Part shown: piece by piece, positions 1 to 64,000 of the stretch | How positions within the stretch are numbered: position 1 is the stretch's first letter | How the letters are laid out: the number at the start of each line of letters is the position of its first letter | NCBI GenBank assembly: GCA_934476455.1 | Contig: CAKSNY010000002.1 | Span: forward strand, 10,689 to 74,688 | DNA length: 64,000 bases | Origin: an uncultured Clostridia bacterium | Lineage (GTDB): Bacteria; Bacillota; Clostridia; UMGS1883 | Direction of reading: 5' to 3' | Program-made: the position numbers and the translations under genes | Notes under the pieces: generated by a model | What the model was told of the DNA's origin: nothing | Database searches by the model: none | The model's input: only the letters and a program-made list of their open reading frames with translations

Positions 1-287
1 GGTGGCTTTTGCCCGGCGAAATGATAGAGCTTTACGAAAAAGGCGTAAAAAACATAGTTTGCACACAGCCCTTCGGCTGTTTGCCGAACCATATTTTCGG
101 AAAAGGTATGATGAAGCCGCTTAAAGATAAAATGCCCGATCTTAATATCGTGGCAATAGATTACGACCCCGGCGCAACGCGCGTAAATCAGGAAAACAGA
201 ATTAAACTGATGCTTTCGGCGGCGCGCCCTCTGTTTGAAAAAGAAATCGGTGAAACAGAGAAAAAAACTGTAAAAACAGCAAAATAG
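1..287 (+). CDS. C-terminal fragment (truncated by window edge) of a 2-hydroxyacyl-CoA dehydratase / CoA-substrate-specific enzyme activase-related protein
   Basis: ORF runs off the 5' edge; motif QPFGCLPNHIFGKG typical of the C-terminus of large activase-associated (DUF2229-like) proteins. Confidence 0.4.
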   Translation, partial: WLLPGEMIELYEKGVKNIVCTQPFGCLPNHIFGKGMMKPLKDKMPDLNIVAIDYDPGATRVNQENRIKLMLSAARPLFEKEIGETEKKTVKTAK

Positions 288-290
288 ATA

Positions 291-319
291 TTTACTATTT
301 TTGTCACTTATAGTATAAT
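291..319 (+). promoter_or_regulatory. putative sigma70-type promoter of hpf (-35 TTTACT, 17-nt spacer, -10 TATAAT)
   Basis: hexamers read directly at 291-296 and 314-319, ~80 nt upstream of hpf start. Confidence 0.3.
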
Positions 320-399
320 TAAGTTGAAAAGGGAGAACCTTTTTCGGGGAGGGTGAGAGGTATCTTGTCCGACACGCAACATTTTAAGGAGGGGCACAT

Positions 400-921
400 A
401 TGAAGACCAACATTTATTCAAGAAAAGTGGAACTCAGCGAAGAAAAGAAAAACGCACTGACGAAGAAAATCGAAAAGCTGGGAAAGTTTTTTGACGATGA
501 TGTTACGGCTGACATCTCGGTATCAACGCAGCGCGACAAGGTGATTGTAGAGGTAACGGTTCGCACCCCGGATATGATTTTCCGTGCGGAAGAGCGCGAC
601 GACATACTCCTTAATGCGGCGGATGAGATTGTAGAATCCATTCAGCGCCAGATTCGCAAAAATAAAACACGCCTTGCAAAAAGACTTCGCCAGGGAGATG
701 TAAAGGCATTCGAAAGCTTTACGGCGGACGAGCCGGAAAGCGAAATAAAAATCGTAAAAACAAAAACACACCATATTAAGCCGATGAGCGCCGAAGAAGC
801 GGTGCTTCAGATGAATATGCTCGGACATTCGTTTTTTGTATTTTTGGATGCCGCAACGGATGAAACAAGAATAGTATACCGCAGAAAAGACGGAAATTAC
901 GGACTTATCGAAACTGAATGA
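400..921 (+). CDS. hpf: ribosome hibernation promoting factor, long form (RaiA/HPF family)
   Basis: 173 aa; N-terminal S30AE-type domain (MKTNIYSRKVELSEE...) plus C-terminal dimerisation extension; GGAGG RBS. Confidence 0.85.
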   Translation: MKTNIYSRKVELSEEKKNALTKKIEKLGKFFDDDVTADISVSTQRDKVIVEVTVRTPDMIFRAEERDDILLNAADEIVESIQRQIRKNKTRLAKRLRQGDVKAFESFTADEPESEIKIVKTKTHHIKPMSAEEAVLQMNMLGHSFFVFLDAATDETRIVYRRKDGNYGLIETE

Positions 922-1511
922 TAACCGTAAATGAAGTCATTATTGTAGAAGGTAAGTATGATAAAGCCGCAATAGAGCGCGTGTGCAGCAGCCCCGTTTT
1001 CACAACGGAGGGGTTTAGGATTTTCTCGGACAGGCAAAAGGTACGTTTTCTGAGAGAAATGGCAAAAAAACGCGGGCTTTTGGTTCTGACGGATTCGGAC
1101 AGAGCGGGTTTTATGATAAGAAACCGCATAAAGGCGGTTGTAAAAGAGGGTATTGTGCACCATGCATATATTCCGGAGGTTTTCGGAAAGGAGCGGCGCA
1201 AAAAATCCCCGTCAAAGGAGGGTAAAATAGGGGTTGAAGGTTTTGATGACGCAGCGCTTTTGGCTGTGCTTGAAAAATATGCAGCCCCGCGTAGAGAAGA
1301 TGAGGCCGAAATAACGAAAAAAGATCTTTACGCATGCGGACTGTACGGCGGCGCGAACTGCGCCGCCGTGCGCTCTGAGCTTTGCAAAAAGCTGGGAATA
1401 CCGCAGGCAATATCGGTAAACGCTTTGGTACAGGCGCTTAGCGTGCTTTTAACAAAAGATGAACTATATGATTTTGCGGAGAGATTTCAATGTACGACGG
1501 ACACAGATTAA
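918..1511 (+). CDS. rnmV: ribonuclease M5 (Toprim domain)
   Basis: N-terminal VIIVEGKYDKAAI...LVLTDSDRAG Toprim motifs; 4-nt overlap with hpf stop. Confidence 0.8.
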   Translation: MITVNEVIIVEGKYDKAAIERVCSSPVFTTEGFRIFSDRQKVRFLREMAKKRGLLVLTDSDRAGFMIRNRIKAVVKEGIVHHAYIPEVFGKERRKKSPSKEGKIGVEGFDDAALLAVLEKYAAPRREDEAEITKKDLYACGLYGGANCAAVRSELCKKLGIPQAISVNALVQALSVLLTKDELYDFAERFQCTTDTD

Positions 1512-2164
1512 GGGTGAAAAAACGATTTGCTTCCGAGGGTTTTTCCTCCTTTCAGGATTATGAGGTATTGGAGCTTCTTTTATTTTACGCCATACCCCAA
1601 GGGGATGTTAAGCCGCTGGCAAAAAAGCTTTTAGCACATTTTCATACGCTTCGGGCAGTTTTTGACGCGGATATTGAGAGTTTAAAGAAAGTAAGCGGAA
1701 TCGGTGAGCATACCGCCACGCTGATAACAATGATTCCGCAGCTTTCGCAGTTTTACGTGTCGCTTGCTTCGCGCGACAAAAAGACTATTTCAAGCACAGC
1801 CGAGGCGGGGCGGTATGTTTGTGATATGATAGGGGCAAATGCGGTGGAGGTTTTCTCTGTTATATGCCTCGATTCAAAAAGGCGCGTGCTTGCGTTTAAA
1901 AATATTGAAACAGGCACGGTAACGCAGGCAAATGTACATCCGAGAAAGGTTGTGGAATTTGCCATAAGGCATAATGCCGCAGCGGTTATACTGGCGCATA
2001 ATCACCCATCGGGAACGATGCAGGCATCCGAAAACGACAGGATGATTACAAGGCAGCTGTGCGATTTGTTTGAGGGACTGGGCATACATGTGATAGATCA
2101 TATAATAGCCGCAGGTCCGACAAGATTTTTGAGTATGAGTGATAACGGCATTATGCCGAATTAG
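1490..2164 (+). CDS. radC: RadC/UPF0758 JAB-domain protein
   Basis: HHH N-terminus (LELLLFYAIPQGDVKPLAKKLL) and JAMM motif (ILAHNHPSG). Confidence 0.85.
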   Translation: MYDGHRLRVKKRFASEGFSSFQDYEVLELLLFYAIPQGDVKPLAKKLLAHFHTLRAVFDADIESLKKVSGIGEHTATLITMIPQLSQFYVSLASRDKKTISSTAEAGRYVCDMIGANAVEVFSVICLDSKRRVLAFKNIETGTVTQANVHPRKVVEFAIRHNAAAVILAHNHPSGTMQASENDRMITRQLCDLFEGLGIHVIDHIIAAGPTRFLSMSDNGIMPN

Positions 2165-2180
2165 AAAGGATTTGATTGTT

Positions 2181-2618
2181 ATGACGCTTGCCAATCTTCA
2201 AAAGGATATGATTGCAGCGATGAAATCGCAGGACAAGGTAAGAAAGGGTGTAATATCTTCACTTATTGCAGCGGTAAAAAAATACGGAATAGACAACGGT
2301 GTAAGAAACGATATTACAGAGGAAATGACAGACAGCGTTATTTTAAAAGAGCTTAAAAGCGCGAAAGAGCAGCTTGACACATGCCCGCCCGAGCGTACAG
2401 AGCTTTTGTCAGAATATAAAACGAATTACGAAATAATAAAAGAGTATGCCCCAGAGCTTATGTCGGAGGAGGAAATCAGAAACTTTATACAAAAAAACTG
2501 TGCAGACGTTATCGCAACGAAAAACAAAGGAATGATTATGAAAACCGTTATGGCTTCACTTCGCGGTAAGGCAGACGGCAAGGTTATAAACGCGGTTGTT
2601 GCGGAGCTTTGCAAATAA
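2181..2618 (+). CDS. GatB/YqeY domain protein
   Basis: MTLANLQKDMIAAMKSQDK... typical YqeY N-terminus; ORF track start 2139 probably too far upstream. Confidence 0.75.
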   Translation: MTLANLQKDMIAAMKSQDKVRKGVISSLIAAVKKYGIDNGVRNDITEEMTDSVILKELKSAKEQLDTCPPERTELLSEYKTNYEIIKEYAPELMSEEEIRNFIQKNCADVIATKNKGMIMKTVMASLRGKADGKVINAVVAELCK

Positions 2619-2666
2619 AAAATCCGCGTTTACTTTAGGCGTGCCGGCTTTATCGGCGCGCTTAAT

Positions 2667-2700
2667 CCGCAAGTTTTTGCTTGCGGAGTATTTTATGTTT
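2667..2700 (+). terminator. putative intrinsic terminator (ccgcaag-loop-cttgcgg then U-rich)
   Basis: hairpin read at 2667-2686 followed by agtattttatgttt. Confidence 0.35.
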
Positions 2701-2714
2701 AGAGAAGTGATAAA

Positions 2715-3908
2715 ATGGATTACGGTGTTTTTAAAGATTTGGCAATTATAATAGTAGCGGCTAAGCTTATGGGGCTTTTGGCGCGTAAAATAAATGTGCC
2801 GCAGGTTGTTGGCGAAATACTTGCGGGGCTTTTGATAGGACCAAGCATTTTGGGATTTGTGGATCAGTCTGACTTTCTTTCCCAAATGGCTGAGATAGGC
2901 GTTATTTTACTTATGTTTTCAGCCGGATTGGGGACAAACCTGCGCGATATGGTACGCACGGGTCCTACAGCGTGCCTTATAGCGCTTTCCGGCGTATGTG
3001 TGCCGCTTTTGTGCGGAACGCTTCTTTATATGGCGTTTTACGGGTTTGACGCCGTAGGCTCACCCGAGTTTTTTAAGGCATTGTTTGTAGGTACAATTCT
3101 TACGGCAACGTCTGTAAGCATAACGGTTAAGGCGCTGAGCGAAATGGGCAAGCTTAAAAGCGAAATAGGAACAATGCTTGTAAGCGCAGCCATTATAGAC
3201 GATGTTATGGGCATAATCGTGCTTACGGTTGTAATAGGTCTTGGCACGGGAAAGGGCGGCGGCTCTGCCGTTTTGCCGGTTATATTGCGCACGGCGATGT
3301 TTTTTGTCTTTGCCGGCGTATTGGGAGTTGTTATCTATAAAATATTTAAAAGGCTGGACAGTGCATACAAACACACTCAGCGTATACCGATTTTGGGTCT
3401 GGCGCTGTGTATGTATATGTCATACGCGGCGGAACGGTATTTCGGTGTTGCGGATATTACGGGCGCATTTGTTGCGGGAATTATACTTTGCAACATAAAA
3501 GACGCCGGCTACATAGAAGAAAAAATGAATATAAATTCATATATGCTTTTCGGACCGGTATTTTTTGCGGGTATAGGGCTTAAAACGGATATTTCGCATC
3601 TGTCCGGCGGTATAATACTGTTTGGGGTTTTCTTTGTTATAGTGGCGCTTCTTTCAAAAATTATAGGCTGCGGGCTTATGGCAAAAGTGTGCGGCTACAG
3701 CTTATCGGACGCGCTTAAGGTGGGAGTAGGTATGATGACGCGCGGCGAGGTTGCGCTTATTGTTGCCCAGAAGGGGCTTTCGGTAAAAATCATAGGAGCC
3801 GATATGTTTACGCCCGTAATTTTACTTATAATAATCTCGTCAATACTTACACCTATAGTTCTTAAGTTTTTATATTCGCGCGGGGGTGAGGAAGCTGTCA
3901 CTGCCTGA
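2715..3908 (+). CDS. cation:proton antiporter (CPA2/Kef-type Na+/H+ exchanger)
   Basis: 397-aa polytopic membrane protein, N-terminus MDYGVFKDLAIIIVAAKLMGLLARKINVPQVVGEILAGLLIGPSILG typical of the CPA2 family. Confidence 0.8.
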   Translation: MDYGVFKDLAIIIVAAKLMGLLARKINVPQVVGEILAGLLIGPSILGFVDQSDFLSQMAEIGVILLMFSAGLGTNLRDMVRTGPTACLIALSGVCVPLLCGTLLYMAFYGFDAVGSPEFFKALFVGTILTATSVSITVKALSEMGKLKSEIGTMLVSAAIIDDVMGIIVLTVVIGLGTGKGGGSAVLPVILRTAMFFVFAGVLGVVIYKIFKRLDSAYKHTQRIPILGLALCMYMSYAAERYFGVADITGAFVAGIILCNIKDAGYIEEKMNINSYMLFGPVFFAGIGLKTDISHLSGGIILFGVFFVIVALLSKIIGCGLMAKVCGYSLSDALKVGVGMMTRGEVALIVAQKGLSVKIIGADMFTPVILLIIISSILTPIVLKFLYSRGGEEAVTA

Positions 3909-4590
3909 TATAGATTTATTTTTAACGCCGCGGCTTAAAATGGTGGCAGATGCCGTGCCCGAAAGCCGCGTTGTATGTGACATCGGCACAGACCATGCGT
4001 ATGTGCCGATTTATCTTATAAAAAACAAAATCTGCCGAAGCTGTATAGCTGCCGACATAAGGAAAGGCCCTTTAAAAGCGGCGCAGGAAAATATAAAAAA
4101 ATTCGGCGTTGAAAATGATGTTAAGCCGCGTTTATCCGATGGGTTTTGCGCACTTTCGCAATTTGAAGCGGAAACCGCAATAATTGCGGGAATGGGCGGC
4201 GAAACAATAGCAAAAATTTTGGAAAAAGATACAGGCGTGAAAAATTTTGTGCTTCAGCCGCAGACGGCAAAGGCTTTTTTGCGCTTGTTTTTACAGCAGA
4301 ACGGATACCTTATAAAAAAAGAATATCTGTGCAGAGAGGGCGAAAAAATGTATGTGTGCATTTTTGCCGTGCGCGGAAAAATGCCCCCTCTTTCTGAAAC
4401 GGAGGCACAAATAGGACCGATGCTTATAAAAGAGCGTCCGCCGCTTTTTAAAGAGTATGTACGTTACAGAAAGCGCGAGATAGACTGTGCGCTTGAAAAA
4501 ATGCGCTTTGCAGGCAGCGCTTGGCATAGACGTGAAGAATTTGAAAATCTGAAAGCCGAGTATGAAAGGCTTATTGATGAAAGGGTGTGA
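3886..4590 (+). CDS. trmK: tRNA (adenine22-N1)-methyltransferase TrmK family
   Basis: YqfN/TrmK-like SAM-MTase motifs (VCDIGTDHAYVPIYL); true start possibly at 3940 (MVADAV). Confidence 0.7.
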   Translation: MRKLSLPDIDLFLTPRLKMVADAVPESRVVCDIGTDHAYVPIYLIKNKICRSCIAADIRKGPLKAAQENIKKFGVENDVKPRLSDGFCALSQFEAETAIIAGMGGETIAKILEKDTGVKNFVLQPQTAKAFLRLFLQQNGYLIKKEYLCREGEKMYVCIFAVRGKMPPLSETEAQIGPMLIKERPPLFKEYVRYRKREIDCALEKMRFAGSAWHRREEFENLKAEYERLIDERV

Positions 4591-4594
4591 AAGT

Positions 4595-5383
4595 ATGGTT
4601 TCGCTTAAAGAGATTGAAGCATTTTTGGAGGAAAGATTTCCGCCGCAGTATAAAGAAGATTACGACAATATCGGGCATCTGGCGGGATTTTCGGATATAC
4701 GGACGGAGAATGTGCTTTTATGCCTTGACGTAACGGCAGACGTTGTGCGCGAAGCGGCGGCACGCGGCGCCCGTATTATAATTTCGCACCACCCCGTAAT
4801 TTTTTCGGGGGTAAAAAGCATTACAGATGAAACACCGGCAGGGGAGGCGCTGCTGCTTAGTGCAAAGCTTGGAATGGGTATTTACAGCGCACACACAAAT
4901 GCAGACAGCGCGCCGAACGGATTAACGGATTTTATTGTGAAAAAGCTGGGGCTTAAAACTGTCGGTACGCTTACGGGTTCATTGGGAAGAATATGCGTGC
5001 CGAATACAAAAATGTCCGCCTCACAGCTTTGCAGCCGCATAAAAAAAGAATTTTTTGTAAAACATCTTTACTCCACGTTAAAAGAAGATCGCCCCGTAGA
5101 AAAAATAGCCGTTGTAAACGGCGGCGGGGGCGGCGATACGGCGCTGCTTGCAGCAGAGTGCGGAGCGGATATATACATATCGGGTGACTTAAAGCACCAC
5201 GAACATATGCTTTTCTCTTCGCTTCAAGGTATTGATTTTATAGAAATGCGGCATTATGACAGTGAGTTTTGCATAACGCAGCTTTTAAAAGAGGAGTTAA
5301 AATCCCGCTTTAAGGATGACCTCGGTGTGTTTATTTCCGAGAAAAACAAAAATCCTTTAATTGACACAGATAATATATTGTGA
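4595..5383 (+). CDS. Nif3-like dinuclear metal centre protein (YqfO family)
   Basis: MVSLKEIEAFLEERFP...NIG N-terminus and C-terminal HH motif; start moved to ATG 4595 directly after trmK stop. Confidence 0.8.
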   Translation: MVSLKEIEAFLEERFPPQYKEDYDNIGHLAGFSDIRTENVLLCLDVTADVVREAAARGARIIISHHPVIFSGVKSITDETPAGEALLLSAKLGMGIYSAHTNADSAPNGLTDFIVKKLGLKTVGTLTGSLGRICVPNTKMSASQLCSRIKKEFFVKHLYSTLKEDRPVEKIAVVNGGGGGDTALLAAECGADIYISGDLKHHEHMLFSSLQGIDFIEMRHYDSEFCITQLLKEELKSRFKDDLGVFISEKNKNPLIDTDNIL

Positions 5384-5389
5384 TAGAAT
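5361..5389 (+). promoter_or_regulatory. putative rnpB promoter (-35 TTGACA, 17 nt, -10 TAGAAT)
   Basis: hexamers at 5361-5366 and 5384-5389, 7 nt upstream of the RNase P RNA 5' end; overlaps end of Nif3 gene. Confidence 0.4.
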
Positions 5390-5395
5390 AACAGG

Positions 5396-5768
5396 GGTTA
5401 TAAGCAGCCTGAACGGTCGCGGCAGCGTATAAGCTGATGAGGAAAGTCCGAGCTACGCAGGACAGGATGCCGGAGAAATCCCGGTGAAGGCGACTTTAAG
5501 GAAAGTGCAACAGAAATAAACCGCCGCACCTTGTGCGGTAAGGGTGGAAAGGCGGGGTAAGAGCCCACCGACATTGCGGTAACGCAGTGTGCCATGTAAA
5601 CCCCATCCGTAGCAACGCCGACAGGATTGGCTTGTCCGGCCTATAATCCGAAGGGCGGCTGGAGCTGTGCAGAGATGCACAGCGTAGACAGATGACCGTT
5701 TCGGGGGTAAGGTGCAGAAAACATCAAGCCCCTATGACAGAACTCGGCTTACAGGGCAGCTTATAACA
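5396..5768 (+). ncRNA. rnpB: RNase P RNA (bacterial)
   Basis: universal P4 strands GAGGAAAGTCCGAGC (5'-side) and ACAGAACTCGGCTTACAG (3'-side); P1 pairing between gttataagcagcctg (5397-5411) and cagggcagcttataac (5752-5767). Confidence 0.85.
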
Positions 5769-5775
5769 TAAAAAG

Positions 5776-5818
5776 GGCGTGCGGCAAAGTGCTTTTATTT
5801 TGCCGCGCGCCTTTTTGC
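5776..5818 (+). terminator. intrinsic terminator downstream of rnpB
   Basis: GC-rich imperfect hairpin ggcgtgcggcaaa...tttgccgcgcgcc followed by ttttt. Confidence 0.55.
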
Positions 5819-5846
5819 ATTCCGGATTTTTTTAACACCCCTTTTA
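5810..5846 (+). repeat. partial copy (3' module) of the multi-copy intergenic repeat element
   Basis: cctttttgcattccggatttttttaacacccctttt matches the 3' module of the copies at 17366-17404, 47887-47923 and 53259-53300. Confidence 0.5.
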
Positions 5847-5938
5847 CGGTAAAATCTTTTAATTTCAGGCATATATTGACTTTTTCTTTGTTGTGTGGTA
5901 TACATAATAGTAGATAAAACTGCAAGGGAGAATAAATT

Positions 5939-7039
5939 ATGAAAAGGATTATTTCCTTTTTTGCAATTTTTATATTTATTTTTGGAGTAAATGCTTTTGC
6001 GTATGAGGATACGTTTGTTTCTCTTTCGGTAAACGGTATTTCGCAGGCACCGGACGGAAGCGTTTTTATACGCGACGGTATAACATATGCCGACGCCCGC
6101 GCCCTTTCGGAGGCTATGAACTATAGCTTTAAGGAATATTCAACGCATGACAGCGCGCTGATAAACAGCGGCAACTTGTCTGTGTGCATCACGCCCGAAA
6201 CAGATTATATAACGGTTGCAGACCTTACGGGAACTTCTATTTACGAATATGTTTTTCATAAGCTTTCGGCGCCGTGCCTTTATGCAAACGACAAATTTTA
6301 CATACCTGTGCGCGACTTTGCAAAGATTTTTAACTACTCGCTTAATTTCAGCCAGGAGCTTTTGACGGTATATCTTGACCGCAGCCAAAAGACATTTACC
6401 GCCGCACCTGTGGAGGATATTATAGGAGAGGCGCAGACGGAGGCATTGTTTATATTCGAGGGCAGCCAGCTGCCGGACGGGCATACGTACTTTTTCCAAA
6501 ACCAGGCGGAATTTGCACTGCCGAATTTTGGAAGCGGATATTGCTGGGCGTGTTCGTATGCAATGCTTTTGTCAAACGTTACCTTCTCGCGCATAACGCC
6601 TGCCGATGTTGCACAGATAAACCTGCGCCGTACAAAGAGCGGGGCGTATTGCTACCACTATGATATTATTTCGGAATACAATGTAAGTTTTGTTTCGGCG
6701 CTGCCGGAAAGCAGCCGCTATTACGGCGGGCGCGATATGGTGTCGGGCGGAACGTTTATAAAAAACCCCGAAAAAAGCGATACCGTTGTAATTGCCGCTC
6801 TCAGAGAGGCGCTGTCGCTGCACCCCGAGGGGATAATGGTGCGTTATGCGGGCTATCCGCATACAATGGTTGCGGTGGGCTTTGACCACGATAAAATAAT
6901 ATTTTACGACCCCGCGCCGACATCTTCTTCCGAGTACAGCGAAACGGGAAGATATATGGGCGTAGGGTTTGAGGAAACCTGCGTCGGCAAAAAAGGTTTT
7001 TCACTGTCTGATGTTACGTTTATACAGGCGATAAAATAG
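5939..7039 (+). CDS. secreted protein: signal peptide, copper-amine-oxidase-N-like stalk domains, C-terminal C39-like (BtrH_N-type) cysteine peptidase domain
   Basis: N-terminal signal MKRIISFFAIFIFIFGVNAFA; two stalk-like repeats; Cys motif GYCWACSYAMLLS and His motif HTMVAVGFDHD. Confidence 0.5.
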   Translation: MKRIISFFAIFIFIFGVNAFAYEDTFVSLSVNGISQAPDGSVFIRDGITYADARALSEAMNYSFKEYSTHDSALINSGNLSVCITPETDYITVADLTGTSIYEYVFHKLSAPCLYANDKFYIPVRDFAKIFNYSLNFSQELLTVYLDRSQKTFTAAPVEDIIGEAQTEALFIFEGSQLPDGHTYFFQNQAEFALPNFGSGYCWACSYAMLLSNVTFSRITPADVAQINLRRTKSGAYCYHYDIISEYNVSFVSALPESSRYYGGRDMVSGGTFIKNPEKSDTVVIAALREALSLHPEGIMVRYAGYPHTMVAVGFDHDKIIFYDPAPTSSSEYSETGRYMGVGFEETCVGKKGFSLSDVTFIQAIK

Positions 7040-7056
7040 TTTTTGGAGATGATTGT

Positions 7057-8082
7057 ATGAGTATTGAAAGAAAGGCGTTCGGAACGCTTGACAACAAAGA
7101 TATTTATTTATTTGTGCTTGATAACGGCTGCGGGCTTAGCGCCGAAATTATAAACTACGGCGGAATTGTGCGCGCGCTTACGTTTAAAGGGACGGATGTT
7201 GTACTCGGGCGCGACACACTGGAGGAGTATCTTGAAAATAACGGCTGCTTCGGCGCGCTTATCGGCAGAAATTCAAACAGAATAGCGGGAGCGTCGTTTG
7301 TTTTAAACGGAAAAAAATATGCGCTGGCGGTAAACAACATAAAGGCAAACCTGCACGGCGGCAATGTGGGCTTTAATAAAAAAGTGTGGGATGCGTCCGC
7401 GCTTGACGGGGACGAACCCTCGCTTGTGCTTACACTTAAAAGCCCGGACGGGGAGGAGGGCTTCCCCGGGAATGCCGACATTAAGGTTACATATACGCTT
7501 ACGCGTGACAATGCGCTTAAAATACATTATGAAGGCGTTTGCGACCAAGACAGTATAATAAATCTTACAAACCACACGTATTTTAACCTTAACGGGCATA
7601 AAAGCGGCACAGTAGACAATCATACGCTTAAATTGCTCAGTGATTTTTACACGCCGAACACACCCGAATGTTACCCCACGGGAGAAGTTCTTAAGACAGA
7701 GGGTACGCCGTTTGATTTGCGCCAGGGAAAGCTGCTTGGCGATGTATTTAATTCGGACTGTGAGCAGATAAGGCTGTTTAACGGGTTTGACCATAATTTT
7801 GCGCTCAGCGGGTTCGGTATGCGTTTGTGCGGAACTCTTAAGGGCGATAAAACAGGTATAGAAATGGAGCTTTTGACAGACCGCCCCGCAGTACAGATTT
7901 ACACGGGCAACAGCATACAGCAGGGAAGAATTTGCAAAAACGGGGCGGTGTACCCCGTACACGGCGGCGTTTGCCTTGAAACACAGGTGTTCCCGAATTT
8001 TACGGCAAACTCGCATTTCCCGGGCGGATTTGTAAAAAGCGGTGAAAAGTACGATACAGTGACGGAATATAGGTTTAAGTAA
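7057..8082 (+). CDS. galM: aldose 1-epimerase (galactose mutarotase)
   Basis: 341 aa with conserved mutarotase motifs (NLHGG, NHTYFNL, ETQ...PN). Confidence 0.85.
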   Translation: MSIERKAFGTLDNKDIYLFVLDNGCGLSAEIINYGGIVRALTFKGTDVVLGRDTLEEYLENNGCFGALIGRNSNRIAGASFVLNGKKYALAVNNIKANLHGGNVGFNKKVWDASALDGDEPSLVLTLKSPDGEEGFPGNADIKVTYTLTRDNALKIHYEGVCDQDSIINLTNHTYFNLNGHKSGTVDNHTLKLLSDFYTPNTPECYPTGEVLKTEGTPFDLRQGKLLGDVFNSDCEQIRLFNGFDHNFALSGFGMRLCGTLKGDKTGIEMELLTDRPAVQIYTGNSIQQGRICKNGAVYPVHGGVCLETQVFPNFTANSHFPGGFVKSGEKYDTVTEYRFK

Positions 8083-8091
8083 ATAAGCATA

Positions 8092-8135
8092 AAAAACAGC
8101 CGCAACAAAATCATTTTGTTGCGGCTGTTTTTGTG
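8092..8135. terminator. bidirectional intrinsic terminator between convergent galM and glnA
   Basis: hairpin cagccgcaacaaaa-tca-ttttgttgcggctg flanked by A-run and T-run. Confidence 0.55.
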
Positions 8136-8160
8136 CTTATTTGAACGATATACAGGCGAT

Positions 8161-10263
8161 TTATTTTACACTGTAGAGAATGTCGCTGTAATCCGGGTAC
8201 GGCCAAAAGTCGCGGCGCGTAATTGTTTCAAGCTCGTCCGCAGCATAGCGGAGAACGTTCATATCGTTAAGCACGGTATTGCAGAAAAACTGAGCCTCTT
8301 TAAGTGCGTCGCCCGAAAGCCCGGCAGCGGTAACAACAGATTCTTCAAGGCGGGCTGTGCGTTCGGACATTTCGTTAAGAAGCAGCGAGGCTCTGCGTGC
8401 GGTTTTTTCTTCGTACTCGCACGGAATATCCTTTATTATTGCCCTGCGTGAGGAAACGGTGTCGGTAAGGCTTTTAATAAACAACGAAACTGCGGGCATA
8501 ATATCCTTTTTTGCCATTTCAATCATCGTGAGAGCCTCTATATTTACAACCTTGCAGTAGTTTTCAAGCATTATTTCATAGCGCGAGTGTATCTCAGCCT
8601 CGGAATAAATGCGGTGTGTTCTGAAAAGCTCTATATTTTTTTCATCGAGCATATGCGGCAGGCAGTCGGGTGTTGTCGGAAGATTTGCAAGACCGCGTTT
8701 TTTAGCTTCTGCAAGCCATTTGTCATCATAGCCGTTGCCGTTAAATATAATGCTCTTATGTTCTTTGATTGTGCGCACTATAAGGTCATGCAGCGCGCCT
8801 TCAAAGTTCGGGGCGGACTCAAGCTCGTCTGCAAAAAGGCGCAGGCTTTCCGCAACAGCGGCATTTATTACAACATTTGCGTCGGATATTGACGCCGTAG
8901 AGCCAAGCATACGAAATTCAAACTTGTTTCCCGTAAAGGCAAACGGGCTTGTGCGGTTTCGGTCGGTGGTATCTTTCGGAAAACGCGGAATTACGTGTAC
9001 GCCTATTTTCATCTGTACCTTTTCCTTTGCGTCATATGCACGGTCGGTTTCTATGGCTTCTAAAATCTCGCTTAATTCATCGCCCAAAAACATAGAAACA
9101 ACGGCGGGCGGCGCTTCATTAGCGCCAAGGCGGTGGTCGTTTCCGGCGCTTGCAACAGATATGCGCAAAAGCTCCTGATAATCGTCAACAGCCTTTATAA
9201 CCGCGCATAGAAACAGCAAAAACTGTGCGTTTTCGTACGGAGTTTCGCCCGGGTCAAGCAAATTCTTACCTGTGTTTGTGGACATAGACCAGTTGTTATG
9301 CTTGCCGCTGCCGTTTACCCCCTCAAAGGGTTTTTCGTGAAGAAGGCACACCATACCATGGCGCCTGGCAACCTTTTGCATCATTTCCATTGTAAGCTGG
9401 TTATGGTCGGTTGCTATGTTTGTTGTTGAAAATATGGGTGCAAGCTCATGCTGTGCGGGCGCTACCTCGTTATGCTCCGTCTTTGCAAGCACGCCGAGCG
9501 CCCACAGCTCCTCGTCAAGATCTTTCATAAAGTCGGCAACGCGTGATTTTATGCTGCCGTAGTAATGGTCCTCCATCTCCTGCCCTTTGGGCGGCTTTGC
9601 GCCAAAGAGGGTGCGCCCGGCAGAGATTAGGTCGGGGCGTTTTTGATACACGCTTTCATCTATAAGAAAGTATTCCTGTTCGGGACCTACGGTGGTTTTT
9701 ACGCTTGTAACCTCGGTATTGCCGAAAAGCCGCAAAATACGAACCGCCTGGCGGTCTATTGCCTCCATAGAACGAAGAAGAGGCGTTTTTTTATCAAGCG
9801 CTTCGCCGCCGTAGGCACAAAACGCCGTAGGAATACAAAGTGTTTTTCCTTTTATAAAGGCATAACTTGTGGGGTCCCACGCGGTGTAGCCGCGTGCCTC
9901 AAACGTTGCCCTAAGCCCGCCCGACGGAAAAGAAGACGCGTCCGACTCTCCCTGAACAAGTTCCTTGCCGGAAAATTCCATAATAACGCTTCCGTCGTCA
10001 TTGGGCGAGATAAAGCTGTCGTGCTTTTCTGCCGTAATACCCGTCATAGGCTGGAACCAATGCGTGTAATGCGTTGCGCCTTTTTCAATAGCCCAGTCGC
10101 GCATGGAATTGGCGACTACGTTTGCAACGTTTATATCAAGGCGCTTGCCATCCTTTATGGCTTTTTGCATCGCCTTGTAGATGTCCTTGGGCAAACGCTC
10201 TCTCATCACGCTTGCATTAAATACTTTACAGCCGAAAAGCTCCGTCACAGTACTCATACGCAT
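8161..10263 (-). CDS. glnA: glutamine synthetase type III (GlnN-like)
   Basis: ~700-aa GS with N-terminus [27 protein letters not shown] typical of GSIII; start set at MRMS (10263) with GGTTGTG RBS; ORF track N-extension rejected. Confidence 0.85.
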
Positions 10264-10379
10264 CACAACCTTTGCATTTAATAAAAAAGCAAAGGTACTG
10301 TCCGGCACCCTTGCCTTCCATACGATTATAACATTGTAAAGGCACTTTGTCAAACACTTACTGCCTGCTGCGTAAAAAA

Positions 10380-11312
10380 TCAGTCCAATATTTCAAGCGA
10401 ATATTTTTTTTCAAAGCCGTCCGTGGTTAAAACGGTGCGCTTATTCGTAATTATAAGCGCGTCGGTATCGGGAAACGCCCTGCAAAGCTCCAGCCCCTTT
10501 TCGCCCGTTACAAAAATTGCGGTCGACAGGCAGTCTGCCGCGGCGGAGGATGGGGAAATAACCGTTACGGAGGAAACAGAGCCGCCGCTTTGCGCACATT
10601 CGCCCGTTTTGGGGTCTAATATGTGGTGATAACGCACTCCGCCGTATTCAAAAAATCTCTGGTACGAGCCGCTTGTTACCGCGCTTTTGTCTTTTAGGGT
10701 AAAGCGGCAGAAAAGCTTGTCGGGGCTTTGCGGGTCACGCACGCCGACGCGTGCCGTGCCAAGCACATAAACATTGCCGCCGAGATCCAGTATAGCTTTT
10801 TTTACGCCGCTTTTATAAAGCGCGTCTGCGGCTTTGTCTGCAATATATCCCTTTGCGCACGCGCCGAAGTCAAGCTGTGTGCCGCCGAGTGACAAGGGGC
10901 TTAGGCTTATTTTATCAAACCCCGTTTTGTTAAGCGCCGATGCAATTTCCTCCTTTGTCGGCGGAACGGTGCGCTCTTTTATGTTCCACAGGTCGGAAAG
11001 GGCGCCAAGGGTACAATCAAACGCACCGCCCGTTATATTATACATTTTTTCGCAAAGGCTTAAAAGCGCGCGGATGTCCTCTCCCGCGGTTTTCTTTGCG
11101 CCCGAATTTATTAAGTACAGCTCGCTTTCGGGGTCGGTACGGCTGAAAATTTTTTCGTATTTTCTGCACAGCTCATATGTTTTTTCGCAAGCGTCCTTCG
11201 GAGCGGTGACGGTAATTTGCGTATCCAGCGCAAAAAAACGACGCGTTTCGTCTTTCCTTGCGCAGGCGCAAAAAATAAGCGGTATCAATATAAAAAAAAG
11301 AAACTTTTTCAC
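10380..11312 (-). CDS. apbE: FAD:protein FMN transferase (ApbE family) lipoprotein
   Basis: lipoprotein signal + ApbE motifs ([19 protein letters not shown]). Confidence 0.85.
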
Positions 11313-11315
11313 AAA

Positions 11316-11879
11316 TCAACCCTCCGCAGCATTCGGATATAAAAGCTTGTAAATCCTTATGTAACGCTTGGTTTTTTGAACGTGTCTTTTTGTTTCGCCG
11401 AATGGGATAATATAAGGCTCTATGCCGTCTTTTGAAAGGCTTTCGTCTTTAAGCCATTTGTCAACGTTTGAAGAACCTGCGTTGTATGCCGCCACCGCGT
11501 TTGTAACGCTTCCGTTATATTTGTCAAGCAGATATGAAAGATACCACACGCCGGCGTTGATATTGTCCTCAGGCGACAAAATGTCGGCATTTTCGCTATT
11601 CAGCTTCTTGCAGCAGTGTAAAAAGGTTTCCTCCGTAAGCTGCATAAGCCCCTTTGCGCCGGCACAGCTTACGGCATTTTGGTTAAAATTGCTTTCCGCT
11701 TTTATAAGCGCCAGAACAAGGTATATATCGGTATTGTTGTTTGTGCAGGCTTTCCTTATAAGCGCGCCGTATTTTACGGGAAAAACGGTGCGGCACACGG
11801 AAAGTGACGCAAAAATCATTGCTGCGGCCGTAATTATGCATATAATAACCTTAAGTAAAACCACGGATTTTTTATTCAT
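11316..11879 (-). CDS. lytic transglycosylase (SLT domain), membrane-anchored
   Basis: catalytic motif AESNFNQNAVSCAGAKGLMQL and AYNAG. Confidence 0.8.
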   Translation of the reverse strand: MNKKSVVLLKVIICIITAAAMIFASLSVCRTVFPVKYGALIRKACTNNNTDIYLVLALIKAESNFNQNAVSCAGAKGLMQLTEETFLHCCKKLNSENADILSPEDNINAGVWYLSYLLDKYNGSVTNAVAAYNAGSSNVDKWLKDESLSKDGIEPYIIPFGETKRHVQKTKRYIRIYKLLYPNAAEG

Positions 11880-12453
11880 TCTTAACCTCCGTTATATAGG
11901 CATACGCTTTGTCAAGCTCGGCGTAAAGCTCTTTTAAGCCGTGTTCGTTTAAAATATGTATTGCTTTTTTTGAATACGGCGTTTGCGCGTTTATTCTGGA
12001 AAGCGCGCGCTGCGCACTTATTCCGTCGCGCCGCATAATTCTTTCAAGGCGTGTTTCTTTGCTTGCTTCTATCACTATTACGGCATCGCATTTTTTGTAA
12101 AGCCCGCTCGACTCTATCTCGGAGCCGTCCGCTATACATATTTCGCGGTCGGACCTTTGGTAAAGCTCTGAAATAACGTTTACCACATACGGGTGGATTA
12201 TTTTGTTAAGCACTGCAAGCTTTCCCTTGTCGGAAAACACAATCGTGCCTAAAGCACGGCGGTCAATTTCACCGCCGCATAAAACGCCGTCCCCGAAAAA
12301 ATCGGTAATCTGTTTTTTTATATCTTTGTCAAAAAGGGCGCGGTGGGCTATGGCGTCACAGTCAAAACAGGCACAGCCGAGCTTTTCAAAATACTCTGCC
12401 GCGGCGCTTTTTCCGCTGCCGCTAAGCCCCGTAAGCCCTATCAGCTTTTTCAT
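11872..12453 (-). CDS. coaE: dephospho-CoA kinase
   Basis: Walker A GLTGLSGSGKS, CoaE family length 193 aa. Confidence 0.85.
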   Translation of the reverse strand: MKKLIGLTGLSGSGKSAAAEYFEKLGCACFDCDAIAHRALFDKDIKKQITDFFGDGVLCGGEIDRRALGTIVFSDKGKLAVLNKIIHPYVVNVISELYQRSDREICIADGSEIESSGLYKKCDAVIVIEASKETRLERIMRRDGISAQRALSRINAQTPYSKKAIHILNEHGLKELYAELDKAYAYITEVKNE

Positions 12454-12465
12454 TTACAAATGACC

Positions 12466-14964
12466 TCACTTTTTTGTTTCGTACCAGCTTTTGCCTATGT
12501 TTACATCTGCGCGCAGCGGAACGGACAGGTTTGCCGCGTTTTCCATTTCGCGCTTTAGTATGCCGGCGGCTTTTTCCGCGCAGTGCACCGGCACCTCGCA
12601 TATAAGTTCATCGTGAACCTGAAGTATAAGGGAGGCCTCAGGGCATTCTTTCTTAAGCGCATCGTAAACCTTAACCATTGCAATTTTAATAATGTCCGCA
12701 GCTGTTCCCTGAATAGGGGTATTCATTGCGGCACGTTCACCGAAAGAGCGCATATTAAAGTTTTTTGCCTTAAGCTCGGGAATATAGCGCCTGCGCCCGA
12801 AAAGGGTGGTTACAAAGCCGTTTTCGGCTGCATCATTTACTGTTTTTTCCATATATTCTCTTACACCGCTGTAATTTTTGAAGTAGTTTTCTATATACTC
12901 CTTTGCTTCACGGCGCGTTATCTTTAATTCGGAGGAAAGCGAAAATTCGCTTTGTCCGTAAATTATGCCGAAATTTACCGTTTTTGCCCTTTGGCGCATT
13001 GTGTCGGTAACCATAAACGGGGCAACGCCGAACACCTGCGAGGCGGTAAGGGTGTGAATATCCTCATCATTTTTAAATGCGGAAATCATTTTTTCGTCGC
13101 CGGACATATGCGCAAGCACCCTAAGCTCTATCTGCGAATAGTCTGCGCCTGCAAGCACACATCCCTCGCGCGCGACAAATATTTTCCTAAATTCGCGCCC
13201 GATGTCCGTACGAACGGGTATGTTTTGCAGATTCGGCTCGGCAGAGCTTATCCGCCCCGTAGCCGTAACCGTTTGATTAAGCGTGGAATGTATTCGGTCA
13301 TTTTCGTCCAAAAGCGGCAAAAATGCGTCTGCGTAGGTGCTTTTAAGCTTTGAAAGATGGCGGTATTCTATAATGCAGTCTATTATTTCGTGCTTTGACC
13401 TAAGCTTTTCCAAAACGCCCGAATCGGTGGAGTAACCGGTTTTCGTTTTCTTAATGGCAGGAAGACCCATATCCTCAAACAAAAGCTTTCCGAGCTGCTT
13501 GGGAGAGTTAATGTTAAAAGGCGCGCCCGCCATAAAATATATGCTTTGTTCAAGGGCAGATATTCTTTCGCCAAGCTTTTGTGAAAGATTTGTAAGCTCG
13601 CCGCGGTCTATCTTAAAGCCTGCCTGCTCCATTGAAAAAAGCACCTTTTCAAGCGGCAGCTCAATATCAAAAAGAAGGCTGTGCTGCCCGCGGCTGTCTA
13701 TAAGCTTAAGCAAAATATCCGCAAGGCGCGGCAAAGACTGCGCCCCGCACAAAAGCGAGTTTTCCGCGCACAAATCAAAAAAGTTATAGTCGGAACGCGT
13801 CGGGTCGGCAAGATATGCCGCAACAGCTGCGTCATAAAAGCTGCCGCGTACGGTTATGCCGCTTTTTAAAAGGTCGGTGCAAGCCTCTTTATACCCGCAG
13901 GTAACTTTTTCTATGCGCTCGTCCCCAAGTATATCTGCGGCGTCTTTTTTTGCACAGGAATAGGTTTTATCGTTTAAGGCAAATTCTATATTTTCGCCGC
14001 TTAATATAAAGAAAAAACTGTCTTTTTCCCGCGCTGCTTTAAGTGCGTTTTCATCGGCAGGGAGAACGGACGCCTCCTTTGGTACGGCATTTTCGCTTTC
14101 GCAAAGCCTGCCGGAAAGCTTTTTAAGCTCCAGAAAATCCAAAAGCTCTTTAAGCTTGGGAATATCGCATTTTGCGCGCTTTGCATCCTCCGGACAAAAA
14201 TCAACCGGTACAAAGCGGTCTATCGTGCAAAGCTTAAGGCACATATAAGCGTCCTCACGCCCGCAGGACAGCTTTTCGCGCGCCGCTTTTTTTATAGCAG
14301 GGCTGCCGATATTTTCGTACAGACCGTCCAGCGTATGAAAATTTTTAATTATTTCAAATGCCGTTTTTTCACCTATGCCGCGCACACCGGGAATATTGTC
14401 GGACGAATCGCCCATAAGCGCCTTAACGCTTATAAATTCCGTCGGGGTAACGCCGTATTTTTCAAAAACGCCGTCTTCGTCCAAAACCTCTGTCGAGGTT
14501 TGCCCCATACGCGACGTTGTAAGAAGCACGCTTGTATTTTTGCTTGCAAGCTGCAAATCGTCCTTATCACCTGTTATAATTCCGCACCACACGCCTTTTT
14601 CGTCGCATATACGGCTTACGGTGCCTATTATGTCGTCCGCCTCATATCCTTCAAGGGAGAGCTGCTTTATGTTCATCGCGGATAAAATGTCTTTAAGGTA
14701 TGGCATTTGCGCCGCAAGGTCGTCGGGCATACCCTTTCTTTGCGCCTTATATTCCGCATACATTTTATGGCGGAAGGTGGGTGCTTTAAGGTCGAACGCA
14801 ACCAAAAGATATTCGGGGGAATATTCGTCAATGTACTTTTGCATTATGTTTATAAAGCCGTAAATTGCGTTTGTGGGTATTCCGCTTTTGGTAGAAAGCG
14901 GGCGCACACCGTAGTATGCACGGTTTACAATGCTGTTACCGTCTATTACAAGTAGTTTTTCCAT
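12466..14964 (-). CDS. polA: DNA polymerase I
   Basis: 5'-nuclease N-terminus (LLVIDGNSIVNRAYYG), polymerase motifs A/B/C (DYSQIELR, RRRAKTVNFGIIYG, QVHDEL). Confidence 0.9.
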   Translation of the reverse strand: MEKLLVIDGNSIVNRAYYGVRPLSTKSGIPTNAIYGFINIMQKYIDEYSPEYLLVAFDLKAPTFRHKMYAEYKAQRKGMPDDLAAQMPYLKDILSAMNIKQLSLEGYEADDIIGTVSRICDEKGVWCGIITGDKDDLQLASKNTSVLLTTSRMGQTSTEVLDEDGVFEKYGVTPTEFISVKALMGDSSDNIPGVRGIGEKTAFEIIKNFHTLDGLYENIGSPAIKKAAREKLSCGREDAYMCLKLCTIDRFVPVDFCPEDAKRAKCDIPKLKELLDFLELKKLSGRLCESENAVPKEASVLPADENALKAAREKDSFFFILSGENIEFALNDKTYSCAKKDAADILGDERIEKVTCGYKEACTDLLKSGITVRGSFYDAAVAAYLADPTRSDYNFFDLCAENSLLCGAQSLPRLADILLKLIDSRGQHSLLFDIELPLEKVLFSMEQAGFKIDRGELTNLSQKLGERISALEQSIYFMAGAPFNINSPKQLGKLLFEDMGLPAIKKTKTGYSTDSGVLEKLRSKHEIIDCIIEYRHLSKLKSTYADAFLPLLDENDRIHSTLNQTVTATGRISSAEPNLQNIPVRTDIGREFRKIFVAREGCVLAGADYSQIELRVLAHMSGDEKMISAFKNDEDIHTLTASQVFGVAPFMVTDTMRQRAKTVNFGIIYGQSEFSLSSELKITRREAKEYIENYFKNYSGVREYMEKTVNDAAENGFVTTLFGRRRYIPELKAKNFNMRSFGERAAMNTPIQGTAADIIKIAMVKVYDALKKECPEASLILQVHDELICEVPVHCAEKAAGILKREMENAANLSVPLRADVNIGKSWYETKK

Positions 14965-14979
14965 TTGTTTTGTCCTTTT

Positions 14980-16332
14980 CTAATATATTCTTACGGCGTC
15001 CTTGCTGCCTTTTTTTATTACAAATATTTTCCCGTCGGGCGAGGCAATGTCGCTTCCTGTATAAATCCACGGGAAAAGCTTTGTAAGCTTTTCGTTTTCA
15101 TAGCAAAAGTAGCCGTCGTTTGCGGCGGAAACCTCATACGTTTCGATAGGGGGGATGTCGTTATTTGCCCATTCGCACTTAAGGTAAAGCTTGTTTTGGG
15201 CTGCGCCGATAAGCTTCATCGAGCCGTAATCGGGGAATAAATCGTTAATACACATAACGCTGCCATCGGCAGAAATTTTGTAAAGCTTTTCTCCGCTTGT
15301 TGCCATTCCTTTCCAATGTATGTAGCGGATTGCATTTACGTATATATCATCTCCGAGCGCGGTACAGTTTGTAAAATAGGCGTCCTCCTGCACAAAAACG
15401 TATTTGCCGCCGAGGATTAAAAAGCCGTAGCGCTCAAACGGGGTGTACGGCGGGGGGATTTCATCTGGTGTAGATGTATATATAACAACGTTAAGAAATT
15501 TTATGCCGTTCATTTCTTCAACCGAGGCATATCCCGATAAATCCGACGCGCTGCCGCCGTTTTCAAGGTGCTTTACCGTGCCGAGCTTTACCCCGCCCAC
15601 AAGGTAGGAGGTGCCGTCAAACGTAACGTCCTCCGATTTTTCATATTTTGGGTATGTCGTTTGATAAAGCGCATCATAAGAGGCAAAGCCCTCGCTCTCA
15701 AGGGTGGTTTTTGTAAGCTGCCCGGTTTTATAATTAAGCCTGAAATACTCGTCCTCGTAATCGGACGGCGCCTGACGGTGTAAAAGCGCATTTTCGCTGT
15801 CCAGCGAAAAAAGGCGGCTTAGAAAATCTTTAGTATCTTCACGGTAGGTTAAAAGGGTAAAGGTGTTGTTTTCCCACGAAACCGTCCAGTTAAACTCCTC
15901 GGCGGCAAAACGCCACGTCATGGGAAAATATGTTACGCCGCGGAAATTTAAGAGCGGGTACTCCTCTTTTTGATTGTCGATAAGCTTTCCGTTTATATAT
16001 ATGGGGTAAGAGGGAAGAGATGCGTTATACGCAGCAGCGTTTTTCTGCGTGTCATACACGGGAAGACTGCCGGTTGAACGGTTGTAGGCAATATAAAGCT
16101 CGCTTCCCGTCCAGGTGGAGGTAAGGTTAAGCGCGCGGCAGTAATCGTACGTCATAGGAAAATACGTTATGTCTTTATACGAAATAAGCGGATATTGTGA
16201 GTCGGCATAATACACATCGCAGTCTCCGATTATACATTTGTAGGTTGGTATAACCACCCTGACGTTTTGTGCATTTGCACTGCCTGTATACAGCGCCAAA
16301 GCAAAAAGCATTGCCACAAGAATACGTTTCAT
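14980..16332 (-). CDS. secreted hypothetical protein with repeated copper-amine-oxidase-N-like (stalk) domains
   Basis: signal peptide MKRILVAMLFALALYTGSANA; repeats ITYFPMTYDYCRALNL / VTYFPMTWRFAAEEFN; GGGAGG RBS before ATG 16332. Confidence 0.5.
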   Translation of the reverse strand: MKRILVAMLFALALYTGSANAQNVRVVIPTYKCIIGDCDVYYADSQYPLISYKDITYFPMTYDYCRALNLTSTWTGSELYIAYNRSTGSLPVYDTQKNAAAYNASLPSYPIYINGKLIDNQKEEYPLLNFRGVTYFPMTWRFAAEEFNWTVSWENNTFTLLTYREDTKDFLSRLFSLDSENALLHRQAPSDYEDEYFRLNYKTGQLTKTTLESEGFASYDALYQTTYPKYEKSEDVTFDGTSYLVGGVKLGTVKHLENGGSASDLSGYASVEEMNGIKFLNVVIYTSTPDEIPPPYTPFERYGFLILGGKYVFVQEDAYFTNCTALGDDIYVNAIRYIHWKGMATSGEKLYKISADGSVMCINDLFPDYGSMKLIGAAQNKLYLKCEWANNDIPPIETYEVSAANDGYFCYENEKLTKLFPWIYTGSDIASPDGKIFVIKKGSKDAVRIY

Positions 16333-16436
16333 AAAATCGCCTCCCATTCTTGTTTTTAATTATCGCATAAACAGACGGAAAAATCAAGGCATATGTGAAT
16401 ATACGTGCATAAAATACAAAAAATATAAAAAAATAC

Positions 16437-16465
16437 TTGCATTTTTACGCCCTTTCTGTTACAAT
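16437..16465 (+). promoter_or_regulatory. rpmB promoter (-35 TTGCAT, 17 nt, -10 TACAAT)
   Basis: hexamers at 16437-16442 and 16460-16465. Confidence 0.45.
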
Positions 16466-16510
16466 GTTAAATGCACGTTATGAAATGAATCCTAAGGAGG
16501 TAAAATAGAT

Positions 16511-16699
16511 ATGGCTAAATGTGATGTATGCGGCAAGGGCGTAACCTTTGGTATAAAGGTAAGCCACTCGCACAGAAGATCTAACCGTTCTTGGAAGCCC
16601 AACGTTAAAACAGTAAAGGCTGTTGTAAACGGCACACCCAAGACAATACACGTTTGCTCCCGTTGCTTAAGAAGCGGAAAAGTAGTAAGAGCTATATAA
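16511..16699 (+). CDS. rpmB: 50S ribosomal protein L28
   Basis: 62 aa, MAKCDVCGKG...SHSHRRSNRSWKPN signature. Confidence 0.9.
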   Translation: MAKCDVCGKGVTFGIKVSHSHRRSNRSWKPNVKTVKAVVNGTPKTIHVCSRCLRSGKVVRAI

Positions 16700-16725
16700 C
16701 CACCTCTTAGATAGGGAACAATCAT

Positions 16726-16752
16726 AGGCAGCCCGTTTGGGGTGCCTTTTTG
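16726..16752 (+). terminator. putative rpmB terminator
   Basis: aggcagccc-gttt-ggggtgcct then ttttt. Confidence 0.4.
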
Positions 16753-16761
16753 TGTTGCAAA

Positions 16762-17084
16762 AAGGAGTTGTTTAAAAAGCCACAACCCGATAAGGAAGTA
16801 TTGGTTTTGAAAGCCGTTCTTTAAGTTTATACTTCGTAAACAGGCAGCCGTATACGTCAGTATTACGACTGCCTGTTTACTTGTCTAAATCTTAAATTCC
16901 GACCTTCAAAACTGCTTTGCACCCTGTAAACAATATTTTTTGATGAAGTTCAAGGCAAAAAAGCGAGTAATCCTGTCGGATTTCGAGCCTTTTTTAACGC
17001 TGAAATTCGCAAAAAAGATGTTTAGCAGGGCAATACTTCCTTGCCGGGCTGTGGCTAAAGCCATTGACTTTTAAACAACTCCTT
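16762..17084. repeat. ~320-nt intergenic segment closed by inverted repeats with nested internal helices (candidate structured ncRNA or miniature element)
   Basis: outer IR aggagttgtttaaaaag (16762-16778) / cttttaaacaactcct (17066-17082); inner IR aggaagtattg (16790-16800) / caatacttcct (17029-17039); perfect 12-bp hairpin 16836-16880. Confidence 0.35.
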
Positions 17085-17091
17085 CGCTCAA

Positions 17092-17404
17092 GGGGATAGG
17101 AAAAAAAGATTCGGAACGGACAAACTTCAGGCATATTGGATTCTGTTGTATTATGCCACGCCCGAAGGTGTACATAACAGGGCATCCCGAAAACCAAAGG
17201 TTTTTGGGAAAAAGGAGATACAGCGCTGATTTCGACGCCCGAGAGGTGAAGTTTGTTCGTAGCAAAAAGGCTTATAAATACGGGAAAATCGGATATAATG
17301 AGATTTTTCTGCCAAAATCGAGTTTTTAAACTGTTTTTATGGTTGCAAGCTCTTTATTATAATCGCCTTTTTGCGTTCCGGACTTTTTTAACATCCCCTT
17401 TTTA
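17092..17404 (+). repeat. multi-copy intergenic repeat element, copy A (carries ~208-nt insertion at 17158-17365)
   Basis: 5' module ggggataggaaaaaaagattcggaacggacaaacttcagg + hairpin GGCATA..TATGCC, 3' module cctttttgcgttccggacttttttaacatcccctttttatt; 3' T-run overlaps pyrR stop codon. Confidence 0.6.
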
Positions 17405-17941
17405 TTCGCACAAATCAACCTTATCCACACCGTCTGTTTCGGCAAGTTGTACGCGCACAATTTCGCTTTTTGACGTGGGTATGTTTTTCCCGACATAGTC
17501 GGCGCGTATCGGAAGCTCCCTGTGCCCGCGGTCAACAAGCACCGCAAGCTGAACCTTTGCGGCTCTGCCGCAGCTCATCACGGCGTCAAGCGCAGCGCGC
17601 ACCGTGCGCCCGGTATAAATAACATCGTCTACCAATATTACGTTTTTTCCCGTAACGTCAAAATCTATTGCGGCGCAGTTAACATTCGGTTCACCGGAAA
17701 TATGCGTTAAATCATCACGGTAAAAGGTTATATCAATTGTTGCCGTAGGAACGCTTTTCCCTTCAATCGACATAATGCAGTCGGCAATGCGGCGGGCAAT
17801 GGGTACGCCGCGTGTTTTTATTCCGATAAGGCAAAGCGCGGATAAATCGTCGTTTTTTTCGATTATTTCGTGTGAAATTCTTTTTATTGTACGGGAAATG
17901 GCGCTTGCGTCGAATAAGTCTGCCTTTTTTATTTTAAGCAT
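17402..17941 (-). CDS. pyrR: bifunctional pyrimidine regulatory protein PyrR / uracil phosphoribosyltransferase
   Basis: PRTase motif VILVDDVIYTGRT and PyrR N-terminus; start set at MLKIKK (17941) with AGAGAGGTGG RBS. Confidence 0.85.
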   Translation of the reverse strand: MLKIKKADLFDASAISRTIKRISHEIIEKNDDLSALCLIGIKTRGVPIARRIADCIMSIEGKSVPTATIDITFYRDDLTHISGEPNVNCAAIDFDVTGKNVILVDDVIYTGRTVRAALDAVMSCGRAAKVQLAVLVDRGHRELPIRADYVGKNIPTSKSEIVRVQLAETDGVDKVDLCE

Positions 17942-18172
17942 TGTAAAAGCCACCTCTCTTTTGTTATCTTAATATAACACAGCATCCCGAAAAAGTAAAT
18001 ATTTATTAAAAAAATAGCGGCTGTTTTCACGATATTTTATTTTTTTGCCCCGTCCCTGCAAAAAATCTGCGGTAAAGCTAAAAAAATGTAACCTGCCGCG
18101 CGCAGGAACACGGAAAAATTTTCTTTACTACTGTTAAAATTTGTGCTATAATCAAACGAAGAGGTGATATGT

Positions 18173-18454
18173 ATGGAGGAAAAGACAATCCTCAGCTACA
18201 AGGGAAAACCCATGGTTCGCCGCGGTGATGTTATCTATTACGGCGATATGAACGAGCGCTATATAATAATATTTACAATTAAATCGAAAAAGAAGGTCGG
18301 CGATATGGAGGTTGCCGACAGCGTTTCCATAGACCTTTGCACAAACAGGGGAACAGGTAAAGAAAAGGTAATAAAAAAAGCAAACCGCGAAAGCCTGTAC
18401 GAAGCCATAGATATTGCAGAATTTTGGCTTGAGGACGCGCTTGAAAACGGCTGA
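18173..18454 (+). CDS. hypothetical small protein (94 aa)
   Basis: ORF with GAGGTG RBS and TGnTATAAT-like -10 upstream (18141-18152); no recognisable family. Confidence 0.45.
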   Translation: MEEKTILSYKGKPMVRRGDVIYYGDMNERYIIIFTIKSKKKVGDMEVADSVSIDLCTNRGTGKEKVIKKANRESLYEAIDIAEFWLEDALENG

Positions 18455-18477
18455 TTTTTAAAAAAGGGGCCAAAAAT

Positions 18478-19923
18478 ATGCTTAATGAAAGAGAAAACCT
18501 TACCATGCTTGCAGACTTTTACGAGTTTACAATGGCAAACGGGTATTTTATAAACAATGTCGGCGACAGGATATGCTATTTTGATTTATATTTCCGCACA
18601 GTTCCCGATAACGGGGGCTTTGCAATTATGGCGGGAACGCAGCAGGCTATAGAATATATGAAAAGCCTTGCTTTTGATGAAGAGGATATAGAGTATCTGC
18701 GCAGTAAAGGCATTTTTGACGAAAGGTTTTTGGATTACCTTCGCAATTTTAAGTTTTCGTGCGATGTTTGGGCAATTCCCGAGGGTACGCCAGTTTTTCC
18801 GCACGAGCCGCTTATTACCGTTCGCGGGCCGGCAATTCAGGCGCAGCTTTTGGAAACAATGCTGCTGCTTACAATAAACCACCAAACGCTTATTGCGACA
18901 AAGGCAAACCGCATTGTGCGCGCGGCACAGGGGCGCAGCGTGATGGAGTTTGGCTCGCGCAGGGCACACGGTACAAACAGCGCCGTTTTGGGCGCGCGAG
19001 CGGCATACATTGCCGGCTGCGTGGGAACCGCCTGTGCTTTGAGCGACGAGCTTTATTCCATACCGGCGCTCGGTACGATGGCGCACAGCTGGGTGCAGAT
19101 GTTTCCGACAGAGTATGACGCATTCAAGGCATACGCCGAGGCATATCCCGACGGCTGCACGCTTCTTATAGATACGTACAATGTTTTAAAAAGCGGGCTT
19201 CCGAATGCTATAAAGGTATTTAACGAGTGCGTAGTTCCGCGCGGATACCGCCCGAAGGGCGTTCGCATAGACAGCGGCGATATTACCTACCTTACCGTAA
19301 AAATAAGAAAAGAGCTTGACCGCGCCGGGTTTGAGGATTGCGCAATTGTTGTGTCAAACTCGCTTGACGAATATATTATAACAGATACGCTTGCGCAGGG
19401 CGCAAAGATAGATTCTTTCGGCGTGGGAGAAAGGCTTATCACGGCAAAAAGCTCGCCGGTGTTCGGCGGTGTGTACAAGCTTGTGGGGGTTGAAGAAAAC
19501 GGCAAAGTGGTGCCGAAAATAAAAATAAGCGAAAACCCCGCAAAAATTACAATTCCCGATTTCAAGCAGGTTTACAGGCTGTACGATAATCAAACAGGTA
19601 AAGCAATAGCAGATGTGATGACGCTTCATAATGAAGAGATTGATTCTTCAAAGCCGTACGAGATATTTGACCCCGTTCATACATGGAAGAAAAAAACCGT
19701 TACGGACTTTACGGCGCGTAAGCTGCTGGTTAAAATTTTTGAAAACGGAAACTGTGTTTACGATTCGCCCCCGCTTGCAAAAATAAGAGAGTACTGCGCG
19801 CAGCAGATAGATACAATCTGGGACGAGGTAAAGCGGTTTGAAAATCCTCACAGATATTATGTTGATTTGTCGCAGAAGCTGTGGGATGTTCGCCGGGATT
19901 TACTGGAAAAATACTCTAAATAA
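18478..19923 (+). CDS. pncB: nicotinate phosphoribosyltransferase
   Basis: 481 aa; motifs LADFYEFTMANGYF, MEFGSRRAHG, GTMAHSWVQMF. Confidence 0.85.
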   Translation: MLNERENLTMLADFYEFTMANGYFINNVGDRICYFDLYFRTVPDNGGFAIMAGTQQAIEYMKSLAFDEEDIEYLRSKGIFDERFLDYLRNFKFSCDVWAIPEGTPVFPHEPLITVRGPAIQAQLLETMLLLTINHQTLIATKANRIVRAAQGRSVMEFGSRRAHGTNSAVLGARAAYIAGCVGTACALSDELYSIPALGTMAHSWVQMFPTEYDAFKAYAEAYPDGCTLLIDTYNVLKSGLPNAIKVFNECVVPRGYRPKGVRIDSGDITYLTVKIRKELDRAGFEDCAIVVSNSLDEYIITDTLAQGAKIDSFGVGERLITAKSSPVFGGVYKLVGVEENGKVVPKIKISENPAKITIPDFKQVYRLYDNQTGKAIADVMTLHNEEIDSSKPYEIFDPVHTWKKKTVTDFTARKLLVKIFENGNCVYDSPPLAKIREYCAQQIDTIWDEVKRFENPHRYYVDLSQKLWDVRRDLLEKYSK

Positions 19924-19983
19924 AAAAGGGGCGTACGGCAAAAAAAACGCTTTGCCGTGCGCTCTGTTTGATTTTTCGGGGGG

Positions 19984-20643
19984 GTGTTTTATATGAATAT
20001 TGATTTTGACGCGGCAATTTTTGACCTTGACGGCACGCTTGCCGATTCACTGGACGTATGGGACAAGATAGATTACGAATTTCTGGAAAAAAAGAGGGGA
20101 ATACGCGTTCCCGACGATTATGTACATAAAATAGCCGCGATGAGTTTTTCCGAAACTGCGGAGTATACGAAAAGGCGCTTTAACCTCCCCGATACAACAG
20201 AGGAATTAAAAAACGAATGGCGTGAAATGGCGCTTTACGAGTACAAGAACAACATAAAGCTGAAAAAAGGCGCGGGCGAATATTTGAAAATGCTTCAGCG
20301 GCGCGGCAAGAAAATTGTTCTTTGCACAAGCTCGCCGAGGTTTTTGTACGAGCCGTTCCTTAAAAATAACGGCGTATACAATCTGTTTGACGGTTTCGCC
20401 GATACCTGCGCCGCCAAGTGCGGAAAAACCGCTCCGGACGTGTTTTTGCTTGCCGCACAAAAAGCGCAGGCCGCCCCCGTGCGGTGCCTTGTTTTTGAGG
20501 ATGTTTTGTCCGCCGCGCAGTGCGCAAAAAGCACGGGAATGGCGGTTTGCGGTGTTTTCGATAAAAGAAGCGCCCGCAATAAAGAGAAAATGCAGGCGCT
20601 GTGCGATATGTATATAACAGAGTTTGCGGAAATTTCGGATTGA
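19984..20643 (+). CDS. HAD-superfamily hydrolase (subfamily IA)
   Basis: motif I FDLDGTLADS, motif IV-like FEDV. Confidence 0.7.
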   Translation: MFYMNIDFDAAIFDLDGTLADSLDVWDKIDYEFLEKKRGIRVPDDYVHKIAAMSFSETAEYTKRRFNLPDTTEELKNEWREMALYEYKNNIKLKKGAGEYLKMLQRRGKKIVLCTSSPRFLYEPFLKNNGVYNLFDGFADTCAAKCGKTAPDVFLLAAQKAQAAPVRCLVFEDVLSAAQCAKSTGMAVCGVFDKRSARNKEKMQALCDMYITEFAEISD

Positions 20644-20648
20644 GCAGA

Positions 20649-21548
20649 TTAAGATTTTTTCTTTCCGGTAAACGGCAGCGCGGGCTGCACCTCTGAAATG
20701 ATTATGGCAAGAAATATTACGGCGAAGCCTGCAAAAAGCCTGGGCGTAACCGTTTCGGAGGTGAATATTACGGAAAATATTACGCCGAATACCGCCTCCA
20801 ACGACAGTATGAGAGATGCTGTTGCCGGGGGCGTAAATTTTTGCCCCGTGTTTTGAAGAATATAGCATATGCACGTTGCAAAAACCGCAAGATAAAGTAC
20901 AGACAAAATGTCGCGCGGGGCAAGCGTGCCCGGCAGCGATTCAAAAAGCAGCGCCGGCACAAGCGCAATTATGCCCGCAAAAACAAATTGCAGCATTGTT
21001 AAAACAAGAATGTTTTTATTCTTTGAAAATATTGACACCGAAACCATATGCAGCGCGTAAAACAGCCCGCCCAAAAGCGTAAGCGCGTCACCGCGGCATA
21101 TAGAATTAAAGTCGCCCCCGCTCATAGATACAAGCGTTATTCCGAAAATACACAAAAATGCCGCCAAAATGTTATAAAGCGACGGGCGAATCTTTGATAC
21201 ACCCCAAAATATAAACGGAACCAAAATACAGTAAACGGCGGTTAAAAATGCGTTTTTACCGGGTGTTGTGGCAGGGTCGGACAAGCCGAACGTCTGCGCT
21301 ATGTAAGCCGAAACAACAAGCGCCCCCATAACGGCGCCCTGCAAAATATAGCTTTTATCTATTATTTTTAAATATTTAAAAAGTATCGCGCAAAGTAGCA
21401 CACCAGCTATCAAAAACCTTGCCGCAAGCAGCGTAAAAATACCGATATTTTCTATTGTGCCCTCCATAATAAAAAACGTGCTGCCCCATATAACCGTTGC
21501 CAAAAGCAGCGCAAGCTTTGCCAAAATTGATGTGGACTTTTTTGTCAT
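20649..21548 (-). CDS. DMT-superfamily (EamA) transporter
   Basis: 10-TM duplicated EamA architecture, 299 aa. Confidence 0.75.
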   Translation of the reverse strand: MTKKSTSILAKLALLLATVIWGSTFFIMEGTIENIGIFTLLAARFLIAGVLLCAILFKYLKIIDKSYILQGAVMGALVVSAYIAQTFGLSDPATTPGKNAFLTAVYCILVPFIFWGVSKIRPSLYNILAAFLCIFGITLVSMSGGDFNSICRGDALTLLGGLFYALHMVSVSIFSKNKNILVLTMLQFVFAGIIALVPALLFESLPGTLAPRDILSVLYLAVFATCICYILQNTGQKFTPPATASLILSLEAVFGVIFSVIFTSETVTPRLFAGFAVIFLAIIISEVQPALPFTGKKKS

Positions 21549-21550
21549 TT

Positions 21551-22039
21551 TTAAATTCCTTCTTTCGTTTGCAATATAAGGTCGGCATATTTTGCACCCA
21601 CAAAGTCTGACAAAAGCTTAGGCTCTGTTATAATTTGCAGACCGCGTGCGCCGCCGCTTACATAAATTTTTTCCAAATCAAGCGCGGAAGAGTGTATATA
21701 TGTGGGAAAATGCTTTTTCATACCTATCGGGCTGCACCCGCCGCGCACATATCCGGTTGTGGGCAAAAGCTGCTTAAGGGGCAAAAGCTCCACCCTTTTT
21801 TCACCGCAGGCGGCAGCCGCTTTTTTTAAGTCCACCTCTTCGGAAACGGGAATACAAAACACAACGCAGCCGTGCTTCTCGCCGCGCGCAACAAGCGTTT
21901 TAAACACACACTTTTCATCAGCACCGATTTTGCGCGCAATGGCGGCTCCGGAAAGGTCTGCCTCATCCACCTCGTACTGTGCTGTGTCAAACGGAATTTT
22001 TGCCTTTTCAAGCATACGAACAGCGTTTGTTTTCTGCAT
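21551..22039 (-). CDS. ybaK: Cys-tRNA(Pro)/Cys-tRNA(Cys) deacylase YbaK
   Basis: 162 aa, YbaK/ProX deacylase motifs (KTLV, GGCSPIG). Confidence 0.8.
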   Translation of the reverse strand: MQKTNAVRMLEKAKIPFDTAQYEVDEADLSGAAIARKIGADEKCVFKTLVARGEKHGCVVFCIPVSEEVDLKKAAAACGEKRVELLPLKQLLPTTGYVRGGCSPIGMKKHFPTYIHSSALDLEKIYVSGGARGLQIITEPKLLSDFVGAKYADLILQTKEGI

Positions 22040-22138
22040 AAAAAATCCCCCTTGTATTGAAAAAAATGTCGAATGATGATATTATATAACAACAGCCGAC
22101 CGATTTCAACATTATTTATATGTTAAGGATGTGATTTT

Positions 22139-22783
22139 TTGCGGAATTTTATTCTTTTTGATTTGGACGGAACGCTTACAGACCCTAAAGAGGGCATTAC
22201 AAAAAGCGTGTGCTATGCACTGCATTTTTTTAATATCGAAAAAAATCCGGATGATGTGGTATCGTTTATCGGTCCGCCCCTTAAACAGCAGTTTAAAGAG
22301 TTCGCCGCCCTTTCGGATAAGCAGGCGGAAAAAGCCGTTGAGGTTTACAGAGAACGCTTTGCGCCGATAGGAATTTACGAAAACAAGCTTATTGACGGTA
22401 TAATTCCGATGCTTGACGAGCTTTGCAAAAGGGGCGCGAAAATGGCAATTGCCACAAGCAAGCCCACGGTTTTTGCAAAGAAAATAGCCGACAGGTTTGG
22501 CATTTCCCGCTTTATGGAGGGGGTATTCGGCAGCGAACTTGACGGAACCGATACCGACAAGGCATGCGTTATTAAAAAAGCGATGAAAAAGCTGGGCGCA
22601 CTGCCTCAAAATACGGTTATGGTCGGCGACAGAATACACGATATAACAGGGGCGGAGAAAAACAAAATTCCCGCAATAGGCGTAACGTTCGGCTATGCCC
22701 CGCCGGGAGAACTTGAAAAAAGCAATGCCGCCGCGGTATGCGCCTCCCCGGAGGAGCTGCTTAAAATTTTAATTTCAATGTGA
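22139..22783 (+). CDS. HAD-superfamily hydrolase (phosphatase, subfamily IA)
   Basis: FDLDGTLTDP, ATSKP, GDRIHDI motifs. Confidence 0.7.
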   Translation: MRNFILFDLDGTLTDPKEGITKSVCYALHFFNIEKNPDDVVSFIGPPLKQQFKEFAALSDKQAEKAVEVYRERFAPIGIYENKLIDGIIPMLDELCKRGAKMAIATSKPTVFAKKIADRFGISRFMEGVFGSELDGTDTDKACVIKKAMKKLGALPQNTVMVGDRIHDITGAEKNKIPAIGVTFGYAPPGELEKSNAAAVCASPEELLKILISM

Positions 22784-22808
22784 ATAATCCCGCTCGGACA
22801 GGCATAGT

Positions 22809-23366
22809 ATGAAATATCAATTGTCTGTTTTTTGGGGAGGGTTTGGCTTGAAATTTTGCGGCAGCGGAAAAAACGTGCTATGCGCGGCAATATATTTTAC
22901 GCTCGGAACAGCTGCGGGAATCGTTCTTTTTTACGGTACGGGTGCCGCAGCCGAATTTTCGGCAAAGCTTTCACCCGTTACGCCGATCTTGTTTGCGCGG
23001 CTTGTGTGGAACGATATTTTATGGCTGCTTTCGGTGTATATGGCGGGTATTATGTTCCCGTTTTACGGCGCACATCCTGTTTTGGCGGTGCGCGGCGTTG
23101 TAAACGGATATTCGCTTTCGTGTATGCTTAAGTCAAGCGGGGTAAAATACGCGGCGGCAGCGGCAATTCCGCAATGCCTTTCAATCCTCCCGATGCTTTT
23201 GGTGCTGTCGGCACACACGCACGTAAGAAGAAAATATCTGACAGAGCAAAATAAAGACCCCTCCGTTATGCGAAAAAGCGAAACACTTACAATTTTTGCA
23301 TATGCCATTTCCACGGCGGCGGCGGAAACGCTTTTTTACACACTTTTTTGTAAAATTTTGTTCTAA
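22809..23366 (+). CDS. putative stage II sporulation protein M-like membrane protein
   Basis: 185-aa polytopic membrane protein of SpoIIM-like size/topology immediately upstream of xerD-like gene, echoing the Bacillus spoIIM-xerD neighbourhood. Confidence 0.35.
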   Translation: MKYQLSVFWGGFGLKFCGSGKNVLCAAIYFTLGTAAGIVLFYGTGAAAEFSAKLSPVTPILFARLVWNDILWLLSVYMAGIMFPFYGAHPVLAVRGVVNGYSLSCMLKSSGVKYAAAAAIPQCLSILPMLLVLSAHTHVRRKYLTEQNKDPSVMRKSETLTIFAYAISTAAAETLFYTLFCKILF

Positions 23367-23460
23367 TATACCGAAAATTATTTTAAATTATGTGCAAAAT
23401 GGTGATATACATTTTTTTTTGTATGCTGTAAAATAGAAACACTATATTATGTAAACTGCG

Positions 23461-24351
23461 GTGAAGAGAATGGAAAAAACCTTAGAGGAATACGGGGCAT
23501 ACCTGAAAACACAGGGAATGTCCGAAAATACGCGTCTTTCATACATACGGGATTTGCGTGCATTTTGCGCTTTTGCCGAGGTAAACGGTATTGAGGATAT
23601 TTTTTCGGCAACGCAAAAAACGCTGCAGGACTATGCAGACAGCCTGAAGGAGGCGGGAAGGGCAAATTCCACCGCGGCAAGGCAGATTGCCGCGCTGCGA
23701 AAATTTTATTCGTATGCGTTTCAAACGGGGCGCTGCAGCCTAAACCCCGCAATAAACATAAAGCTGCCGCATATTGAAAAAAAGCTTCCGGAGGCGATAA
23801 CCCCGCGTGAGGTTGTAAAGCTTTTAAATCAGCCCAAATGCACAGACCTTAAGGGCTACCGCGATAAGGCAATGCTTGAGCTTGTGTACGCAACGGGAAT
23901 AAAGGTGTCGGAGCTGATAAACCTCACGGTGCATGATGTTGATATAAAAAGGGAAATGCTCTCGTGCAGCTCATCGGGGCAGAGACGCTTTATACCCATA
24001 GGAAAAGCCGCTGCGGAGGCGCTTGATAACTACATAAAAAAAGCAAGGGCGCTTATGGTGTCCGACGGGCATATGAAAACGCTTTTTGTAAATTGTTCGG
24101 GTACGCCGCTTACAAGGCAGGGCTTTTGGAAAATACTGCGCCGCTATGCCGATATGGCGGGAATAAAGGCAGATATTAACGCGCAGACAATACGCAATTC
24201 GTTTGCCGTGCATCTTCTTCAAAACGGCGCGGATATAAACGCCGTGTCGGAAATGCTGGGGCATATGGATGTTGTGACAACGCGTGTGTACAATCAGGTT
24301 TTGAAAAACAATATAAAAAAGATATATAAAAAGGCGCATCCGCGCGCATAG
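23461..24351 (+). CDS. xerD: tyrosine recombinase XerD-like, with substitutions at catalytic positions
   Basis: aligns end to end with E. coli XerD (DKAMLELVYATGIKVSEL; ...LGHMDVVTTRVYNQV...AHPRA) but Arg-I is Lys (ATGIKVSE) and the HxxR His is Gln (QTIRNSF). Confidence 0.75.
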   Translation: MKRMEKTLEEYGAYLKTQGMSENTRLSYIRDLRAFCAFAEVNGIEDIFSATQKTLQDYADSLKEAGRANSTAARQIAALRKFYSYAFQTGRCSLNPAINIKLPHIEKKLPEAITPREVVKLLNQPKCTDLKGYRDKAMLELVYATGIKVSELINLTVHDVDIKREMLSCSSSGQRRFIPIGKAAAEALDNYIKKARALMVSDGHMKTLFVNCSGTPLTRQGFWKILRRYADMAGIKADINAQTIRNSFAVHLLQNGADINAVSEMLGHMDVVTTRVYNQVLKNNIKKIYKKAHPRA

Positions 24352-24489
24352 GCAGATGCTGACACATCTGCTCAGACAGGCTGATTCCCCATATCAAAAA
24401 ATTTTTTTATTTTGGTAAAAAAAACTTGCAATTTAAGGGAATATATGCTACAATACATTTTGTTTCATTATGTTTTGGAGGTGAAAGTT

Positions 24490-24753
24490 ATGCCTAACAT
24501 AAAATCAGCTAAGAAAAGAGTACTTGTTATTGACAAGAAAACCCTGCAGAATCGCATGGTTAAGTCTGAAATAAAAACCGAGCTTAAGAAATTTGAAGCT
24601 GCTGTTTCCGCAGGTAATAAGGCTCAGGCACAGGAAATGCTCGATTTCTGCGTGAAGAAGCTTGATCAGGCAGCTGCAAAGGGTGTTTATCATAAAAATA
24701 CCGTAAGCCGCAAAAAAAGCCAGCTTGCAAAGGCTTTTGCAGCACTCGCATAA
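24490..24753 (+). CDS. rpsT: 30S ribosomal protein S20
   Basis: MPNIKSAKKRV... 87 aa; GGAGGTG RBS; ORF track start 24412 is an upstream extension. Confidence 0.9.
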   Translation: MPNIKSAKKRVLVIDKKTLQNRMVKSEIKTELKKFEAAVSAGNKAQAQEMLDFCVKKLDQAAAKGVYHKNTVSRKKSQLAKAFAALA

Positions 24754-24774
24754 ATCAGGAAAATGTGCTTATCG

Positions 24775-24804
24775 GCCACTGCCGTGTCAGGCGGTGGCTT
24801 TTTG
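24775..24804 (+). terminator. rpsT intrinsic terminator
   Basis: gccactgcc-gtgtca-ggcggtggc followed by tttttgc. Confidence 0.5.
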
Positions 24805-24841
24805 CATGCCGTTTTGTTTTTAATTTGGGGAGGATTTACAT

Positions 24842-26281
24842 ATGAAAAACTGCAAAAAAAGGGCTTGTTCTCTTTTTTTATCGCTTTTAATTGCGCTTTC
24901 ATTTAATATAACGTCGTTTTCGGCAGCAACTGAAGATGTCTGCCTTTCAATGGCGCTTAACGATACCCGCGCGTATATCGGAAATACGCAAATAACGGTA
25001 AACGCGCCGCTTACGGCGCTCGGAAGAATGTATGTGGATTTGTACGAAACGGCGCCGCTTTTGGGTGTGGAGCTTGCATGGGTAGATGCAGATATTCCAT
25101 ACTATACCGCTTCATACGGCGCAAAGACGACAGAGCTTCACATTACGGATTTTTATGATAATCTGCCGAAAGAAAATATGCTTTTTGTCAAAAATGACCG
25201 CGTGTTTGTTGCCGCGCGCGACCTTGCCGCAATAGCAAACGCAACGCTTGATTTTGATTCGTGGGTTATAACCTTTCACCGCGGGGAGAAAAGCGCGCAA
25301 AAGCCCGCTTACGGCACAATAAGCTTAAAAAGTGTGGATTCGTATATATACGAAACATACTGCTACCCTGTTGTTCATCCCGTTTACCCGTACCAGGCGT
25401 ATTCGCACGGGTTTATGGTGTCGGACGCACAAAAGCTTCAAAAAATATATCCCGACCTTATAAGAATAGGCTCTATAGGAAAATCTGTCGAGGGGCGCGA
25501 CCTTACCCTTATAGAATTCGGCAAGGGCAGCAAAAAGATTTTTGTATGTGCAGCGCACCATGCGCGCGAATATATATCGACAACGTACGTTATGTACGCG
25601 ATAGACCGCTATGCCGCAATGTACAGAACAGGCGCAAACACTACGGAATATAATATACGCGATATACTTGACAATGTTACGTTTTGCATTGTTCCGATGG
25701 TTAATCCGGACGGGGTAAATCTTGTGCAAAACGGCGTATCGGCGGTTAAAAATCCGCAGTATGTGTCGTCTATGGCTATAAGCGAGGGGGCAAAGTACGG
25801 CTACAGCGCGTGGAAAGCAAATGTGAACGGCGTGGACGTAAACTGGAACTATAACCGTGACTGGTCGCTTTCCAAAAACCGCTATCCGCGCGGCTCGATA
25901 GGTTTTAACGGAACGCAGCCCGAAACAGAGCCCGAAACGTGCGCGGTTACAAATTATGTAAATTCTATGCCGTTCGAAGCGTTTGTTTCCATGCACACGC
26001 AGGGGAAAATGCTCTACTGGGCGGATGATGTGACAAATCCGACATACATCGGCGAAACCGTAAATGCAAAGAACGGCTTTACGCTTAAATATGAAAAAGA
26101 AACAGGCGTCGGCGGCTCGTTTTTTGACTATGTATACCGTAACTACGGTAAGGCAACCCTTACTGTGGAGCTTTGCAGCTACATAGGACCGCACCCGTAT
26201 CCGGATTCTGATTTTGACAGCGTTTGGAAAAGCGCGGAGGACGTGCTTCTGATAGTCGGAAATATAATAAAAAACAGGTAA
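24842..26281 (+). CDS. secreted M14-family zinc carboxypeptidase (gamma-D-glutamyl-diamino acid peptidase-like) with N-terminal stalk domain
   Basis: signal peptide; HxxE zinc motif AAHHAREYIS, downstream His in SMHTQG; N-terminal copper-amine-oxidase-N-like domain. Confidence 0.7.
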   Translation: MKNCKKRACSLFLSLLIALSFNITSFSAATEDVCLSMALNDTRAYIGNTQITVNAPLTALGRMYVDLYETAPLLGVELAWVDADIPYYTASYGAKTTELHITDFYDNLPKENMLFVKNDRVFVAARDLAAIANATLDFDSWVITFHRGEKSAQKPAYGTISLKSVDSYIYETYCYPVVHPVYPYQAYSHGFMVSDAQKLQKIYPDLIRIGSIGKSVEGRDLTLIEFGKGSKKIFVCAAHHAREYISTTYVMYAIDRYAAMYRTGANTTEYNIRDILDNVTFCIVPMVNPDGVNLVQNGVSAVKNPQYVSSMAISEGAKYGYSAWKANVNGVDVNWNYNRDWSLSKNRYPRGSIGFNGTQPETEPETCAVTNYVNSMPFEAFVSMHTQGKMLYWADDVTNPTYIGETVNAKNGFTLKYEKETGVGGSFFDYVYRNYGKATLTVELCSYIGPHPYPDSDFDSVWKSAEDVLLIVGNIIKNR

Positions 26282-26491
26282 AAAACAGAGGTTCTGCCAC
26301 CGGACAGGGATGTTAAAGGGCATTCGTTTACACATAGTCAGGGTTTTGAAAATGTGTATGCGGATGCTTTTTTTACGTGTTTATTTAACGGAGGAAAATG
26401 AAAAAAAAACAAAGCCTGTAAAATAAAAGTTGACACTTTCTTTTGATTGTAATAAACTTAGAGAAGTGTTGATTAAAGGTGAGGTGCATTT

Positions 26492-27205
26492 ATGAGATTG
26501 CAAAAATATATTGCGCTGTGCGGTGTTTCTTCGCGCCGTAAGGCTGAAGAAATTATACAAAGCGGGCGCGTGCGCGTAAACGGCGAGATTATAAATTTTA
26601 TGGGATTTACCGTAGACGAGAAAAAGGATGTTGTAGAGCTTGATGCGCGCGTTATAAAACCGGAACAGAAAAAGTACTACATTATGCTTAATAAGCCGAA
26701 AAACTACGTAACAACCGTGTCGGACGATTTGGGCCGCCCCACCGTTATGCAGCTGACAAGCGAAATAGGCGCAAGAATATACCCCGTCGGCAGACTTGAT
26801 TTTGACACAACAGGGCTTTTGATTATGACAAACGACGGCGATTTTGCAAATAAGCTGACGCATCCGTCGCATATCGTGAACAAAGTTTACATAGCGCGTG
26901 TGGACAAAATGCCCGAAGGCACACAGCTTGAAATTTTAAAAAACGGCGTAGAACTTGACGACGGAAAAACCGCGCCCGCCGCAGCAGAGGTTTTGAAAAG
27001 ACCAAAACGCGGGATTGAGGTTAAAATAACCATACACGAAGGCAAAAACCGTCAGGTAAGACGAATGCTTGAAAAGGTGGGGCTTAACGTAATTTCTTTA
27101 AAACGCATAGCGGTAGGCTCTCTTGCGCTGGGCAATCTTCCCGAGGGCAGATGGCGCCACCTTTCCGAAGCCGAGGTTAATAAGCTGAAAGGAAGAAGAA
27201 AATGA
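26492..27205 (+). CDS. rRNA pseudouridine synthase (RsuA/RluB family) with S4 domain
   Basis: S4 N-terminus (LQKYIALCGVSSRRKAEEII), catalytic motif PVGRLDFDTTGLLIMTNDG. Confidence 0.8.
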   Translation: MRLQKYIALCGVSSRRKAEEIIQSGRVRVNGEIINFMGFTVDEKKDVVELDARVIKPEQKKYYIMLNKPKNYVTTVSDDLGRPTVMQLTSEIGARIYPVGRLDFDTTGLLIMTNDGDFANKLTHPSHIVNKVYIARVDKMPEGTQLEILKNGVELDDGKTAPAAAEVLKRPKRGIEVKITIHEGKNRQVRRMLEKVGLNVISLKRIAVGSLALGNLPEGRWRHLSEAEVNKLKGRRK

Positions 27206-27552
27206 TACGCGTAAATATAGTGGACGATGAGAGGATAATATCCTCGCTGATGGAAATAAAAAATGAAAATACCTGTCTTGCATGGGCGCAGGAGGGCGCA
27301 CAGCCGCGCGGCTGGTGCGCCTTTACTGCGGGCGGAGAGCTTATTTGTGCCGACGCCCGGGACGAATATTTTGAGCTTGTTATACGTGCGGCGCTGAACA
27401 AGCTGGATTTAAGCGGCGTAAAATACGCCGTGTGCAAAAACAAAACGCTTGCGGACAGGCTTATTCCCTTCGGCTTTCAAAAGTGCACAGGCGGTGTGAA
27501 AATTGATATTCCCGCTTTTTTTAAGCCGTGCGGCGGCTGCACAAAAAATTAA
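27202..27552 (+). CDS. hypothetical protein (116 aa) with Cys-rich C-terminus, translationally coupled to pseudouridine synthase
   Basis: ATGA overlap with upstream stop; C-terminal KPCGGCTKN; no family recognised. Confidence 0.35.
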   Translation: MIRVNIVDDERIISSLMEIKNENTCLAWAQEGAQPRGWCAFTAGGELICADARDEYFELVIRAALNKLDLSGVKYAVCKNKTLADRLIPFGFQKCTGGVKIDIPAFFKPCGGCTKN

Positions 27553-27571
27553 AATATTTTTAAAATTGATA

Positions 27572-27600
27572 TTGAAAAATCGAATTATCGGATGTATAAT
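27572..27600 (+). promoter_or_regulatory. promoter of decarboxylase operon (-35 TTGAAA, 17 nt, extended -10 TGtATAAT)
   Basis: hexamers at 27572-27577 and 27595-27600. Confidence 0.45.
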
Positions 27601-27658
27601 TATGATATAATGGGAAAAATTTGAATGTTGTTTTTTTAACAGGCAGGAGGAACTGAGT

Positions 27659-29137
27659 ATGAATTCCATTGAAAAGGTTTCCGAGCTTATGTCAAAGAAA
27701 GCAGAAATTGCTCTCGGCGGCGGCAAGGAAAAGCTTGAAAAGCAAAAACAGGGCGGCTTAATGACTTCCCGCGAGAGGATTGCAGCGCTTTTGGACGAGG
27801 GAAGCTTTGTCGAAATCGGCGCATTCGTAAGCGCGCGCGCGGAAGAAACCGCGGCAGACGGCGTTTCTACCGGCTATGGTACGGTTGACGGCAGGCTTGT
27901 GTATGTGTACTCGCAGGACAATACGGTTTGCGGCGGCGCTATGGGTGAAAACTACGGCAAAAAAATCGTCAACATATTTGAAATGGCGATGAAGATGGGT
28001 GCCCCCGTTGTAGGTATGCTCGATTCGGACGGTGTACGCCTTAAGGAGGGCGTGTATGCGCAGTCCGCTATGGGCGCTGTGTTAAGCGCGGCAGCTAAGG
28101 CAAGCGGCATTATTCCGAACATAAGCATTGTTTTCGGAAACTGTGCCGGCGGCAGTGCGATAGGCGCTGCAATGAGCGATTTCGTTATCGTAAGCGAGAA
28201 AAAGGGCAGGGTTTTTGTAAACGGGCCCTCTGTCATAGAGGCAACCACCGGTAAGAAAGCTTTGTCGGACGCTTCCTACAGCGCATCGGTAAGCGGTGCG
28301 GCACACCTTACGGGTGAGGACGACGCACAGTGCATAGAACTTGCACGCTTGCTTATATCCTACATTCCGTCAAACAATCTTTGCGATGCGTTTGACCTTG
28401 AAACGGCGGATGATGTAAACAGAACAAGCGAGACGCTTCAAAATGCGGACGCTGTTGAAGATGTAAGAATAATTATATCTGAAATTGCGGACGATAAGGC
28501 ATTTTTTGAAATACATAAGGACTATGCCGACGAGGTAAGCGTGGGTTTTGTACGCCTTAACGGCGCAAGCGTGGGCGTTGCTGCAACAAACGGAAAGCCC
28601 CTGGGCGGCTGCGCAATGGAAAAAACGGCACGCTTTGTTCGTTTTTGCGATTGCTTTAATATTCCCGTGCTTACATTTACAAACACAGACGGCTTTGCGG
28701 TAAATGCGGACGAGGAAAAGTACGGTCTTGCAAGAAAGGGCGCAGAGCTTTCGTATGCCTTTACGGGGGCAACGGTTCCCAAGGTAAACGTAATAGTTTC
28801 AAAGGCTTACGGTACGGCATATACAATATTTAACTCGAAACAGACAGGCGCGGATATTGTAATGGCATATCCCTTTGCACAGGCTGCACCGCTTGACCCT
28901 GCGGCAGGCGTCGGTATGCTTTATTCGGACAGGCTTAAAAACGGCGAGAGCCGCGACGCGCTTATGACAGAGTATGTAGAAAAGGAAGCAAATATTTACA
29001 GCGCTGCAAAGGCGGGCTATGTGGACGATATAATAGACCCCGCACAGACGCGGCAGAGGGTAATTGCGGCATTTGAAATGCTTGCGGGCAAGCGCGTTTT
29101 GTCAATCCCGCGCAAGCACGACAATATGCCCTTTTAA
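27659..29137 (+). CDS. acyl-CoA carboxyltransferase, 12S type (methylmalonyl-CoA decarboxylase alpha / propionyl-CoA carboxylase beta family)
   Basis: GGGKEKLEKQKQGGLMTSRERIAALLDEGSFVE and VVGMLDSDGVRL motifs of the AccD/PccB/MmdA family. Confidence 0.8.
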   Translation: MNSIEKVSELMSKKAEIALGGGKEKLEKQKQGGLMTSRERIAALLDEGSFVEIGAFVSARAEETAADGVSTGYGTVDGRLVYVYSQDNTVCGGAMGENYGKKIVNIFEMAMKMGAPVVGMLDSDGVRLKEGVYAQSAMGAVLSAAAKASGIIPNISIVFGNCAGGSAIGAAMSDFVIVSEKKGRVFVNGPSVIEATTGKKALSDASYSASVSGAAHLTGEDDAQCIELARLLISYIPSNNLCDAFDLETADDVNRTSETLQNADAVEDVRIIISEIADDKAFFEIHKDYADEVSVGFVRLNGASVGVAATNGKPLGGCAMEKTARFVRFCDCFNIPVLTFTNTDGFAVNADEEKYGLARKGAELSYAFTGATVPKVNVIVSKAYGTAYTIFNSKQTGADIVMAYPFAQAAPLDPAAGVGMLYSDRLKNGESRDALMTEYVEKEANIYSAAKAGYVDDIIDPAQTRQRVIAAFEMLAGKRVLSIPRKHDNMPF

Positions 29138-29140
29138 GAG

Positions 29141-29509
29141 GTGATAGATATGTTTGATACAAAGGATCTTATTTTTGAGGGTCTTGCTTACACGGTTATG
29201 GGTATTACCATAGTGTTTTTAATGCTTGTAATCATTATGTACGTTATAAAGGCAATGGCGCTTTTCAGCAATGAAAAGGAAAGCGCACAAAAAGCAGCGC
29301 CCGCACCCGCGCCGGCGCCGGCGCCGCAGGCGGAAAATACCGCAGTGCAGAAAACCGATGATTCGGAGCTTGTTGCGGTAATAACGGCTGCCGTATGTGC
29401 GGCTATGGGGAAAAGCGCTTCGGAGCTTGTTGTGCGTTCGTACAAAAAGCTTTCACAAAATGCGTGGAACAAAGCAGGGCGCAGAGAAACACTTGATAAC
29501 AGATTTTAA
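29141..29509 (+). CDS. Na+-transporting decarboxylase gamma subunit (OadG-like) with Ala-Pro linker
   Basis: N-terminal TM helix (LAYTVMGITIVFLMLVIIMYVI) followed by APAPAPAPAP linker, size 122 aa, operon position. Confidence 0.55.
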   Translation: MIDMFDTKDLIFEGLAYTVMGITIVFLMLVIIMYVIKAMALFSNEKESAQKAAPAPAPAPAPQAENTAVQKTDDSELVAVITAAVCAAMGKSASELVVRSYKKLSQNAWNKAGRRETLDNRF

Positions 29510-29523
29510 GGAGGATATATGTC

Positions 29524-29904
29524 ATGAGAAAATTTATTGTAAATGTAAACGGTAATTCGTATGAGGTTGAGGTTGACGAGGTTGCGGCAAACGGCTCAGC
29601 CGCAGCAGCACCGAAAGCAGCACCGGCACCCGCAGCGGCTGCTCCCGCACAAAAGGCTGCCCCCGCTCCCGCGCCCGCGGCAGCACCTGCCGGCGGCACA
29701 CCCGTTAAGGCGCCTATGCCGGGAAATGTTGTTGATATAAAGGTAGCAAACGGCGCTTCCGTAAAGAAGGGTGACGTTGTGGTTATACTCGAAGCTATGA
29801 AGATGGAAAACGAAATCTTCGCTCCGTGCGACGGTGTTGCAACGGTTGTTGCATCTAAGGGCGCAACGGTAAACAGCGGCGATGTACTTATCACTCTTTC
29901 CTGA
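29524..29904 (+). CDS. biotin carboxyl carrier subunit (MmdC/GcdC/1.3S-like)
   Basis: biotinyl motif EAMKMENEI near C-terminus, Ala/Pro-rich linker, 126 aa. Confidence 0.8.
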   Translation: MRKFIVNVNGNSYEVEVDEVAANGSAAAAPKAAPAPAAAAPAQKAAPAPAPAAAPAGGTPVKAPMPGNVVDIKVANGASVKKGDVVVILEAMKMENEIFAPCDGVATVVASKGATVNSGDVLITLS

Positions 29905-29938
29905 TTAACCATAACGTTTTGAATTGGAGTGATTTAAG

Positions 29939-31174
29939 TTGTTGGAAAAAATAACCAGTGGATTTTTAAAATTCTTTGCCAACACCGGTATAACGGAAAT
30001 GTTTTTCGGCAGCGGTACGGTATGGTGGAAAACGGCTATAATGATTACAATCGCGTGCGTGCTTTTGTACCTTGCCATTGTAAAGCAGTTTGAGCCGCTG
30101 CTTCTGCTTCCGATAGCATTCGGTATGCTGTTGGCAAACCTTCCCTTAGGCGGCGTAATGCACCCCGAGCTGTTTATGGGAAAAGAGATAGACTACGGCA
30201 GGGTGCTTCACGAGGGCGGACTGTTGGATATGCTGTACTTAGGCGTTAAGCTTGGCATATACCCGCCGCTTATATTCCTCGGAATAGGATGTATGACGGA
30301 TTTCGGCCCGCTTATAGCAAATCCCAAAAGCATACTTTTGGGCGCTGCCGCACAGCTTGGCGTGTTCATTACATTTATGGGCGCGGTTACGCTCGGCGCG
30401 TTTAAAATCGGCGGATTCGGCGCAGACGGCACAATAGAAACCATCTTCCGCGAGGCAGCCGCAATAGGCATTATCGGCGGTGCGGACGGTCCTACGGCTA
30501 TATACGTAACAAAAACGCTTGCCCCCACGCTTTTAAGTGCGATTGCGATTGCGGCGTATTCATATATGGCGCTTATACCTATTATTCAGCCGCCGATTAT
30601 GAAAGCGCTTACTACGCCTGAGGAACGCAAAATAGTGATGGAGCAGCTTCGCCCCGTTACGCAGAAAGAAAAAATACTTTTTCCTATAATAGTTACGATT
30701 GTTGTAACGCTTCTCGTTCCCGATGCGGCACCGCTTGTAGGTATGCTTATGCTCGGAAATCTGTTTAAGGAAAGCGGCGTCGTTGACAGAATTTGCAAAG
30801 CTGCCCAAAACGAGTTGATGAATATTGTTACAATATTCCTCGGAATGACGGTAGGCGCAACGGCAACCGCAGATAATTTCCTTACCCCGAAAACAATACT
30901 TATTATATGTCTGGGTCTTATAGCGTTTTCCGTAAGTACAGCAGGCGGCGTAATTTTCGGACGTATTATGTGCAAGGTGTCCGGCGGCAAGGTTAATCCC
31001 CTTATCGGCAGCGCCGGCGTAAGCGCAGTTCCCATGGCAGCGCGTGTGTCGCAGGTTGTCGGGCAGAAAGAAAACCCCTCAAACTTTTTGCTTATGCACG
31101 CTATGGGACCGAACGTTGCCGGCGTTATCGGCAGCGCCGTTGCGGCAGGCGTGTTCCTGGCACTGTTTAAGTAA
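29939..31174 (+). CDS. oadB: Na+-translocating decarboxylase beta subunit (OadB/MmdB/GcdB family)
   Basis: high identity to OadB signatures ([71 protein letters not shown]). Confidence 0.85.
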
Positions 31175-31192
31175 ATAGAAAGGAAGATTACA

Positions 31193-32599
31193 ATGGAGAA
31201 TAAAAAACCCGTTAAAATAACCGAAACCGTTCTTCGTGACGCGCACCAGTCGTTGATTGCAACGCGTATGACGACGGAGGAAATCCTCGGCGCTGTTGAA
31301 ATGCTTGATAAGGTCGGCTACAATGCGCTTGAGGCATGGGGCGGCGCAACATTTGACAGCTGCCTGCGCTTCTTAAAGGAAGACCCGTGGGAAAGGCTGC
31401 GCAAGATAAAGGCAAAAGCAAAAAACACACCTATACAAATGCTTTTCCGCGGTCAGAATATTTTGGGCTACCGCCATTACGGCGACGATGTGGTTGAATA
31501 TTTTGTTCAGAAATCGATTGCAAACGGCGTTGATATTATAAGAATTTTCGATGCACTTAACGATGTGCGTAACCTTAAAACCGCAATTAACGCAACAATA
31601 AAGGAAAAAGGACACGTTCAGGCGGCAATATCCTATACGATAAGCCCCGTTCATACAAACGAAACCTTTATCAAGCTTGCAAAGCAGCTTGAAGAGATGG
31701 GCGCAAGCTCTATCTGCATAAAGGATATGGCAGGTCTTTTGACGCCGTACAATGCGTACGAGCTTGTAACGGGAATGAAAAAGGCGGTTAAAGTTCCGAT
31801 AGAGCTTCACACGCATTATACAAGCGGTGTTGCGTCTATGACATATCTTAAGGCAATCGAGGCAGGCGTGGATATAATAGACTGTGCAATATCGCCCTTT
31901 GCAATGGGGACAAGCCAGCCCGCTACAGAACCTATGGTTGCAACGCTTCAAAATACACCTTACGATACAGGGCTTGACCTCGGGCTGCTCAGTGAAATTG
32001 CAGATTATTTCCGCCCGATACGTGAGAAGTATATTGCAAACGGAACGCTTAACCCGAAGGCGCTTGCGGTGGATGTAAACACGCTTAAATATCAGGTTCC
32101 CGGCGGAATGTTGTCAAACCTTATATCACAGCTTAAGCAGCTTGGTGCAGAGGATAAATTCCAGGAGGTTCTGCGCGAGGTTCCCCGTGTGCGTGAGGAT
32201 GCAGGCTTCCCGCCGCTTGTAACGCCGTCAAGCCAGATTGTCGGAACGCAGGCAGTGTTTAACGTTGTTTTGGGCGAACGCTACAAAAACGTTACAAAGG
32301 AATTCCGCGGTCTTATCCGCGGAGAGTACGGTAAAACCCCCGTTGACATAAAGCCTGATTTTGCAAAGAAGATTTTAGGCGACGAGGAGCGCATAACCTG
32401 CCGTCCGGCGGATAATATCCCCAATGAGCTTGACAAGTTCAGAAGCGAAATAAGCGAATATATCGAACAGGACGAGGATGTATTAAGCTACGCACTGTTC
32501 GGACAGGTTGCCACAAAGTTTTTTGAGTACCGCCAGGGTCAGAAATATAAAATAGACCCCGAGCTCGCGGACAAGGAAAACAAGGTTCATCCTATGTAA
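31193..32599 (+). CDS. oxaloacetate decarboxylase alpha / pyruvate carboxylase subunit B-like 5S carboxyltransferase (no biotinyl domain)
   Basis: HMGL-like TIM barrel with VKITETVLRDAHQSL, LHTHYTSG motifs plus conserved C-terminal carboxyltransferase domain; 468 aa lacks C-terminal biotin domain. Confidence 0.8.
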   Translation: MENKKPVKITETVLRDAHQSLIATRMTTEEILGAVEMLDKVGYNALEAWGGATFDSCLRFLKEDPWERLRKIKAKAKNTPIQMLFRGQNILGYRHYGDDVVEYFVQKSIANGVDIIRIFDALNDVRNLKTAINATIKEKGHVQAAISYTISPVHTNETFIKLAKQLEEMGASSICIKDMAGLLTPYNAYELVTGMKKAVKVPIELHTHYTSGVASMTYLKAIEAGVDIIDCAISPFAMGTSQPATEPMVATLQNTPYDTGLDLGLLSEIADYFRPIREKYIANGTLNPKALAVDVNTLKYQVPGGMLSNLISQLKQLGAEDKFQEVLREVPRVREDAGFPPLVTPSSQIVGTQAVFNVVLGERYKNVTKEFRGLIRGEYGKTPVDIKPDFAKKILGDEERITCRPADNIPNELDKFRSEISEYIEQDEDVLSYALFGQVATKFFEYRQGQKYKIDPELADKENKVHPM

Positions 32600-32606
32600 A
32601 AATTAC

Positions 32607-32652
32607 AGCCCCCTCGGCGCAGATTACTGTCGAGGGGGCTTGGTATTTTATT
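32607..32652 (+). terminator. operon terminator
   Basis: agccccctcg...cgagggggct hairpin followed by U-rich tggtattttattt. Confidence 0.5.
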
Positions 32653-32670
32653 TAAGAGGGGTGGCAGGAA

Positions 32671-33462
32671 ATGAAGAGCGAGGAAATAAAGCTGAAAGCA
32701 GACGAAAGCTATATGAATGTAATTCGTTTCGGAAACGGCAGCAAAAATTTAATTATTATATCCGGCGTCAGCCTTACGGGTCTGGAGGGGCAGGGGGAAG
32801 CAGTAGCCGAAGCATACAGCACTTTTTGCGGGGAATATACCGTCTGTCTGTTTGAACGAAAAAAGGTTCTGAGGGAAAAATACAAAATTTTTGATATGGC
32901 AGAGGATGTTAGAAAGGCTATGGATATGCTTTCGATAGACAAAGCGTTTGTTTACGGTGTTTCGCAGGGCGGTATGATAGCACAGGTGCTTGCAATAAAT
33001 TATCCCGAAAGAGTGGAAAAAATGGCGCTTTGTTCGACAATGTGCCGCCCCACCGAAACGCTGAAAGGCGTGGCGGGAAGATGGATGCGCCTCGCCGCAG
33101 AGCATAACGTTACGGAGCTTAACAAATGCTTTTTTAAGGATGTTTATTCCGCTTCCTTTTTGGAAAGCGTCAAAGAAAAGCTGCCGATGCTTGAAAAAGA
33201 GGGAACAGCGCAGGACTGCGAACGTTTTTGTATTTTGGTTAAGGCTCTTTACGATTTTGACGTGTATGACAAGCTCAGCCAGATAAAATGCCCCGTGTTT
33301 GTCATAGGGGATGAGGACGACTGTACGATAGGCGCGGAAGGCTCGTATGAAATAATAAAAAAGCTTAATTGCAGCAGATATATGTACAGCGGCTACGGAC
33401 ACGCGGTGTATGACGAAGCCCCCGATATTAAAGAAAAAATAAAAACATTTTTTGAAATGTAA
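32671..33462 (+). CDS. alpha/beta-fold hydrolase
   Basis: nucleophile elbow GVSQGG, 263 aa. Confidence 0.7.
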   Translation: MKSEEIKLKADESYMNVIRFGNGSKNLIIISGVSLTGLEGQGEAVAEAYSTFCGEYTVCLFERKKVLREKYKIFDMAEDVRKAMDMLSIDKAFVYGVSQGGMIAQVLAINYPERVEKMALCSTMCRPTETLKGVAGRWMRLAAEHNVTELNKCFFKDVYSASFLESVKEKLPMLEKEGTAQDCERFCILVKALYDFDVYDKLSQIKCPVFVIGDEDDCTIGAEGSYEIIKKLNCSRYMYSGYGHAVYDEAPDIKEKIKTFFEM

Positions 33463-33506
33463 ATAAAAAAGCAGCACCAACCTAAAGGTTGATACTGCTT
33501 TTTTGG
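33458..33506. repeat. 49-nt perfect direct repeat, copy 1 (contains bidirectional terminator hairpin)
   Basis: tgtaaataaaaaagcagcaccaacctaaaggttgatactgcttttttgg identical to 33871-33919. Confidence 0.7.
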
Positions 33507-33670
33507 CAATGCCGAACCATAGAGATATTTGCGCCGCAGGCGCATCTCGCAAAAAGGTGGTAGCGACTGTGAGCCGTTGTGAGTGCGTTTACAAGCGAAC
33601 AGGCGAGCCGAGCGTGCCTTTTTGCGAAAGAGGAGGAACGACGGCGCGTGTGACTGATTTTTCTGTAAAG

Positions 33671-33721
33671 AAAAATCGGAACGGAGCAAAGTCCGTTCCG
33701 ACGTGGTCGGAGTGGCGGGAC
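33671..33721. repeat. fragment related to the repeat-element 5' module plus 18-nt duplicate of tRNA-Pro 3' end
   Basis: aaaaatcggaacggagcaaagtccgttccg (33671-33700) then tggtcggagtggcgggac (33704-33721) identical to tRNA 3' end at 33917-33934. Confidence 0.55.
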
Positions 33722-33870
33722 ACAGTCGCATTTTATGCGCCTGACCTGCTTGACGACCGAAATGCTTTTTCATTTCGGTACCCGTCTGCGCACCAAAAAG
33801 CTAAAAAACCCGCCACAGGCGGCTTTTTATGCCGCTTTTTGCCCTCTTAGGGTTCAAGTTCCGCCATTTT

Positions 33871-33919
33871 TGTAAATAAAAAAGCAGCACCAACCTAAAG
33901 GTTGATACTGCTTTTTTGG
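33871..33919. repeat. 49-nt perfect direct repeat, copy 2 (overlaps tRNA-Pro CCA end)
   Basis: identical to 33458-33506. Confidence 0.7.
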
Positions 33920-33993
33920 TCGGAGTGGCGGGACTTGAACCCGCGGCCTCTTGGTCCCGAACCAAGCACGCTACCAAACTGCGCTACACCCCG
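33917..33993 (-). tRNA. tRNA-Pro (anticodon CGG)
   Basis: reverse complement gives CGGGGTGTAGCGCAGTTTGGTAGCGTGCTTGGTTCGGGACCAAGAGGCCGCGGGTTCAAGTCCCGCCACTCCGACCA; anticodon loop TTCGGGA, T-loop GGTTCAAGTCC, encoded CCA. Confidence 0.85.
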
Positions 33994-34083
33994 AAAACAC
34001 TGAAATAACATCAGCAAAAGATATTATAATATAAAATCGCGGTAAATGCAAGAAAAATTTTAAAAATTTTACACACACGGGGC

Positions 34084-34893
34084 TTAAAGGCTGATTTCAA
34101 TGCTTTTACGTTCTTTATAATATACGGTGCTTTTAAAACCAAACTCCTTTAAAAGCGCCTTTGCGCGCAAAAAGCCGTGTCCCACGTTTTCGGGCAGATG
34201 CGCGTCACTGCCGGTCGAAATAAGCGTGCCGCCCATATTGCGGTAAAGCTTCAGCACCTCTTTTGACGGCATAAAATCAAAAAGCTGGCGGTCAAGCTCT
34301 GAAGTATTAATCTCCAGAGCCTTTTTTTTGTCTATAATAACGCCGAGAATACGCTCTATATCCTTTGTAAAAGGCACAAGGGAAATCCCCTTGTGATAAA
34401 CGCCGTTTATATACCTCAGCGGCAGCGTTAAATGTGCGCATATGTCAAAATCAAAAGAAGAAAGGGTTTTAAAAAGGTCGTTAAAATAAATATGTGCAAT
34501 TTCTTCGGTGCGCTGCATGCTGAGCGCGCCGAAATCTATATGTGACAAGCCGTGGTGCATACACCCGTCAAAAATGCGGTGTACGGAAATGAGAACACAG
34601 TCAAGCGGAATATTTTTTAGTATTCTTTCAAAATAATCTGCCTTATAAAGCACGCCTGAAAACTCGGCGCCGCGCGTAACCGTAAGCGACGGGAACGCCG
34701 CGCTTTGCTCCTTTGCATATTCGGATGAATTTAAAACCGTTCTGTAGGCATTGTCCGTAACACAGGTTAAAAGGCTGCAATGGTCCGTAAAGCAAATTCC
34801 GTCAAGCGGTATGTTTTGCGCAGCAAGGCACAGTTCCTTGCCGTCTGCATTGCTGTCCTTTGAAAATTTTGTGTGAATATGTGAATCAAACAC
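34084..34893 (-). CDS. PHP-family phosphoesterase (histidinol-phosphatase HisJ-like)
   Basis: N-terminal MFDSHIHTKFS metal-binding motif, further His/Asp motifs (GSDAHL). Confidence 0.7.
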   Translation of the reverse strand: MFDSHIHTKFSKDSNADGKELCLAAQNIPLDGICFTDHCSLLTCVTDNAYRTVLNSSEYAKEQSAAFPSLTVTRGAEFSGVLYKADYFERILKNIPLDCVLISVHRIFDGCMHHGLSHIDFGALSMQRTEEIAHIYFNDLFKTLSSFDFDICAHLTLPLRYINGVYHKGISLVPFTKDIERILGVIIDKKKALEINTSELDRQLFDFMPSKEVLKLYRNMGGTLISTGSDAHLPENVGHGFLRAKALLKEFGFKSTVYYKERKSIEISL

Positions 34894-35163
34894 TGTGTGC
34901 CACCTCTTTGGCGTGATTATACTATTTATTTAAGACAAAGTCAACGGAAAAAGAAACATAACAGGGAAAATTTAACAAAAATTAAATACTTTTTTAATAA
35001 AAATTAAAAGATAAAAATTTTTGTACACAAAATATAGTGGCACTTAGCGGGCAAAAACATAAATATTGTGGGCGTTTTCATCATATTAAAAAAAATAAAG
35101 CGTTATGAAAAAAATTTTAAAAAAGTATTGAAATCCTGCCAAAACTATAGTAGAATATATCTG

Positions 35164-35206
35164 TGGTGCACGAAAGTGCATAAAAGTGACGGAAAGTGTA
35201 GGTGAT
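35164..35206 (+). promoter_or_regulatory. putative MraZ operator: GTG-pentamer repeats with 10-bp periodicity in mraZ 5' region
   Basis: GTGGT(35164) GTGCA(35176) GTGAC(35186) GTGTA(35196) GTGAT(35202); additional GTGGC/GCGGG/GTGGG boxes at 35034-35075. Confidence 0.3.
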
Positions 35207-35211
35207 ACAAG

Positions 35212-35646
35212 TTGTTCGTAGGCGAATATTCACATAATATTGACGCGAAGGGCAGAATTACAATGCCGGCGAAGTTCCGCGAACAGCTTGGCAATTGCTT
35301 TATGGTTACAAAGGGCTTTGAGGGCTGCTTGTTTGTGTACCCTATGGATGCGTGGACAGAGCTTGCCGAAAACCTCAGTAAGCTTCCGTCAAACCAAAAA
35401 AGCGCCAGATATTTGCAAAGAACCTTCCTTTCAGGCGCGGCAGAGGCAGAGCCCGATAAACAGGGCAAGGTGCTTATAACACCGCCGCATCGTGAATATG
35501 CAGGTCTTGAAAAAGAGGTTGTCATAATCGGTGTAAGCAAGCGTGTGGAGATATGGTCTGCCGCAAGGTGGAAGGAATATTCCGAAAGCGAGAACGAAAT
35601 GTCTCTTGACGAGGCAGCAGAAAGCATTGACGAAATATGCTTCTGA
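35212..35646 (+). CDS. mraZ: transcriptional regulator MraZ
   Basis: TTG start, MFVGEYSHNIDAKGRITMPAKFRE... duplicated SpoVT/AbrB-like domains. Confidence 0.85.
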   Translation: MFVGEYSHNIDAKGRITMPAKFREQLGNCFMVTKGFEGCLFVYPMDAWTELAENLSKLPSNQKSARYLQRTFLSGAAEAEPDKQGKVLITPPHREYAGLEKEVVIIGVSKRVEIWSAARWKEYSESENEMSLDEAAESIDEICF

Positions 35647-35661
35647 TAACGGGGGTATAGT

Positions 35662-36585
35662 ATGGCTTTCAATCACGTAACGGTGCTGCTTAAAGAAACA
35701 GTGGACAGCCTTAATGTAAAAAAGGGCGGTGTGTATGCCGATATGACGCTTGGCGGCGGCGGACATACAGCGCTGATACTTGAGCGCGGCGGCCGCGTTT
35801 TCGGATTTGACCGCGATATTGCGGCAATTGAAAATGCGAAAAAACGTTTTTCGGGAATGGATTTTGTTGCGGTACACTCAAACTTTTCACGTATAAAGGA
35901 GGAGACGCAGCGTCTCGGAATAGAAAAGTTTGACGGTATTATTGCGGATTTGGGCGTTTCATCACCGCAGCTTGACGATGCACAGCGCGGTTTTTCCTAT
36001 ATGCAGAACGCACCGCTCGATATGCGTATGGACAGGCGGGACAAGCTGTCCGCGCGCGATGTTGTAAATTCTTACAGCGAGGAAGAGCTTTTCAGGGTTA
36101 TATCCGCTTACGGAGAAGAGCGCTGGGCAAGCAGAATAGCAAAGTTTATAGTAAACGAAAGAGAAAAAGCAAGCATTGACACAACGTTTCAGCTTGTTGA
36201 GATAATTAAAGCGGCAATTCCGCTTTCCGCCCGAAAGGACGGACCGCATCCCGCAAAGAGAACGTTTCAGGCTATAAGGATTGAGGTAAACGGGGAGCTT
36301 AAAATATTGCACGATGCCGTAATAAACGGCGTGGATTTGTTAAAAAAAGGCGGCAGAATGTCTGTAATAACGTTTCACAGCCTTGAGGACAGGGCAGTGA
36401 AAAACGCATTTGCCGAGCTTAAAAAGGGCTGTATATGCCCGAAGGATTTTCCCGTGTGCGTGTGCGGCAGAAAACCGCAAATCCGCTACATAACACAAAA
36501 ACCCATTACCCCCTCTGAAGAGGAGCTGGAGCGCAACCCACGGGCAAGAAGCAGTAAACTGAGAACAGTAGAAAAGACGGTTTAA
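35662..36585 (+). CDS. rsmH: 16S rRNA (cytosine1402-N4)-methyltransferase
   Basis: LKETVDSLN...[12 protein letters not shown] signature. Confidence 0.9.
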
Positions 36586-36597
36586 CGGAGGGTTTAG

Positions 36598-37083
36598 ATG
36601 TATACGAGAGGTTCAAACGCTTATAAAGATGATTTTTATACACACGAGAAAGCCGCGCCGCGTTCTTACAGTGCAGACAAGGTAAAAACGGCGGTCAGGG
36701 CAAAGAAAAGAATAAATAAGAGAGTGCTTTTAAAAAAACGCATTGCGGCGTCTGTGGGGGCGCTTGCGGTAATGGCATTTGCAGTGCTGTCACGCCATGC
36801 GGCAGTTGCGCAGGAGTTCGGAACGCTGGCCGAGGCGCGCAGCGAGCTTGAAACCGTAAACGCACAGATTATTGAAACACAGGTTAAGGCAGAGGGTAAC
36901 GTAGACCCGAAAAAGATTGAAGCGGAGGCGCAGCGCCTCGGATTAAGACAGCCTATGAAGAATCAGATCAAGTATATTTCCCTGGGAAATACTGATAACG
37001 GAGAGGTTCTTAAAACTGAAAAAACGAGTAGTTTTAATGCGTTTATAAACCGTATATCGGTCATACTGGAATACTTGTATTAG
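36598..37083 (+). CDS. ftsL: cell division protein FtsL-like (single TM + coiled coil)
   Basis: position between rsmH and PBP, TM helix IAASVGALAVMAFAVL followed by coiled coil. Confidence 0.5.
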   Translation: MYTRGSNAYKDDFYTHEKAAPRSYSADKVKTAVRAKKRINKRVLLKKRIAASVGALAVMAFAVLSRHAAVAQEFGTLAEARSELETVNAQIIETQVKAEGNVDPKKIEAEAQRLGLRQPMKNQIKYISLGNTDNGEVLKTEKTSSFNAFINRISVILEYLY

Positions 37084-37163
37084 TATAATGAAAGGGAAGT
37101 GGCAATTTAATCCGAATGCCATTGTCCCTTTTTGCGTTTTATTGTAGTATGGAGGAAGAAAAA

Positions 37164-39356
37164 ATGCCAAAAACGCCCTTTTCCACAAAAAAAAGAATAC
37201 GAATGATGGCAATAATGTTTATGGTTGGCGTAACGGTGCTTGTGTTAAAGCTTGTGTGGATTCAGTTTGTGCGCGGCGGAGAATATAAGACGATGGCGGC
37301 GCAGCAGCAAACGCGCGACAGTACCATAACGGCAAAGCGCGGCACGATATACGACAGAAATATGAAGGTTCTTGCACAAAGCGCAACCTCTGAAAGGGTT
37401 ATAATAGACCCAAAAGAAATTGCCGATAAGGAAAATTCGGCAGAGGTTATAAAGGCGCTTAAAAAAATTCTCGGCTGCGACCGTGACGATCTTAAAAAGA
37501 AGCTTGCGCGTACAGACCGCCGAAGCGTAATTGTGGCAAAGCAGGTTGAAAAAAGTACGGCAGACAGGCTGCGTAAACTTAACCTTACGGGTATACATTT
37601 TGAAGAGGATGCAAAAAGATATTATCCCTACGGCTCTTTGGCGGCACAGGTCATAGGCTTTACCGGCAGCGACAGCCAGGGGCTGGAGGGGCTTGAAAAC
37701 GTACTTGACGAACAGCTAAAGGGTGTTGACGGGCGTGTTGTAAAAGCGCGTGACGCGGCAAACCGCGATATGCCCTTTAAGTATGAAAAGTACATACAGC
37801 CGCAGGACGGCAAGGGCGTTGTTTTAACCATTGACGAGGTAATTCAAAGATATACCGAAAAGCATTTGCAGCAGGCTTACGAGGAAAACCTGATAGGAAA
37901 CGGTGCGGCTGCAATTGTAATGGACCCGAAAACAAGCGAAATTCTGGCAATGGCGGTTGCGCCCGGCTATGACCTTAACGACCCGCGCACAATAACCGAC
38001 CAGCTTACGTTAGACAGGCTTGACGCCCTTGAACTGGAGGGCGACGCATACAAAAAGGCATACAGCGAGGCTGTAACCAAAATGTGGAGAAACAAGGCTG
38101 TGGTAGACTCTTACGAGCCGGGCTCCACATTTAAAACGATAGTTGCGGCGTCGGCGCTTGAAGAGGGCGTTGCCACAGTGCAGGATCACTTTGTGTGCAC
38201 GGGGGTGCGGCACGTTGCAAACCGCGACATACACTGCTGGAAAACCGCGGGACACGGGGAGGAGTCCTTCGAGCAGGGCGTTATGAACTCGTGCAACCCG
38301 GTATTTATGGAGCTTGGCTCGCGCTTGGGGGCAGAGGGCTTTAGGAAATACTTTACCGCATTCGGTCTGACGGAAAAAACAGGGTTTAAAATCCCCGGGG
38401 AATCGGCGGGGTCTTTCCACCGGACACTCGGCGCGGTAGATTTGGCAACATCGTCATTCGGGCAGACCTTTACCGTTACGCCGCTTCAGCTTATAAGCGC
38501 AGTTTCTGCCGTAATAAACGGCGGAAATCTGATGAAGCCGCACATTATTAAAGCATATACAGACCCAAACGGCAAGGTTATCGAAAATACGGAACCCGAA
38601 ACGGTGCGGAATGTAGTTTCGGAGCAAACAAGCAGCCAGATGCGCTCGATACTTGAACAGGTTGTTGCAAACGGTACGGGCAAGGGCGCTTATATAAACG
38701 GCTTCCGCATAGGCGGAAAAACCGGTACAAGTGAAAAGCTGCCGCGCGGCAGCGGAAAATACATAGCGTCATTTGTGGGGTTTGCCCCGGCGGACGACCC
38801 GCAGATAGTGTGCCTGCTCCTTCTTGACGAGCCGAATGCAGGTCCGCACGGCGGCGGCGCCATAGCTGCACCCGCAGTTGGAAAAATAATACAGGATGTA
38901 TTGCCGTACCTCGGGTATGACGCACAGTATACAGAGGAAACGGCGGAGGAAATTTCCGTAGCCGTTCCCAATATAGAGGGCTGCACCACGGCAGAAGCAC
39001 AGGAAAAGCTTGAAAAGGTTGGGCTTAAAATAAACCTTAAGGGCAGCGGAAGCAAGGTTAAAAATCAAATACCCAAAGGCGGGGCAAGGCTTCACAAGGG
39101 CTCGCTTGTGCTTGCATATACGCAAAAGGACAAAAGCGACGTTACGGCAATCGTACCGGATGTTCGCGGTATGACATATGAAAACGCCAAGACGGCTATA
39201 GAAAACAGCGGTCTTGCAATAAAGATAGACGGAAAAGAAACGGCGGGAGCGCTTAATACGGATTATATAGCCGTATCGCAAAGCCCCGAAGCAAAAACGG
39301 AGGTTGCGCAGAAAACGGCAATATACGTAAAATTTGTTCAAAGAGACGCCGATTGA
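37164..39356 (+). CDS. class B penicillin-binding protein (FtsI/SpoVD-like) with two C-terminal PASTA domains
   Basis: transpeptidase motifs STFK (SxxK), SCN (SxN) and KTGT (KTGT); two PASTA repeats at C-terminus; start set to ATG 37164 after GGAGGAAG RBS. Confidence 0.85.
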   Translation: MPKTPFSTKKRIRMMAIMFMVGVTVLVLKLVWIQFVRGGEYKTMAAQQQTRDSTITAKRGTIYDRNMKVLAQSATSERVIIDPKEIADKENSAEVIKALKKILGCDRDDLKKKLARTDRRSVIVAKQVEKSTADRLRKLNLTGIHFEEDAKRYYPYGSLAAQVIGFTGSDSQGLEGLENVLDEQLKGVDGRVVKARDAANRDMPFKYEKYIQPQDGKGVVLTIDEVIQRYTEKHLQQAYEENLIGNGAAAIVMDPKTSEILAMAVAPGYDLNDPRTITDQLTLDRLDALELEGDAYKKAYSEAVTKMWRNKAVVDSYEPGSTFKTIVAASALEEGVATVQDHFVCTGVRHVANRDIHCWKTAGHGEESFEQGVMNSCNPVFMELGSRLGAEGFRKYFTAFGLTEKTGFKIPGESAGSFHRTLGAVDLATSSFGQTFTVTPLQLISAVSAVINGGNLMKPHIIKAYTDPNGKVIENTEPETVRNVVSEQTSSQMRSILEQVVANGTGKGAYINGFRIGGKTGTSEKLPRGSGKYIASFVGFAPADDPQIVCLLLLDEPNAGPHGGGAIAAPAVGKIIQDVLPYLGYDAQYTEETAEEISVAVPNIEGCTTAEAQEKLEKVGLKINLKGSGSKVKNQIPKGGARLHKGSLVLAYTQKDKSDVTAIVPDVRGMTYENAKTAIENSGLAIKIDGKETAGALNTDYIAVSQSPEAKTEVAQKTAIYVKFVQRDAD

Positions 39357-39368
39357 CGGAGGGTATTT

Positions 39369-40796
39369 ATGAAGCTTAAAGAATTAACAGCCGCACTCGA
39401 ATGTGACATAGAAGGCAGCGGTGAAACGGAAATAAAGGGTATTGCGTATGATTCGCGCAAGGTAAAAGAGGGTTATCTTTTCGTCGCGATAAGCGGATTT
39501 GAAACAGACGGACACAAATATATAGACGCCGCGCAAAAGCTTGGCGCGGCGGCAGTGATAGGTGAAAAGGAAATTTCCTGCAAATGTCCGTATATAAGGG
39601 TGCCGTCCTCACGCAGGGCGCTGGCACTTGCGGCGGCGGCGTTTTACCGCCATCCGGAGCGCAGGCTTAAAATAATAGGCATTACGGGTACAAACGGAAA
39701 AACGACAACAACGTACCTTATAAGGCAGATACTAAACCTGAAGGGAATACGCTGCGACCTTATCGGCACAAACCAGATAATAATAGCGGATAACGCGCAG
39801 GACAGCGTACACACAACGCCCGAATCGCTTGAAATGTACGAAATATTTTCAAAAATTGTGCAAAGCGGGGGTGAGTATGTCGTTATGGAGGTGTCGAGCC
39901 ATTCTTTGGTGCTTGACAGAGTGTACGGCATAAACTTTGAAACCGCAGTGCTTACAAATATTACGCAGGACCATCTCGATTTTCATAAAACGATGGACAA
40001 TTACGCCCTTGCAAAAGCAAAGCTTTTTGAAATGAGCAAGTCCGCCGCAATAAACGAGGATTCTGCCTATGCGGACTTAATGAAAAAAAGCGCCGCAGGA
40101 AAGGTACTAACGTATTCCATAGATAAAAAATCGGACATACGCGCCGAAAATTTACGAATGAGCGAGCGCGGCGTTATATTCGATATAAACGATGAAAGAG
40201 GTTTGTGCGAAATGCGCCTGGGCATTCCCGGAAGATTTTCGGTTTACAATGCGCTTGCGGCAATCTGCGCGTGCAAAAACGTAGGCATTGATGACGAGGA
40301 TATAGAAAAAGGGCTTGTTTTGGCAAAGCCCGTAAAGGGAAGAATAGAGGTTTTACACACAAACACGCCGTACACCGTTATTATAGACTATGCGCATACG
40401 CCCGACGGACTGGAAAACATAATAAGCGCCGTTCGCGGATTTGCAAAGAAACGTGTTATAACGCTTTTCGGCTGCGGCGGAAACCGCGACGATAAAAAGC
40501 GCCCGAAAATGGGAAAAATCGCGGAGGATTTGTCCGACCTTGTAATAGTTACAAGCGATAACCCGCGTATGGAAAAGCCGATGGATATTATAAATGATAT
40601 TTTAAAGGGTATGAAAAAGGATAACCATATTGTAATAGAAAACAGGCGCGAGGCTATAGCCTACGCCACAAAAATTGCCGAGGACGGCGATATAGTAATC
40701 CTTGCGGGAAAAGGGCACGAAACATATCAGGAGATTGAGCACGTAAAGCACGATTTTGACGAACGCACCGTTATAAAGGAAATACTTGCAAAATAA
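39369..40796 (+). CDS. murE: UDP-N-acetylmuramoyl-L-alanyl-D-glutamate--2,6-diaminopimelate ligase
   Basis: GITGTNGKTTTT Walker motif, DNPR motif of DAP-adding MurE. Confidence 0.9.
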   Translation: MKLKELTAALECDIEGSGETEIKGIAYDSRKVKEGYLFVAISGFETDGHKYIDAAQKLGAAAVIGEKEISCKCPYIRVPSSRRALALAAAAFYRHPERRLKIIGITGTNGKTTTTYLIRQILNLKGIRCDLIGTNQIIIADNAQDSVHTTPESLEMYEIFSKIVQSGGEYVVMEVSSHSLVLDRVYGINFETAVLTNITQDHLDFHKTMDNYALAKAKLFEMSKSAAINEDSAYADLMKKSAAGKVLTYSIDKKSDIRAENLRMSERGVIFDINDERGLCEMRLGIPGRFSVYNALAAICACKNVGIDDEDIEKGLVLAKPVKGRIEVLHTNTPYTVIIDYAHTPDGLENIISAVRGFAKKRVITLFGCGGNRDDKKRPKMGKIAEDLSDLVIVTSDNPRMEKPMDIINDILKGMKKDNHIVIENRREAIAYATKIAEDGDIVILAGKGHETYQEIEHVKHDFDERTVIKEILAK

Positions 40797-40825
40797 GAAA
40801 ACGTGTACCGAAAGGATGAAGAAAA

Positions 40826-41764
40826 GTGTGGCTTAAAGCGCTTATAATAAGCTTTGCCGTTACGGCGGCTTTTGAACCGATACTTATTCCGTTTTTACAC
40901 AGGCTTAAATTCGGGCAGACAATATTGGAGGACGGTCCCGTATGGCATAAAAAAAAGCAGGGAACGCCGACAATGGGCGGAATAGGCTTTATATTGGCAG
41001 TAACCGTTGCGTCGATGTTTTTTCTGCGTGACGTGCACGACGCGATTATGCTTTTGTGCGGTGTGCTGTTCGGGCTTGTCGGCTTTTTTGACGATTACAT
41101 AAAGGTTATAAAAAAGCATAATCAGGGCTTTACCGCAAAGCAGAAATTTACGTTGCAAACAATTGTAAGCCTTTTGTATGCGATTTATATGTACCTTTTC
41201 GTGGGGCAAACAAAAACCCTTGTGCCTTTTTTGGGCGCAAGAATAGATTTGGGGCTTTTGTATGTGCCGTTTATAATGCTTGTGCTTTTGGCAACGACAA
41301 ACAGCGCAAATCTTACAGACGGGCTTGACGGGCTTGCCTCGGGCGTGGGGGCAACGGTGGCGTTGTTTTTCTGCGCAGCATGCACAAAAACGGGCTTTTT
41401 CGGCGCGGGCGTTGTATCGGCTGCGCTTTGCGGCGGTCTTTTGGGCTTTTTAATCTACAATGCGTACCCCGCAAAGGTGTTTATGGGCGACACCGGCAGC
41501 CTTTTTATAGGCGGCATTATCGCTGCCGTTGCCGTGCGTGCGGGGCTGGAGCTTTTTATAATAATAAGCGCATTTGTATTTTTGTTCGAGGCATTAAGCG
41601 TTATCATACAGGTAACGGTTTATAAAAAAACGAAAAAAAGGGTGTTTAAAATGGCACCCATACACCATCACTTTGAAAAATGCGGGTGGAAGGAAACAAA
41701 GGTCGTTTTGGTGTTTTGCATTGTTACGGCGCTTTTGTGCCTGCTTGGCTACGCGGCGCTTTAG
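40826..41764 (+). CDS. mraY: phospho-N-acetylmuramoyl-pentapeptide transferase
   Basis: NLTDGLDGLA and MGDTGSLFIGG motifs; GTG start. Confidence 0.9.
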   Translation: MWLKALIISFAVTAAFEPILIPFLHRLKFGQTILEDGPVWHKKKQGTPTMGGIGFILAVTVASMFFLRDVHDAIMLLCGVLFGLVGFFDDYIKVIKKHNQGFTAKQKFTLQTIVSLLYAIYMYLFVGQTKTLVPFLGARIDLGLLYVPFIMLVLLATTNSANLTDGLDGLASGVGATVALFFCAACTKTGFFGAGVVSAALCGGLLGFLIYNAYPAKVFMGDTGSLFIGGIIAAVAVRAGLELFIIISAFVFLFEALSVIIQVTVYKKTKKRVFKMAPIHHHFEKCGWKETKVVLVFCIVTALLCLLGYAAL

Positions 41765-41776
41765 AAAGGAGCATTT

Positions 41777-42895
41777 ATGGCAGACAGAAAAAAAAGCTAC
41801 GAAAGAAAAGGTCAGGTTGATTTTATATTGCTTATGGTTATAGTATGTCTGCTTTTGTTCGGGCTGATTATGCTTTTTTCGGCAAGCTCGCCGAAGGCGC
41901 TTCGCGAGGGCAATATATATTCAATTATAATAAAACAGGGCGGTATTTCGCTTTTGGGCTGCTTTTTAATGGCGGCAGCATCCGAGATTGATTATCACAG
42001 GTATAAAAAATACGCGCGTGTTATAATTATACTTACGGGTATTGTTATGTATGTTGTTCCTCTGTTCGGGTTTGCATCGCACGGGGCGCGGCGGCAGATT
42101 GCCGTGGGTCCTATCAGCTTTCAGCCGTCGGAGGTTGCAAAGTTTGCCCTTGTAATATATTATTCGGCGCGTCTTTCGGACAGAAAAACCTCTGACCTGA
42201 AAAATTTAAAAAACCTTGCAAAATATTTCGGAATTTTGGGCATTTATCTGCTTGCCTGCGTTTTGCAAAGCCATATGTCGGCGGCGGTTGTGCTTGCAAT
42301 AATAAGCGTAATGCTTTTATTTGCGGCGGGGCTGTCGGGTAAGCTTATGGGCACTGTTTTTGTTGTTATGCTGCCGCTCGCAACGTGGCTTGTTATGTCG
42401 GAGGAATACCGCCTTAACAGAATTAGGGCGCTGTTTCGCCCGTTTGATTACAGCCGCGATATAGGCTGGCAGATAATACAATCGCTTTATGCGGTTGGCT
42501 CGGGCGGGCTGTTCGGGCTTGGGCTTGGGCAGTCGCGCCAGAAATACCAATACCTGCCCGAGGCGCATAATGACTATATATACGCAATAGCGTGCGAGGA
42601 GCTGGGCTTTATCGGCGGAATAACGATAATTGCGCTGTTTGTGCTTTTCGTATGGCGCGGAATTTCAATAGCGCTTAACGCGCGCGACCGTTTCGGTATG
42701 CTGATGGCATTCGGCATTACGTCAATCGTAGGCGTGCAGATGCTTATAAATATCGGGGTTGTGCTGTCGGTGCTTCCATCTACGGGAATGCAGCTTCCGT
42801 TTTTCAGCGCGGGCGGTACATCAATGCTTATAATGCTTGCGGGAATGGGCGTGCTTTTAAACATTTCCAGAACAAGCAGAGTTAAAAAAATATAG
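41777..42895 (+). CDS. ftsW: SEDS-family peptidoglycan glycosyltransferase (FtsW/SpoVE)
   Basis: 10-TM SEDS protein; QPSE(V/F)AK and downstream conserved loop. Confidence 0.8.
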   Translation: MADRKKSYERKGQVDFILLMVIVCLLLFGLIMLFSASSPKALREGNIYSIIIKQGGISLLGCFLMAAASEIDYHRYKKYARVIIILTGIVMYVVPLFGFASHGARRQIAVGPISFQPSEVAKFALVIYYSARLSDRKTSDLKNLKNLAKYFGILGIYLLACVLQSHMSAAVVLAIISVMLLFAAGLSGKLMGTVFVVMLPLATWLVMSEEYRLNRIRALFRPFDYSRDIGWQIIQSLYAVGSGGLFGLGLGQSRQKYQYLPEAHNDYIYAIACEELGFIGGITIIALFVLFVWRGISIALNARDRFGMLMAFGITSIVGVQMLINIGVVLSVLPSTGMQLPFFSAGGTSMLIMLAGMGVLLNISRTSRVKKI

Positions 42896-42911
42896 CGAGG
42901 TAAAATAATAT

Positions 42912-44012
42912 ATGAAGGTACTTCTCACAGGGGGCGGTACGGCGGGGCATATAAACCCGGCGATTGCCGTTGCAAACTATATAAAGGAAAAAGAAAAAAA
43001 CGCACAATTTCTTTTTGTGGGAACAAAGCACGGGCTGGAGAAAGAGCTTGTCCCGAAAAGCGGGTACGATATAAAATATATCGACGTTATGGGGCTTAGG
43101 CGAAAGCTTACGGCAGAGAATATAGCTGTGTTTTTTAAATACATAAAAAGTATGGGCGACGCGGGAAAAATAATAAATTCCTTTAAGCCCGACATAGTGA
43201 TAGGAACGGGCGGCTATGTTTGTGCCCCCGTTATTAAAGCGGCGCACAGGAAAAAAATACCCACGCTTATTCACGAACAAAACGTTTTTCCCGGCCTTGC
43301 CGTAAAAATGCTTGCAAAGGATGCCGACGTTACGGCGGTAAGCTTTAAAGAAACAATGAATATGATACGCGCAAAAAAAATGATACTTACGGGAAACCCG
43401 CTGCGCCCCGATTTGTTTTTGCCGGTTGATAAAAAAGACATTGCACGCGGCTTCGGGTTTGACGATAAGCCCATTGCACTGATGTTCGGCGGGTCGCTCG
43501 GCTCGGCAAAAATGAACGACGCGCTTGTAGAGCTTTTGTCCCACGGGATAGAGCGCTGCAACCTGATTGCGGCAACCGGTGAAAGATATTACGACGAGGT
43601 AGCCGCCCGCCTTAAAAAGAGAGGGCTTAATGTTAAAGAACTTAATAATGCGGCTGTTTTGCCGTATATTTACAATATGGAAAAAATTTTCGGAGCTGCC
43701 GATATAATAATCGGTCGTGCAGGCGCTATAACGGTAAGTGAAATTACGGCAATGGGAAAGGCGGCAGTGCTTATACCAAGTCCGAATGTGGCACACAATC
43801 ACCAGGAATACAACGCGCGCTATCTTGAAAAGAACGGTGCCGCTGCGGTAATTTCCGAATCGGAATTAAGCGGCGAAAAGCTGCTTTTAAAAACGGCAGA
43901 AATACTAAAAAACGAAAACTCACTTGAAAAAATGCGTGCGGCGTCAAAGGCTCTCGGAATAAAAGATGCCTGCGAAACGATATATAAAACGATAAAGGGA
44001 CTTGTACGGTAA
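42912..44012 (+). CDS. murG: UDP-GlcNAc:undecaprenyl-PP-MurNAc-pentapeptide GlcNAc transferase
   Basis: MKVLLTGGGTAGHINPAIAVA N-terminus. Confidence 0.9.
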   Translation: MKVLLTGGGTAGHINPAIAVANYIKEKEKNAQFLFVGTKHGLEKELVPKSGYDIKYIDVMGLRRKLTAENIAVFFKYIKSMGDAGKIINSFKPDIVIGTGGYVCAPVIKAAHRKKIPTLIHEQNVFPGLAVKMLAKDADVTAVSFKETMNMIRAKKMILTGNPLRPDLFLPVDKKDIARGFGFDDKPIALMFGGSLGSAKMNDALVELLSHGIERCNLIAATGERYYDEVAARLKKRGLNVKELNNAAVLPYIYNMEKIFGAADIIIGRAGAITVSEITAMGKAAVLIPSPNVAHNHQEYNARYLEKNGAAAVISESELSGEKLLLKTAEILKNENSLEKMRAASKALGIKDACETIYKTIKGLVR

Positions 44013-44088
44013 GAATCGTTTATGGACAGTATAATCATTTATTTTCGAAAATTCGTATTTGTAACCGCCCGCACCCTATGGGCATAGT

Positions 44089-45390
44089 ATGTTATTAGAA
44101 AACATCGGAAACGGTGGCACAGCTTGTTTTGGGGGTGTGGTTTTGGGAAAATACATAATTAACGGCAGAAAAAAACTGTCGGGTACGGCGCGCGTTCACG
44201 GTGCAAAGAACGCTGTTTTGCCGATTATGGCGGCTACCGTGCTTTCGGGGGATATGTGCCGCATATACGATTGCCCGAACCTTAGCGACGTAAGACATAC
44301 AATGCGCATTTTAGAGATGCTGGGGTGCAGCGTTAGCCTTGAAAACTCTGTTCTTACGATAAATTCAGCTTCGCTTTGTTCCTCCGACATCCCGGAGGAG
44401 CTTATGAGTGAAATGCGCAGCTCGATAATATTTTTGGGCGCGCTTACGTCGGCAATGGGCAGGGCGTGTCTTTCGGCGCCCGGCGGCTGCGAGCTTGGAA
44501 ACAGACCCATAGATTTGCACATAAAGGCTCTGCGCGAAATGGGTATGACAATAAAAGAGGAAAACGGATACCTTCTTTCCGACGCCTCCCAAATGCACAG
44601 CGCGGATATTCATTTAAGCTTTCCGAGCGTCGGTGCAACGGAAAACATTATTCTTTCCGCCGTAAAGCTGAGCGGTATTACAACAATAAGCAATGCCGCC
44701 AAAGAGCCGGAAATAGTAGACCTGTGCGACTTTTTAAATACAATGGGTGCGGATATAACGGGCGCTGGAACACCGATTATAACAATACACGGCAGGGCGT
44801 ATCTGCACGGCACGGATTATAAAATAATTCCCGACAGAATTGCCGCAGCTACGCTGATGTGTGCGGCGATGACGACAAAAAGCGAAATAGAGCTTGAAAA
44901 CGTGCGCAGCGACCATCTTGATGCCGTTGTATACGCTCTTCGGGAGAGCGGCGCGCGGATAGAATTTTTCCGTGACAGAATGTACATAGCGCCGCCGCGG
45001 AAAATTCTTCCGGTAAGCATAATAAAAACACAGGTGTACCCGGGCTTTCCGACAGACGCGCAATCGGTTGCAATGGCGTACCTTTGCGGTGCGTGCGGAA
45101 CAAGCGTAATTGTTGAAAACCTGTTTGACAGCCGCTATAAAATAATCCCCGAGCTTATAAAAATGGGCGCGGATATTTTACAGGACGGCAGGGTATGCGT
45201 TGTAAAAGGCACACCCATACACGGCGCACACGTGCGTGCAATGGATTTGCGCGGCGGCGCGGCGCTTACGATTGCGGCGCTCGGCGCGGACGGGGAAAGC
45301 ACGGTAGAAAATGTTCACTATATAGAGCGCGGGTATGACGGCTTTCACAAAACGCTTGCGCTTTTGGGTGCAGATATAAAAAAGGTGTGA
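44089..45390 (+). CDS. murA: UDP-N-acetylglucosamine 1-carboxyvinyltransferase
   Basis: RVHGAKNAVLPIMAAT ... active-site Cys region LSAPGGCELGNRPIDLH; ATG 44089 lacks an RBS, TTG 44143 (after GGGGGTG) may be the true start. Confidence 0.85.
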   Translation: MLLENIGNGGTACFGGVVLGKYIINGRKKLSGTARVHGAKNAVLPIMAATVLSGDMCRIYDCPNLSDVRHTMRILEMLGCSVSLENSVLTINSASLCSSDIPEELMSEMRSSIIFLGALTSAMGRACLSAPGGCELGNRPIDLHIKALREMGMTIKEENGYLLSDASQMHSADIHLSFPSVGATENIILSAVKLSGITTISNAAKEPEIVDLCDFLNTMGADITGAGTPIITIHGRAYLHGTDYKIIPDRIAAATLMCAAMTTKSEIELENVRSDHLDAVVYALRESGARIEFFRDRMYIAPPRKILPVSIIKTQVYPGFPTDAQSVAMAYLCGACGTSVIVENLFDSRYKIIPELIKMGADILQDGRVCVVKGTPIHGAHVRAMDLRGGAALTIAALGADGESTVENVHYIERGYDGFHKTLALLGADIKKV

Positions 45391-45395
45391 GAAAA

Positions 45396-46160
45396 ATGGC
45401 ACAAAAGAGATTTGTTCTTAAAAGAAAACAAAAAAAGCAGGTCGCGGCGCTGTCTGTAATTATACTGGCGGCGGCGATTGCGGCAATTATTATGCTTACG
45501 CCTGCATTTAACATACAGAAAATAACGGTTATGGGAAATTCCGTGCTTGATAAAAAAGACATTATACAAAGCTCGGGAATAGTTACGGGTGTAAACATTT
45601 TCGGCATAAGCACAAGGGAAGCCGAAAAAAACATTGAAGAAATGGGCTATGTTGACGGTGCAAAGGTAAAGCGCCGTCTGCCGGGAACGGTTGAAATTAC
45701 CATAGAGGAGGCGGTAGGCGTTGCAAAGCTTTCCGCCAAGGACGGGTTTCTTATAATTACTGCCGACGGCAGAGCCGTGGAGCTTATAACCGATACAAAA
45801 AAACAAAAGGATAAACAAAACGATAAACAAAACGTTCCTGTTATAAAAGGACTGAAAAATGTTAAATATAAGATAGGCAAAAAGATTACATCGGATGACA
45901 CGGAAAAGCTTGACACCCTTTTTACCTGCCTGCGTGAGTTTTCAAAAAATTCGGTAATATTTAATATGACACAGATTGATATATCGCAAAGCTCCGCCGT
46001 TAAATTTTTATATAACGGCGGCAAGCTTACGGTAAACTGCGGCTCTGTGGAAAAGCTTGATTATAAAATGGAGTGCTTTGCACCCATTTTGGAGCAGATA
46101 GGCGACAATCCCGAAGGATATGTTGACCTTGAAAGGCTTATTTACCGCAGCAAACAATAA
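45396..46160 (+). CDS. ftsQ: cell division protein FtsQ/DivIB (POTRA domain)
   Basis: single N-terminal TM then POTRA (IQKITVMGNSVLDKKDI) ; position in dcw cluster. Confidence 0.6.
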   Translation: MAQKRFVLKRKQKKQVAALSVIILAAAIAAIIMLTPAFNIQKITVMGNSVLDKKDIIQSSGIVTGVNIFGISTREAEKNIEEMGYVDGAKVKRRLPGTVEITIEEAVGVAKLSAKDGFLIITADGRAVELITDTKKQKDKQNDKQNVPVIKGLKNVKYKIGKKITSDDTEKLDTLFTCLREFSKNSVIFNMTQIDISQSSAVKFLYNGGKLTVNCGSVEKLDYKMECFAPILEQIGDNPEGYVDLERLIYRSKQ

Positions 46161-46187
46161 TAATTTGTAAACAAATAAAAATTTTTC

Positions 46188-46216
46188 TTGAAAGTGCGCC
46201 CGTTTCGGTGTATTAT
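46188..46216 (+). promoter_or_regulatory. ftsZ-proximal promoter (-35 TTGAAA, 17 nt, -10 TATTAT)
   Basis: hexamers at 46188-46193 and 46211-46216. Confidence 0.45.
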
Positions 46217-46269
46217 ATAATATATATCTTTAGATTTATAATTATATTACACATAGAGGAGGATTTCCG

Positions 46270-47325
46270 ATGAGAATGGAATATGCTGACGAGCTGGGCG
46301 CAGCTCAGAAAATTAAAGTCGTGGGTGTCGGCGGCGGCGGAAACAACGCCGTAAACCGAATGGTTGAGGCAGGAATTAAGGGCGTGGAGTTCATCGCCAT
46401 AAATACCGATAAACAGGCGCTTACAAAGAGCCAGGCAAGCCAGAAAATACAAATAGGCGATAAGCTGACAAAGGGTCAGGGTGCAGGCGGCAAGGCGGAA
46501 ATCGGCAAAAAAGCGGCAGAGGAAAGCCGCGGCGAGATTGAGCAGGTTTTAAAGGATGCCGATATGGTATTTGTAACGGCAGGTATGGGCGGCGGCACAG
46601 GTACGGGCGCTGCACCTATCGTTGCGGGTATTGCAAAGGAGCTTGGCGTGCTTACCGTGTCTATAGTTACAAAGCCGTTCGGCTTTGAAGGACGCCGCCG
46701 TATGATTCAGGCGGAGGAAGGCATAGAGCAGCTTAAGGGCAATGTTGATACGCTTGTTGTTATTCCCAATGACAGGCTGCTTGACATCAGCAACAACAAG
46801 ACAAGCCTGATAGACGCCTTTAAGGACGCGGACGAGGTTTTGCGCCAGGGCGTGCAGGGTATTTCCGATTTGATTGTCGGCGCAGGTCTTATAAATGTAG
46901 ACTTTGCCGACGTTACCACCGTTATGAAAGACGCAGGGCTTGCGCATATGGGTATCGGCCGTGCAAGCGGCGAAAACCGTGCGGAGGAGGCTGCGCGTAT
47001 GGCAATAGAAAGCGCGCTTCTTGAAACAACGATTGACGGCGCTACGGGCGTTCTTATAAATATTATCGGCGGTGCTAACCTTAATCTTCACGAAACGAAC
47101 GCAGCAGCACAGCTTATCGGTGATTGTGTCGATGAAGACGCAAACGTTATTTTCGGTGCGGCAATTGACGAAAGCCTTGAGGATGACATTATAATAACCG
47201 TTATCGCAACAGGGTTGGACTCCTCCAAAAAAGAAAAAAAGGATGATGCCTTTTTCGGGAATATATCTGCTGCTGATGATGATTTAGACGTTCCCAGCTT
47301 TTTGCAGAAAAACAATTTTGATTGA
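46270..47325 (+). CDS. ftsZ: cell division GTPase FtsZ
   Basis: [23 protein letters not shown] tubulin signature; AGAGGAGG RBS. Confidence 0.95.
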
Positions 47326-47342
47326 TAGGAGTTATGATTGAG

Positions 47343-47750
47343 ATGGAGTTTTTCGATAAGGTAAAAACCATTGCGTCCGACGCTTACGAAACAGCGGGAA
47401 AAAAAGGTAAGGAGCTTTATACGACGGCGAAAATAAGGCTTGAAATTGCCGAAAAGCAAAAGGACGTTAAAAACCTTTATAAGGAAATTGGGTTTGAGGC
47501 GTACAAGGCATACCGTGCCGAGGTTGACGTGTTGGAGCATATAACACCCAAATTTAAGCGTATAGACGCGCTTGAAGAGGAGATTGCGGCACTTCGCGAA
47601 AGGGCGGAAAGCATTAAAAACACCGAGGAGGCAGGTATTGACGATACTGTCCCCGACGCCCCCATAGAGGATGCAGAGCCCACAGAGGAAAGCGCACCGC
47701 AGCAGGACGACGAAGAAGCAGAAAGCGAGCCTATAGAGCCGATAGAATAA
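47343..47750 (+). CDS. hypothetical coiled-coil protein with acidic C-terminal tail, translationally coupled to ftsZ
   Basis: AGGAG RBS overlapping ftsZ stop; predicted helical N-terminus, DDTVPDAPIEDAEPTEESAPQQDDEEAESEPIE tail. Confidence 0.45.
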   Translation: MEFFDKVKTIASDAYETAGKKGKELYTTAKIRLEIAEKQKDVKNLYKEIGFEAYKAYRAEVDVLEHITPKFKRIDALEEEIAALRERAESIKNTEEAGIDDTVPDAPIEDAEPTEESAPQQDDEEAESEPIEPIE

Positions 47751-47777
47751 TAAGGGCATTAAAACCAAAATTTAAAA

Positions 47778-47820
47778 GGAGCGGTTTAACGTCAATTGAC
47801 GTTAAACCGCTCCTTCATTT
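47778..47820 (+). terminator. intrinsic terminator (perfect 16-bp stem)
   Basis: ggagcggtttaacgtc-aatt-gacgttaaaccgctcc followed by ttcatttt. Confidence 0.6.
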
Positions 47821-47822
47821 TA

Positions 47823-47923
47823 GGGGATAGGGAAAAAAGCTACGGAACGGACAAATTTCAGGGATAGTGCAATAGAACTCAATATACCTTTTTGCGGTCC
47901 GGACTTTTTTACAGCCCCTTTTT
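47823..47923 (+). repeat. multi-copy intergenic repeat element, copy B (compact ~100-nt form)
   Basis: ggggatagggaaaaaagctacggaacggacaaatttcaggg...cctttttgcggtccggacttttttacagcccctttttat; 3' end supplies the last codons and stop of the convergent gene 47909-48595. Confidence 0.6.
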
Positions 47924-48595
47924 ATAATGCTCCTGCCAGTACAGGTTATCTATTTCCCACATTTTATTATTTAAATGAAGGAAAGAAAACATTTTGTAAA
48001 GAAACTGTACTTTCAGCGACGGCTTCGGGTTTTTTGCGTTTCTGCAAATTTTTGCCGCCGTTTTTTCAAGCTTCTTTTTAAAAGTTTTTTTAAATTTATC
48101 GGGCATATCACTCCAAAAATATTGCCATACGGGCTGTGTAACAATGTGCGTTTTTGCAATGCCCCAATAGTCTAAGCTGTCTTTAATATCGCGTGCGGCT
48201 TTTTTCAGCCCGCCGCCGCCCGCAGTTGCTATAACTGCGGCCTGCTTGTTTATCATATCAAAATCCGGGCGGTGAACAAGCCATCTGTAGCCGTAATGGT
48301 CCAGAAAGGTTTTTATTTGCCCCGGCGCGTGATAGCACCAAACGGGGCAGCAAAAAATAATAAGCTGTGACTGAAAAAACGCCTCGTTTATCGGTTTTAG
48401 ATATTCATAGCCTCCGCACTTGTCCTCGCTGCCGTGCATACAGGCATAGCACCCGCGGCATATGTGGGGCATATCGCGCGGAAGGGTAAACTCGAAAACA
48501 TTGTTTACATTTTTAAGCTTTGATATAAGGTATTTTGCGCCGTTGTATGTACTGCTGTTTTTTCTGTCCGTTGCTTTAATAATTGTAATGTTCAT
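47909..48595 (-). CDS. flavodoxin-like fold NAD(P)H-dependent FMN reductase family protein
   Basis: 228 aa; flavodoxin-like N-terminus (MNITIIKATDRKNSSTY), CxxC...C cluster (CRGCYACMHGSEDKC). Confidence 0.5.
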   Translation of the reverse strand: MNITIIKATDRKNSSTYNGAKYLISKLKNVNNVFEFTLPRDMPHICRGCYACMHGSEDKCGGYEYLKPINEAFFQSQLIIFCCPVWCYHAPGQIKTFLDHYGYRWLVHRPDFDMINKQAAVIATAGGGGLKKAARDIKDSLDYWGIAKTHIVTQPVWQYFWSDMPDKFKKTFKKKLEKTAAKICRNAKNPKPSLKVQFLYKMFSFLHLNNKMWEIDNLYWQEHYKKGL

Positions 48596-48657
48596 AATAT
48601 CACTCGCCGCCTGACTAACGTTTGTCAGCTAAATTATATCGCGCCCGCTTTTTCTTG

Positions 48658-49485
48658 TCAATACTTCGTCGGCTGCAAAATATCTGCACTGTGCATATTT
48701 CGGTACGATGCGGGGGTTGTGCCCGTGTGCTTCTTAAATCTGTGCGAAAAGTAGCTGTGGTCAGAAAAACCGCAGCGCTGCGCAATTTCCGAAATACCCG
48801 TGTTCGTTTCCGAAAGAAGCTGTATGGCATTAAAAATGCGTTCCTTTTCCACATATTCAAGCGGGGTTATGCCCGTGACCTCTTTAAAAATATGGCAAAA
48901 CCGCCCAACGCTTAAATTAACCGTTTGAGAAAGCCTTTCTGCGGACAAGTTTTCAGAAAGATTGTCTTTTACATAATACATTGCTTTTGTTACGGCGGTG
49001 CAGGATGTACTGCGCCCTTTTTTCGCTCTTTCGGATATTCCGTGGCGCATATATTTTTTCAGCAAAACGGCTAAAAGCGCATATATGTCGGAGGCATACA
49101 AAAATTCCAAAAAGCTTTTCTCCGAAAAGGCGGCTTTTATATCTTCAAAAATACGGTGTATTTTTTCATCGTTTTCTATGTAATTTTCAAAAGCAACGCC
49201 GCAGTAACTGCCCAAAATATCGGCGTCTGCGGTTATACAGCAAACCTCTGCCGCACCGAAATTTTCGCACGCGTGCACCTCGGCGGAATTGGCAATAACC
49301 AAGCCGCCGCTTTTTACGTTAAAAAAGGTATCGCGGCAGCTGTATACACAGCCGTCCGTTTTGTAAAAATACATCAGCTCTAACTGTGTATGCCAGTGTG
49401 CATACATTTTTTCGGGCTTACGTGATATTTGTACCTTAAACGGAAAGTGCGGGTTATACACGTGCTTTTCCTCGTAACAGTTCAT
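48658..49485 (-). CDS. AraC-family transcriptional regulator (cupin + HTH)
   Basis: C-terminal AraC HTH (GISEIAQRCGFSDHSYFSHRFKKHTG). Confidence 0.8.
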   Translation of the reverse strand: MNCYEEKHVYNPHFPFKVQISRKPEKMYAHWHTQLELMYFYKTDGCVYSCRDTFFNVKSGGLVIANSAEVHACENFGAAEVCCITADADILGSYCGVAFENYIENDEKIHRIFEDIKAAFSEKSFLEFLYASDIYALLAVLLKKYMRHGISERAKKGRSTSCTAVTKAMYYVKDNLSENLSAERLSQTVNLSVGRFCHIFKEVTGITPLEYVEKERIFNAIQLLSETNTGISEIAQRCGFSDHSYFSHRFKKHTGTTPASYRNMHSADILQPTKY

Positions 49486-49604
49486 ATAAACCTCCGTAAA
49501 ACAGCAGAATAATTATAATTATTATCCGAAAAATAATAGCTTTAGGCGTGCTATTTGTTTATAATTATAGCATAATTGCAATAGTATGTCAAAGGGGCGG
49601 TTTT

Positions 49605-50825
49605 ATGAAAAATGTAAAAGATTACGGTGCGGCGGGCGACGGAAAAACCTTAGACACCGCCGCAATACAAAAAGCGGTTGACAGCGGGGGGATGGTGTAT
49701 ATCCCAAAAGGGGTATATATTACGGGAACAATATATTTAAAAAGCAACGGCGGGCTGCACCTTGCACCCGGTGCGGTGCTTAAAGGAAGCAGCGACAGGG
49801 CGCATTATAACAAAGACGTTTTCTGCCCGCAAAACGAGGTGTTTGCAGCCGAAAGAGTATCGGGGGCGCACCTTATAGCTGCAGTACAGCAGGAAAATAT
49901 TGTAATAGAGGGCGCGGGAACAATAGACGGCAGCGGGCGTTATTGGCTTAACGAAAAGCATCTAATTCCGAAAACAGAGGACTACTATCCCTATCTTTCG
50001 GAACGCCCCGGGCAAATGATGTATTTTTGCGAATGCAAAAATGTACACATAAACGGCGTTAATATTAAAAATGCACCATATTGGCATTTGTTTTTTCACG
50101 GCTGCGAAGAGGTTTTTGCAAGCGGCTTGACAATAAAGGGCGACCGCACACGTTGGACAAACGACGGAATTGATATAGATTGCTGCAAGCGCGTTACCAT
50201 AAGCGACTGCATTATCGACGTCGGCGACGATGCAATTACATTGCGCGCAAATAAGGGCAGGCTGTTAAACAGCGACGGCATTTGCGAAAATGTAACAATT
50301 ACAAATTGCAGCCTGTACTCGTACAACGACTACGGCATACGCGTAGGTGTGGGCGGTGGTGAGATACGCCGCTGCTTAGTATCAAACGTAAGCATAGAGG
50401 CGGCGCACCGCAGCGCCGTAGGTATTATGAGCCGCTGGTCAAAAACAAGCGTAAACGCCGTGACGGTACACGGCATTTTGTTTCAGAATATTATTGCTGC
50501 TGCCCCGCGCCCGATAGAAATAATTACATCTTTCGGGGAAAAGCACATAGACGGGGAATACGGCATAGAAAACATAAGCTTTAACAGTTGTATTTTTAAA
50601 ACGTACGAAAACAATGTTATCTGCGGGTTTGAGGGGCGGCTTAAAAACATTTTTTTAAACAACAGCGTTATATGCCTTGAAAAAACACCGCATAAAAACA
50701 AAATAGAAATATTTAGGGATATAAAAAGGGGAACGCCGCTTTTTATAAAGGATGCGGAAAACGTGTTTTTAAACAATATTTTTGCGGAGGATGAAGGCAG
50801 CGAAGCCGTATTGCTGAAAAAATGA
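49605..50825 (+). CDS. glycoside hydrolase family 28-like (polygalacturonase-type parallel beta-helix)
   Basis: VKDYGAAGDGKTLDT N-terminus, NDGIDID / DDAITL catalytic motifs; divergently oriented from AraC regulator. Confidence 0.7.
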   Translation: MKNVKDYGAAGDGKTLDTAAIQKAVDSGGMVYIPKGVYITGTIYLKSNGGLHLAPGAVLKGSSDRAHYNKDVFCPQNEVFAAERVSGAHLIAAVQQENIVIEGAGTIDGSGRYWLNEKHLIPKTEDYYPYLSERPGQMMYFCECKNVHINGVNIKNAPYWHLFFHGCEEVFASGLTIKGDRTRWTNDGIDIDCCKRVTISDCIIDVGDDAITLRANKGRLLNSDGICENVTITNCSLYSYNDYGIRVGVGGGEIRRCLVSNVSIEAAHRSAVGIMSRWSKTSVNAVTVHGILFQNIIAAAPRPIEIITSFGEKHIDGEYGIENISFNSCIFKTYENNVICGFEGRLKNIFLNNSVICLEKTPHKNKIEIFRDIKRGTPLFIKDAENVFLNNIFAEDEGSEAVLLKK

Positions 50826-50832
50826 ACATAAA

Positions 50833-50880
50833 AAAGGGAGTGCGGCAAAACAAAAGCATTTTGCCGCACTCTCCGCGGTT
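50833..50880. terminator. bidirectional terminator between GH28 gene and ftsH
   Basis: gagtgcggcaaaa...ttttgccgcactc hairpin with flanking A/T runs. Confidence 0.55.
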
Positions 50881-52692
50881 TTATTTTTCAAGTATAGACA
50901 TAAACTCTTCGCCTGTAATTGTTTCGTGCTCGTACAAATATTTGGCAAGCTCGTCCAGCTTTTGCCGGTTTTCCTTAAGCAGCGCAGCTGCCTTTTCGTG
51001 CTGCCTTTTTACAAGAGCAACAACCTGTTCGTCAATTTTCGTTTGTGTTTCGCCGCTGCAGGCAAGCGCCGCGTCGCCGCCGAGGTATTGGTTTGTTACG
51101 GTTTCCATTGCCACCATATCAAAATTATCGCTCATACCGTAGCGCGTAATCATTGCACGGGCAAGCTTTGTTGCCTGCTCTATATCGTTTGAAGCGCCGG
51201 TTGTAACAGAGCCGAACACAACCTCCTCTGCGGCGCGGCCGCCCGTAAAGGTTGCGATTTTGTTTTCGATTTCTTCCTTACTCATAAGGTAATGGTTGCC
51301 GTTTTCAACCTGCATTGTATAGCCCAGTGCGCCCGACGTTCTGGGAATAATCGTAATTTTTTGCACCGGTGCGGAATTTGTTTGCTTCGCCGCAACAAGG
51401 GCGTGCCCTATTTCGTGGTACGAAACAATAAGCTTTTCCTTTTCGGTAAGGATAGCATTTTTCTTTTGGTAACCCGCAATAACAACCTCTATGCTTTCTT
51501 CAAGGTCGGCTTGGGTAACGGCGGCTCTTTTATCCCTTACGGCGCGCAGCGCGGCTTCGTTTACGATATTTGCAAGCTCTGCACCCGACGCACCCGACGC
51601 CATTTTTGCAACCTGTGAATAATCTATACCGGGCATTGTTCTTACCTTTTTGGCGTGTACCTTTAAAATTTCCTCTCTGCCCTTGAGGTCCGGCAATTCT
51701 ACGGGAACGCGCCTGTCAAAGCGCCCGGGGCGCGTAAGCGCAGGGTCTAAGGATTCCGGGCGGTTTGTTGCGGCAAGTATAATAACGCCGGTGTTTCCTT
51801 CAAAGCCGTCCATCTCGGTTAAAAGCTGGTTTAAGGTTTGCTCGCGCTCGTCATTGCCGCTTATGTTGCCGTCGCGCTTTTTGCCGATGGCGTCAATTTC
51901 GTCTATAAAAACAATACAGGGGGCTTTATCCTTTGCCTGCTTGAAAAGGTCGCGCACCTTTGACGCACCCATACCTACAAACATTTCCACAAATTCCGAG
52001 CCGGACATTGAGAAAAACGGCACATTGGCCTCACCTGCAACGGCTTTTGCAAGCATTGTTTTACCTGTTCCGGGAGGACCCACCAGCAAAATACCCTTCG
52101 GCATAGAGGCGCCTATTTCGGAATATTTGTGAGGATTGTGCAAATAGTCCACAATTTCCGTAAGGTTTTCCTTTGCTTCATCCTCGCCGGCAACGTCGGA
52201 AAACTTTATTCCGTTTGAGGATTTTACATAGATTTTTGCGTTGCTTTTACCCATATTAAACATCATAGAGTCTGCCCCGCCCATTTTTTTCATCATCTGG
52301 CGGGAAAGAAGCTGCCCTATGCCCACAAACAAAAGAATGGGAAATACCCACGAAAGCAAAAACGACATAAGGGGCGAGGCTTCCTTTACGATTTCCTTTG
52401 AAAATTTCGCGCCCGAGCCATACAGCCTTTCCGTCATACCGGGATCTGTGAGAAGCCCTGTTTTATAAAAGTTTTTTTCTGCTTTGTCTGTAAAAATTAT
52501 CTGATTATCCTGCACCTCTACAAGCCCGATTTGCTTGTCCTCGGTCATTTTCATAAATGTGCCGTAATCCACCTCTTTTATTTGCCGCTGCAAAAAAAAC
52601 GGCATTGCAAAGATGTTAAGCAGCATTAAAAGCGCCATTGCGATTGCATAGTAAAACAAAAGCGGCTTTTTTGGTTTTTTTACTTCGTTCAT
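50881..52692 (-). CDS. ftsH: ATP-dependent zinc metalloprotease FtsH
   Basis: Walker [12 protein letters not shown], zinc motif HEIGHAL. Confidence 0.9.
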
Positions 52693-52709
52693 TTAAAGCA
52701 CCTCGTTTG

Positions 52710-53186
52710 TTAAAGGATTTTTTCCATACCTATTTTCTGTATGTGAAGCCCTATTTTTTCGTAAAATTTTACGGCGGACGTGTTATCTGCCCAAACGTTT
52801 AAGGTTACGTTATAGCAGCCGCAATTTTTTGCATATTCAAGCACATATTCGTAAAGGCTTTTCCCTATATGGCAGCCGCGTGCGTTTTCATCTACGCAAA
52901 GGTCGTCTATATAAAGCGTTTTTATATCCGTCATATTATTGTCGTTTACAAATTGCTTGTGAATACAAAAGGCATAGCCCAAAATGCGCCCCTCTCTTTC
53001 GGCGACAAACACGGGTGTTTGGTCATCTGCAAGTATTTTTTCAAGCTCTGCGTCCGTATATTTTTTTGCGCCGCGTTTAAAAATATCGGGGCGTGCGTCA
53101 CTGTGTACCTTATGCACCTGATACAAAAGCTTGTCTATAGTTAAAATATCTCCCTTTGATGCTCTTCTTATAACCGGTTTTTCCAT
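52710..53186 (-). CDS. GNAT-family N-acetyltransferase
   Basis: 158 aa, motif A region (NARGCHIGKSLYEYV). Confidence 0.75.
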   Translation of the reverse strand: MEKPVIRRASKGDILTIDKLLYQVHKVHSDARPDIFKRGAKKYTDAELEKILADDQTPVFVAEREGRILGYAFCIHKQFVNDNNMTDIKTLYIDDLCVDENARGCHIGKSLYEYVLEYAKNCGCYNVTLNVWADNTSAVKFYEKIGLHIQKIGMEKIL

Positions 53187-53258
53187 TTTTTACACCTCAC
53201 CGTAAAAATAAGTATAGCACAAACCGCCGCGGGGGGCAAGAAAATACAAAAATTATTC

Positions 53259-53363
53259 ACAAAAAAGGGGATGTAAAAAAAAGCTCAGAACGCAAAAAGG
53301 CATATTGGGCTTTATTACATTATGCCTGAAGTTTGTCCGTTCCGAAGCTTTTTCCCTATCCCC
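53259..53363 (-). repeat. multi-copy intergenic repeat element, copy C (minus strand)
   Basis: reverse complement reads gaggggatagggaaaaagcttcggaacggacaaacttcaggcataatgtaataaagcccaatatgcctttttgcgttctgagcttttttttacatccccttttttgt. Confidence 0.6.
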
Positions 53364-53527
53364 TCGAAGAAACGAAATTCGAGAATTTGGGGAGTTGTCA
53401 GAGGGGATTTCCCCTCTGACGTAAAAAAACGCGGTTTTCGCGGGCGTGCAGTGCCGGCCCTTGTTCTCAAGCCGAAAGCTCGCTTTCGGAGCTTTCGGCT
53501 TGAAACGTGTCGGTATAGCCGACACGC

Positions 53528-54940
53528 TCAAAGGGTTTCCACACGTATTGTCCCCGTCTTTCCGCTGCCTGCGGGCGACATACCCTCTGTCATAACTATT
53601 GTATCGCCGCTTGTAAGCCCCAAATGCTCCCGCGCGGCACGTGCGGCATGGTAAAACAGCACGTCGCCCGATGTGAACTGTTCGCACATAACGGGTACAA
53701 CCCCCCAAGAAAGAGCAAGCTTATACCAAACCTTTTTGTCGGGCGTCATACCGATAATATCCATCGGCGCACGGAAGCGCGATACCATACGAACTGTTTT
53801 CCCGGAAAGAGAGCATGCAACAATTCCCTTTGCGGATATATCTATCGCCATACCGCACGTAGCGTGGGAAACGGCGTCCACCTGGTTTGTTATGGGAAAT
53901 TCCGCATTTCTGAAGCGTTTGGCAAAGTTTATATGCCGCTCGGTTTCTTCCACAATTTCGCTCATTGTGCGCACCGTTTCAACGGGGTATTTGCCCGCAG
54001 CGGATTCACCCGAAAGCATAACCGCGCTTGTGCCGTCATACACGGCGTTTGCAACGTCGGATATTTCCGCACGTGTCGGGCGGGGGTTGTGAATCATAGA
54101 TTCCAGCATTTCGGTTGCGGTTATAACGCGCTTGCCCAAAAGGCGGCATTTTGTAATAATGTATTTTTGCAGCGCCGGAAGCTCTGTAAACGGAACCTCT
54201 ACACCCAAATCGCCGCGGCCTATCATTATTCCGTCGCACTCGGTGCATATATCGTCTATATTATCAATTCCGGCACGGTTTTCTATTTTTGCTATTATGG
54301 CAATGTCGCCGCCGCCGTTTTCGCGGAGAAAGCCTTTAAGGTCAAGAATATCCTGTTTGGTGGAAACAAACGAAGCCGCAACGTAATCCACCCCGTTTTC
54401 TATACCGAAAAGAAGGTCACACTTGTCCTGCTCACTTAAATATACCTGGTGCAAAAGCTTATTCGGAAAGCTCATACTTTTTCTGTCGGAAAGCTCGCCC
54501 CCGGCAATAACGGTGCATACGATGTCCTCGCCGGTAATTTCCTTTACCTCGAAAATAACAAGCCCGTTATTTACAAGCACCCTGTCGCCCTTTAAAAGAT
54601 CCTTGCAAAGCCCTTTATAATTTACGGAAACGATTTCTTTGTTTCCCACACATTCACGCGTGGTAAAGGTGAAGGTGTCGCCGTCCTCCAGGCGGATTTT
54701 CCCGTTTTCAAAGGTACCTATTCTGTATTCGGGACCCTTGGTATCAAGCATTATGGCAATCGGCATATCAAGCGTTTCGCGCACCTTTTTTATCATATCA
54801 AACTTCTTTTTATGCTCCTCGTGCGAGCCGTGTGAAAAATTAAGCCGTGCAACGTTAAGCCCCGCAAGACACATTTTTGTGAACACCTTTTCAGAGCTGC
54901 TTGCAGGCCCTATTGTACATACTATTTTTGTTTTGCGCAT
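53528..54940 (-). CDS. pyk: pyruvate kinase
   Basis: MRKTKIVCTIGPAS N-terminus and conserved PK motifs; start set at 54940 behind GAGAGGGTG RBS. Confidence 0.9.
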   Translation of the reverse strand: MRKTKIVCTIGPASSSEKVFTKMCLAGLNVARLNFSHGSHEEHKKKFDMIKKVRETLDMPIAIMLDTKGPEYRIGTFENGKIRLEDGDTFTFTTRECVGNKEIVSVNYKGLCKDLLKGDRVLVNNGLVIFEVKEITGEDIVCTVIAGGELSDRKSMSFPNKLLHQVYLSEQDKCDLLFGIENGVDYVAASFVSTKQDILDLKGFLRENGGGDIAIIAKIENRAGIDNIDDICTECDGIMIGRGDLGVEVPFTELPALQKYIITKCRLLGKRVITATEMLESMIHNPRPTRAEISDVANAVYDGTSAVMLSGESAAGKYPVETVRTMSEIVEETERHINFAKRFRNAEFPITNQVDAVSHATCGMAIDISAKGIVACSLSGKTVRMVSRFRAPMDIIGMTPDKKVWYKLALSWGVVPVMCEQFTSGDVLFYHAARAAREHLGLTSGDTIVMTEGMSPAGSGKTGTIRVETL

Positions 54941-55091
54941 ATGCTGACACCCTCTCATTACAAAATCTTTCTTATTATATATTATATATGCAAAAAAACA
55001 TTTGTCAAGATTTTGCTTGCGGCAATTTACGTATTTTTATCACAGGGGGCATTATTTTATGTATGAAAATAATCACAACAAAAAAACACTA

Positions 55092-55120
55092 TTGACAAAG
55101 CGCGAAAAATGTTTTATTAT
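55092..55120 (+). promoter_or_regulatory. promoter of leader ORF / BCAA-related operon (-35 TTGACA, 17 nt, -10 TATTAT)
   Basis: hexamers at 55092-55097 and 55115-55120. Confidence 0.5.
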
Positions 55121-55151
55121 AGTAGCATACTTTGTGAAAGGAAAAAAGACG

Positions 55152-55265
55152 ATGAACACTGTATTTTATGTGATTAACATAATTGTCATTAACGCTATTA
55201 TTCTAATTGCCGTTACAGCAAAAAAGAATAGCGCTGTTTGTCGTGTGTGCAGAAAGGCGGCATAA
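55152..55265 (+). CDS. 37-codon Ile/Val-rich leader peptide (candidate attenuation leader) or small membrane peptide
   Basis: MNTVFYVINIIVINAIILIAVTAKKNSAVCRVCRKAA: 7 Ile + 6 Val in 37 residues; AAGGA RBS 9 nt upstream; followed 25 nt later by strong terminator. Confidence 0.5.
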   Translation: MNTVFYVINIIVINAIILIAVTAKKNSAVCRVCRKAA

Positions 55266-55289
55266 TCCGTTTTTTTGATATAAGGTTAT

Positions 55290-55325
55290 AACGCCTGCGG
55301 CAATTAGCGCCGCAGGCGTTTTTTA
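55290..55325 (+). terminator. intrinsic terminator/attenuator between leader ORF and operon
   Basis: perfect 12-bp stem aacgcctgcggc / gccgcaggcgtt with 7-nt loop, followed by tttttt. Confidence 0.65.
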
Positions 55326-55349
55326 ATAATTATGAAAGGATGAGCATAA

Positions 55350-56723
55350 ATGCGAAAAATCGGAATTTCGGACATTACACTGGCAACGGCAGGTGCAAGA
55401 GAGCTAAGCTTTAAGGAAAAGGTAGAAACGGCAAAGCAGCTAAGCCGTGCCGAAACGGATTGTATAGAGATGATGCCGCTTACAGGCTCAAAGGCAGACA
55501 TTATCTTTTATCATACTGTGTCCGGACTTACCGACAGGGAAATATGCTGCCCGATTTCTACGGAGGAGGGGCAGACACAGAAAGCTGCGGAGGCGCTTAA
55601 AAATGCGAAAAACGCTTCTGTAAATGTTTGCGTGCCGTCCTCCACCGTGCAGATGGAATATATAGGAAAGAAAAAGCCCGCGGCAATGCTTGCCGCTATG
55701 GAAAGTACCCTCGCAGAGGCGGCAGCGTGCTTTAAAACCACAGAGGTTACTTTTACGGACGCAACACGTGCCGATATAGGGTTTTTAACGCAGATGACAA
55801 AGAAGGCTGCGGAGGCGGGCGCATCGCGCATAACCGTGTGCGATGATGCGGGCGATATGCTGCCGAAAGAATTTAAAGAGCTTGTGAAGCTTGTTAAAGA
55901 GGCTGCGGGAAAAACGCCGGTAGGGGTGAAATGCTCTAACGAGTGCCATATGGCGGCAGCCTTTATGGCAGAGGCGATAGAAGAAGGTGCAGACTATGTA
56001 AAGACAACGGCGCTCGGGAAAGAGGCGGTTTCCCTTAGAACGGCGGCGGGGCTTATAAGCTCTAAGGGGAGCGCACTGGACTGCTTTTGCGGCGTTAATA
56101 TGACGGTGCTTTCGGATTGCAGCGACAAGATATTGCAGGCTGCCGAGGGTAAGGTAACCCCCAAAGCCTCTTTGAACGCGGGAAGCTTTTTTACCGGCAG
56201 TGAGGATATAACAGCCGTTTCACAGGCGGTAAAGGATTTGGGCTATGACCTTAGCGGCAACGATATTGCGGCGGTATACAGCGAATTTTTAAAGACCGCC
56301 GAAAAGAAGAAGGTTTCGCTGCGCGACCTTGACGCGATAGTTGCCGGCTGTGCAATGCAGGCGCCGCCGACCTTCAGCGTACAAAGCTTTGTTGTTACAA
56401 ACGGAAATCTTATAACACCGATGGCAAATATGACCATTGTAAAAAACGGCGAGGCGCTTTCCGGCTGCAGCGTGGGCGACGGACCGATTGACGCGGCGTT
56501 TCGCGCTATTGAGCAGATTGTAGGGCACCATACGGAACTGGACGATTTTCAGGTACAAGCCGTAACGCGCGGGCGCGAGGCGCTCGGCTCGGCAATTGTT
56601 AAGCTGCGTTCGGGCGGTGTTTTGTATTCGGGCAAGGGCATATCAACCGATATAGTGGAAGCGAGCATAGCTGCGTACATAAGCGCACTTAACAAAATAT
56701 ATTACGAGGAGGAAACAAAATGA
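55350..56723 (+). CDS. LeuA/homocitrate-synthase-family protein with degenerate catalytic barrel and intact C-terminal LeuA regulatory (dimerisation) domain
   Basis: C-terminal GDGPIDAAFRAIEQI...GKGISTDIVEASIAAYISALNKI matches LeuA allosteric domain; catalytic motifs replaced: LRDGEQ -> LATAGARE, HxHNDxG -> KCSNECH. Confidence 0.65.
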   Translation: MRKIGISDITLATAGARELSFKEKVETAKQLSRAETDCIEMMPLTGSKADIIFYHTVSGLTDREICCPISTEEGQTQKAAEALKNAKNASVNVCVPSSTVQMEYIGKKKPAAMLAAMESTLAEAAACFKTTEVTFTDATRADIGFLTQMTKKAAEAGASRITVCDDAGDMLPKEFKELVKLVKEAAGKTPVGVKCSNECHMAAAFMAEAIEEGADYVKTTALGKEAVSLRTAAGLISSKGSALDCFCGVNMTVLSDCSDKILQAAEGKVTPKASLNAGSFFTGSEDITAVSQAVKDLGYDLSGNDIAAVYSEFLKTAEKKKVSLRDLDAIVAGCAMQAPPTFSVQSFVVTNGNLITPMANMTIVKNGEALSGCSVGDGPIDAAFRAIEQIVGHHTELDDFQVQAVTRGREALGSAIVKLRSGGVLYSGKGISTDIVEASIAAYISALNKIYYEEETK

Positions 56724-59179
56724 AGCTTTCCTTTTCAACAAACTATCAAAAAACAGACGTAATGCAGGCGCTTGCCGCCGCGAACGAATACGGGTTTCAG
56801 GGGGTGGAAATTCACGATATAAGCGAAACCGAGAATTATGAAATTTCCGACGTGCGGCAAAAAACGGCACAGTACCGCGTGCATATATCGTGCATAGATA
56901 CCGCGGCGGATATATCGAAAGATTTTGACAAGGCATACGCGGAAGCGGTCTGTGCGATAAATAAGGCGGCAGAGCTGCACTGCCCGTACGTAAGGCTGCA
57001 TGCAGAGAGTGAGGATAATGTTTCAGCCTTTTTGCAAAAAACGCTTCCCGATGCCGAAAAAAATAAAATTGTGCTTCTGATAGAATCGTGCGGGGTATAC
57101 GGCGACACGTCAAAGCTGAGAGGGCTTTTGGAGCATTTCGCGTCGGACAGTTTAGGCGCTTTGTGGGATTTTTACCACCCGTACAGAAGCGCGGGCGAAA
57201 CGCCGGACGTCACCGTTAAAAATCTGGGTGCGTACATAAAGCACGTTCATATAAAAGATTCGGATGAAACGGGCGCGTATACCCTTATAGGCGAGGGCAC
57301 AGCCCCTATGGAGGATTTTTTCGGCGCGCTGAGGTCTGTTAATTACGACGGCTATATATCCCTTGAATGGAACGAAAAATGGGCAGACGAGGTAGGCGCC
57401 TGCGAGATAGCGTTTCCGCATTTTGTAAGCTTTATGAATAGGTTTGACGAAACGGCAACCGCAAAGCGCAGCCTTTATCAAAACAAGTCGCAAACGGGTA
57501 AATTTATATGGAAAAAGGACGCGCTTATCGAAAAAACCTTTTCACAGGTGCTGGATTGCTGCGTAGAGGAATTTCCCAACCAAACGGCGATAAGATATAC
57601 CACGCTTGACTATACGAGAACATACAGCCAATTCCGCGATGATGTGGATGAGTTTGCACGGGCGCTTGTTTCCGTAGGCGTTACGGCGGGCAGCCACGTT
57701 GCGGTATGGGCAACAAACGTGCCGCAGTGGTACATTGCGTTTTGGGCGGTTACGAAAATCGGCGCGGTGCTTGTCAGTATGAACACAGCCTACAAAATAC
57801 ACGAGGCAGAGTATTTGTTAAAGCAGTCGGACACGCACACGCTTATTATGACAGAGGGGTATCGGGACTCTAACTACAGAGAAATAATGCAAAAGCTTTG
57901 CCCCGAAACGGAAAACACACCTAAAAACGCCCCGCTTCACGCAAAGAGACTGCCGTTTTTAAGAAATATAATTACAGTAGGTTTTGAAATGCACGGCGCA
58001 ATGACATGGGACGAGGCGCGCGCCGGAGCCGCCGAAACACCGATAGAGGAAATTCACCGCCGCGCCGCTGCGGTAAGCGTGCACAGCGTTTGCAATATGC
58101 AGTATACAAGCGGTACGACGGGCTTTCCGAAGGGCGTAATGCTTACGCATTACAACATAGTAAACAACGGTAAATGTATAGGCGACAGAATGGATCTTTC
58201 CACAGCAGACAGAATGATGATACAGGTGCCGATGTTCCACTGTTTCGGAATGGTGCTGGCGATGACAGCCGCGATGACACATTCGGCAACAATTTTGCCG
58301 CTGCCGTACTTTTCGCCGCGTTCGGCACTTTCGTGCATTGAACACGAGCATATTACGTGCTTCCACGGCGTACCTACGATGTTTATTGCACTTTTGGAAA
58401 ATCCGGATTTTGAAAAGACGGACTTTTCATATATGCGCACCGGCATAATGGCGGGGTCGCCCTGCCCGGTGTCCGTAATGCAGGATGTTTTAAATAAAAT
58501 GAATATGCGCGAGATAACCATTGTTTACGGACAGACAGAGGCTTCGCCGGGCTGCACGATGAGCAGCACTGACGATTCCATCGAAACGCGCGTGGGAACG
58601 GTGGGAAGGGCACTTCCCGAGATAGAATGTAAAATAACAGACCCCGAAACGGGCGAGGAAATGCCCGTAGGCGAGGTTGGCGAGTTTGTGGCGCGCGGCT
58701 ACAACATTATGAAAGGCTACTACAAAATGCCGCACGAAACCGCTGCCGCAATAGATAAGGACGGCTGGCTGCATACCGGCGATTTGGCGCTTAAAACGGC
58801 GGACGGAAACTTCTGCATAACAGGGCGCCTTAAGGATATGATAATACGCGGGGGAGAAAATATTTACCCCAAGGAAATAGAGGAATTTATCTACACGCAC
58901 CCCTCTGTAAAGGACGTACAGGTTATCGGCGTGCCGGACGAGCAATACGGCGAGGAAATAATGGCATGCGTTATACTTAAAGAGGGCACCGCCCTTACCG
59001 CTGACGAGCTGAAGGGCTATATTGCGGAAAATATGGCAAAGCACAAGGTGCCGCGGTATATAGATTTTGTAGAGGAGTTCCCCATGAATGTAGCGGGCAA
59101 AATTCTTAAATATAAAATGCGCGAGGACGCAATAGAGCGCCTCGGCATAAAAAAAGCAGAAGGAATAACAGCGCAATAA
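56720..59179 (+). CDS. fusion protein: N-terminal xylose-isomerase-like TIM-barrel (sugar-phosphate isomerase/epimerase family) + C-terminal AMP-forming acyl-CoA synthetase
   Basis: N-terminal ~245 aa with WDFYHP...HVHIKD...SLEWNE motifs; C-terminal AMP-binding motifs YTSGTTGFPKGV, GYGQTE, WLHTGDLA, GRLKDMIIRGGENIYP; ATGA-coupled to upstream gene; strong GAGGAGG RBS. Confidence 0.75.
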   Translation: MKLSFSTNYQKTDVMQALAAANEYGFQGVEIHDISETENYEISDVRQKTAQYRVHISCIDTAADISKDFDKAYAEAVCAINKAAELHCPYVRLHAESEDNVSAFLQKTLPDAEKNKIVLLIESCGVYGDTSKLRGLLEHFASDSLGALWDFYHPYRSAGETPDVTVKNLGAYIKHVHIKDSDETGAYTLIGEGTAPMEDFFGALRSVNYDGYISLEWNEKWADEVGACEIAFPHFVSFMNRFDETATAKRSLYQNKSQTGKFIWKKDALIEKTFSQVLDCCVEEFPNQTAIRYTTLDYTRTYSQFRDDVDEFARALVSVGVTAGSHVAVWATNVPQWYIAFWAVTKIGAVLVSMNTAYKIHEAEYLLKQSDTHTLIMTEGYRDSNYREIMQKLCPETENTPKNAPLHAKRLPFLRNIITVGFEMHGAMTWDEARAGAAETPIEEIHRRAAAVSVHSVCNMQYTSGTTGFPKGVMLTHYNIVNNGKCIGDRMDLSTADRMMIQVPMFHCFGMVLAMTAAMTHSATILPLPYFSPRSALSCIEHEHITCFHGVPTMFIALLENPDFEKTDFSYMRTGIMAGSPCPVSVMQDVLNKMNMREITIVYGQTEASPGCTMSSTDDSIETRVGTVGRALPEIECKITDPETGEEMPVGEVGEFVARGYNIMKGYYKMPHETAAAIDKDGWLHTGDLALKTADGNFCITGRLKDMIIRGGENIYPKEIEEFIYTHPSVKDVQVIGVPDEQYGEEIMACVILKEGTALTADELKGYIAENMAKHKVPRYIDFVEEFPMNVAGKILKYKMREDAIERLGIKKAEGITAQ

Positions 59180-59200
59180 AGCTTTGAAAGGATGGTTTAG

Positions 59201-60268
59201 ATGCTTAACATTAAGGTAGAAAAAACAAAAAATCCTAAAACAAAACCGGCAAAGGGTGAAAAGCTGGGCTTCGGTAAAATTTTTACAGACCATATGTTTG
59301 AAATGGATTATACCGAGGGAAAGGGATGGCACGATGCAAGAATAGTGCCGTTTCACAATCTGGAGCTTTCGCCCGCAGCTATGGTTTTTCATTACGGACA
59401 GGAGATGTTCGAGGGGCTTAAGGCATACCGCGGGGCAGACGGAAAAGCGCGGCTTTTCCGCCCGGATATGAACGCAAAGCGTACTACAAACACAAACAAG
59501 CGCCTTTGCATACCGTATCTCCCCGAGGAGGATTTTGTGGAGGCTGTAAAGGCGGTTGTTAAGGTTGATGAGGACTGGATTCCGACAGAGGAGGGGACCT
59601 CGCTTTATATAAGACCGTTTATTATAGCTACGGACGAATTTTTGGGCGTTGCACCCGCGCAGACATACAAATTTATGGTAATTCTTTCACCGAGCGGCGC
59701 GTACTACGAAAGCGGGCTTGCACCGGTGGGCATCTGGGTAGAGGATGAATATGTGCGTGCGGTGCGCGGCGGAATGGGCTTTGCAAAAACGGGCGGTAAC
59801 TACGCCGCAAGCCTGATTGCGCAGGTGAAAGCACACGATGACGGATATTCGCAGGTTTTGTGGCTTGACGGTGTGGAGCAGAAATACATCGAAGAAGTGG
59901 GCGCAATGAACATCTTTTTCAGGATTGACGGAAAGGTTGTTACACCGAAGCTTAACGGAAGCATCCTGCCGGGGGTTACGCGTGACAGTGTGCTTCATCT
60001 TTGCAGGGCAATGGGCTTTGAAACAGAGGAGCGCCGCATAAGCATTGACGAGCTTATTGCCGCGCAAAAGGAAGGAAAGCTTGAGGAATGTTTCGGCACG
60101 GGAACGGCGGCAGTTATTTCACCTGTGGGCAAGCTGCGCTACAAAGATGACGTTATGACGATAAGCGGCAATAAAATAGGCGAGCTTACGCAAAAGCTTT
60201 ACGATAAATTAACTGGTATTCAATGGGGAAAATGTGAGGATGAGTTCGGATGGAGCGTAGTTCTTTAA
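59201..60268 (+). CDS. ilvE: branched-chain amino acid aminotransferase
   Basis: 355 aa; FGKIFTDHMF, GQEMFEGLKAYR, PLP-fold class IV motifs. Confidence 0.85.
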   Translation: MLNIKVEKTKNPKTKPAKGEKLGFGKIFTDHMFEMDYTEGKGWHDARIVPFHNLELSPAAMVFHYGQEMFEGLKAYRGADGKARLFRPDMNAKRTTNTNKRLCIPYLPEEDFVEAVKAVVKVDEDWIPTEEGTSLYIRPFIIATDEFLGVAPAQTYKFMVILSPSGAYYESGLAPVGIWVEDEYVRAVRGGMGFAKTGGNYAASLIAQVKAHDDGYSQVLWLDGVEQKYIEEVGAMNIFFRIDGKVVTPKLNGSILPGVTRDSVLHLCRAMGFETEERRISIDELIAAQKEGKLEECFGTGTAAVISPVGKLRYKDDVMTISGNKIGELTQKLYDKLTGIQWGKCEDEFGWSVVL

Positions 60269-60939
60269 AAAGAATAAATGTTTTCTGCGGGCATTACGGC
60301 AGCGGAAAAACAAACATCGCGGTAAATTACGCGCTGATGCTTAAAAAGCGCTTTGAAAGGGTTGCCATAGCAGACCTTGACATTGTAAACCCGTATTTCA
60401 GAACAAAGGACGCGGCGGATATTCTTAAGCAAAACAGTATCAGGGTTATATCATCGCCGTATGCAAACTCAAACGTAGATACGCCCGCACTTCCGGCAGA
60501 GATTTACTCCGTCACGGACGAGGGCGACCTGCACGCCGTTATAGACGTCGGCGGTGACGACCGCGGGGCACTTGCCCTCGGTCGATTTAAGGAAAACATA
60601 GAGAGAGCGGGCGGCTGCAATCTGTTTTTTGTTATAAATATGTACAGACCCTTAACAAAAACACCCGAGGAAGCCTTTTGTGTGCTGAAAGAAATCGAAG
60701 CGGCGTGCCGTATGCGCTTTGATTATATAATAAACAACTCAAACCTGGGCGAGGCAACCACCGCGCACGACATAGAACGTTCGTTTGAATATGCGCGTGC
60801 GGTGGAAAGCCTTACGGGGCTTAAAACGGCATTTACAACAGTTAAAACAGAGCTTTACCCGAAAATAAAAGGCAAAGCGGAAAATATTATACCAATTAAG
60901 CTTTTTGTAAGACAAAGCTGGGAAGAAAGGAATGAGTAA
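60250..60939 (+). CDS. P-loop NTPase of unknown function (Walker A GHYGSGKT, DVGGDD switch-like motif)
   Basis: Walker A near N-terminus, hhhhDxxG motif VIDVGGDD; 19-nt overlap with ilvE; embedded between ilvE and oxidoreductase genes. Confidence 0.5.
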   Translation: MERSSLKRINVFCGHYGSGKTNIAVNYALMLKKRFERVAIADLDIVNPYFRTKDAADILKQNSIRVISSPYANSNVDTPALPAEIYSVTDEGDLHAVIDVGGDDRGALALGRFKENIERAGGCNLFFVINMYRPLTKTPEEAFCVLKEIEAACRMRFDYIINNSNLGEATTAHDIERSFEYARAVESLTGLKTAFTTVKTELYPKIKGKAENIIPIKLFVRQSWEERNE

Positions 60940-60940
60940 T

Positions 60941-61144
60941 ATGGCAAAGGTAACGTTTGACAGCGAGCGCTGCAAGGGCTGCGGCTTGTGCGTGCACGCC
61001 TGTCCGAAAAATATTGTGGCATTGGGAAACACGCTTAACGCACGCGGGTATCACAGCGCAGAGGTAACGCAGCCCGAAAAATGCGTAGGGTGTGCGTTCT
61101 GCGCATCGATGTGTCCCGATTGCGTAATAACGGTTGAAAGATAA
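60941..61144 (+). CDS. 2-oxoacid:ferredoxin oxidoreductase delta subunit (2x[4Fe-4S] ferredoxin)
   Basis: two CxxCxxCxxxCP motifs (CKGCGLCVHACP, CVGCAFCASMCP), 68 aa. Confidence 0.7.
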   Translation: MAKVTFDSERCKGCGLCVHACPKNIVALGNTLNARGYHSAEVTQPEKCVGCAFCASMCPDCVITVER

Positions 61145-61161
61145 GGAAAGGATTGAAAAAT

Positions 61162-62223
61162 ATGGCTGAAAAAGTTTTGATGAAAGGAAACGAAGCTTTG
61201 GCAGAGGCTGCAATAATGGCAGGCTGCCGCCACTACTTCGGATATCCTATCACCCCGCAGACAGAGGTTGCGGCGTATATGGCAAAAAGAATGCCTAAAA
61301 TCGGCGGAACATTTCTTCAGGCGGAAAGCGAAATTGCCGCAATAAATATGGTTATCGGTGTGGCTTCGACGGGGAAAAGGGCGATGACGTCAAGCTCCAG
61401 CCCCGGCATAAGCCTTAAAAGCGAAGGTATATCGTATCTTGCGGGGTGCGATTTGCCCGCGCTTATTGTAAACGTTCAGCGCGGCGGTCCCGGGCTCGGC
61501 GGAATACAGCCGTCGCAGTCGGACTATTTCCAGGCAACGCGCGGCGCCGGGCATGGAGATTTTCACCTGATAGTGCTTGCACCGGCAAGCGTGCAGGAAA
61601 TGGTAGAGCTTGTTTTCCGCGGTTTTGACCTGGGCGAAAAGTACCGTATGCCCGTTATGCTTTTGTCAGACGGCACAATGGGGCAGATGATGGAACCCGT
61701 AGTGCTTGAACAAAAGGAAATCGTACAATATGATAAATCGTGGGCGCTTACGGGAACGGACGGCGTGCGCAAGCCAAACATTGTAAATTCGCTTTTCTTA
61801 AAGCCCGAAGAACTGGAAAAATTCAACTTTGCGCGGTACGAGCGTTACAAAAAAATCGAAGAAACCGAAACCATGTACGAGGAATATAAAATGGAGGACG
61901 CGGAAATTTGCGTCGTAGCGTTCGGCGTGGCGTCACGCGTTTCAAAAAATGCGATAGACGAGGCGCGTGCCATGGGCATAAAGGTAGGTATGATAAGACC
62001 CATCACCCTTTGGCCTTTCCCGAAAAAAGCTCTTTTGAAGGCTTCGGAAAAAGTTAAGAAATTTATTTCGGTAGAGCTTTCAATGGGGCAAATGACAGAG
62101 GATATTTCACTGGCTGTAAAATGCCGCCGCGAGGTGCTTCTTTGCAACCGCACCGGCGGAATGATACCCACAACGGCAGAGGTTGTGGCAAAAATAAAAG
62201 AAGCTTGCGGAGGTGCAGAGTAA
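61162..62223 (+). CDS. 2-oxoacid:ferredoxin oxidoreductase alpha subunit
   Basis: KorA/VorA/PorA-like N-terminus (LMKGNEALAEAAIMAGCRHYFGYPITPQTE). Confidence 0.8.
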   Translation: MAEKVLMKGNEALAEAAIMAGCRHYFGYPITPQTEVAAYMAKRMPKIGGTFLQAESEIAAINMVIGVASTGKRAMTSSSSPGISLKSEGISYLAGCDLPALIVNVQRGGPGLGGIQPSQSDYFQATRGAGHGDFHLIVLAPASVQEMVELVFRGFDLGEKYRMPVMLLSDGTMGQMMEPVVLEQKEIVQYDKSWALTGTDGVRKPNIVNSLFLKPEELEKFNFARYERYKKIEETETMYEEYKMEDAEICVVAFGVASRVSKNAIDEARAMGIKVGMIRPITLWPFPKKALLKASEKVKKFISVELSMGQMTEDISLAVKCRREVLLCNRTGGMIPTTAEVVAKIKEACGGAE

Positions 62224-62966
62224 TGGTAGTTTTTGAAAAGCCTAAGGCGCTTACGGACGCGCCGCTTCATTACTGCCCGGGCTGTACGCACGGCATTATA
62301 CACAGGCTTGTTGCACAGGCAATAGACGAGCTTGGCATTGCGGGGCGTACGATAGGCGTAGCGTCGGTAGGGTGCAGCGTGTTTGCATATAATTATTTTA
62401 ACTGTGATATGGTACAGGCAGCGCACGGGCGCGCACCTGCGGTGGCAACGGGCGTAAAGCGCAGCGACCCCGAAAAAAACATCGTCTTTACATATCAGGG
62501 CGACGGCGACCTTGCCGCAATAGGAACAGCGGAAACCGTACACAGTGCGGCACGCGGCGAAAACATAACGGTAATATTTGTAAACAATGCCATTTACGGT
62601 ATGACGGGCGGGCAGATGGCACCCACAACGCTGCCGGGGCAGAAAACGCAGACATCGCCGTACGGGCGTGACGTCAGTACAGTGGGCTATCCCGTAAAGG
62701 TATGCGAACTGCTTTCAAATGTGGACGGTGCGGCGTATCTCGAACGCGTGGCGGTCAACAATCCGGCAAACGTTAAAAAGGCAAAAGCGGCAATTAAAAA
62801 GGCGTTTTCAAACCAGCTTGAAAACAAGGGCTTTTCTCTTGTAGAGGTGCTTTCAACCTGCCCCACAAACTGGGGATTGGAACCGCAGAAGGCGCTTAAC
62901 TGGCTGGAAGAAAATATGATTCCGTATTACCCGTTGGGTGTTTACAAGGATAAATATGCAAAGTGA
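62223..62966 (+). CDS. 2-oxoacid:ferredoxin oxidoreductase beta subunit (TPP-binding)
   Basis: YCPGCTHG and TPP motif GDGD...N; start ATG overlaps alpha stop (TAATG). Confidence 0.8.
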   Translation: MVVFEKPKALTDAPLHYCPGCTHGIIHRLVAQAIDELGIAGRTIGVASVGCSVFAYNYFNCDMVQAAHGRAPAVATGVKRSDPEKNIVFTYQGDGDLAAIGTAETVHSAARGENITVIFVNNAIYGMTGGQMAPTTLPGQKTQTSPYGRDVSTVGYPVKVCELLSNVDGAAYLERVAVNNPANVKKAKAAIKKAFSNQLENKGFSLVEVLSTCPTNWGLEPQKALNWLEENMIPYYPLGVYKDKYAK

Positions 62967-62976
62967 GGTGCGCAGA

Positions 62977-63519
62977 ATGAATAAAGAAATACTTATAGCG
63001 GGCTTCGGCGGTCAGGGGATTTTGTTTTCGGGGAAATTTCTTGCTTACGAAGGTCTTATAGAAAACCGCAATGTAAGCTGGCTGCCGTCTTACGGACCGG
63101 AAATGCGCGGCGGCACCGCAAATTGCAGCATTATTTTAAGCGACGGCGCTATAGGCTCGCCGATTGTTACAAATCCTGACATACTTATAGCGATGAATTT
63201 ACCCTCGCTTGACAAGTACGAAGCGGAAACAAAGCCGGGCGGCGAAATATTTGCGGAAAGCTCGCTCATTGAAAGAAAGCTCAGCCGCACAGACGTTTCG
63301 GGCTATTACATTCCCGCAACGCATCTTGCCGACGAAAACGGGCTTTCGGGTCTTGCAAATATGATTATGCTGGGATATATGATTAAGAAAAGCGGCGTAA
63401 TTCCGACAGAAAATATAGACGCCGCACTCTCAAAGGTTGTGCCGCCGTCAAAGGCACACCTTATCGAAAAGAACAGGCAGGCAATAGATATAGGCTATAA
63501 CTACGGAGAGGAGAAGTAA
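62977..63519 (+). CDS. 2-oxoacid:ferredoxin oxidoreductase gamma subunit
   Basis: ILIAGFGGQG N-terminus; GTGAGGTG RBS. Confidence 0.8.
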   Translation: MNKEILIAGFGGQGILFSGKFLAYEGLIENRNVSWLPSYGPEMRGGTANCSIILSDGAIGSPIVTNPDILIAMNLPSLDKYEAETKPGGEIFAESSLIERKLSRTDVSGYYIPATHLADENGLSGLANMIMLGYMIKKSGVIPTENIDAALSKVVPPSKAHLIEKNRQAIDIGYNYGEEK

Positions 63520-63525
63520 GAAAAA

Positions 63526-64000
63526 TGAACGAGCAGCTAAAAGATATAGGTATGCGGCTTATGTCCCTGCGCGAGGACTGCGAATATACTATAGAGCAAA
63601 TGGCACAAAAGCTGAACCTTGATACGGAGGCGTACAAGGCTTACGAGGCGGGCAACCGTGATTTCTCTTTCAGCTTTGTATATAACTGTGCAAACATATT
63701 GGGCGTGGATGTGCTTGATATAATAAGCGGCGAAGCCCCCACACTTTCAAAGGCGTGTATGGTGGAATCGGGCAAGGGCTACAGCGTGAAGCGCGAGCAT
63801 GAGTATGATTACCGACATCTTGCATATACCTTCAGAAACAAAAAGGCAGAGCCGTTTTTGGTAACGGTAAACCCCGATGACGAAACACCCGTTCTTCACG
63901 GACACGAAGGGCAGGAGTTTAACTATGTTTTGTCCGGAGAGATGACTATATACATAGGCGATATTTCATATGAAATGTCTAAGGGTGACAGCATCTATTT
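63526..64000 (+). CDS. XRE-family HTH + cupin-domain transcriptional regulator (3' end beyond window)
   Basis: N-terminal HTH (MRLMSLREDCEYTIEQMAQKLNL), C-terminal cupin motif (HGHEGQEFNYVLSGEMTIYIGD). Confidence 0.65.

Follow-up and report, generated by a model that had tools for sequence, protein, structure and literature searches.

A putative leader-peptide-controlled operon for converting branched short-chain fatty acids to branched-chain amino acids in an uncultured Clostridia bacterium

Reductive carboxylation of isovalerate, isobutyrate, and 2-methylbutyrate to leucine, valine, and isoleucine, respectively, was reportedly worked out by Allison, Bryant, and Robinson in rumen bacteria and methanogens. 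The acid passes through its acyl-CoA to the 2-oxoacid, with reduced ferredoxin and CO2, and from there to the amino acid. To our knowledge, the classical studies established the physiology and an enzyme activity and did not identify a bacterial gene cluster. The same chemistry has been invoked for Methanobrevibacter ruminantium (PMC2812497). In Clostridia, catabolic oxidoreductase clusters pair with a phosphotransacylase and kinase, or with ADP-forming ligases, and AMP-forming ligases are read as anabolic (PMC13285125); a proposal for Bacteroides likewise takes an oxidoreductase (IOR) adjoining an AMP-forming ligase to imply an anabolic role (PMC13285125).

The attenuators of the enterobacterial ilvGMEDA, ilvBN, leu, trp, his, and thr operons place a short ORF rich in cognate codons and a 1:2 hairpin ahead of a biosynthetic operon, and an antiterminator competes with an intrinsic terminator. 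Clostridia normally control amino acid operons by T-boxes, which turn genes on in response to uncharged cognate tRNA.

Here we describe a locus that shares features with each of these systems. It lies in the window, a 64,000-nucleotide stretch of contig CAKSNY010000002.1, and is probably a salvage operon, switched on by starvation, whose enzymes convert branched short-chain fatty acids to branched-chain amino acids, the enzyme substrates and reaction direction being predicted. Set against the classical rumen work, it would offer a conserved cluster with substrate-dedicated ligases, sensor-like partners, a P-loop NTPase, and amino-acid-specific riboregulation. Literature searches found no published description of the cluster. 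An earlier note on this DNA, made from the sequence alone, had stated that the gene combination was not known to be described as a defined system.

Operon layout and its conservation

Sequence, ORF calls, and Pfam/NCBIfam matches place a promoter, a leader ORF, a terminator, and eight tightly packed genes on the + strand at 55092-63519. The gene junctions between 55350 and 63519 overlap or leave gaps of at most 21 nt. The genes, and the partial one that follows them, are:

55350..56723, +: LeuA-like protein; Pfam HMGL-like (degenerate TIM barrel) and LeuA_dimer
56720..59179, +: ligase 1, TIM barrel::AMP-forming acyl-CoA ligase; proposed isovalerate-CoA ligase
59201..60268, +: IlvE, type II branched-chain aminotransferase; NF009897 506 bits vs 307, TIGR01123 416 vs 250
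60250..60939, +: orphan SIMIBI-class P-loop NTPase; weak CbiA/ParA matches
60932..61144, +: oxidoreductase delta, 2x[4Fe-4S] ferredoxin; Fer4 family matches
61153..62223, +: oxidoreductase alpha, POR_N and PFOR_II; NF005507 'VorB' 539 bits vs 399
62223..62966, +: oxidoreductase beta, TPP_enzyme_C; Pfam/NCBIfam
62977..63519, +: oxidoreductase gamma, POR domain; Pfam/NCBIfam
63525..64000, +: HTH_31 and Cupin_2 protein (Pfam), cut by the window end; partner of ligase 2

The earlier note had named the promoter, leader, terminator, LeuA-like protein, TIM::ligase fusion, IlvE, P-loop NTPase, and oxidoreductase, all of which are present at the coordinates it gave, and its delta, alpha, beta, gamma order is borne out by the domain matches. 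The operon does not end at 63519 as that note had it, since the HTH-cupin gene begins at 63525 and a second ligase follows beyond the window. On L214, a contig of the same species, the HTH-cupin gene (184 aa) is followed by a 561-aa AMP-forming ligase, ligase 2, and then by convergent genes. Gene calls on L214 also suggest that delta may start at ATG 60941 (67 aa) and that alpha probably starts at ATG 61162 (353 aa). Conservation of gene order, a check the earlier note had proposed, was followed over a comparison set of 88 related loci, and two linkages are kept: the LeuA-like gene lies immediately 5' of a TIM domain or TIM::ligase gene in nearly every locus extending far enough, and the P-loop gene directly precedes the delta gene wherever both are found.

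T-boxes in related loci and a probable leader-peptide attenuator in the window

The relatives carry bona fide T-box riboswitches (Rfam RF00230), above the gathering score in 17/17 sampled loci (95-123 bits), with leucine, isoleucine, and valine specifiers. A Leu specifier (CUC/CUG) has the LeuA-like gene first downstream in 37 cases, while an MbcS-like ligase comes first after an Ile specifier (AUC; 16 cases) or a Val specifier (GUC/GUA; 5 cases), with no exceptions among called specifiers, other calls being unassigned. In most related loci the LeuA-like/TIM::ligase pair is downstream of a Leu-specifier T-box, and the ligase paralogs under Ile and Val T-boxes are followed by the P-loop, oxidoreductase, and IlvE genes; in L088, three successive T-boxes, with Leu, Ile, and Val specifiers, precede the three ligases and the oxidoreductase. 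Because T-boxes respond to uncharged tRNA, the cluster is wired to raise leucine, isoleucine, and valine supply. The genes regulated here are acyl-CoA ligases and an oxidoreductase, in contrast to the canonical ilv/leu genes, tRNA synthetases, and transporters under T-box control in Firmicutes.

No T-box was found within the window, where the following elements precede the LeuA-like gene:

55092..55120, +: sigma-70-type promoter, TTGACA-17 nt-TATTAT; 11/12 consensus match
55137..55142, +: Shine-Dalgarno-like AAAGGA of the leader, read from the sequence; 9 nt to ATG
55152..55265, +: leader ORF of 37 codons (ORF call); 7 Ile, 6 Val, 1 Leu
55193..55199, +: segment 1, CGCUAUU (codons Ala-Ile-Ile), 5' strand of the 1:2 hairpin; pairs with 55227-55233
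55227..55233, +: segment 2, AAUAGCG, 3' strand of the 1:2 hairpin; pairs with 55193-55199
55238..55245, +: UUGUCGUG motif, proposed antiterminator strand; pairs with 55296-55303
55290..55326, +: intrinsic terminator; stem 55290-55301/55309-55320, loop 55302-55308, then a T-run

The promoter ranks second best among 35 promoter-like sites in the 53-64 kb region, and TTGACA-type promoters stand at the equivalent relative position in loci L001, L081, L209, and L210. The leader peptide encoded at 55152-55265, with the ATG position corrected to 55152, is MNTVFYVINIIVINAIILIAVTAKKNSAVCRVCRKAA; the L001 leader has AAAGGAG at the place equivalent to the Shine-Dalgarno-like motif. Among 20 terminator-like sites, the one with its stem at 55290-55320 (12 bp, 9 of them G-C) stands out as much the strongest. 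Across eight leaders 97.9% of its cells are paired and 9/12 pairs show compensatory changes, which 0/500 shuffles reached; the 1:2 hairpin is paired in 89% of cells, with a compensatory change in two pairs.

No Rfam leader family matches the window leader (Thr_leader, 21.9 bits vs 55). Homologous Ile-rich leaders nevertheless occur in L001, L081, L209, L210, and L027, and the L005 leader is Leu-rich instead. The earlier note's description of an Ile/Val leader stands as to composition, and the five homologous leaders identify the regulatory codons as mainly Ile. With a single Leu codon, control by leucine is not evident in the window, although the LeuA-like/TIM::ligase pair of most relatives answers to leucine. 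The attenuator is kept in at least eight divergent loci, with covariation in the terminator. In this window's lineage, to judge by sequence, an Ile-codon leader-peptide attenuator visibly replaces the T-box that relatives have at the orthologous position.

How the attenuator may switch turns on UUGUCGUG. Its UUGUCGU core is invariant in 8/8 aligned leaders and lies 3' of the leader stop codon in L209 and L005, which argues that it is constrained at the RNA level. In register, its pairing with 55296-55303 covers 93.7% of cells vs 24-58% in slid registers. A shuffle control gave 88/500, non-significant, and an invariant antiterminator strand cannot show two-sided covariation; minimum-free-energy folding of the leader kept the terminator every time. 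We regard antitermination via UUGUCGUG as plausible. Transcription would begin at the 55092-55120 promoter and enter a classical ribosome-mediated attenuator. When isoleucine, and probably valine too, is plentiful, the ribosome would reach the leader stop and cover or isolate UUGUCGUG, the 55290-55320 terminator would form, and transcription would end. When charged tRNA-Ile is scarce, the ribosome would stall at Ile codons, including those of segment 1, freeing UUGUCGUG to pair with the 3' half of the terminator's 5' arm and allowing RNA polymerase to read through. The arrangement resembles that of the enterobacterial attenuators, and differs in occurring in Clostridia and in using an invariant UUGUCGU strand as the proposed antiterminator.

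A more mundane account is that the small ORF arose by chance or encodes a hydrophobic micropeptide, the hairpin being a mere terminator or stabilizer and control lying elsewhere, for example with the HTH-cupin protein. Short ORFs rich in Ile, Val, and Leu do resemble membrane peptides; a different small hydrophobic ORF, about 60 aa long, lies upstream in L004, L010, and L041, a palindromic operator takes the place of the leader in Acutalibacteraceae-type loci, and the antiterminator is not statistically proven. We nonetheless consider this account unlikely, as the leader occupies the place of the relatives' T-box and keeps its length (186-207 nt), promoter-ORF-terminator order, Ile bias with few Leu codons, and 1:2 hairpin among loci with LeuA-like proteins of only 40-65% identity. 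Moreover, the invariant UUGUCGU matches the terminator arm and falls always within about 20 nt of the stop codon, inside or outside the ORF, and the L005 leader switches to Leu codons.

Ligases and their putative sensor partners

Ligase 1 joins a xylose-isomerase-like TIM barrel (about 56720-57514; AP_endonuc_2, 94 bits) to an AMP-forming acyl-CoA ligase of the ANL type (57515-59179; AMP-binding, 299 bits). Conservation of the putative metal ligands in the barrel is only 70-95%. The nearest NCBIfam model to ligase 1 is PRK12583 (680 bits vs a cut-off of 832), its ligase domain keeps 65-80% identity across phyla, and its relatives lie under Leu T-boxes. Ligase 2, the cupin-fused ligases, and the ligases under Ile and Val T-boxes best match the MbcS model NF047394, at 411-440 bits against an equivalog cut-off of 850. 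S. aureus MbcS, a methylbutyryl-CoA synthetase, acts preferentially on 2-methylbutyrate and isobutyrate and has hardly any activity with isovalerate (PMC10026030), which explains the existence of a separate Leu-linked ligase. Ligase 1 would accordingly be the enzyme activating isovalerate, and ligase 2 the one activating 2-methylbutyrate and isobutyrate.

Each ligase has a companion. The LeuA-like protein has the two-part fold of 2-isopropylmalate synthase (LeuA) and citramalate synthase (CimA) with their C-terminal allosteric domain, and its AF2 model matches LeuA structures, but it lacks RDGEQ and HxH, the motifs for catalysis and metal binding, scores far below the NCBIfam LeuA cut-off (231 bits vs 532), and is paired with an acyl-CoA ligase rather than leuBCD. 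The LeuA_dimer regulatory domain is its best-conserved part. Over its whole length the HTH-cupin protein shares 34% identity with the N-terminal domain of a Val-specifier T-box ligase of L088, and across loci it is fused to, or adjoins, its cognate ligase. We propose that the catalytically dead LeuA-like protein is a leucine sensor and partner of ligase 1; together with the HTH-cupin protein at ligase 2, it may act as an end-product sensor gating the ATP-consuming first step.

Given the likeness to MbcS, which feeds FabH with 2-methylbutyryl- and isobutyryl-CoA (PMC10026030), the ligases might instead serve to supply branched acyl-CoA primers for membrane branched-chain fatty acids, amino acid synthesis not being their purpose. 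This seems improbable to us: T-boxes and leader peptides respond to the charging of tRNA and not to the state of the lipids, the oxidoreductase and IlvE co-transcribed with the ligases are needless for making primers from free acids, and the Leu-linked partner bears a LeuA regulatory domain. Unlike MbcS, its relatives in these loci have an HTH-cupin domain as a fusion or as a separate partner and are linked to amino acid synthesis. As an additional role, they could also supply branched acyl-CoA primers to lipid synthesis.

The oxidoreductase and the direction of the pathway

The oxidoreductase has the delta-alpha-beta-gamma domain set of archaeal VOR and KorAB/OorDABC, and its beta subunit is 75-89% identical in related loci. 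The earlier note had called it VOR-type, and alpha does pass the NCBI 'VorB' model. Against the model of characterized archaeal VORs, however, alpha reaches only 81 bits vs 646, and delta and beta score best, below threshold, with 2-oxoglutarate-type models, so that branched-chain specificity rests on the NCBI family name and genomic context. By these scores the enzyme belongs to a Kor/Oor-like lineage and is not an ortholog of the characterized archaeal VORs. It also differs from other four-subunit oxidoreductases in always being accompanied by the P-loop NTPase, which has an SRP54/FtsY/MipZ-like fold and over 8000 close homologs, including one that is joined to the ferredoxin (delta) subunit in a single protein. 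There is no conserved Cys in this NTPase family, whose members may assist the oxidoreductase.

The same domain set could run in reverse. IlvE can work in either direction, as can 2-oxoacid:ferredoxin oxidoreductases, and C. sporogenes and C. difficile use them to deaminate branched-chain amino acids and oxidize the 2-oxoacids to acyl-CoAs, and on to branched fatty acids, in oxidative Stickland-type catabolism (PMC13285125). A catabolic operon of this kind is very improbable here. Induction by starvation, through Leu, Ile, and Val T-boxes in relatives and the Ile leader in the window, would be senseless for amino acids being consumed; genes for a phosphotransacylase, kinase, or ADP-forming ligase are absent from the cluster; and every ligase is AMP-forming, favoring acyl-CoA synthesis (PMC13285125). 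Starvation-induced control of AMP-forming ligases points to synthesis, not breakdown, and the anabolic interpretation put forward in the earlier note gains support from the relatives' T-boxes, the MbcS-like ligases, and the conserved attenuator.

Under the salvage reading, the oxidoreductase, assisted by the P-loop NTPase, would use reduced ferredoxin and CO2 to carboxylate the acyl-CoAs to 2-oxoacids, which IlvE would transaminate to leucine, isoleucine, and valine. The operon thereby offers candidate genes for a pathway known only as physiology since the 1960s.

The operon and its relatives

A single transcription unit on the + strand spans 55092-64000. The earlier note, made by inspection of the DNA, had described a promoter, a leader ORF, a terminator and a set of genes for making branched-chain amino acids from branched-chain fatty acids, and all of these are present in the window. 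The start it gave, 55092, holds, but the end at 63519 has to be moved outward, since an HTH_31+Cupin_2 gene begins at 63525 and is followed in L214, a contig of the same species from a Hadza gut metagenome, by a 561-aa AMP ligase (ligase 2) and then by convergent genes. Eight genes follow the terminator, their junctions either overlapping or leaving gaps of no more than 21 nt, and the terminator itself is by far the strongest such site within 53-64 kb.

Features of the operon
55092-55120, + strand: promoter TTGACA-17-TATTAT, matching 11 of 12 consensus positions
9 nt before the ATG at 55152, + strand: ribosome-binding site AAAGGA, read from the sequence
55152-55265, + strand: leader ORF of 37 codons, MNTVFYVINIIVINAIILIAVTAKKNSAVCRVCRKAA, with 7 Ile, 6 Val and 1 Leu
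55290-55326, + strand: terminator hairpin, 12-bp stem (9 G-C pairs) with a T-run, between the leader ORF and the first structural gene
55350-56723, + strand: gene 1, after the terminator, HMGL-like plus LeuA_dimer protein (Pfam), 457 aa
56720-59179, + strand: gene 2, xylose-isomerase-like TIM barrel fused to an AMP-forming acyl-CoA ligase (ligase 1), 819 aa, nearest NCBIfam PRK12583
+ strand: gene 3, IlvE type II, above equivalog cut-offs
60250-60939, + strand: gene 4, P-loop protein, 229 aa
+ strand: genes 5-8, delta, alpha, beta and gamma subunits of a 2-oxoacid:ferredoxin oxidoreductase
From 63525 (63525-64000 inside the window), + strand: HTH_31+Cupin_2 gene

The neighbouring genes are of a housekeeping kind: a divergent pyruvate kinase, FtsH and the dcw cell-division cluster (39369-47325, + strand; Mur ligase, MraY, FtsW, MurG, MurA-like, FtsQ and FtsZ), which shows that the operon's location is part of the core chromosome. 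A 12/12 promoter, TTGACA-16-TATAAT (54981-55008, - strand), stands back to back with that of the operon and is aimed at the pyruvate kinase gene at 53528-54958. Elsewhere in the window are a class A RNase P RNA (5401-5767, + strand, 271 bits) and a tRNA gene (33920-33993, - strand).

Conservation of the gene order was surveyed by scanning for the LeuA-like family in one genome per species, which gave 80 loci, mostly from gut and rumen MAGs of Oscillospiraceae, Acutalibacteraceae and Lachnospiraceae, with Lentisphaeria, Synergistaceae and Eggerthellaceae also represented. A TIM domain or TIM::ligase gene directly follows the LeuA-like gene in nearly every locus that extends far enough, and the ligase half is 65-80% identical to that of the window. 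About half of the loci have the P-loop and oxidoreductase genes, often with IlvE, in that operon or no more than 10 kb away, and the P-loop gene precedes the delta subunit gene wherever both were located. Some loci vary the theme. For instance, in L210 (2093-4093) two neighbouring genes separately encode the TIM-barrel domain (207 aa) and the ligase (598 aa), while in L002, L003 and L087 an Amidohydro_2 family gene abuts the LeuA-like gene directly upstream, itself preceded by an additional AMP-binding ligase of 578-583 aa; these two genes may be an extension of the cluster in those genomes.

T-boxes, leader peptides and other control

The control regions of the related loci are the most telling guide to what the cluster does. 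A T-box core motif lies 80-140 nt upstream of the LeuA-like gene in about 45 of the 80 loci; all 17 loci sampled carry T-boxes above the Rfam gathering score (RF00230, 95-123 bits), and in divergent arrangements Rfam confirmed T-boxes on both strands. Specifier codons were read from the cmscan alignments and by a rule that was checked against these. The pair of LeuA-like and TIM::ligase genes is preceded by a Leu specifier (CUC or CUG) in 37 of 37 assigned cases, Ile (AUC) T-boxes stand before a second ligase paralog, which shares about 25% identity with ligase 1, in 16, and Val (GUC or GUA) T-boxes before a third in five; T-boxes without a gene assignment under the ORF rule carry the same Leu, Ile and Val specifier codons, one of them being CUA. 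The Ile-linked and Val-linked ligases fall mostly into distinct clades of a neighbour-joining tree. One locus, L088, reads in order T-box(Leu), LeuA-like, TIM::ligase, T-box(Ile), cupin::ligase, T-box(Val), HTH-cupin::ligase, P-loop and oxidoreductase. Such series of Leu, Ile and Val T-boxes, each before its own acyl-CoA ligase, are seen at L088:9900-19300 and also in L025, L029, L032 and L062, where the last T-box leads into the P-loop and oxidoreductase genes. Since uncharged cognate tRNA switches T-box genes on, the control of the cluster is built to increase Leu, Ile and Val supply.

The window itself has no T-box match at the gathering score, nor any at E<=10 within 54950-55400. Other Rfam elements were also discarded for its leader, the Thr_leader and PyrR matches falling far under threshold. 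What it shares instead with ribosome-mediated leader-peptide attenuators is a Shine-Dalgarno sequence and short ORF, a cluster of regulatory codons and an intrinsic terminator. An equivalent ORF with its Shine-Dalgarno sequence is present in L001, L081, L209, L210 and L027, homologous leaders carry 5-10 Ile codons each, and they occur in T-box-free loci of the window's sub-lineage.

Leader peptides at related loci
L001: ...FEIIIISVVILPVI...
L081: MYSFGFAAVISVIIAIIILDIIGLNKNSAFCRI
L210: MALNFSAVALILAIIAIILANIIGFHENSAFCRV
L209: MNLAFSALALILAINAIIILPNKGLR
L027: ...HIIIGNAIIILPLIII...
L005, Leu-rich (6 Leu in 23 codons): MYFNAKSNLNLLGATLLLCEYIG

Across eight leaders the distance from Shine-Dalgarno sequence to T-run is 186-207 nt without exception, and the terminator helix is 97.9% paired, with compensatory changes at 9 of 12 pairs, a level reached by none of 500 shuffles. 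A 1:2 hairpin in which the Ile codons CGCUAUU pair with AAUAGCG is 89% paired, with two compensatory pairs. The motif UUGUCGU is invariant in the same alignment; most loci have it inside the ORF, but L209 and L005 carry it beyond the stop codon, and Cys-Arg in the leader tail is always encoded by UGU CGU. These two features together indicate that the motif is constrained as RNA, and for the same reasons we rejected the idea that the leader tail, NSA(V/F)CR, is a functional peptide.

The invariant motif lies within UUGUCGUG (55238-55245), which pairs with the 3' half of the terminator 5' arm (55296-55303) when the RNA is folded as far as the terminator loop and its upstream part is masked, in imitation of a stalled ribosome. 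This pairing is 93.7% intact across the eight leaders, against 24-58% in slid registers, and all substitutions in the arm are transitions compatible with pairing to the invariant strand. It forms only in RNA truncated before the terminator 3' arm; under minimum-free-energy folding of the full leader, plain or ribosome-masked, the terminator wins every time and no antiterminator forms. RNAduplex comparison with shuffled motifs gave p = 0.03-0.24 in a subset of leaders, and 88 of 500 shuffles in the control match the real pairing, which is not significant. Because one strand never varies, so that two-sided covariation is absent, and because the shuffle control is non-significant, we regard UUGUCGUG as a plausible, not a proven, antiterminator strand. 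A scan of metagenome contigs for AATAGCGNNNNTTGTCGT returned at least 120 matches, and those listed were all chance occurrences without a LeuA-like gene close by.

No locus has its leader stop codon more than about 20 nt from UUGUCGU, and a ribosome finishing the leader would cover the motif or part it from the terminator arm. Blocking of an antiterminator by a ribosome at the leader's end is classical attenuation logic. The window leader is predicted to sense Ile, perhaps Val, and not Leu, for which it has a single codon, although the first two genes of the operon are Leu-linked in relatives. As pure speculation, UUGUCG could act as an RNA polymerase pause signal, since it fits G-10/Y-1/G+1. 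A weak hairpin at 55251-55276, AGAAAGGCGG CAUAAU CCGUUUUUUU, is followed by seven U and holds the leader stop codon in its loop, and L001 has an analogous one (GAGC GUAA GCUC UUUUU). The window hairpin could function either as a pause site or as a second terminator that a ribosome terminating there would melt.

Further kinds of control occur elsewhere in the family. Loci of the Acutalibacteraceae type, with the same ten-gene order, have neither T-box nor leader. What they share is a conserved, perfect palindrome, ACTTATAGTGCATAAGT; in L017, L042, L049, L051, L040 and L043 it immediately follows the -10 box, some 60-90 nt ahead of the LeuA-like gene, with a second conserved box, GTTGCAGTATACGAT, further upstream. 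The palindrome is probably a protein operator, perhaps one bound by the HTH-cupin protein. With a T-box, a leader or a palindrome depending on the locus, the same operon is under at least three kinds of control. In L004, L010 and L041 a different conserved small ORF, Ile-rich, hydrophobic and about 40-65 aa long (...SVLLC...), lies 120-300 nt upstream of the LeuA-like gene. A conserved hairpin (CAGACACUG...CAGUGUCUG) precedes this ORF and a terminator follows it; the ORF may represent either another leader type or a micropeptide.

Enzymes and their accessory proteins

Ligase 1 scores 298.7 bits for AMP-binding and 75 bits for AMP-binding_C, and its core motifs, YTSGTTGFPKG, GWLHTGD and GRLKDMIIRGGENIYP, reach 95% conservation or more at most positions among 66 sequences. 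Its TIM domain is recognised as AP_endonuc_2 (Pfam, 94.4 bits against a cut-off of 31.1) and its closest solved structures are uncharacterised or distant. Across the 66 fusions this domain evolves much faster than the ligase half, and the candidate metal ligands of the window barrel (Glu, Asp, His and Glu) are far less well conserved, at only 70-95%. The aminotransferase exceeds both equivalog cut-offs, with IlvE at 505.7 bits against 307 for NF009897 and 415.6 against 250 for TIGR01123. For ligase 2 and both cupin-fused ligases the best family is NCBIfam MbcS (NF047394, 411-440 bits), ligase 2 reaching 417 bits, under the equivalog cut-off of 850. Purified S. aureus MbcS has a KM below 10 uM for 2-methylbutyrate and isobutyrate and hardly uses isovalerate, with a KM above 500 uM (PMC10026030). 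This preference fits the Ile and Val T-boxes of the MbcS-like ligases, and the poor use of isovalerate makes sense of a separate TIM::ligase class tied to Leu, whose substrate is presumably isovalerate.

In many loci MbcS-like ligases (755-806 aa; for example L088:14322-16589 and L088:16965-19259) carry an HTH_31+Cupin_2 module fused at the N-terminus, whereas in window-type operons the module is a separate gene immediately 5' of the ligase. Over its whole length the stand-alone HTH-cupin shares 34% identity with the N-terminal domain found in the fused ligases. A ligase fused to a domain of DNA-binding type is, to our knowledge, unusual. Fusion and adjacency thus give each ligase an accessory module, the LeuA-like protein and TIM barrel for the Leu channel and the HTH-cupin for Ile and Val, and we infer that these modules serve as end-product sensors.

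The LeuA-like protein has the HMGL-like barrel (83.7 bits) and LeuA_dimer domain (108.2 bits; Pfam) of 2-isopropylmalate synthase, but differs from LeuA in a best NCBIfam LeuA score of 230.8 bits, below the equivalog cut-off of 532, and in the loss of the metal-binding and catalytic motifs: the place of R-D-G-E-Q, near the N-terminus, reads DITLATAGA in the window (family consensus DITLRE) and that of H-x-H reads KCSNE (consensus ECSN). The C-terminal regulatory domain is the best-conserved part in an alignment of 30 sequences. A sequence search of this domain against the PDB gave no meaningful match, but a fold search did find LeuA; the AlphaFold (AF2) model (pLDDT 86) superposes on LeuA barrels with TM 0.90 and, at full length, on M. 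tuberculosis LeuA, including its leucine-bound form. Homologs run to thousands. Among the best 120 homolog clusters (457-484 aa, 43-65% identity to the window protein, with one same-species cluster at 99%) most are nameless and the others "hypothetical", with "2-isopropylmalate synthase" appearing once. On its motifs and fold we therefore class the protein as a pseudoenzyme of a large family, in keeping with the degenerate LeuA-like protein of the earlier note.

The oxidoreductase was said to be of VOR type, and this holds in part. Its subunits share the domains of archaeal VOR in the same delta-alpha-beta-gamma set (delta 2x[4Fe-4S], alpha POR_N+PFOR_II, beta TPP_enzyme_C, gamma POR), and alpha scores 539.4 bits against a cut-off of 399 for NF005507, a family to which NCBI gives the name "VorB". 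Orthology to the characterised archaeal enzymes does not hold: alpha reaches 81 bits against 646 for their model, NF006232, and the best scores of delta and beta, below threshold, are with 2-oxoglutarate-type models. By these profile scores the enzyme belongs to a Kor/Oor-like lineage. It is context that points to branched substrates and the CO2-fixing direction, in that Ile and Val T-boxes drive the same units in relatives.

The P-loop protein is one of an abundant orphan SIMIBI family, with more than 8000 close homologs. Its motif GHYGSGKT is invariant at H-Y-x-S-G-K-T and at least 90% conserved at both Gly; Pfam scores fall slightly under cut-offs, and Foldseek matches SRP54, FtsY and MipZ (E ~1e-6, TM ~0.5), a generic SIMIBI fold. 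It thus shares Walker A and fold with SIMIBI P-loop NTPases such as MinD, ParA, Mrp and NifH, but differs from the NifH- and Mrp-type Fe-S proteins in having no cluster-binding cysteines: a search for such ligands among 44 homologs found no conserved cysteine. A role as a NifH-like ATP-driven electron pump was rejected on this count and on the generic fold. One homolog, P0189 (297 aa), combines the NTPase and the 2x[4Fe-4S] ferredoxin (delta) subunit in a single protein, a fusion that links the two.

A probable route from branched acids to amino acids

Did such a cluster evolve to break down branched-chain amino acids or to make them? Catabolic clostridial oxidoreductase clusters adjoin phosphotransacylase and kinase genes, or ADP-forming ligases, while AMP-forming ligases beside such oxidoreductases have been argued to mean amino acid synthesis, as in methanogens (PMC13285125, 2026). 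Here all ligases are AMP-forming, and phosphotransacylase, kinase and ADP-forming ligase are absent from the cluster. Together with control that senses starvation, this favours the route from acid through acyl-CoA and 2-oxoacid to amino acid, which has been assumed for Ile in Methanobrevibacter ruminantium (PMC2812497). The biosynthetic reading of the earlier note is accordingly the best supported, by the Leu, Ile and Val T-boxes of relatives as well as by the uniformly AMP-forming ligases.

The chemistry of the pathway is of a known kind; the route has been known for some 60 years from labelling studies, although we found no defined bacterial gene set for it in the literature. Nor did literature searches return an earlier description of the system at gene level, in which three ligases, each dedicated and with a sensor-like partner, are combined with a P-loop accessory protein and with control by T-box or leader peptide interchangeably.

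A more specific proposal, which we offer tentatively and consider somewhat improbable, is a three-channel salvage system in which each ligase has its own end-product sensor and the oxidoreductase a P-loop helper. The LeuA-derived pseudoenzyme would dock on the TIM-barrel domain of the isovalerate ligase, and HTH-cupin modules would serve the 2-methylbutyrate and isobutyrate ligases, so that the sensors would stop the spending of ATP once Leu, Ile or Val suffices. The P-loop NTPase would be an obligatory, nucleotide-dependent helper of the delta subunit, for assembly or for the CO2-fixing direction. If true, well-known enzyme families would gain two new kinds of partner, regulatory or accessory, and bacterial branched-chain amino acid synthesis from volatile fatty acids would be defined at gene level for the first time.

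Branched volatile fatty acids are required or used by cellulolytic rumen bacteria and by many anaerobes of the gut, their use in ruminant feeding is well established, and levels of branched-chain fatty and amino acids in the human gut are studied in relation to metabolic health. To this setting the cluster brings candidate genes for every step of the pathway and a prediction of the acid handled by each ligase, while its Leu, Ile and Val T-boxes and Ile attenuator are built-in reporters that make the direction of flux testable. The LeuA-descended pseudoenzyme, the cupin-ligase fusions and an abundant orphan NTPase tied to a ferredoxin oxidoreductase are leads for mechanistic work, and metagenomes could be scored for the organisms that produce branched acids and those that re-use them.

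Follow-up and report, generated by a model that had tools for sequence, protein, structure and literature searches.

An isoleucine-rich leader ORF at the head of an operon devoted to branched-chain amino-acid/acid metabolism in an uncultured Clostridia bacterium is, in our assessment, probably the sensing part of a ribosome-mediated transcription attenuator, which would respond to charged tRNA-Ile and gate the entry of transcripts from the promoter at 55092-55120 into the operon. From the comparison of related leaders and from modelling of their folds, we put the probability of this reading at approximately 0.78. All coordinates refer to the 64,000-nt stretch of DNA that was analysed (hereafter, the window). 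An initial annotation, made from the letters of the window alone, had proposed an attenuator at this site, and the proposal is supported by a conserved antiterminator, by the location of Ile codons within segment 1, by conservation of the ORF and by retention of the terminator. We class the element as a leader-peptide attenuator because all sequence-level features of this class were found: a transcript whose 5' end carries a short ORF with Shine-Dalgarno (SD) site and start codon; a codon cluster for the amino acid of the operon (7 Ile in 14 codons, with IlvE and VorB encoded downstream); a 1:2 pairing with the regulatory codons in its 5' strand, weak in the window and in the related leader L001; an antiterminator that excludes the terminator, identified without two-sided covariation; and an intrinsic terminator that separates the leader ORF from the first structural gene.

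Organisation of the leader region

The features of the leader and of the operon that follows it are compiled in Table 1.

Table 1. Features of the leader and of the downstream operon, in window coordinates
Feature	Position	Strand	Remarks
Sigma-70-type promoter	55092-55120	+	TTGACA-17-TATTAT, 11 of 12 consensus positions
SD site AAAGGA	55137-55142	+	9 nt 5' of ATG; read from the sequence
Start-codon segment ACGAUGAACA	55149-55158	+	Pairs with 55235-55244 (3' half of region 2) in the MFE fold of the untranslated RNA
Leader ORF	55152-55265	+	37 codons and stop; ATG at 55152, TAA at 55263-55265
Ile/Val codon cluster	55173-55214	+	Proposed sensing codons; codons 8-21, I N I I V I N A I I L I A V
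Region 1, CGCUAUUAUUCUA	55193-55205	+	Conserved A-I-I-L codons; putative 5' strand of P1, the anti-antiterminator hairpin
Region 2, AAUAGCGCU(G/U/A)UUUGUCGU	55227-55244	+	Invariant motif, 18 nt; 5' half predicted to pair with region 1, nearly all of it with region 3
Small hairpin, then U-run	55250-55277	+	MFE fold; stop codon in the loop
Intrinsic terminator, regions 3:4	55290-55324	+	12-bp stem and U-tract; also predicted by RNAalifold
Region 3, CGGCAAUUAGCGC	55298-55310	+	Predicted to pair with region 2, giving the antiterminator
LeuA-like protein	55350-56723	+	First structural gene; HMGL-like and LeuA_dimer domains
Xylose-isomerase-like TIM barrel/AMP-forming acyl-CoA ligase fusion	56720-59179		
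IlvE	59201-60268		Above equivalog cut-off
P-loop protein			Between IlvE and VorB/A/C
VorB/A/C, 2-oxoacid:ferredoxin oxidoreductase	61153-63519		539 bits for the alpha subunit, above the cut-off of the VorB subfamily (399 bits)

The promoter is a strong one, and between its -10 box and the ATG lie 31 nt (55121-55151). The product of the leader ORF, MNTVFYVINIIVINAIILIAVTAKKNSAVCRVCRKAA, contains 7 Ile, 6 Val and 1 Leu in 37 residues, i.e. 35% Ile+Val, and 11 of its first 22 residues are Ile or Val, in agreement with the initial annotation. The ORF, ribosome-binding site, promoter, terminator and first long gene (from 55350, 3' of the terminator) were likewise all found where that annotation had placed them; the terminator hairpin is present as well, although it begins 24 nt past the stop codon, and not 25 nt as originally given. 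The gene located upstream, for pyruvate kinase (53528-54958), is on the opposite strand and has its own divergent promoter, so that the terminator belongs to the transcript of the short ORF and to no other gene. The same succession of promoter, SD, ORF and terminator was found again in 11 further lineages, so that the arrangement is not due to chance.

Two further structures are predicted in the leader of the window. The small hairpin that carries the stop codon in its loop may be a pause site or a weak first terminator; its counterpart in L001 is GAGC-GUAA-GCUC followed by U5, and the other lineages have unrelated spacer hairpins. The pairing of the start-codon segment with region 2 is also possible in L001, but is not conserved in other lineages. 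That region 2 sequesters the SD and the start codon was rejected as a conserved feature, since it does so in the window and L001 only.

A family of leaders preceding the same operon

Twelve distinct versions of the leader were recovered, every one of them in front of the same operon: that of the window (with the near-identical L018), L001, L003-7/L017, L008-10, L011, L012, L019, L020, L022, L028/29, L030 and L031/32. They were obtained by a scan with the LeuA-like protein, by look-ups of the homologues of this protein and of the leader peptide, and by one DNA-pattern scan of metagenomes. The scan of genome contigs with the LeuA-like protein yielded two loci only, and the metagenome scan four true and two chance matches. 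All carriers with a named organism are Oscillospiraceae, Ruminococcaceae or Clostridia MAGs. Furthermore, a peptide profile search retrieved 42 clusters of proteins of 32-40 aa, plus a few longer ones with mis-called starts, and the consensus of the family is M-x4-F-T-A-x-I-L-L-I-N-A-I-I-I-L-A-I-I-K-x2-K-N-S-A-[VFI]-C-R-V. No Pfam or NCBIfam family matched the leader peptide.

A promoter of the TTGACA...TATAAT type is located at equal distance in 12 of 12 leader lineages, and promoter, SD, ORF and terminator are present at every homologous locus. Homologues that keep the hydrophobic peptide but lack a terminator, named at the outset as the pattern that would favour a membrane protein, were thus absent from the set, every homologous locus having its terminator. 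In related operons (L002, L024 and L025), a longer hydrophobic ORF of 83-95 aa occupies the position of the leader; proteins of this long type form two database clusters only and have no Pfam family. Elsewhere in the window, the region 2 motif has five near-matches (at most three mismatches) against 0.38 expected; all fall within long coding ORFs, most of them in antisense orientation, and the layout of the leader is missing from each.

Evidence for translation of the leader ORF and its isoleucine content

The evidence for translation of the leader ORF is indirect but strong, and comes from the alignment of the 12 leaders. Its ATG forms an invariant alignment column, and in the other lineages a purine-rich SD, variable in sequence and weak in L011, is found 9-12 nt 5' of it. 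Insertions and deletions between the ATG and region 1 measure 3 or 6 nt. In the segment from ATG to region 2, with an A+T content of 59-75%, frame 0 has a single stop codon summed over the 12 leaders, vs 33 and 24 in the other frames.

The richest 14-residue stretch of the window's leader peptide contains 7 Ile. Such a density (at least 7 Ile per 14 aa) was reached by none of approximately 88,000 segments taken from long ORFs, of which 16,682 were from this window and 71,144 from the fetched loci. Strongly hydrophobic segments, 200 and 118 in the two sets, had a maximum of 6 Ile. Among 38 distinct peptides of the family, Ile accounts for 20% of residues, Leu for 13% and Val for 6%, and the maximum per 14-aa segment ranges from 5 to 9 Ile from peptide to peptide. 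The conserved signal, at 20% Ile against 6% Val, is therefore Ile; of the Ile/Val signal initially noticed, the Ile part holds throughout the family, whereas the richness in Val is specific to the lineage of the window. Ile would be the amino acid sensed under physiological conditions.

Conserved RNA motif and competing pairings

Covariation supports the terminator of the leader. Its arms, AACGCCTGCGGC/GCCGCAGGCGTT at 55290-55320, form a perfect 12-bp stem with 9 G-C pairs and a 7-nt loop, and the T-run occupies 55319-55324. Hairpin energies range from -20 to -24 kcal/mol; in the alignment, pairing is kept in 98% of cells, both partners have changed in six of the pairs, and the covariation score was reached by 0 of 500 shuffles. 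Apart from the terminator, RNAalifold returned from the 12-leader alignment only a trivial 4-bp hairpin. As MAFFT splits the AUU repeats in this alignment, the 1:2 hairpin P1 was assessed sequence by sequence.

Region 2 is under constraint as RNA. As DNA, AATAGCGCT(G/T/A)TTTGTCGT has the same nucleotides in 11 of 12 lineages, at every synonymous position of Asn-Ser-Ala-x-Cys-Arg as well, whereas the LeuA-like proteins encoded next to it are down to 44-65% identity. In L011, the spacer differs by 1 nt, so that the stop codon falls at the beginning of the motif and the frame in which the motif is read changes; in L022, a 22-codon, Ile-poor ORF ends 5 nt before the motif. Both keep the nucleotide motif and the terminator. 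What appeared to be a C-terminal peptide motif, NSA(V/F/I)CR, thus turns out to be an RNA motif. Conservation of the codon run against synonymous drift had been suggested as a check in the initial annotation, and in the core of region 1 (GCT-ATW-ATT-ATT-CTA) third positions are indeed conserved too.

In P1, CGCUAUU (55193-55199) pairs with AAUAGCG (55227-55233). A hairpin of this type is present in the MFE fold of 12 of 12 leaders, with duplex energies of -7.5 to -13.5 kcal/mol, and 0-3.6% of shuffled partners do as well. L022 has P1 with compensating changes on both strands (GCGCUAUC / GAUAGUGC), and L001 has it in a shifted register.

The antiterminator is formed by AGCGCUGUUUGUCG (55230-55243) and region 3, which is made up of the last 4 bases of the terminator 5' arm, the whole loop (AUUAGCGC) and the first 2 bases of the 3' arm. 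P1 and the antiterminator have AGCG in common, and the antiterminator and terminator have region 3 in common; 2:3 and 3:4 are thus mutually exclusive. A search for an alternative fold competing with the hairpin, which the earlier reading of this DNA had called for, has therefore produced a conserved one. In the first nine leaders, 92% of antiterminator cells are paired, vs 26-62% if the partner is slid by 1-3 columns. In 11 of 12 leaders, the duplex has an energy of -16.8 to -20.2 kcal/mol, close to that of the terminator hairpin, as against -7 to -10 kcal/mol in shuffles, of which at most 0.4% are as good. The terminator loop varies only between A and G or between C and U, where the base opposite in region 2 is U or G. 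These changes are compatible and one-sided only, and the column-shuffle control is not significant (188/500); two-sided covariation is missing because region 2 never varies. We thus consider the antiterminator a case of conserved complementarity rather than one proven by covariation. In L022, no convincing 2:3 pairing was found, and the terminator differs from that of the other leaders.

These patterns bear on what else the leader might do. It might serve two ends, being an Ile attenuator and a membrane micro-protein at once (or a switch tuned by membrane insertion), in front of a so far uncharacterised Ile/Val salvage operon with the catalytically dead LeuA homologue as its allosteric sensor; we regard this combination as unlikely. 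A membrane function alone appears improbable: the ORF would then be the first gene of the operon and encode a genuine single-pass membrane micro-protein, and a leaky or constitutive terminator would set stoichiometry without any sensing of amino acids. The small membrane protein had been offered as the alternative from the beginning, and its hydrophobic, transmembrane-like character is borne out by the family, as a hydrophobic core of some 20 residues is conserved in the 42 clusters, together with a tail that includes K or R. In their N-terminal half, the peptides are more hydrophobic (F, A, L, T) than the Ile codons call for, the distance from ATG to region 1 is fixed at 14-15 codons, and the peptides altogether are more conserved and more uniformly hydrophobic than codon sensing alone needs; the 83-95 aa ORF at the equivalent place in related operons is hydrophobic as well. 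However, the conservation at the RNA level weakens this alternative. Synonymous sites of NSA(V/F/I)CR are invariant, and the motif survives out of frame or past the stop codon (L011, L022); the core GCU-AUW-AUU-AUU-CUA is likewise conserved as nucleotides. Moreover, the Ile density is above that of any hydrophobic segment of the neighbouring proteins, and the terminator loop is constrained to complement the 3' end of the ORF, which a simple terminator would not need. Although transmembrane-like, the peptide could not be assigned to a small membrane protein family, Pfam giving no match.

Highly improbable, in our view, is that the 18-mer of region 2 is recognised by a trans factor (a small-molecule ligand, or an RNA-binding protein of the TRAP/PyrR/LicT type), translation of the ORF being incidental or modulatory. 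Its absolute invariance, where pairing alone would tolerate covariation, could be read in this way, as could the palindromic AGCGCU, reminiscent of a site for a dimer, and the retention of the motif next to an Ile-poor ORF in L022; the catalytically dead LeuA homologue, with its amino-acid-binding domain, would be a conceivable regulator in trans. Invariance is, however, to be expected of a segment that has two pairings and a reading frame to satisfy. Recognition by such a factor would leave the extreme Ile density unexplained, and runs against the strong ORF signal (ATG, SD, frame-preserving indels, 1 stop codon vs 33 and 24), against the way in which the position of the stop codon tracks region 2, and against the lack of an Rfam family match.

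Ribosome position and the predicted fold

In the attenuator that we favour, four segments of the leader RNA would interact: region 1, consisting of the conserved Ala-Ile-Ile-(Ile)-Leu codons within a longer Ile-rich run, regions 2 and 3, and region 4, the 3' arm of the terminator. When Ile is plentiful, the ribosome would pass the Ile codons and region 2 and reach the stop codon, which usually lies 4-10 nt past region 2, or inside or just before it, and in the window 19 nt past it. Region 2 would then be covered, or would pair again with region 1 (in the window also with the start-codon segment), the 3:4 terminator would form and transcription would end at 55324. When charged tRNA-Ile is scarce, the ribosome would stall on the Ile codons, short of region 2, and keep region 1 open; the emerging region 2 would pair with region 3, no terminator would form and RNA polymerase would enter the operon.

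This scheme was modelled by folding transcripts that end just past region 3, with approximately 28 nt masked as the ribosome footprint, and by comparing equilibrium energies; the stalled ribosome was placed with its A site at the first Ile codon of region 1 or two codons further. With no ribosome, the net gain from the antiterminator is small in most leaders: -1.4 to +3.1 kcal/mol in seven of them, but -4.0 kcal/mol in L011 and -6.4 kcal/mol in L012. Once a ribosome is stalled on the Ile codons of region 1, the gain is -5 to -10 kcal/mol in 9 of 12 leaders, whose MFE fold comes to include the antiterminator. A ribosome at the stop codon physically covers region 2 in 9 of 12 leaders, those in which the stop codon is 4-10 nt past region 2 or overlaps its start (L011). 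The model therefore suggests that the position of the ribosome would decide the fold.

Three leaders depart from this behaviour. In the window and L001, the ORF extends 19 nt past region 2. For the sequence of the window, every ribosome state favours the antiterminator (-9.2, -10.4 and -12.4 kcal/mol, and -5.3 kcal/mol at the stop codon); as equilibrium favours it throughout, discrimination would have to be kinetic, by pausing and folding order. L001 discriminates weakly by ribosome position, and L022, with its Ile-poor ORF and different terminator, does not fit the model. That the leader monitors membrane insertion (by an arrest like that of MifM or SecM) or general translation speed, rather than Ile supply, is hardly credible: the peptide is transmembrane-like and its N-terminal hydrophobicity is conserved, but the peptides share no arrest motif whose conservation would be separate from that of the RNA, the outlier is the enrichment in Ile and not generic hydrophobicity, and the operon downstream is devoted to branched-chain amino-acid/acid metabolism.

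Relation to known regulatory leaders

To our knowledge, nearly all documented cases of leader-peptide attenuation are from Proteobacteria, Actinobacteria and a few Bacilli. The textbook attenuators of ilvGMEDA (ilvL) and ilvBN in E. coli/Salmonella resemble the element described here in their promoter-proximal ORF of about 32 codons, rich in Ile, Val and Leu, in the 1:2 / 2:3 / 3:4 logic with regulatory codons within segment 1, and in the intrinsic terminator just 5' of the first structural gene. They differ in belonging to another phylum and show no sequence similarity; the Clostridia family is dominated by Ile, with little Val or Leu, its region 3 includes the terminator loop, and its operon is of the acyl-CoA-ligase/VOR/IlvE type.

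The usual solution for sensing of aminoacyl-tRNA in Firmicutes is the T-box riboswitch, which likewise has tRNA charging as input and the choice of terminator or antiterminator as output. The leader of the window is only about 200 nt long and has a translated ORF, without a specifier loop or T-box sequence. A scan of positions 54800-55500 against Rfam (E<=10) returned sub-threshold noise only, with no T-box or rli60 and, apart from Thr_leader, no leader family, and the L030 leader gave no family at E<=1. The best match was Thr_leader (RF00506), which aligned with the codon-run hairpin and the terminator at 55186-55326. Membership in that family was rejected, since the score of 21.9 bits (E = 0.12) is below the gathering score of 55 and the match is driven by a generic terminator. 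No CodY box was found near the leader with up to three mismatches allowed.

An attenuator of this kind had been called unusual for Firmicutes in the initial annotation. Precedents do exist, although all of them are from Bacilli: the 26-aa, Leu-rich peptide of the Staphylococcus aureus ilvD attenuator (PMC5794164) and the 13-aa peptide of Listeria monocytogenes Rli60 with mixed branched-chain codons (PMC5864092), both with experimental support, and a His leader predicted in bacilli (PMC2965389). The ilvD and Rli60 elements are similar to that of the window in having a leader rich in codons for branched-chain amino acids and alternative terminator/antiterminator hairpins in front of biosynthetic genes for these amino acids. 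They differ in that they precede a canonical ilv-leu operon in Bacilli and act together with CodY, whereas the element of the window is from Clostridia, has no CodY box, is Ile-specific and is unrelated in leader sequence. In the open-access full-text literature, we found no leader-peptide attenuator described in Clostridia or before this operon. The element would thus extend the taxonomic range of classical attenuation to uncultured gut and rumen Clostridia (Oscillospiraceae-type MAGs). The family is well conserved and comprises at least 12 DNA lineages and 42 peptide clusters. Rfam does not contain it, and where a gene caller predicts the leader ORF at all, the annotation is a hypothetical protein of 32-40 aa.

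The downstream operon

The controlled genes do not form a canonical ilv/leu operon. Their order is LeuA-like protein, TIM-barrel/acyl-CoA-ligase fusion, IlvE, P-loop protein, ferredoxin and VorB/A/C. The LeuA-like protein scores far below every NCBIfam cut-off for isopropylmalate or citramalate synthases and is devoid of catalytic signatures; its amino-acid-binding allosteric domain is kept. The reductive carboxylation of isobutyrate and 2-methylbutyrate to Val and Ile, long known from the physiology of rumen anaerobes, proceeds by an acyl-CoA ligase, VOR and a transaminase. Most plausibly, the operon converts 2-methylbutyrate and isobutyrate into Ile and Val, a direction that we infer. An operon switched on by shortage of charged tRNA-Ile would most simply be such a biosynthetic route, and the Ile specificity of the leader would therefore serve as a functional annotation, providing a genetic handle on the pathway and a testable prediction of its direction. 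Every long homologous contig has this gene order (L003, L024, L025, L028, L030 and L031), the small ferredoxin being usually included.

Features of the leader region and operon, with those of homologous loci from other lineages (L numbers)
Feature	Locus	Positions	Strand	Also in
LeuA-like gene, first of the operon	Window	55350-56723		P0001-P0120 (top 120 database homologues of the protein)
Small hairpin with the leader UAA stop codon in its loop, then U7	Window	55250-55277
ORF of 83-95 aa ahead of an orthologous operon	L002	5633-5965
	L024	5639-5975
	L025	4874-5190
Extra segment between leader terminator and LeuA-like gene	L030	7110-7335
Variant leader	L022	5787-5965
Perfect consensus promoter (TTGACA-16-TATAAT, 12/12)	Window	54981-55008	-

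The LeuA-like protein

The catalytic signatures of isopropylmalate and citramalate synthases are absent from the LeuA-like protein, which carries DITLATAG at the site of the expected DTTLRDGEQ and, in the alignment to PDB 3ewb, KCSNE in place of the HxH(D/N)D metal site, and retains the LeuA_dimer allosteric domain. The protein is probably a pseudo-enzyme or a regulatory subunit. The family is large, with thousands of database matches at E<=1e-30; identities among the top 120 range from 43 to 65%, except for one near-identical cluster at 99%. The gene for the TIM-barrel/AMP-ligase fusion always comes next after the LeuA-like gene.

Variation among the leaders

The hairpin around the stop codon was limited to two lineages, that of the window and L001 (an analogous GAGC-GUAA-GCUC + U5), namely those in which the leader ORF reaches 19 nt past region 2, the invariant motif of the leader. 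This hairpin could act as a transcriptional pause site, keeping ribosome and RNA polymerase in step, or alternatively as a weak first terminator.

In L002, L024 and L025, the ORF of 83-95 aa holds an internal hairpin and U-tract (e.g. GCAGACACTGTTTTATCAGTGTCTGC+T6), 3' of which lie an Ile-rich NAIII segment and, after it, a second terminator. In this second terminator, the 5' arm together with the loop (GGTTTTGCTTTTT) is complementary to AAAAAGCAAA(A)C near the end of the ORF. This arrangement may be a tandem or elaborated form of the same attenuator, or the ORF may instead encode a two-helix membrane protein. The extra segment of L030, approximately 200 nt long, ends with a second terminator-like hairpin (GAAGCGGCACGCTTC+T6) and matches no family in Rfam. 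The leader of L022 has a 22-codon, Ile-poor ORF with its stop 5' of the conserved motif and a different terminator, and the operon behind it consists of the LeuA-like and ligase genes only, followed by his genes (hisZ/G/D); this leader may represent a copy that is degenerating or has been re-purposed.

Region 2 elsewhere and the divergent promoter

Five further matches to the 18-nt region-2 motif (<=3 mismatches) were found in the window, at 2325, 17459, 41294, 42628 and 44872; dinucleotide shuffles give an expectation of 0.38. Each of the five falls inside a long coding ORF, in most cases in antisense orientation, and the layout of the leader is seen at none of them; their excess is probably an effect of codon usage.

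The promoter on the opposite strand drives the divergent pyruvate kinase gene, and thus two strong promoters stand back to back within the 390-nt intergenic region.

Follow-up and report, generated by a model that had tools for sequence, protein, structure and literature searches.

A LeuA-like protein with degenerate catalytic sites, encoded beside an acyl-CoA ligase, as a possible amino acid-sensing subunit in gut and rumen anaerobes

The window analysed here, a 64,000-nucleotide stretch of DNA from an uncultured Clostridia bacterium, encodes a 457-amino-acid protein resembling 2-isopropylmalate synthase (LeuA) (55350..56723, + strand). A preliminary description of the locus had proposed that this protein kept the LeuA regulatory domain and lost the hallmark residues of its catalytic barrel, raising the question of what role it could play at the head of an operon that continues with an acyl-CoA ligase.

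Fold and catalytic residues of the LeuA-like protein

The open reading frame was analysed using Pfam, NCBIfam, phmmer, sequence alignment, AlphaFold and hhalign. Pfam recognises an HMGL-like domain (residues 18-223, E 1.8e-23) and a LeuA_dimer domain (residues 322-451, E 3.6e-31), and the barrel-then-LeuA_dimer order typical of LeuA was recovered with both Pfam and Foldseek. The AlphaFold model (pLDDT 85.7, with a high-confidence barrel and low confidence at residues 268-278) aligns end to end with M. tuberculosis LeuA in Foldseek, the best matches being 3hps, 3fig and 1sr9, and its barrel superimposes on 3eeg with an rmsd of 1.7 Å. These results confirm that the protein has the LeuA fold, with an HMGL-like barrel and a LeuA_dimer regulatory domain. 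Along the gene, on the + strand, we distinguish a degenerate HMGL-like (DRE-TIM) barrel (55350..56144, residues 1-265), a shortened accessory or linker region (56145..56312), and the LeuA_dimer (PF08502) allosteric and dimerisation domain (56313..56702). The protein nevertheless scores below the cutoff of every LeuA, CimA and NifV model of NCBIfam, the best LeuA equivalog, NF002086, giving 230.8 bits versus a cutoff of 532 and TIGR00973 giving 202 bits versus 598.7.

Alignment with E. coli LeuA revealed that the elements needed for catalysis are replaced or deleted. The divalent-metal ligands of LeuA are the Asp of DTTLRDGEQ, the His-x-His of HxHxDxG and the Asn of GERAGN; the corresponding peptides of the window protein are DITLATAGARE (residues 8-18), KCSNECHMAA (194-203) and GKEAVS (223-228). 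Residue by residue, R13 becomes A12, D14 becomes T13, H202 becomes K194, H204 becomes S196 and N238 becomes A226, and the GERAGN element carries a 4-residue deletion. The catalytic Arg (R80 in M. tuberculosis), the catalytic Glu (E218 in M. tuberculosis) and the His of subdomain I (HxSGIHxD), whose roles in LeuA have been described (PMC10464499, PMC9860122), are likewise missing: the Glu is replaced by T136, a position occupied by L, M, A, D and others in the family, and about 45 LeuA residues carrying HxSGIHQDG are absent from the linker region. Of the Asp-Arg-Glu signature of DRE-TIM enzymes only the Glu (E40) is kept, A12 and T13 standing for the Arg and the Asp.

A catalytic triad that was present but shifted is rejected: the register of the MAFFT alignment to E. 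coli LeuA is reproduced by phmmer alignments to the LeuA barrels of 3rmj, 3ewb and 3eeg, and unchanged in a profile-profile comparison with LeuA by hhalign (probability 100, E 1e-95, 470 columns). The three independent alignment methods agree on the replacement or deletion of the Arg/Asp, His-x-His, GERAGN and HxSGIHxD elements and bear out the loss of hallmark residues in the preliminary description. Among 65 family members, E40 is present in 64, an Arg at position 12 in 51 and an Asp at position 13 in just 2, while Glu is frequent at positions 13 and 194; the window protein is thus among the most degenerate members. The family varies at the former metal-ligand positions, which are therefore unconstrained. 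Taken together, the alignments show a loss of the machinery for Claisen condensation, and this loss extends across the whole family.

A true 2-isopropylmalate or citramalate synthase, diverged and relying on alternative residues, is in our view extremely unlikely. The LeuA fold and domain order would suit such an enzyme, one homolog is named 2-isopropylmalate synthase by JGI, and many members retain Arg12 and a Glu at positions 13 and 194. However, every metal ligand is missing or variable, as are the catalytic Glu and the subdomain that bears the His, the scores fall far under every NCBIfam equivalog cutoff, and leuBCD genes are not adjacent.

Conservation across the family

Homologs of the window protein form a large and widespread family that has no name, with members in the genomes of at least 597 species of Clostridia and Lentisphaeria from gut and rumen. 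About 120 of its clusters at 50% identity are full length (453-497 amino acids) and none is fused to another domain; among the best 150 representatives there was no extra-length fusion of the LeuA-like protein with a ligase or TIM domain. Members are annotated as 'hypothetical protein' or as 2-isopropylmalate synthase, and our literature search found no publication on the family. A decaying pseudogene is ruled out by the conservation of full-length members across hundreds of species, and the 44 invariant columns of the family alignment, together with this distribution, indicate a paralog that has lost its catalytic residues but is under purifying selection.

The regulatory domain is the best conserved part of the protein, with a mean pairwise identity of 72% across the family versus 49% for the barrel. 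Its match to the LeuA allosteric domain, first noticed in the peptide GDGPIDAAFRAIEQI...SGKGISTDIVEASIAAYISALNKI (residues 376-450), is borne out by the LeuA_dimer hit and by the retention of 10 of 12 LeuA-invariant columns; the barrel keeps 16 of 54 and the accessory region 3 of 11. Three motifs, GDGPIDA (376-382), GxxALG (408-413) and GxGxSTD (428-434), are invariant, and in the model the invariant glycine-rich motifs stand at the N-termini of helices 379-391 and 435-456. In M. tuberculosis LeuA the carboxylate of leucine is held between two helix N-termini (PMC11057210); in the predicted structure GDGPxDA and GxGxSTD occupy the N-termini of the two corresponding helices, and the putative effector site is conserved at the level of motifs. 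A precedent for such a domain working by itself exists in CimA, whose PF08502 domain acts alone as an isoleucine sensor (PMC13381585). A phmmer search of the PDB with the regulatory domain alone returned chance matches only (MurA, PPR, activin receptor).

The barrel is less conserved, and 16 of its columns are still LeuA-like, among them D8, T10, E40, D137, R140 and D165. Two further residues, Q101 and K218, are family-specific and invariant in all 65 members. Both are located on the face of the former active site, at positions where LeuA has His and Glu, and the barrel may therefore have taken on a new function in binding or catalysis. It could then hold a lysine-based pocket (K218, Q101) in place of the metal site and serve as a catalytic or substrate-presenting subunit, a reading compatible with the 16 LeuA-like columns, with the high-confidence model of the barrel and with the DmpFG-type complexes found among the fold matches, which pair an HMGL-like barrel with a CoA-dependent enzyme. 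We regard this as unlikely, since conservation of the barrel is far below that of the regulatory domain, residues near the former metal site vary freely and subdomain I, which covers the active site in LeuA, is deleted. The ligands or substrates that such a pocket would accept, such as 2-oxoacid, acyl-CoA or acyl-AMP intermediates of the pathway, are proposed with the same reserve.

Gene linkage and upstream control

The next gene encodes a fusion of an N-terminal xylose-isomerase-like TIM-barrel domain (AP_endonuc_2; 56720..57505, + strand), identified by Pfam and structure comparison, and an AMP-forming acyl-CoA ligase domain (AMP-binding and AMP-binding_C; 57506..59179, + strand), identified by Pfam and NCBIfam. 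The translational coupling that had been read from the letters is present: the start of the fusion overlaps the stop codon of the LeuA-like gene (ATGA), with a GAGGAGG Shine-Dalgarno sequence just upstream. A TIM-ligase fusion lies directly downstream of the LeuA-like gene in all 79 species loci (in 39 of which the stop codon overlaps the start codon), and in the reverse test a LeuA-like gene was found upstream in 65 of the 69 metagenome loci picked via the TIM domain. The two genes are obligately linked, and the ligase domain shares 67-89% identity across loci. Seen in every one of the 79 loci, the linkage is far stronger than could be seen from the window by itself.

In most members the TIM domain retains its Glu/Asp/His/Glu metal ligands (E122 in 58/78, H177 in 77/78), which suggests a catalytic function that a sensor model does not use. 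Its structure matches are all generic, of the ketose 3-epimerase, Art22 and UlaE types (TM about 0.77, 13-22% identity), and nothing relevant on Art22 emerged from the literature search. Stand-alone TIM homologs (about 30% identity) gave no clue to function, as they occur in unrelated contexts, beside arginine genes or a radical SAM gene. One apparent fusion of the TIM domain with POR_N (P0191, 360 amino acids) was discarded, being located at a contig end and looking like a deletion or an assembly artefact.

Downstream of the ligase, on the + strand, the operon of the window continues with a class II branched-chain amino acid aminotransferase of the ilvE type (BCAT; 59201..60268; NF009897, 505.7 bits versus a cutoff of 307), a P-loop NTPase with a weak ParA/CbiA/Mrp match in Pfam and NCBIfam (60250..60939), and the four subunits of a 2-oxoisovalerate:ferredoxin oxidoreductase (VOR): the 2x[4Fe-4S] ferredoxin-like delta subunit VorD (60941..61144), the alpha subunit VorB (61153..62223, with a likely ATG start at 61162; NF005507, 539 bits versus 399), the TPP-binding beta subunit (62223..62966) and the gamma subunit with a POR domain (62938..63519). 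An HTH(XRE)+cupin protein begins at 63525 and runs past the window end (63525..64000, + strand); relatives carry this module as the N-terminal part of AMP ligases of a second type (755-771 amino acids). Of the 35 fully flanked loci, 21 have the genes for BCAT, VorDBAC and the P-loop protein within 10 kb, the P-loop gene always directly upstream of VorD in relatives.

Such an arrangement invites the suggestion that the LeuA-like protein is a scaffold or assembly factor, a dimer that connects the ligase with the ferredoxin oxidoreductase and channels acyl-CoA into reductive carboxylation, any amino acid binding being secondary. LeuA_dimer is a dimerisation module, the linkage and translational coupling to the ligase are tight, and an oxidoreductase lies directly downstream in locus L002 and in Lentisphaeria, where a PFOR-type enzyme follows the ligase. 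We nonetheless find this role quite improbable: 14 of the 35 fully flanked loci have no oxidoreductase gene within 10 kb, conservation peaks in the ligand-clamping motifs and not across a broad surface, and no sign of a contact with VOR was seen.

The position of the LeuA-like gene at the head of the operon agrees with the elements that precede it on the + strand. A promoter-like site, TTGACA-17-TATTAT (55092..55120, 11/12 matches), is followed by a short leader ORF, MNTVFYVINIIVINAIILIAVTAKKNSAVCRVCRKAA (55153..55265), whose 37 residues include 7 Ile, 6 Val and only one Leu, and by an intrinsic terminator, a 12-bp hairpin with 9 G-C pairs plus a T run (55290..55326), 24 nt before the start codon. 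The region 55128-55335 folds with a minimum free energy of -61 kcal/mol (z-score -4.07). Ile/Leu/Val-rich leader ORFs are found at the same place in loci L008, L043, L048, L064, L012, L010 and L014, and a block within the leader, AATAGCGCTGTTTGTCGTG (55227..55245, + strand), recurs with at most 4 mismatches in 8 loci, 118-132 nt upstream of the start codon. The leader ORF stops before this block in three of the 8 loci, which places its conservation at the RNA level. Promoter, regulatory-codon-rich ORF and terminator thus make the leader a candidate leader-peptide attenuator responding to branched-chain amino acids (BCAA), in which the antiterminator pairing is hypothetical. In the window no T-box (RF00230) or other known RNA leader reached the gathering score, and at E<=10 there were only sub-threshold matches, PyrR (24 versus 54 bits) and Thr_leader (21.9 versus 55), which are driven by the terminator and were rejected.

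Most relatives have T-boxes instead, detected by Rfam in 17 of 18 loci and as a T-box motif in 89 of 141. Specifier codons, assigned heuristically for most loci and checked against cmscan alignments for nine, were parsed for 67 of the 92 T-boxes upstream of the LeuA-like gene (25 were unparsed), and 63 of these 67 are CUG or CUC, for leucine. Upstream of the neighbouring HTH-cupin ligases, 30 T-boxes were parsed, of which 22 carry AUC (Ile) and 7 GUA or GUC (Val). Three TIM-ligases that lack a LeuA-like gene also have a T-box directly upstream, and all three parse as Leu (CTC). Because these ligases keep their Leu T-boxes, the LeuA-like protein would be an accessory to a leucine-linked ligase rather than an indispensable catalyst, and their existence weighs further against a catalytic barrel.

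T-boxes activate genes whose products increase the supply of the cognate amino acid. This bears on the possibility that the operon is catabolic, leading from BCAA through 2-oxoacid and acyl-CoA to fatty acid, with leucine sensed as a substrate signal. The same genes would work in either direction; BCAT and VOR catalyse reversible reactions and also take part in Stickland-type oxidation. On the other hand, genes behind a Leu, Ile or Val T-box or a BCAA-rich leader peptide are induced when the amino acid is scarce, the opposite of catabolic logic, an AMP-forming ligase spends ATP and does not conserve it, and the clusters showed no phosphotransacylase/kinase pair. We therefore hold a catabolic role to be very unlikely. 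The AMP-forming ligases point to the assimilatory direction on general grounds only.

Proposed role and comparison with known systems

The conservation of the regulatory domain, the location of its motifs at helix N-termini and the Leu T-boxes of relatives make BCAA sensing the best-supported reading of the LeuA-like protein, with ligand binding hypothetical. Its effector may be Ile or Val rather than leucine in the window, since the leader peptide there is Ile/Val-rich and has one Leu. Leucine formation from isovalerate by carboxylation is established physiology in rumen bacteria (PMC7356843), and the operon probably serves to build branched-chain amino acids from fatty acids of the gut and rumen. 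We put at about even the chance that the LeuA-like protein has no catalysis of its own and senses leucine or another BCAA as the regulatory subunit of a CoA ligase of the isovalerate type, in BCAA synthesis from branched-chain fatty acids by reductive carboxylation. A fuller proposal, which we rate somewhat below even, specifies a LeuA-derived, leucine-sensing allosteric subunit of isovalerate-CoA ligase, with the paralogous HTH-cupin ligases serving Ile and Val and the operons representing the long-missing genes of isoacid assimilation.

According to this model, a protein that kept the LeuA fold and its amino acid-binding dimerisation domain, and lost metal-dependent Claisen condensation, would most likely form a complex with the TIM-barrel/AMP-forming acyl-CoA ligase encoded by the next gene. 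The ligase would convert a branched-chain fatty acid, presumably of the isovalerate type, into its acyl-CoA; VorDBAC would carboxylate the latter reductively to the 2-oxoacid, from which BCAT would form the amino acid. Binding of leucine, or of another BCAA, to the allosteric subunit would throttle the ligase, the first and ATP-consuming step of this salvage route, and so place the path from branched-chain fatty acid to BCAA under end-product control in gut and rumen anaerobes. Transcription would also respond to amino acid starvation, through Leu T-boxes in most relatives and through the putative Ile/Val/Leu-rich leader-peptide attenuator in the window.

That anaerobes of the rumen and gut obtain Leu, Ile and Val through carboxylation of isovalerate, 2-methylbutyrate and isobutyrate has been known since the 1960s, and it is the reason why cattle receive isoacids in their feed. 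Our literature search found no paper assigning genes or regulation to isoacid carboxylation. The operons provide a testable gene set, with three ligase types each behind the T-box of its own amino acid, plus VOR, BCAT and the P-loop protein, and they also supply a candidate feedback sensor. Moreover, the wrong label of 2-isopropylmalate synthase can mislead reconstructions of leucine prototrophy in hundreds of MAG species.

The closest known system is LeuA itself (TIGR00973/NF002086; 1SR9, 3FIG, 3RMJ), which shares with the window protein its fold, the barrel-linker-LeuA_dimer order and the regulatory motifs; the LeuA-like gene, too, stands first in a leucine-responsive operon. Among the conserved residues is G462 of E. 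coli LeuA, whose replacement in G462D confers feedback resistance. The window protein differs in lacking the Arg/Asp, Glu, His-x-His, Asn and HxSGIHxD elements, in being about 60 residues shorter and reaching 231 bits against the cutoff of 532, and in having an acyl-CoA ligase gene as neighbour instead of leuBCD. The PF08502 domain of CimA, used as a stand-alone isoleucine sensor, is a member of this domain family too, and the work on it shows an autonomous module that recognises BCAA, with Leu or Ile as the preferred ligand in different cases (PMC13381585); by NCBIfam scores, however, the regulatory domain of the window protein is nearer to LeuA than to CimA.

The leader recalls the enterobacterial ilv/leu attenuators in its promoter, its short ORF dense in Ile/Val/Leu codons and its terminator just before the first structural gene. 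It differs in having no Rfam leader match above threshold and in belonging to a Clostridia-type host whose relatives have T-boxes instead. With IlvN/IlvH of AHAS, a Val-sensing subunit encoded beside the first enzyme of the BCAA route and acting on it (PMC13381585), the LeuA-like protein would share the placement of a small-molecule-sensing subunit next to the first enzyme of such a route. IlvN/IlvH, though, has an ACT fold, is not derived from an enzyme and owes its assigned function to experiment.

The nearest analogy in logic is with HisZ, the histidyl-tRNA-synthetase-like regulatory subunit of ATP phosphoribosyltransferase. Its fold and its partner are unrelated, and the complex and allostery of the LeuA-like protein are hypothetical; in both cases, a paralog of a pathway enzyme would have lost catalysis, kept amino acid binding and lent end-product control to another enzyme. 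If the model is true, the LeuA-like family would be a clear new case of an allosteric domain recycled, via a pseudoenzyme, to control a different enzyme.

Catalytic-site loss in the LeuA-like protein

The gene at 55350..56723 (+) encodes a 457-aa LeuA-like protein in which Pfam recognizes an HMGL-like barrel (residues 18–223, E 1.8e-23) and a LeuA_dimer domain (residues 322–451, E 3.6e-31); the NCBIfam models for LeuA, CimA and NifV all score it far under their cutoffs (best 231 bits vs 532). The preliminary description had proposed a pseudoenzyme with a conserved regulatory domain and replaced catalytic residues, and every peptide it quoted is present in this ORF. Catalytic positions were read from an alignment with E. 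coli LeuA and 21 relatives. R13 and D14 of the E. coli enzyme (DTTLRDGEQ) are replaced by A12 and T13, H202 and H204 by K194 and S196, GERAGN is four residues shorter with N238 changed to A226, and the Glu of 'EDA' (E218 in M. tuberculosis) is T136. Subdomain I is also devoid of the ~45 residues bearing HxSGIHQDG. A triad present but shifted, the alternative set beforehand against this claim, is excluded, since phmmer alignments to solved LeuA barrels and a profile-profile alignment with seven LeuA-type sequences of 500–520 aa (probability 100, E 1e-95, 470 columns) give the same register. The best full-length structural match of the AlphaFold model (pLDDT 85.7) is M. tuberculosis LeuA, and the model barrel fits 3eeg with an rmsd of 1.7 Å. 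The earlier observation is confirmed.

Of 8000 candidates in a word-indexed search, 7708 proteins had E<=0.001, true LeuAs included; the best 120 of these 7708 are all 457–484 aa long and 43–99% identical, and are labeled 'hypothetical protein' by NCBI, one being a '2-isopropylmalate synthase' for JGI. Among the matches listed in a profile search of 1.84 billion representatives, about 120 full-length 50%-identity clusters (453–497 aa) were found and no fusion with extra length; LeuA-type proteins (about 500–516 aa) enter only under about 340 bits. A GTDB species scan confirmed at least 597 loci, nearly all in gut or rumen MAGs, with carriers in Oscillospiraceae, Acutalibacteraceae, Faecousia, Lachnospiraceae-labelled bins and Lentisphaeria.

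The positions of the former metal ligands vary across 65 members: position 13 is E in 34, Q in 7, T in 5, S in 5 and others, position 194 is E in 41, Q in 7, A in 5 and others, and position 196 is S in 57. Q101 and K218, at former active-site positions where LeuA has His and Glu, respectively, are family-specific and invariant, suggesting that the barrel is not simply inert. Of the columns invariant in the seven LeuA-type sequences, the family retains 16/54 in the barrel, 3/11 in the accessory region and 10/12 in the regulatory domain; family members share a mean pairwise identity of 0.49, 0.46 and 0.72 in these regions, respectively. Three further LeuA-like proteins of about 500 aa (P0342, P0347, P0351) are partly degenerate, some retaining His-x-His and GERAGN without HxSGIHQDG, and one having DSTLCEGE and HSQND; catalytic decay among LeuA paralogs thus appears to be graded.

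Leucine bound to M. tuberculosis LeuA has its carboxylate between the N-termini of two helices, beneath a capping loop (PMC11057210). The invariant GDGPxDA and GxGxSTD motifs of the family are located at the N-termini of helices 379–391 and 435–456 of the AlphaFold model. The near-invariant G413 aligns with E. coli LeuA G462, whose replacement G462D is feedback-resistant. The PF08502 domain of CimA alone functions as an Ile sensor (PMC13381585), and in LeuA leucine acts by making the regulatory and accessory domains rigid over the partner's barrel (PMC9860122). By analogy, a comparable clamp of the LeuA-like protein on a partner protein is conceivable, although purely inferred.

A conserved operon with an acyl-CoA ligase

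As described previously, the gene comes first in its operon and overlaps the next one by ATGA; a GAGGAGG Shine-Dalgarno is also present, and the operon genes are tightly spaced on one strand. This next gene, TIM-ligase (56720..59179, +), fuses an AP_endonuc_2 TIM barrel to an AMP-forming acyl-CoA ligase, and is followed by a class II branched-chain aminotransferase (BCAT, 506 bits vs cutoff 307), a P-loop NTPase, the 2-oxoisovalerate:ferredoxin oxidoreductase (VOR) subunits VorD (ferredoxin), VorB (539 bits vs cutoff 399), beta (TPP-binding) and gamma, and an HTH+cupin protein continuing past the window end. The P-loop NTPase (60250–60939), whose similarity to ParA/CbiA/Mrp is only weak, is encoded directly 5' of the VorD gene in every VOR cluster seen (46–59% identity) and is a possible Fe-S or assembly factor of the oxidoreductase. 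Elsewhere, the window carries ordinary housekeeping features, namely a bacterial class A RNase P RNA (5401–5767, +, 271 bits) and a tRNA gene (33920–33993, −).

The operon proteins were compared by tblastn with 83 non-redundant loci of relatives. TIM-ligase directly follows the LeuA-like gene in all 79 loci with enough downstream sequence, overlapping by 4 nt in 35 and 1 nt in 4; identity across loci is 67–89% for the ligase domain, 32–58% for the TIM domain and 40–65% for the LeuA-like protein. Of 35 fully flanked loci, 21 have four-subunit VOR and the P-loop protein within 10 kb, and 16 have BCAT within this distance. A PFOR-type oxidoreductase (about 1170 aa) directly follows the ligase in L002 and both Lentisphaeria loci looked up (L006, L019). 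In 80 metagenome loci selected by TIM-domain patterns alone, the ligase is fused to the TIM domain in 72/72 and the LeuA-like gene is upstream in 65/69; of the four exceptions, L128, L166 and L168 have a T-box motif directly upstream of TIM-ligase. In these three (TIM-ligase at about 6001) no LeuA-like gene occurs within 6 kb, and such genes with their own T-box are a minority, from bioreactor metagenomes and others. In L090, a 360-aa ORF (8001–9083) at a contig end, downstream of the LeuA-like gene, joins the TIM domain directly to POR_N, and may reflect either loss of the ligase or faulty assembly.

The TIM domain (56720–57505; model pLDDT 91.2) shows only generic structural likeness, to ketose 3-epimerases, Art22 and UlaE, and has sugar-epimerase-type metal ligands in most but not all members (E122 is Lys in 19/78, D150 is Asn in 7/78). 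How it would contribute to fatty-acid activation is not obvious. One or two HTH-cupin ligases (755–771 aa, with an XRE-type HTH and cupin N-terminus) commonly neighbor the operon, as at 63525–64000 of the window, L004 4665–9262 and L006 8047–10362.

Leucine, isoleucine and valine leaders

The LeuA-like gene is preceded by the T-box core GGGTGGTACCGCG in 89/141 loci, typically at a distance of 75–130 nt and with a terminator after the core, and RF00230 was confirmed in 17 of 18 scanned T-box loci (95–125 bits vs gathering score 93). Taking model positions 92–94 of the specifier loop as the specifier codon, 63 of the 67 T-boxes parsed before LeuA-like genes read CUG or CUC (Leu). Of the 30 parsed before HTH-cupin ligases, 22 read AUC (Ile) and 7 GUA/GUC (Val). 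This pattern suggests that each branched-chain fatty acid has its own ligase, TIM-ligase being the Leu-linked one. Nine specifiers read directly off cmscan alignments gave six Leu and three Ile. A further T-box near the end of L025 (16034–16242) has GUC (Val) at this position. T-boxes respond to uncharged cognate tRNA by turning on genes for aminoacyl-tRNA synthetases, biosynthesis and uptake; the LeuA-like/ligase operons are therefore expected to supply Leu, Ile and Val.

An Rfam scan found no T-box in the window. Its LeuA-like gene is preceded by a promoter-like site (55092–55120), a 37-codon leader ORF (55153–55265) with 7 Ile and 6 Val, and a strong terminator (55290–55326) 24 nt ahead of the start codon, the leader RNA folding with z = -4.07. 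Ile/Leu/Val-rich leader ORFs and the conserved RNA block AATAGCGCTGTTTGTCGTG are common to seven other loci. We consider 55092–55326, which matches no Rfam family, as a candidate leader-peptide attenuator for branched-chain amino acids, at the place of the Leu T-box in most relatives. As this leader is Ile/Val-rich, the effector in the window clade may differ from leucine.

A putative sensing subunit

In the rumen, isovalerate is converted to leucine via carboxylation and amination (PMC7356843), and AMP-forming ligases specific for short branched chains are known, e.g. MbcS of S. aureus (PMC10026030). The predicted operon gene set matches this reductive-carboxylation route: the ligase would act on a branched-chain fatty acid of isovalerate type, VOR would operate in the reverse direction, and BCAT would complete the pathway. 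A full-text literature search with partial journal coverage returned no description of the LeuA-like family and no genes described for isoacid assimilation.

Judging from sequence conservation, the constant partner of TIM-ligase is a LeuA relic in which strong conservation is confined to the predicted amino-acid-sensing dimerisation domain. These data support, and considerably extend, the earlier interpretation as a putative non-catalytic sensor or scaffold that may bind leucine or another branched-chain amino acid. The most economical reading is that of a putative allosteric subunit sensing the end product of the pathway at its first committed step. The protein fails four of six listed defining features of LeuA, and is a variant of the LeuA superfamily, not a LeuA. 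If the model is right, it would act like the HisZ-type pseudoenzyme regulators, with IlvN as an analogue for the proposed allosteric role.
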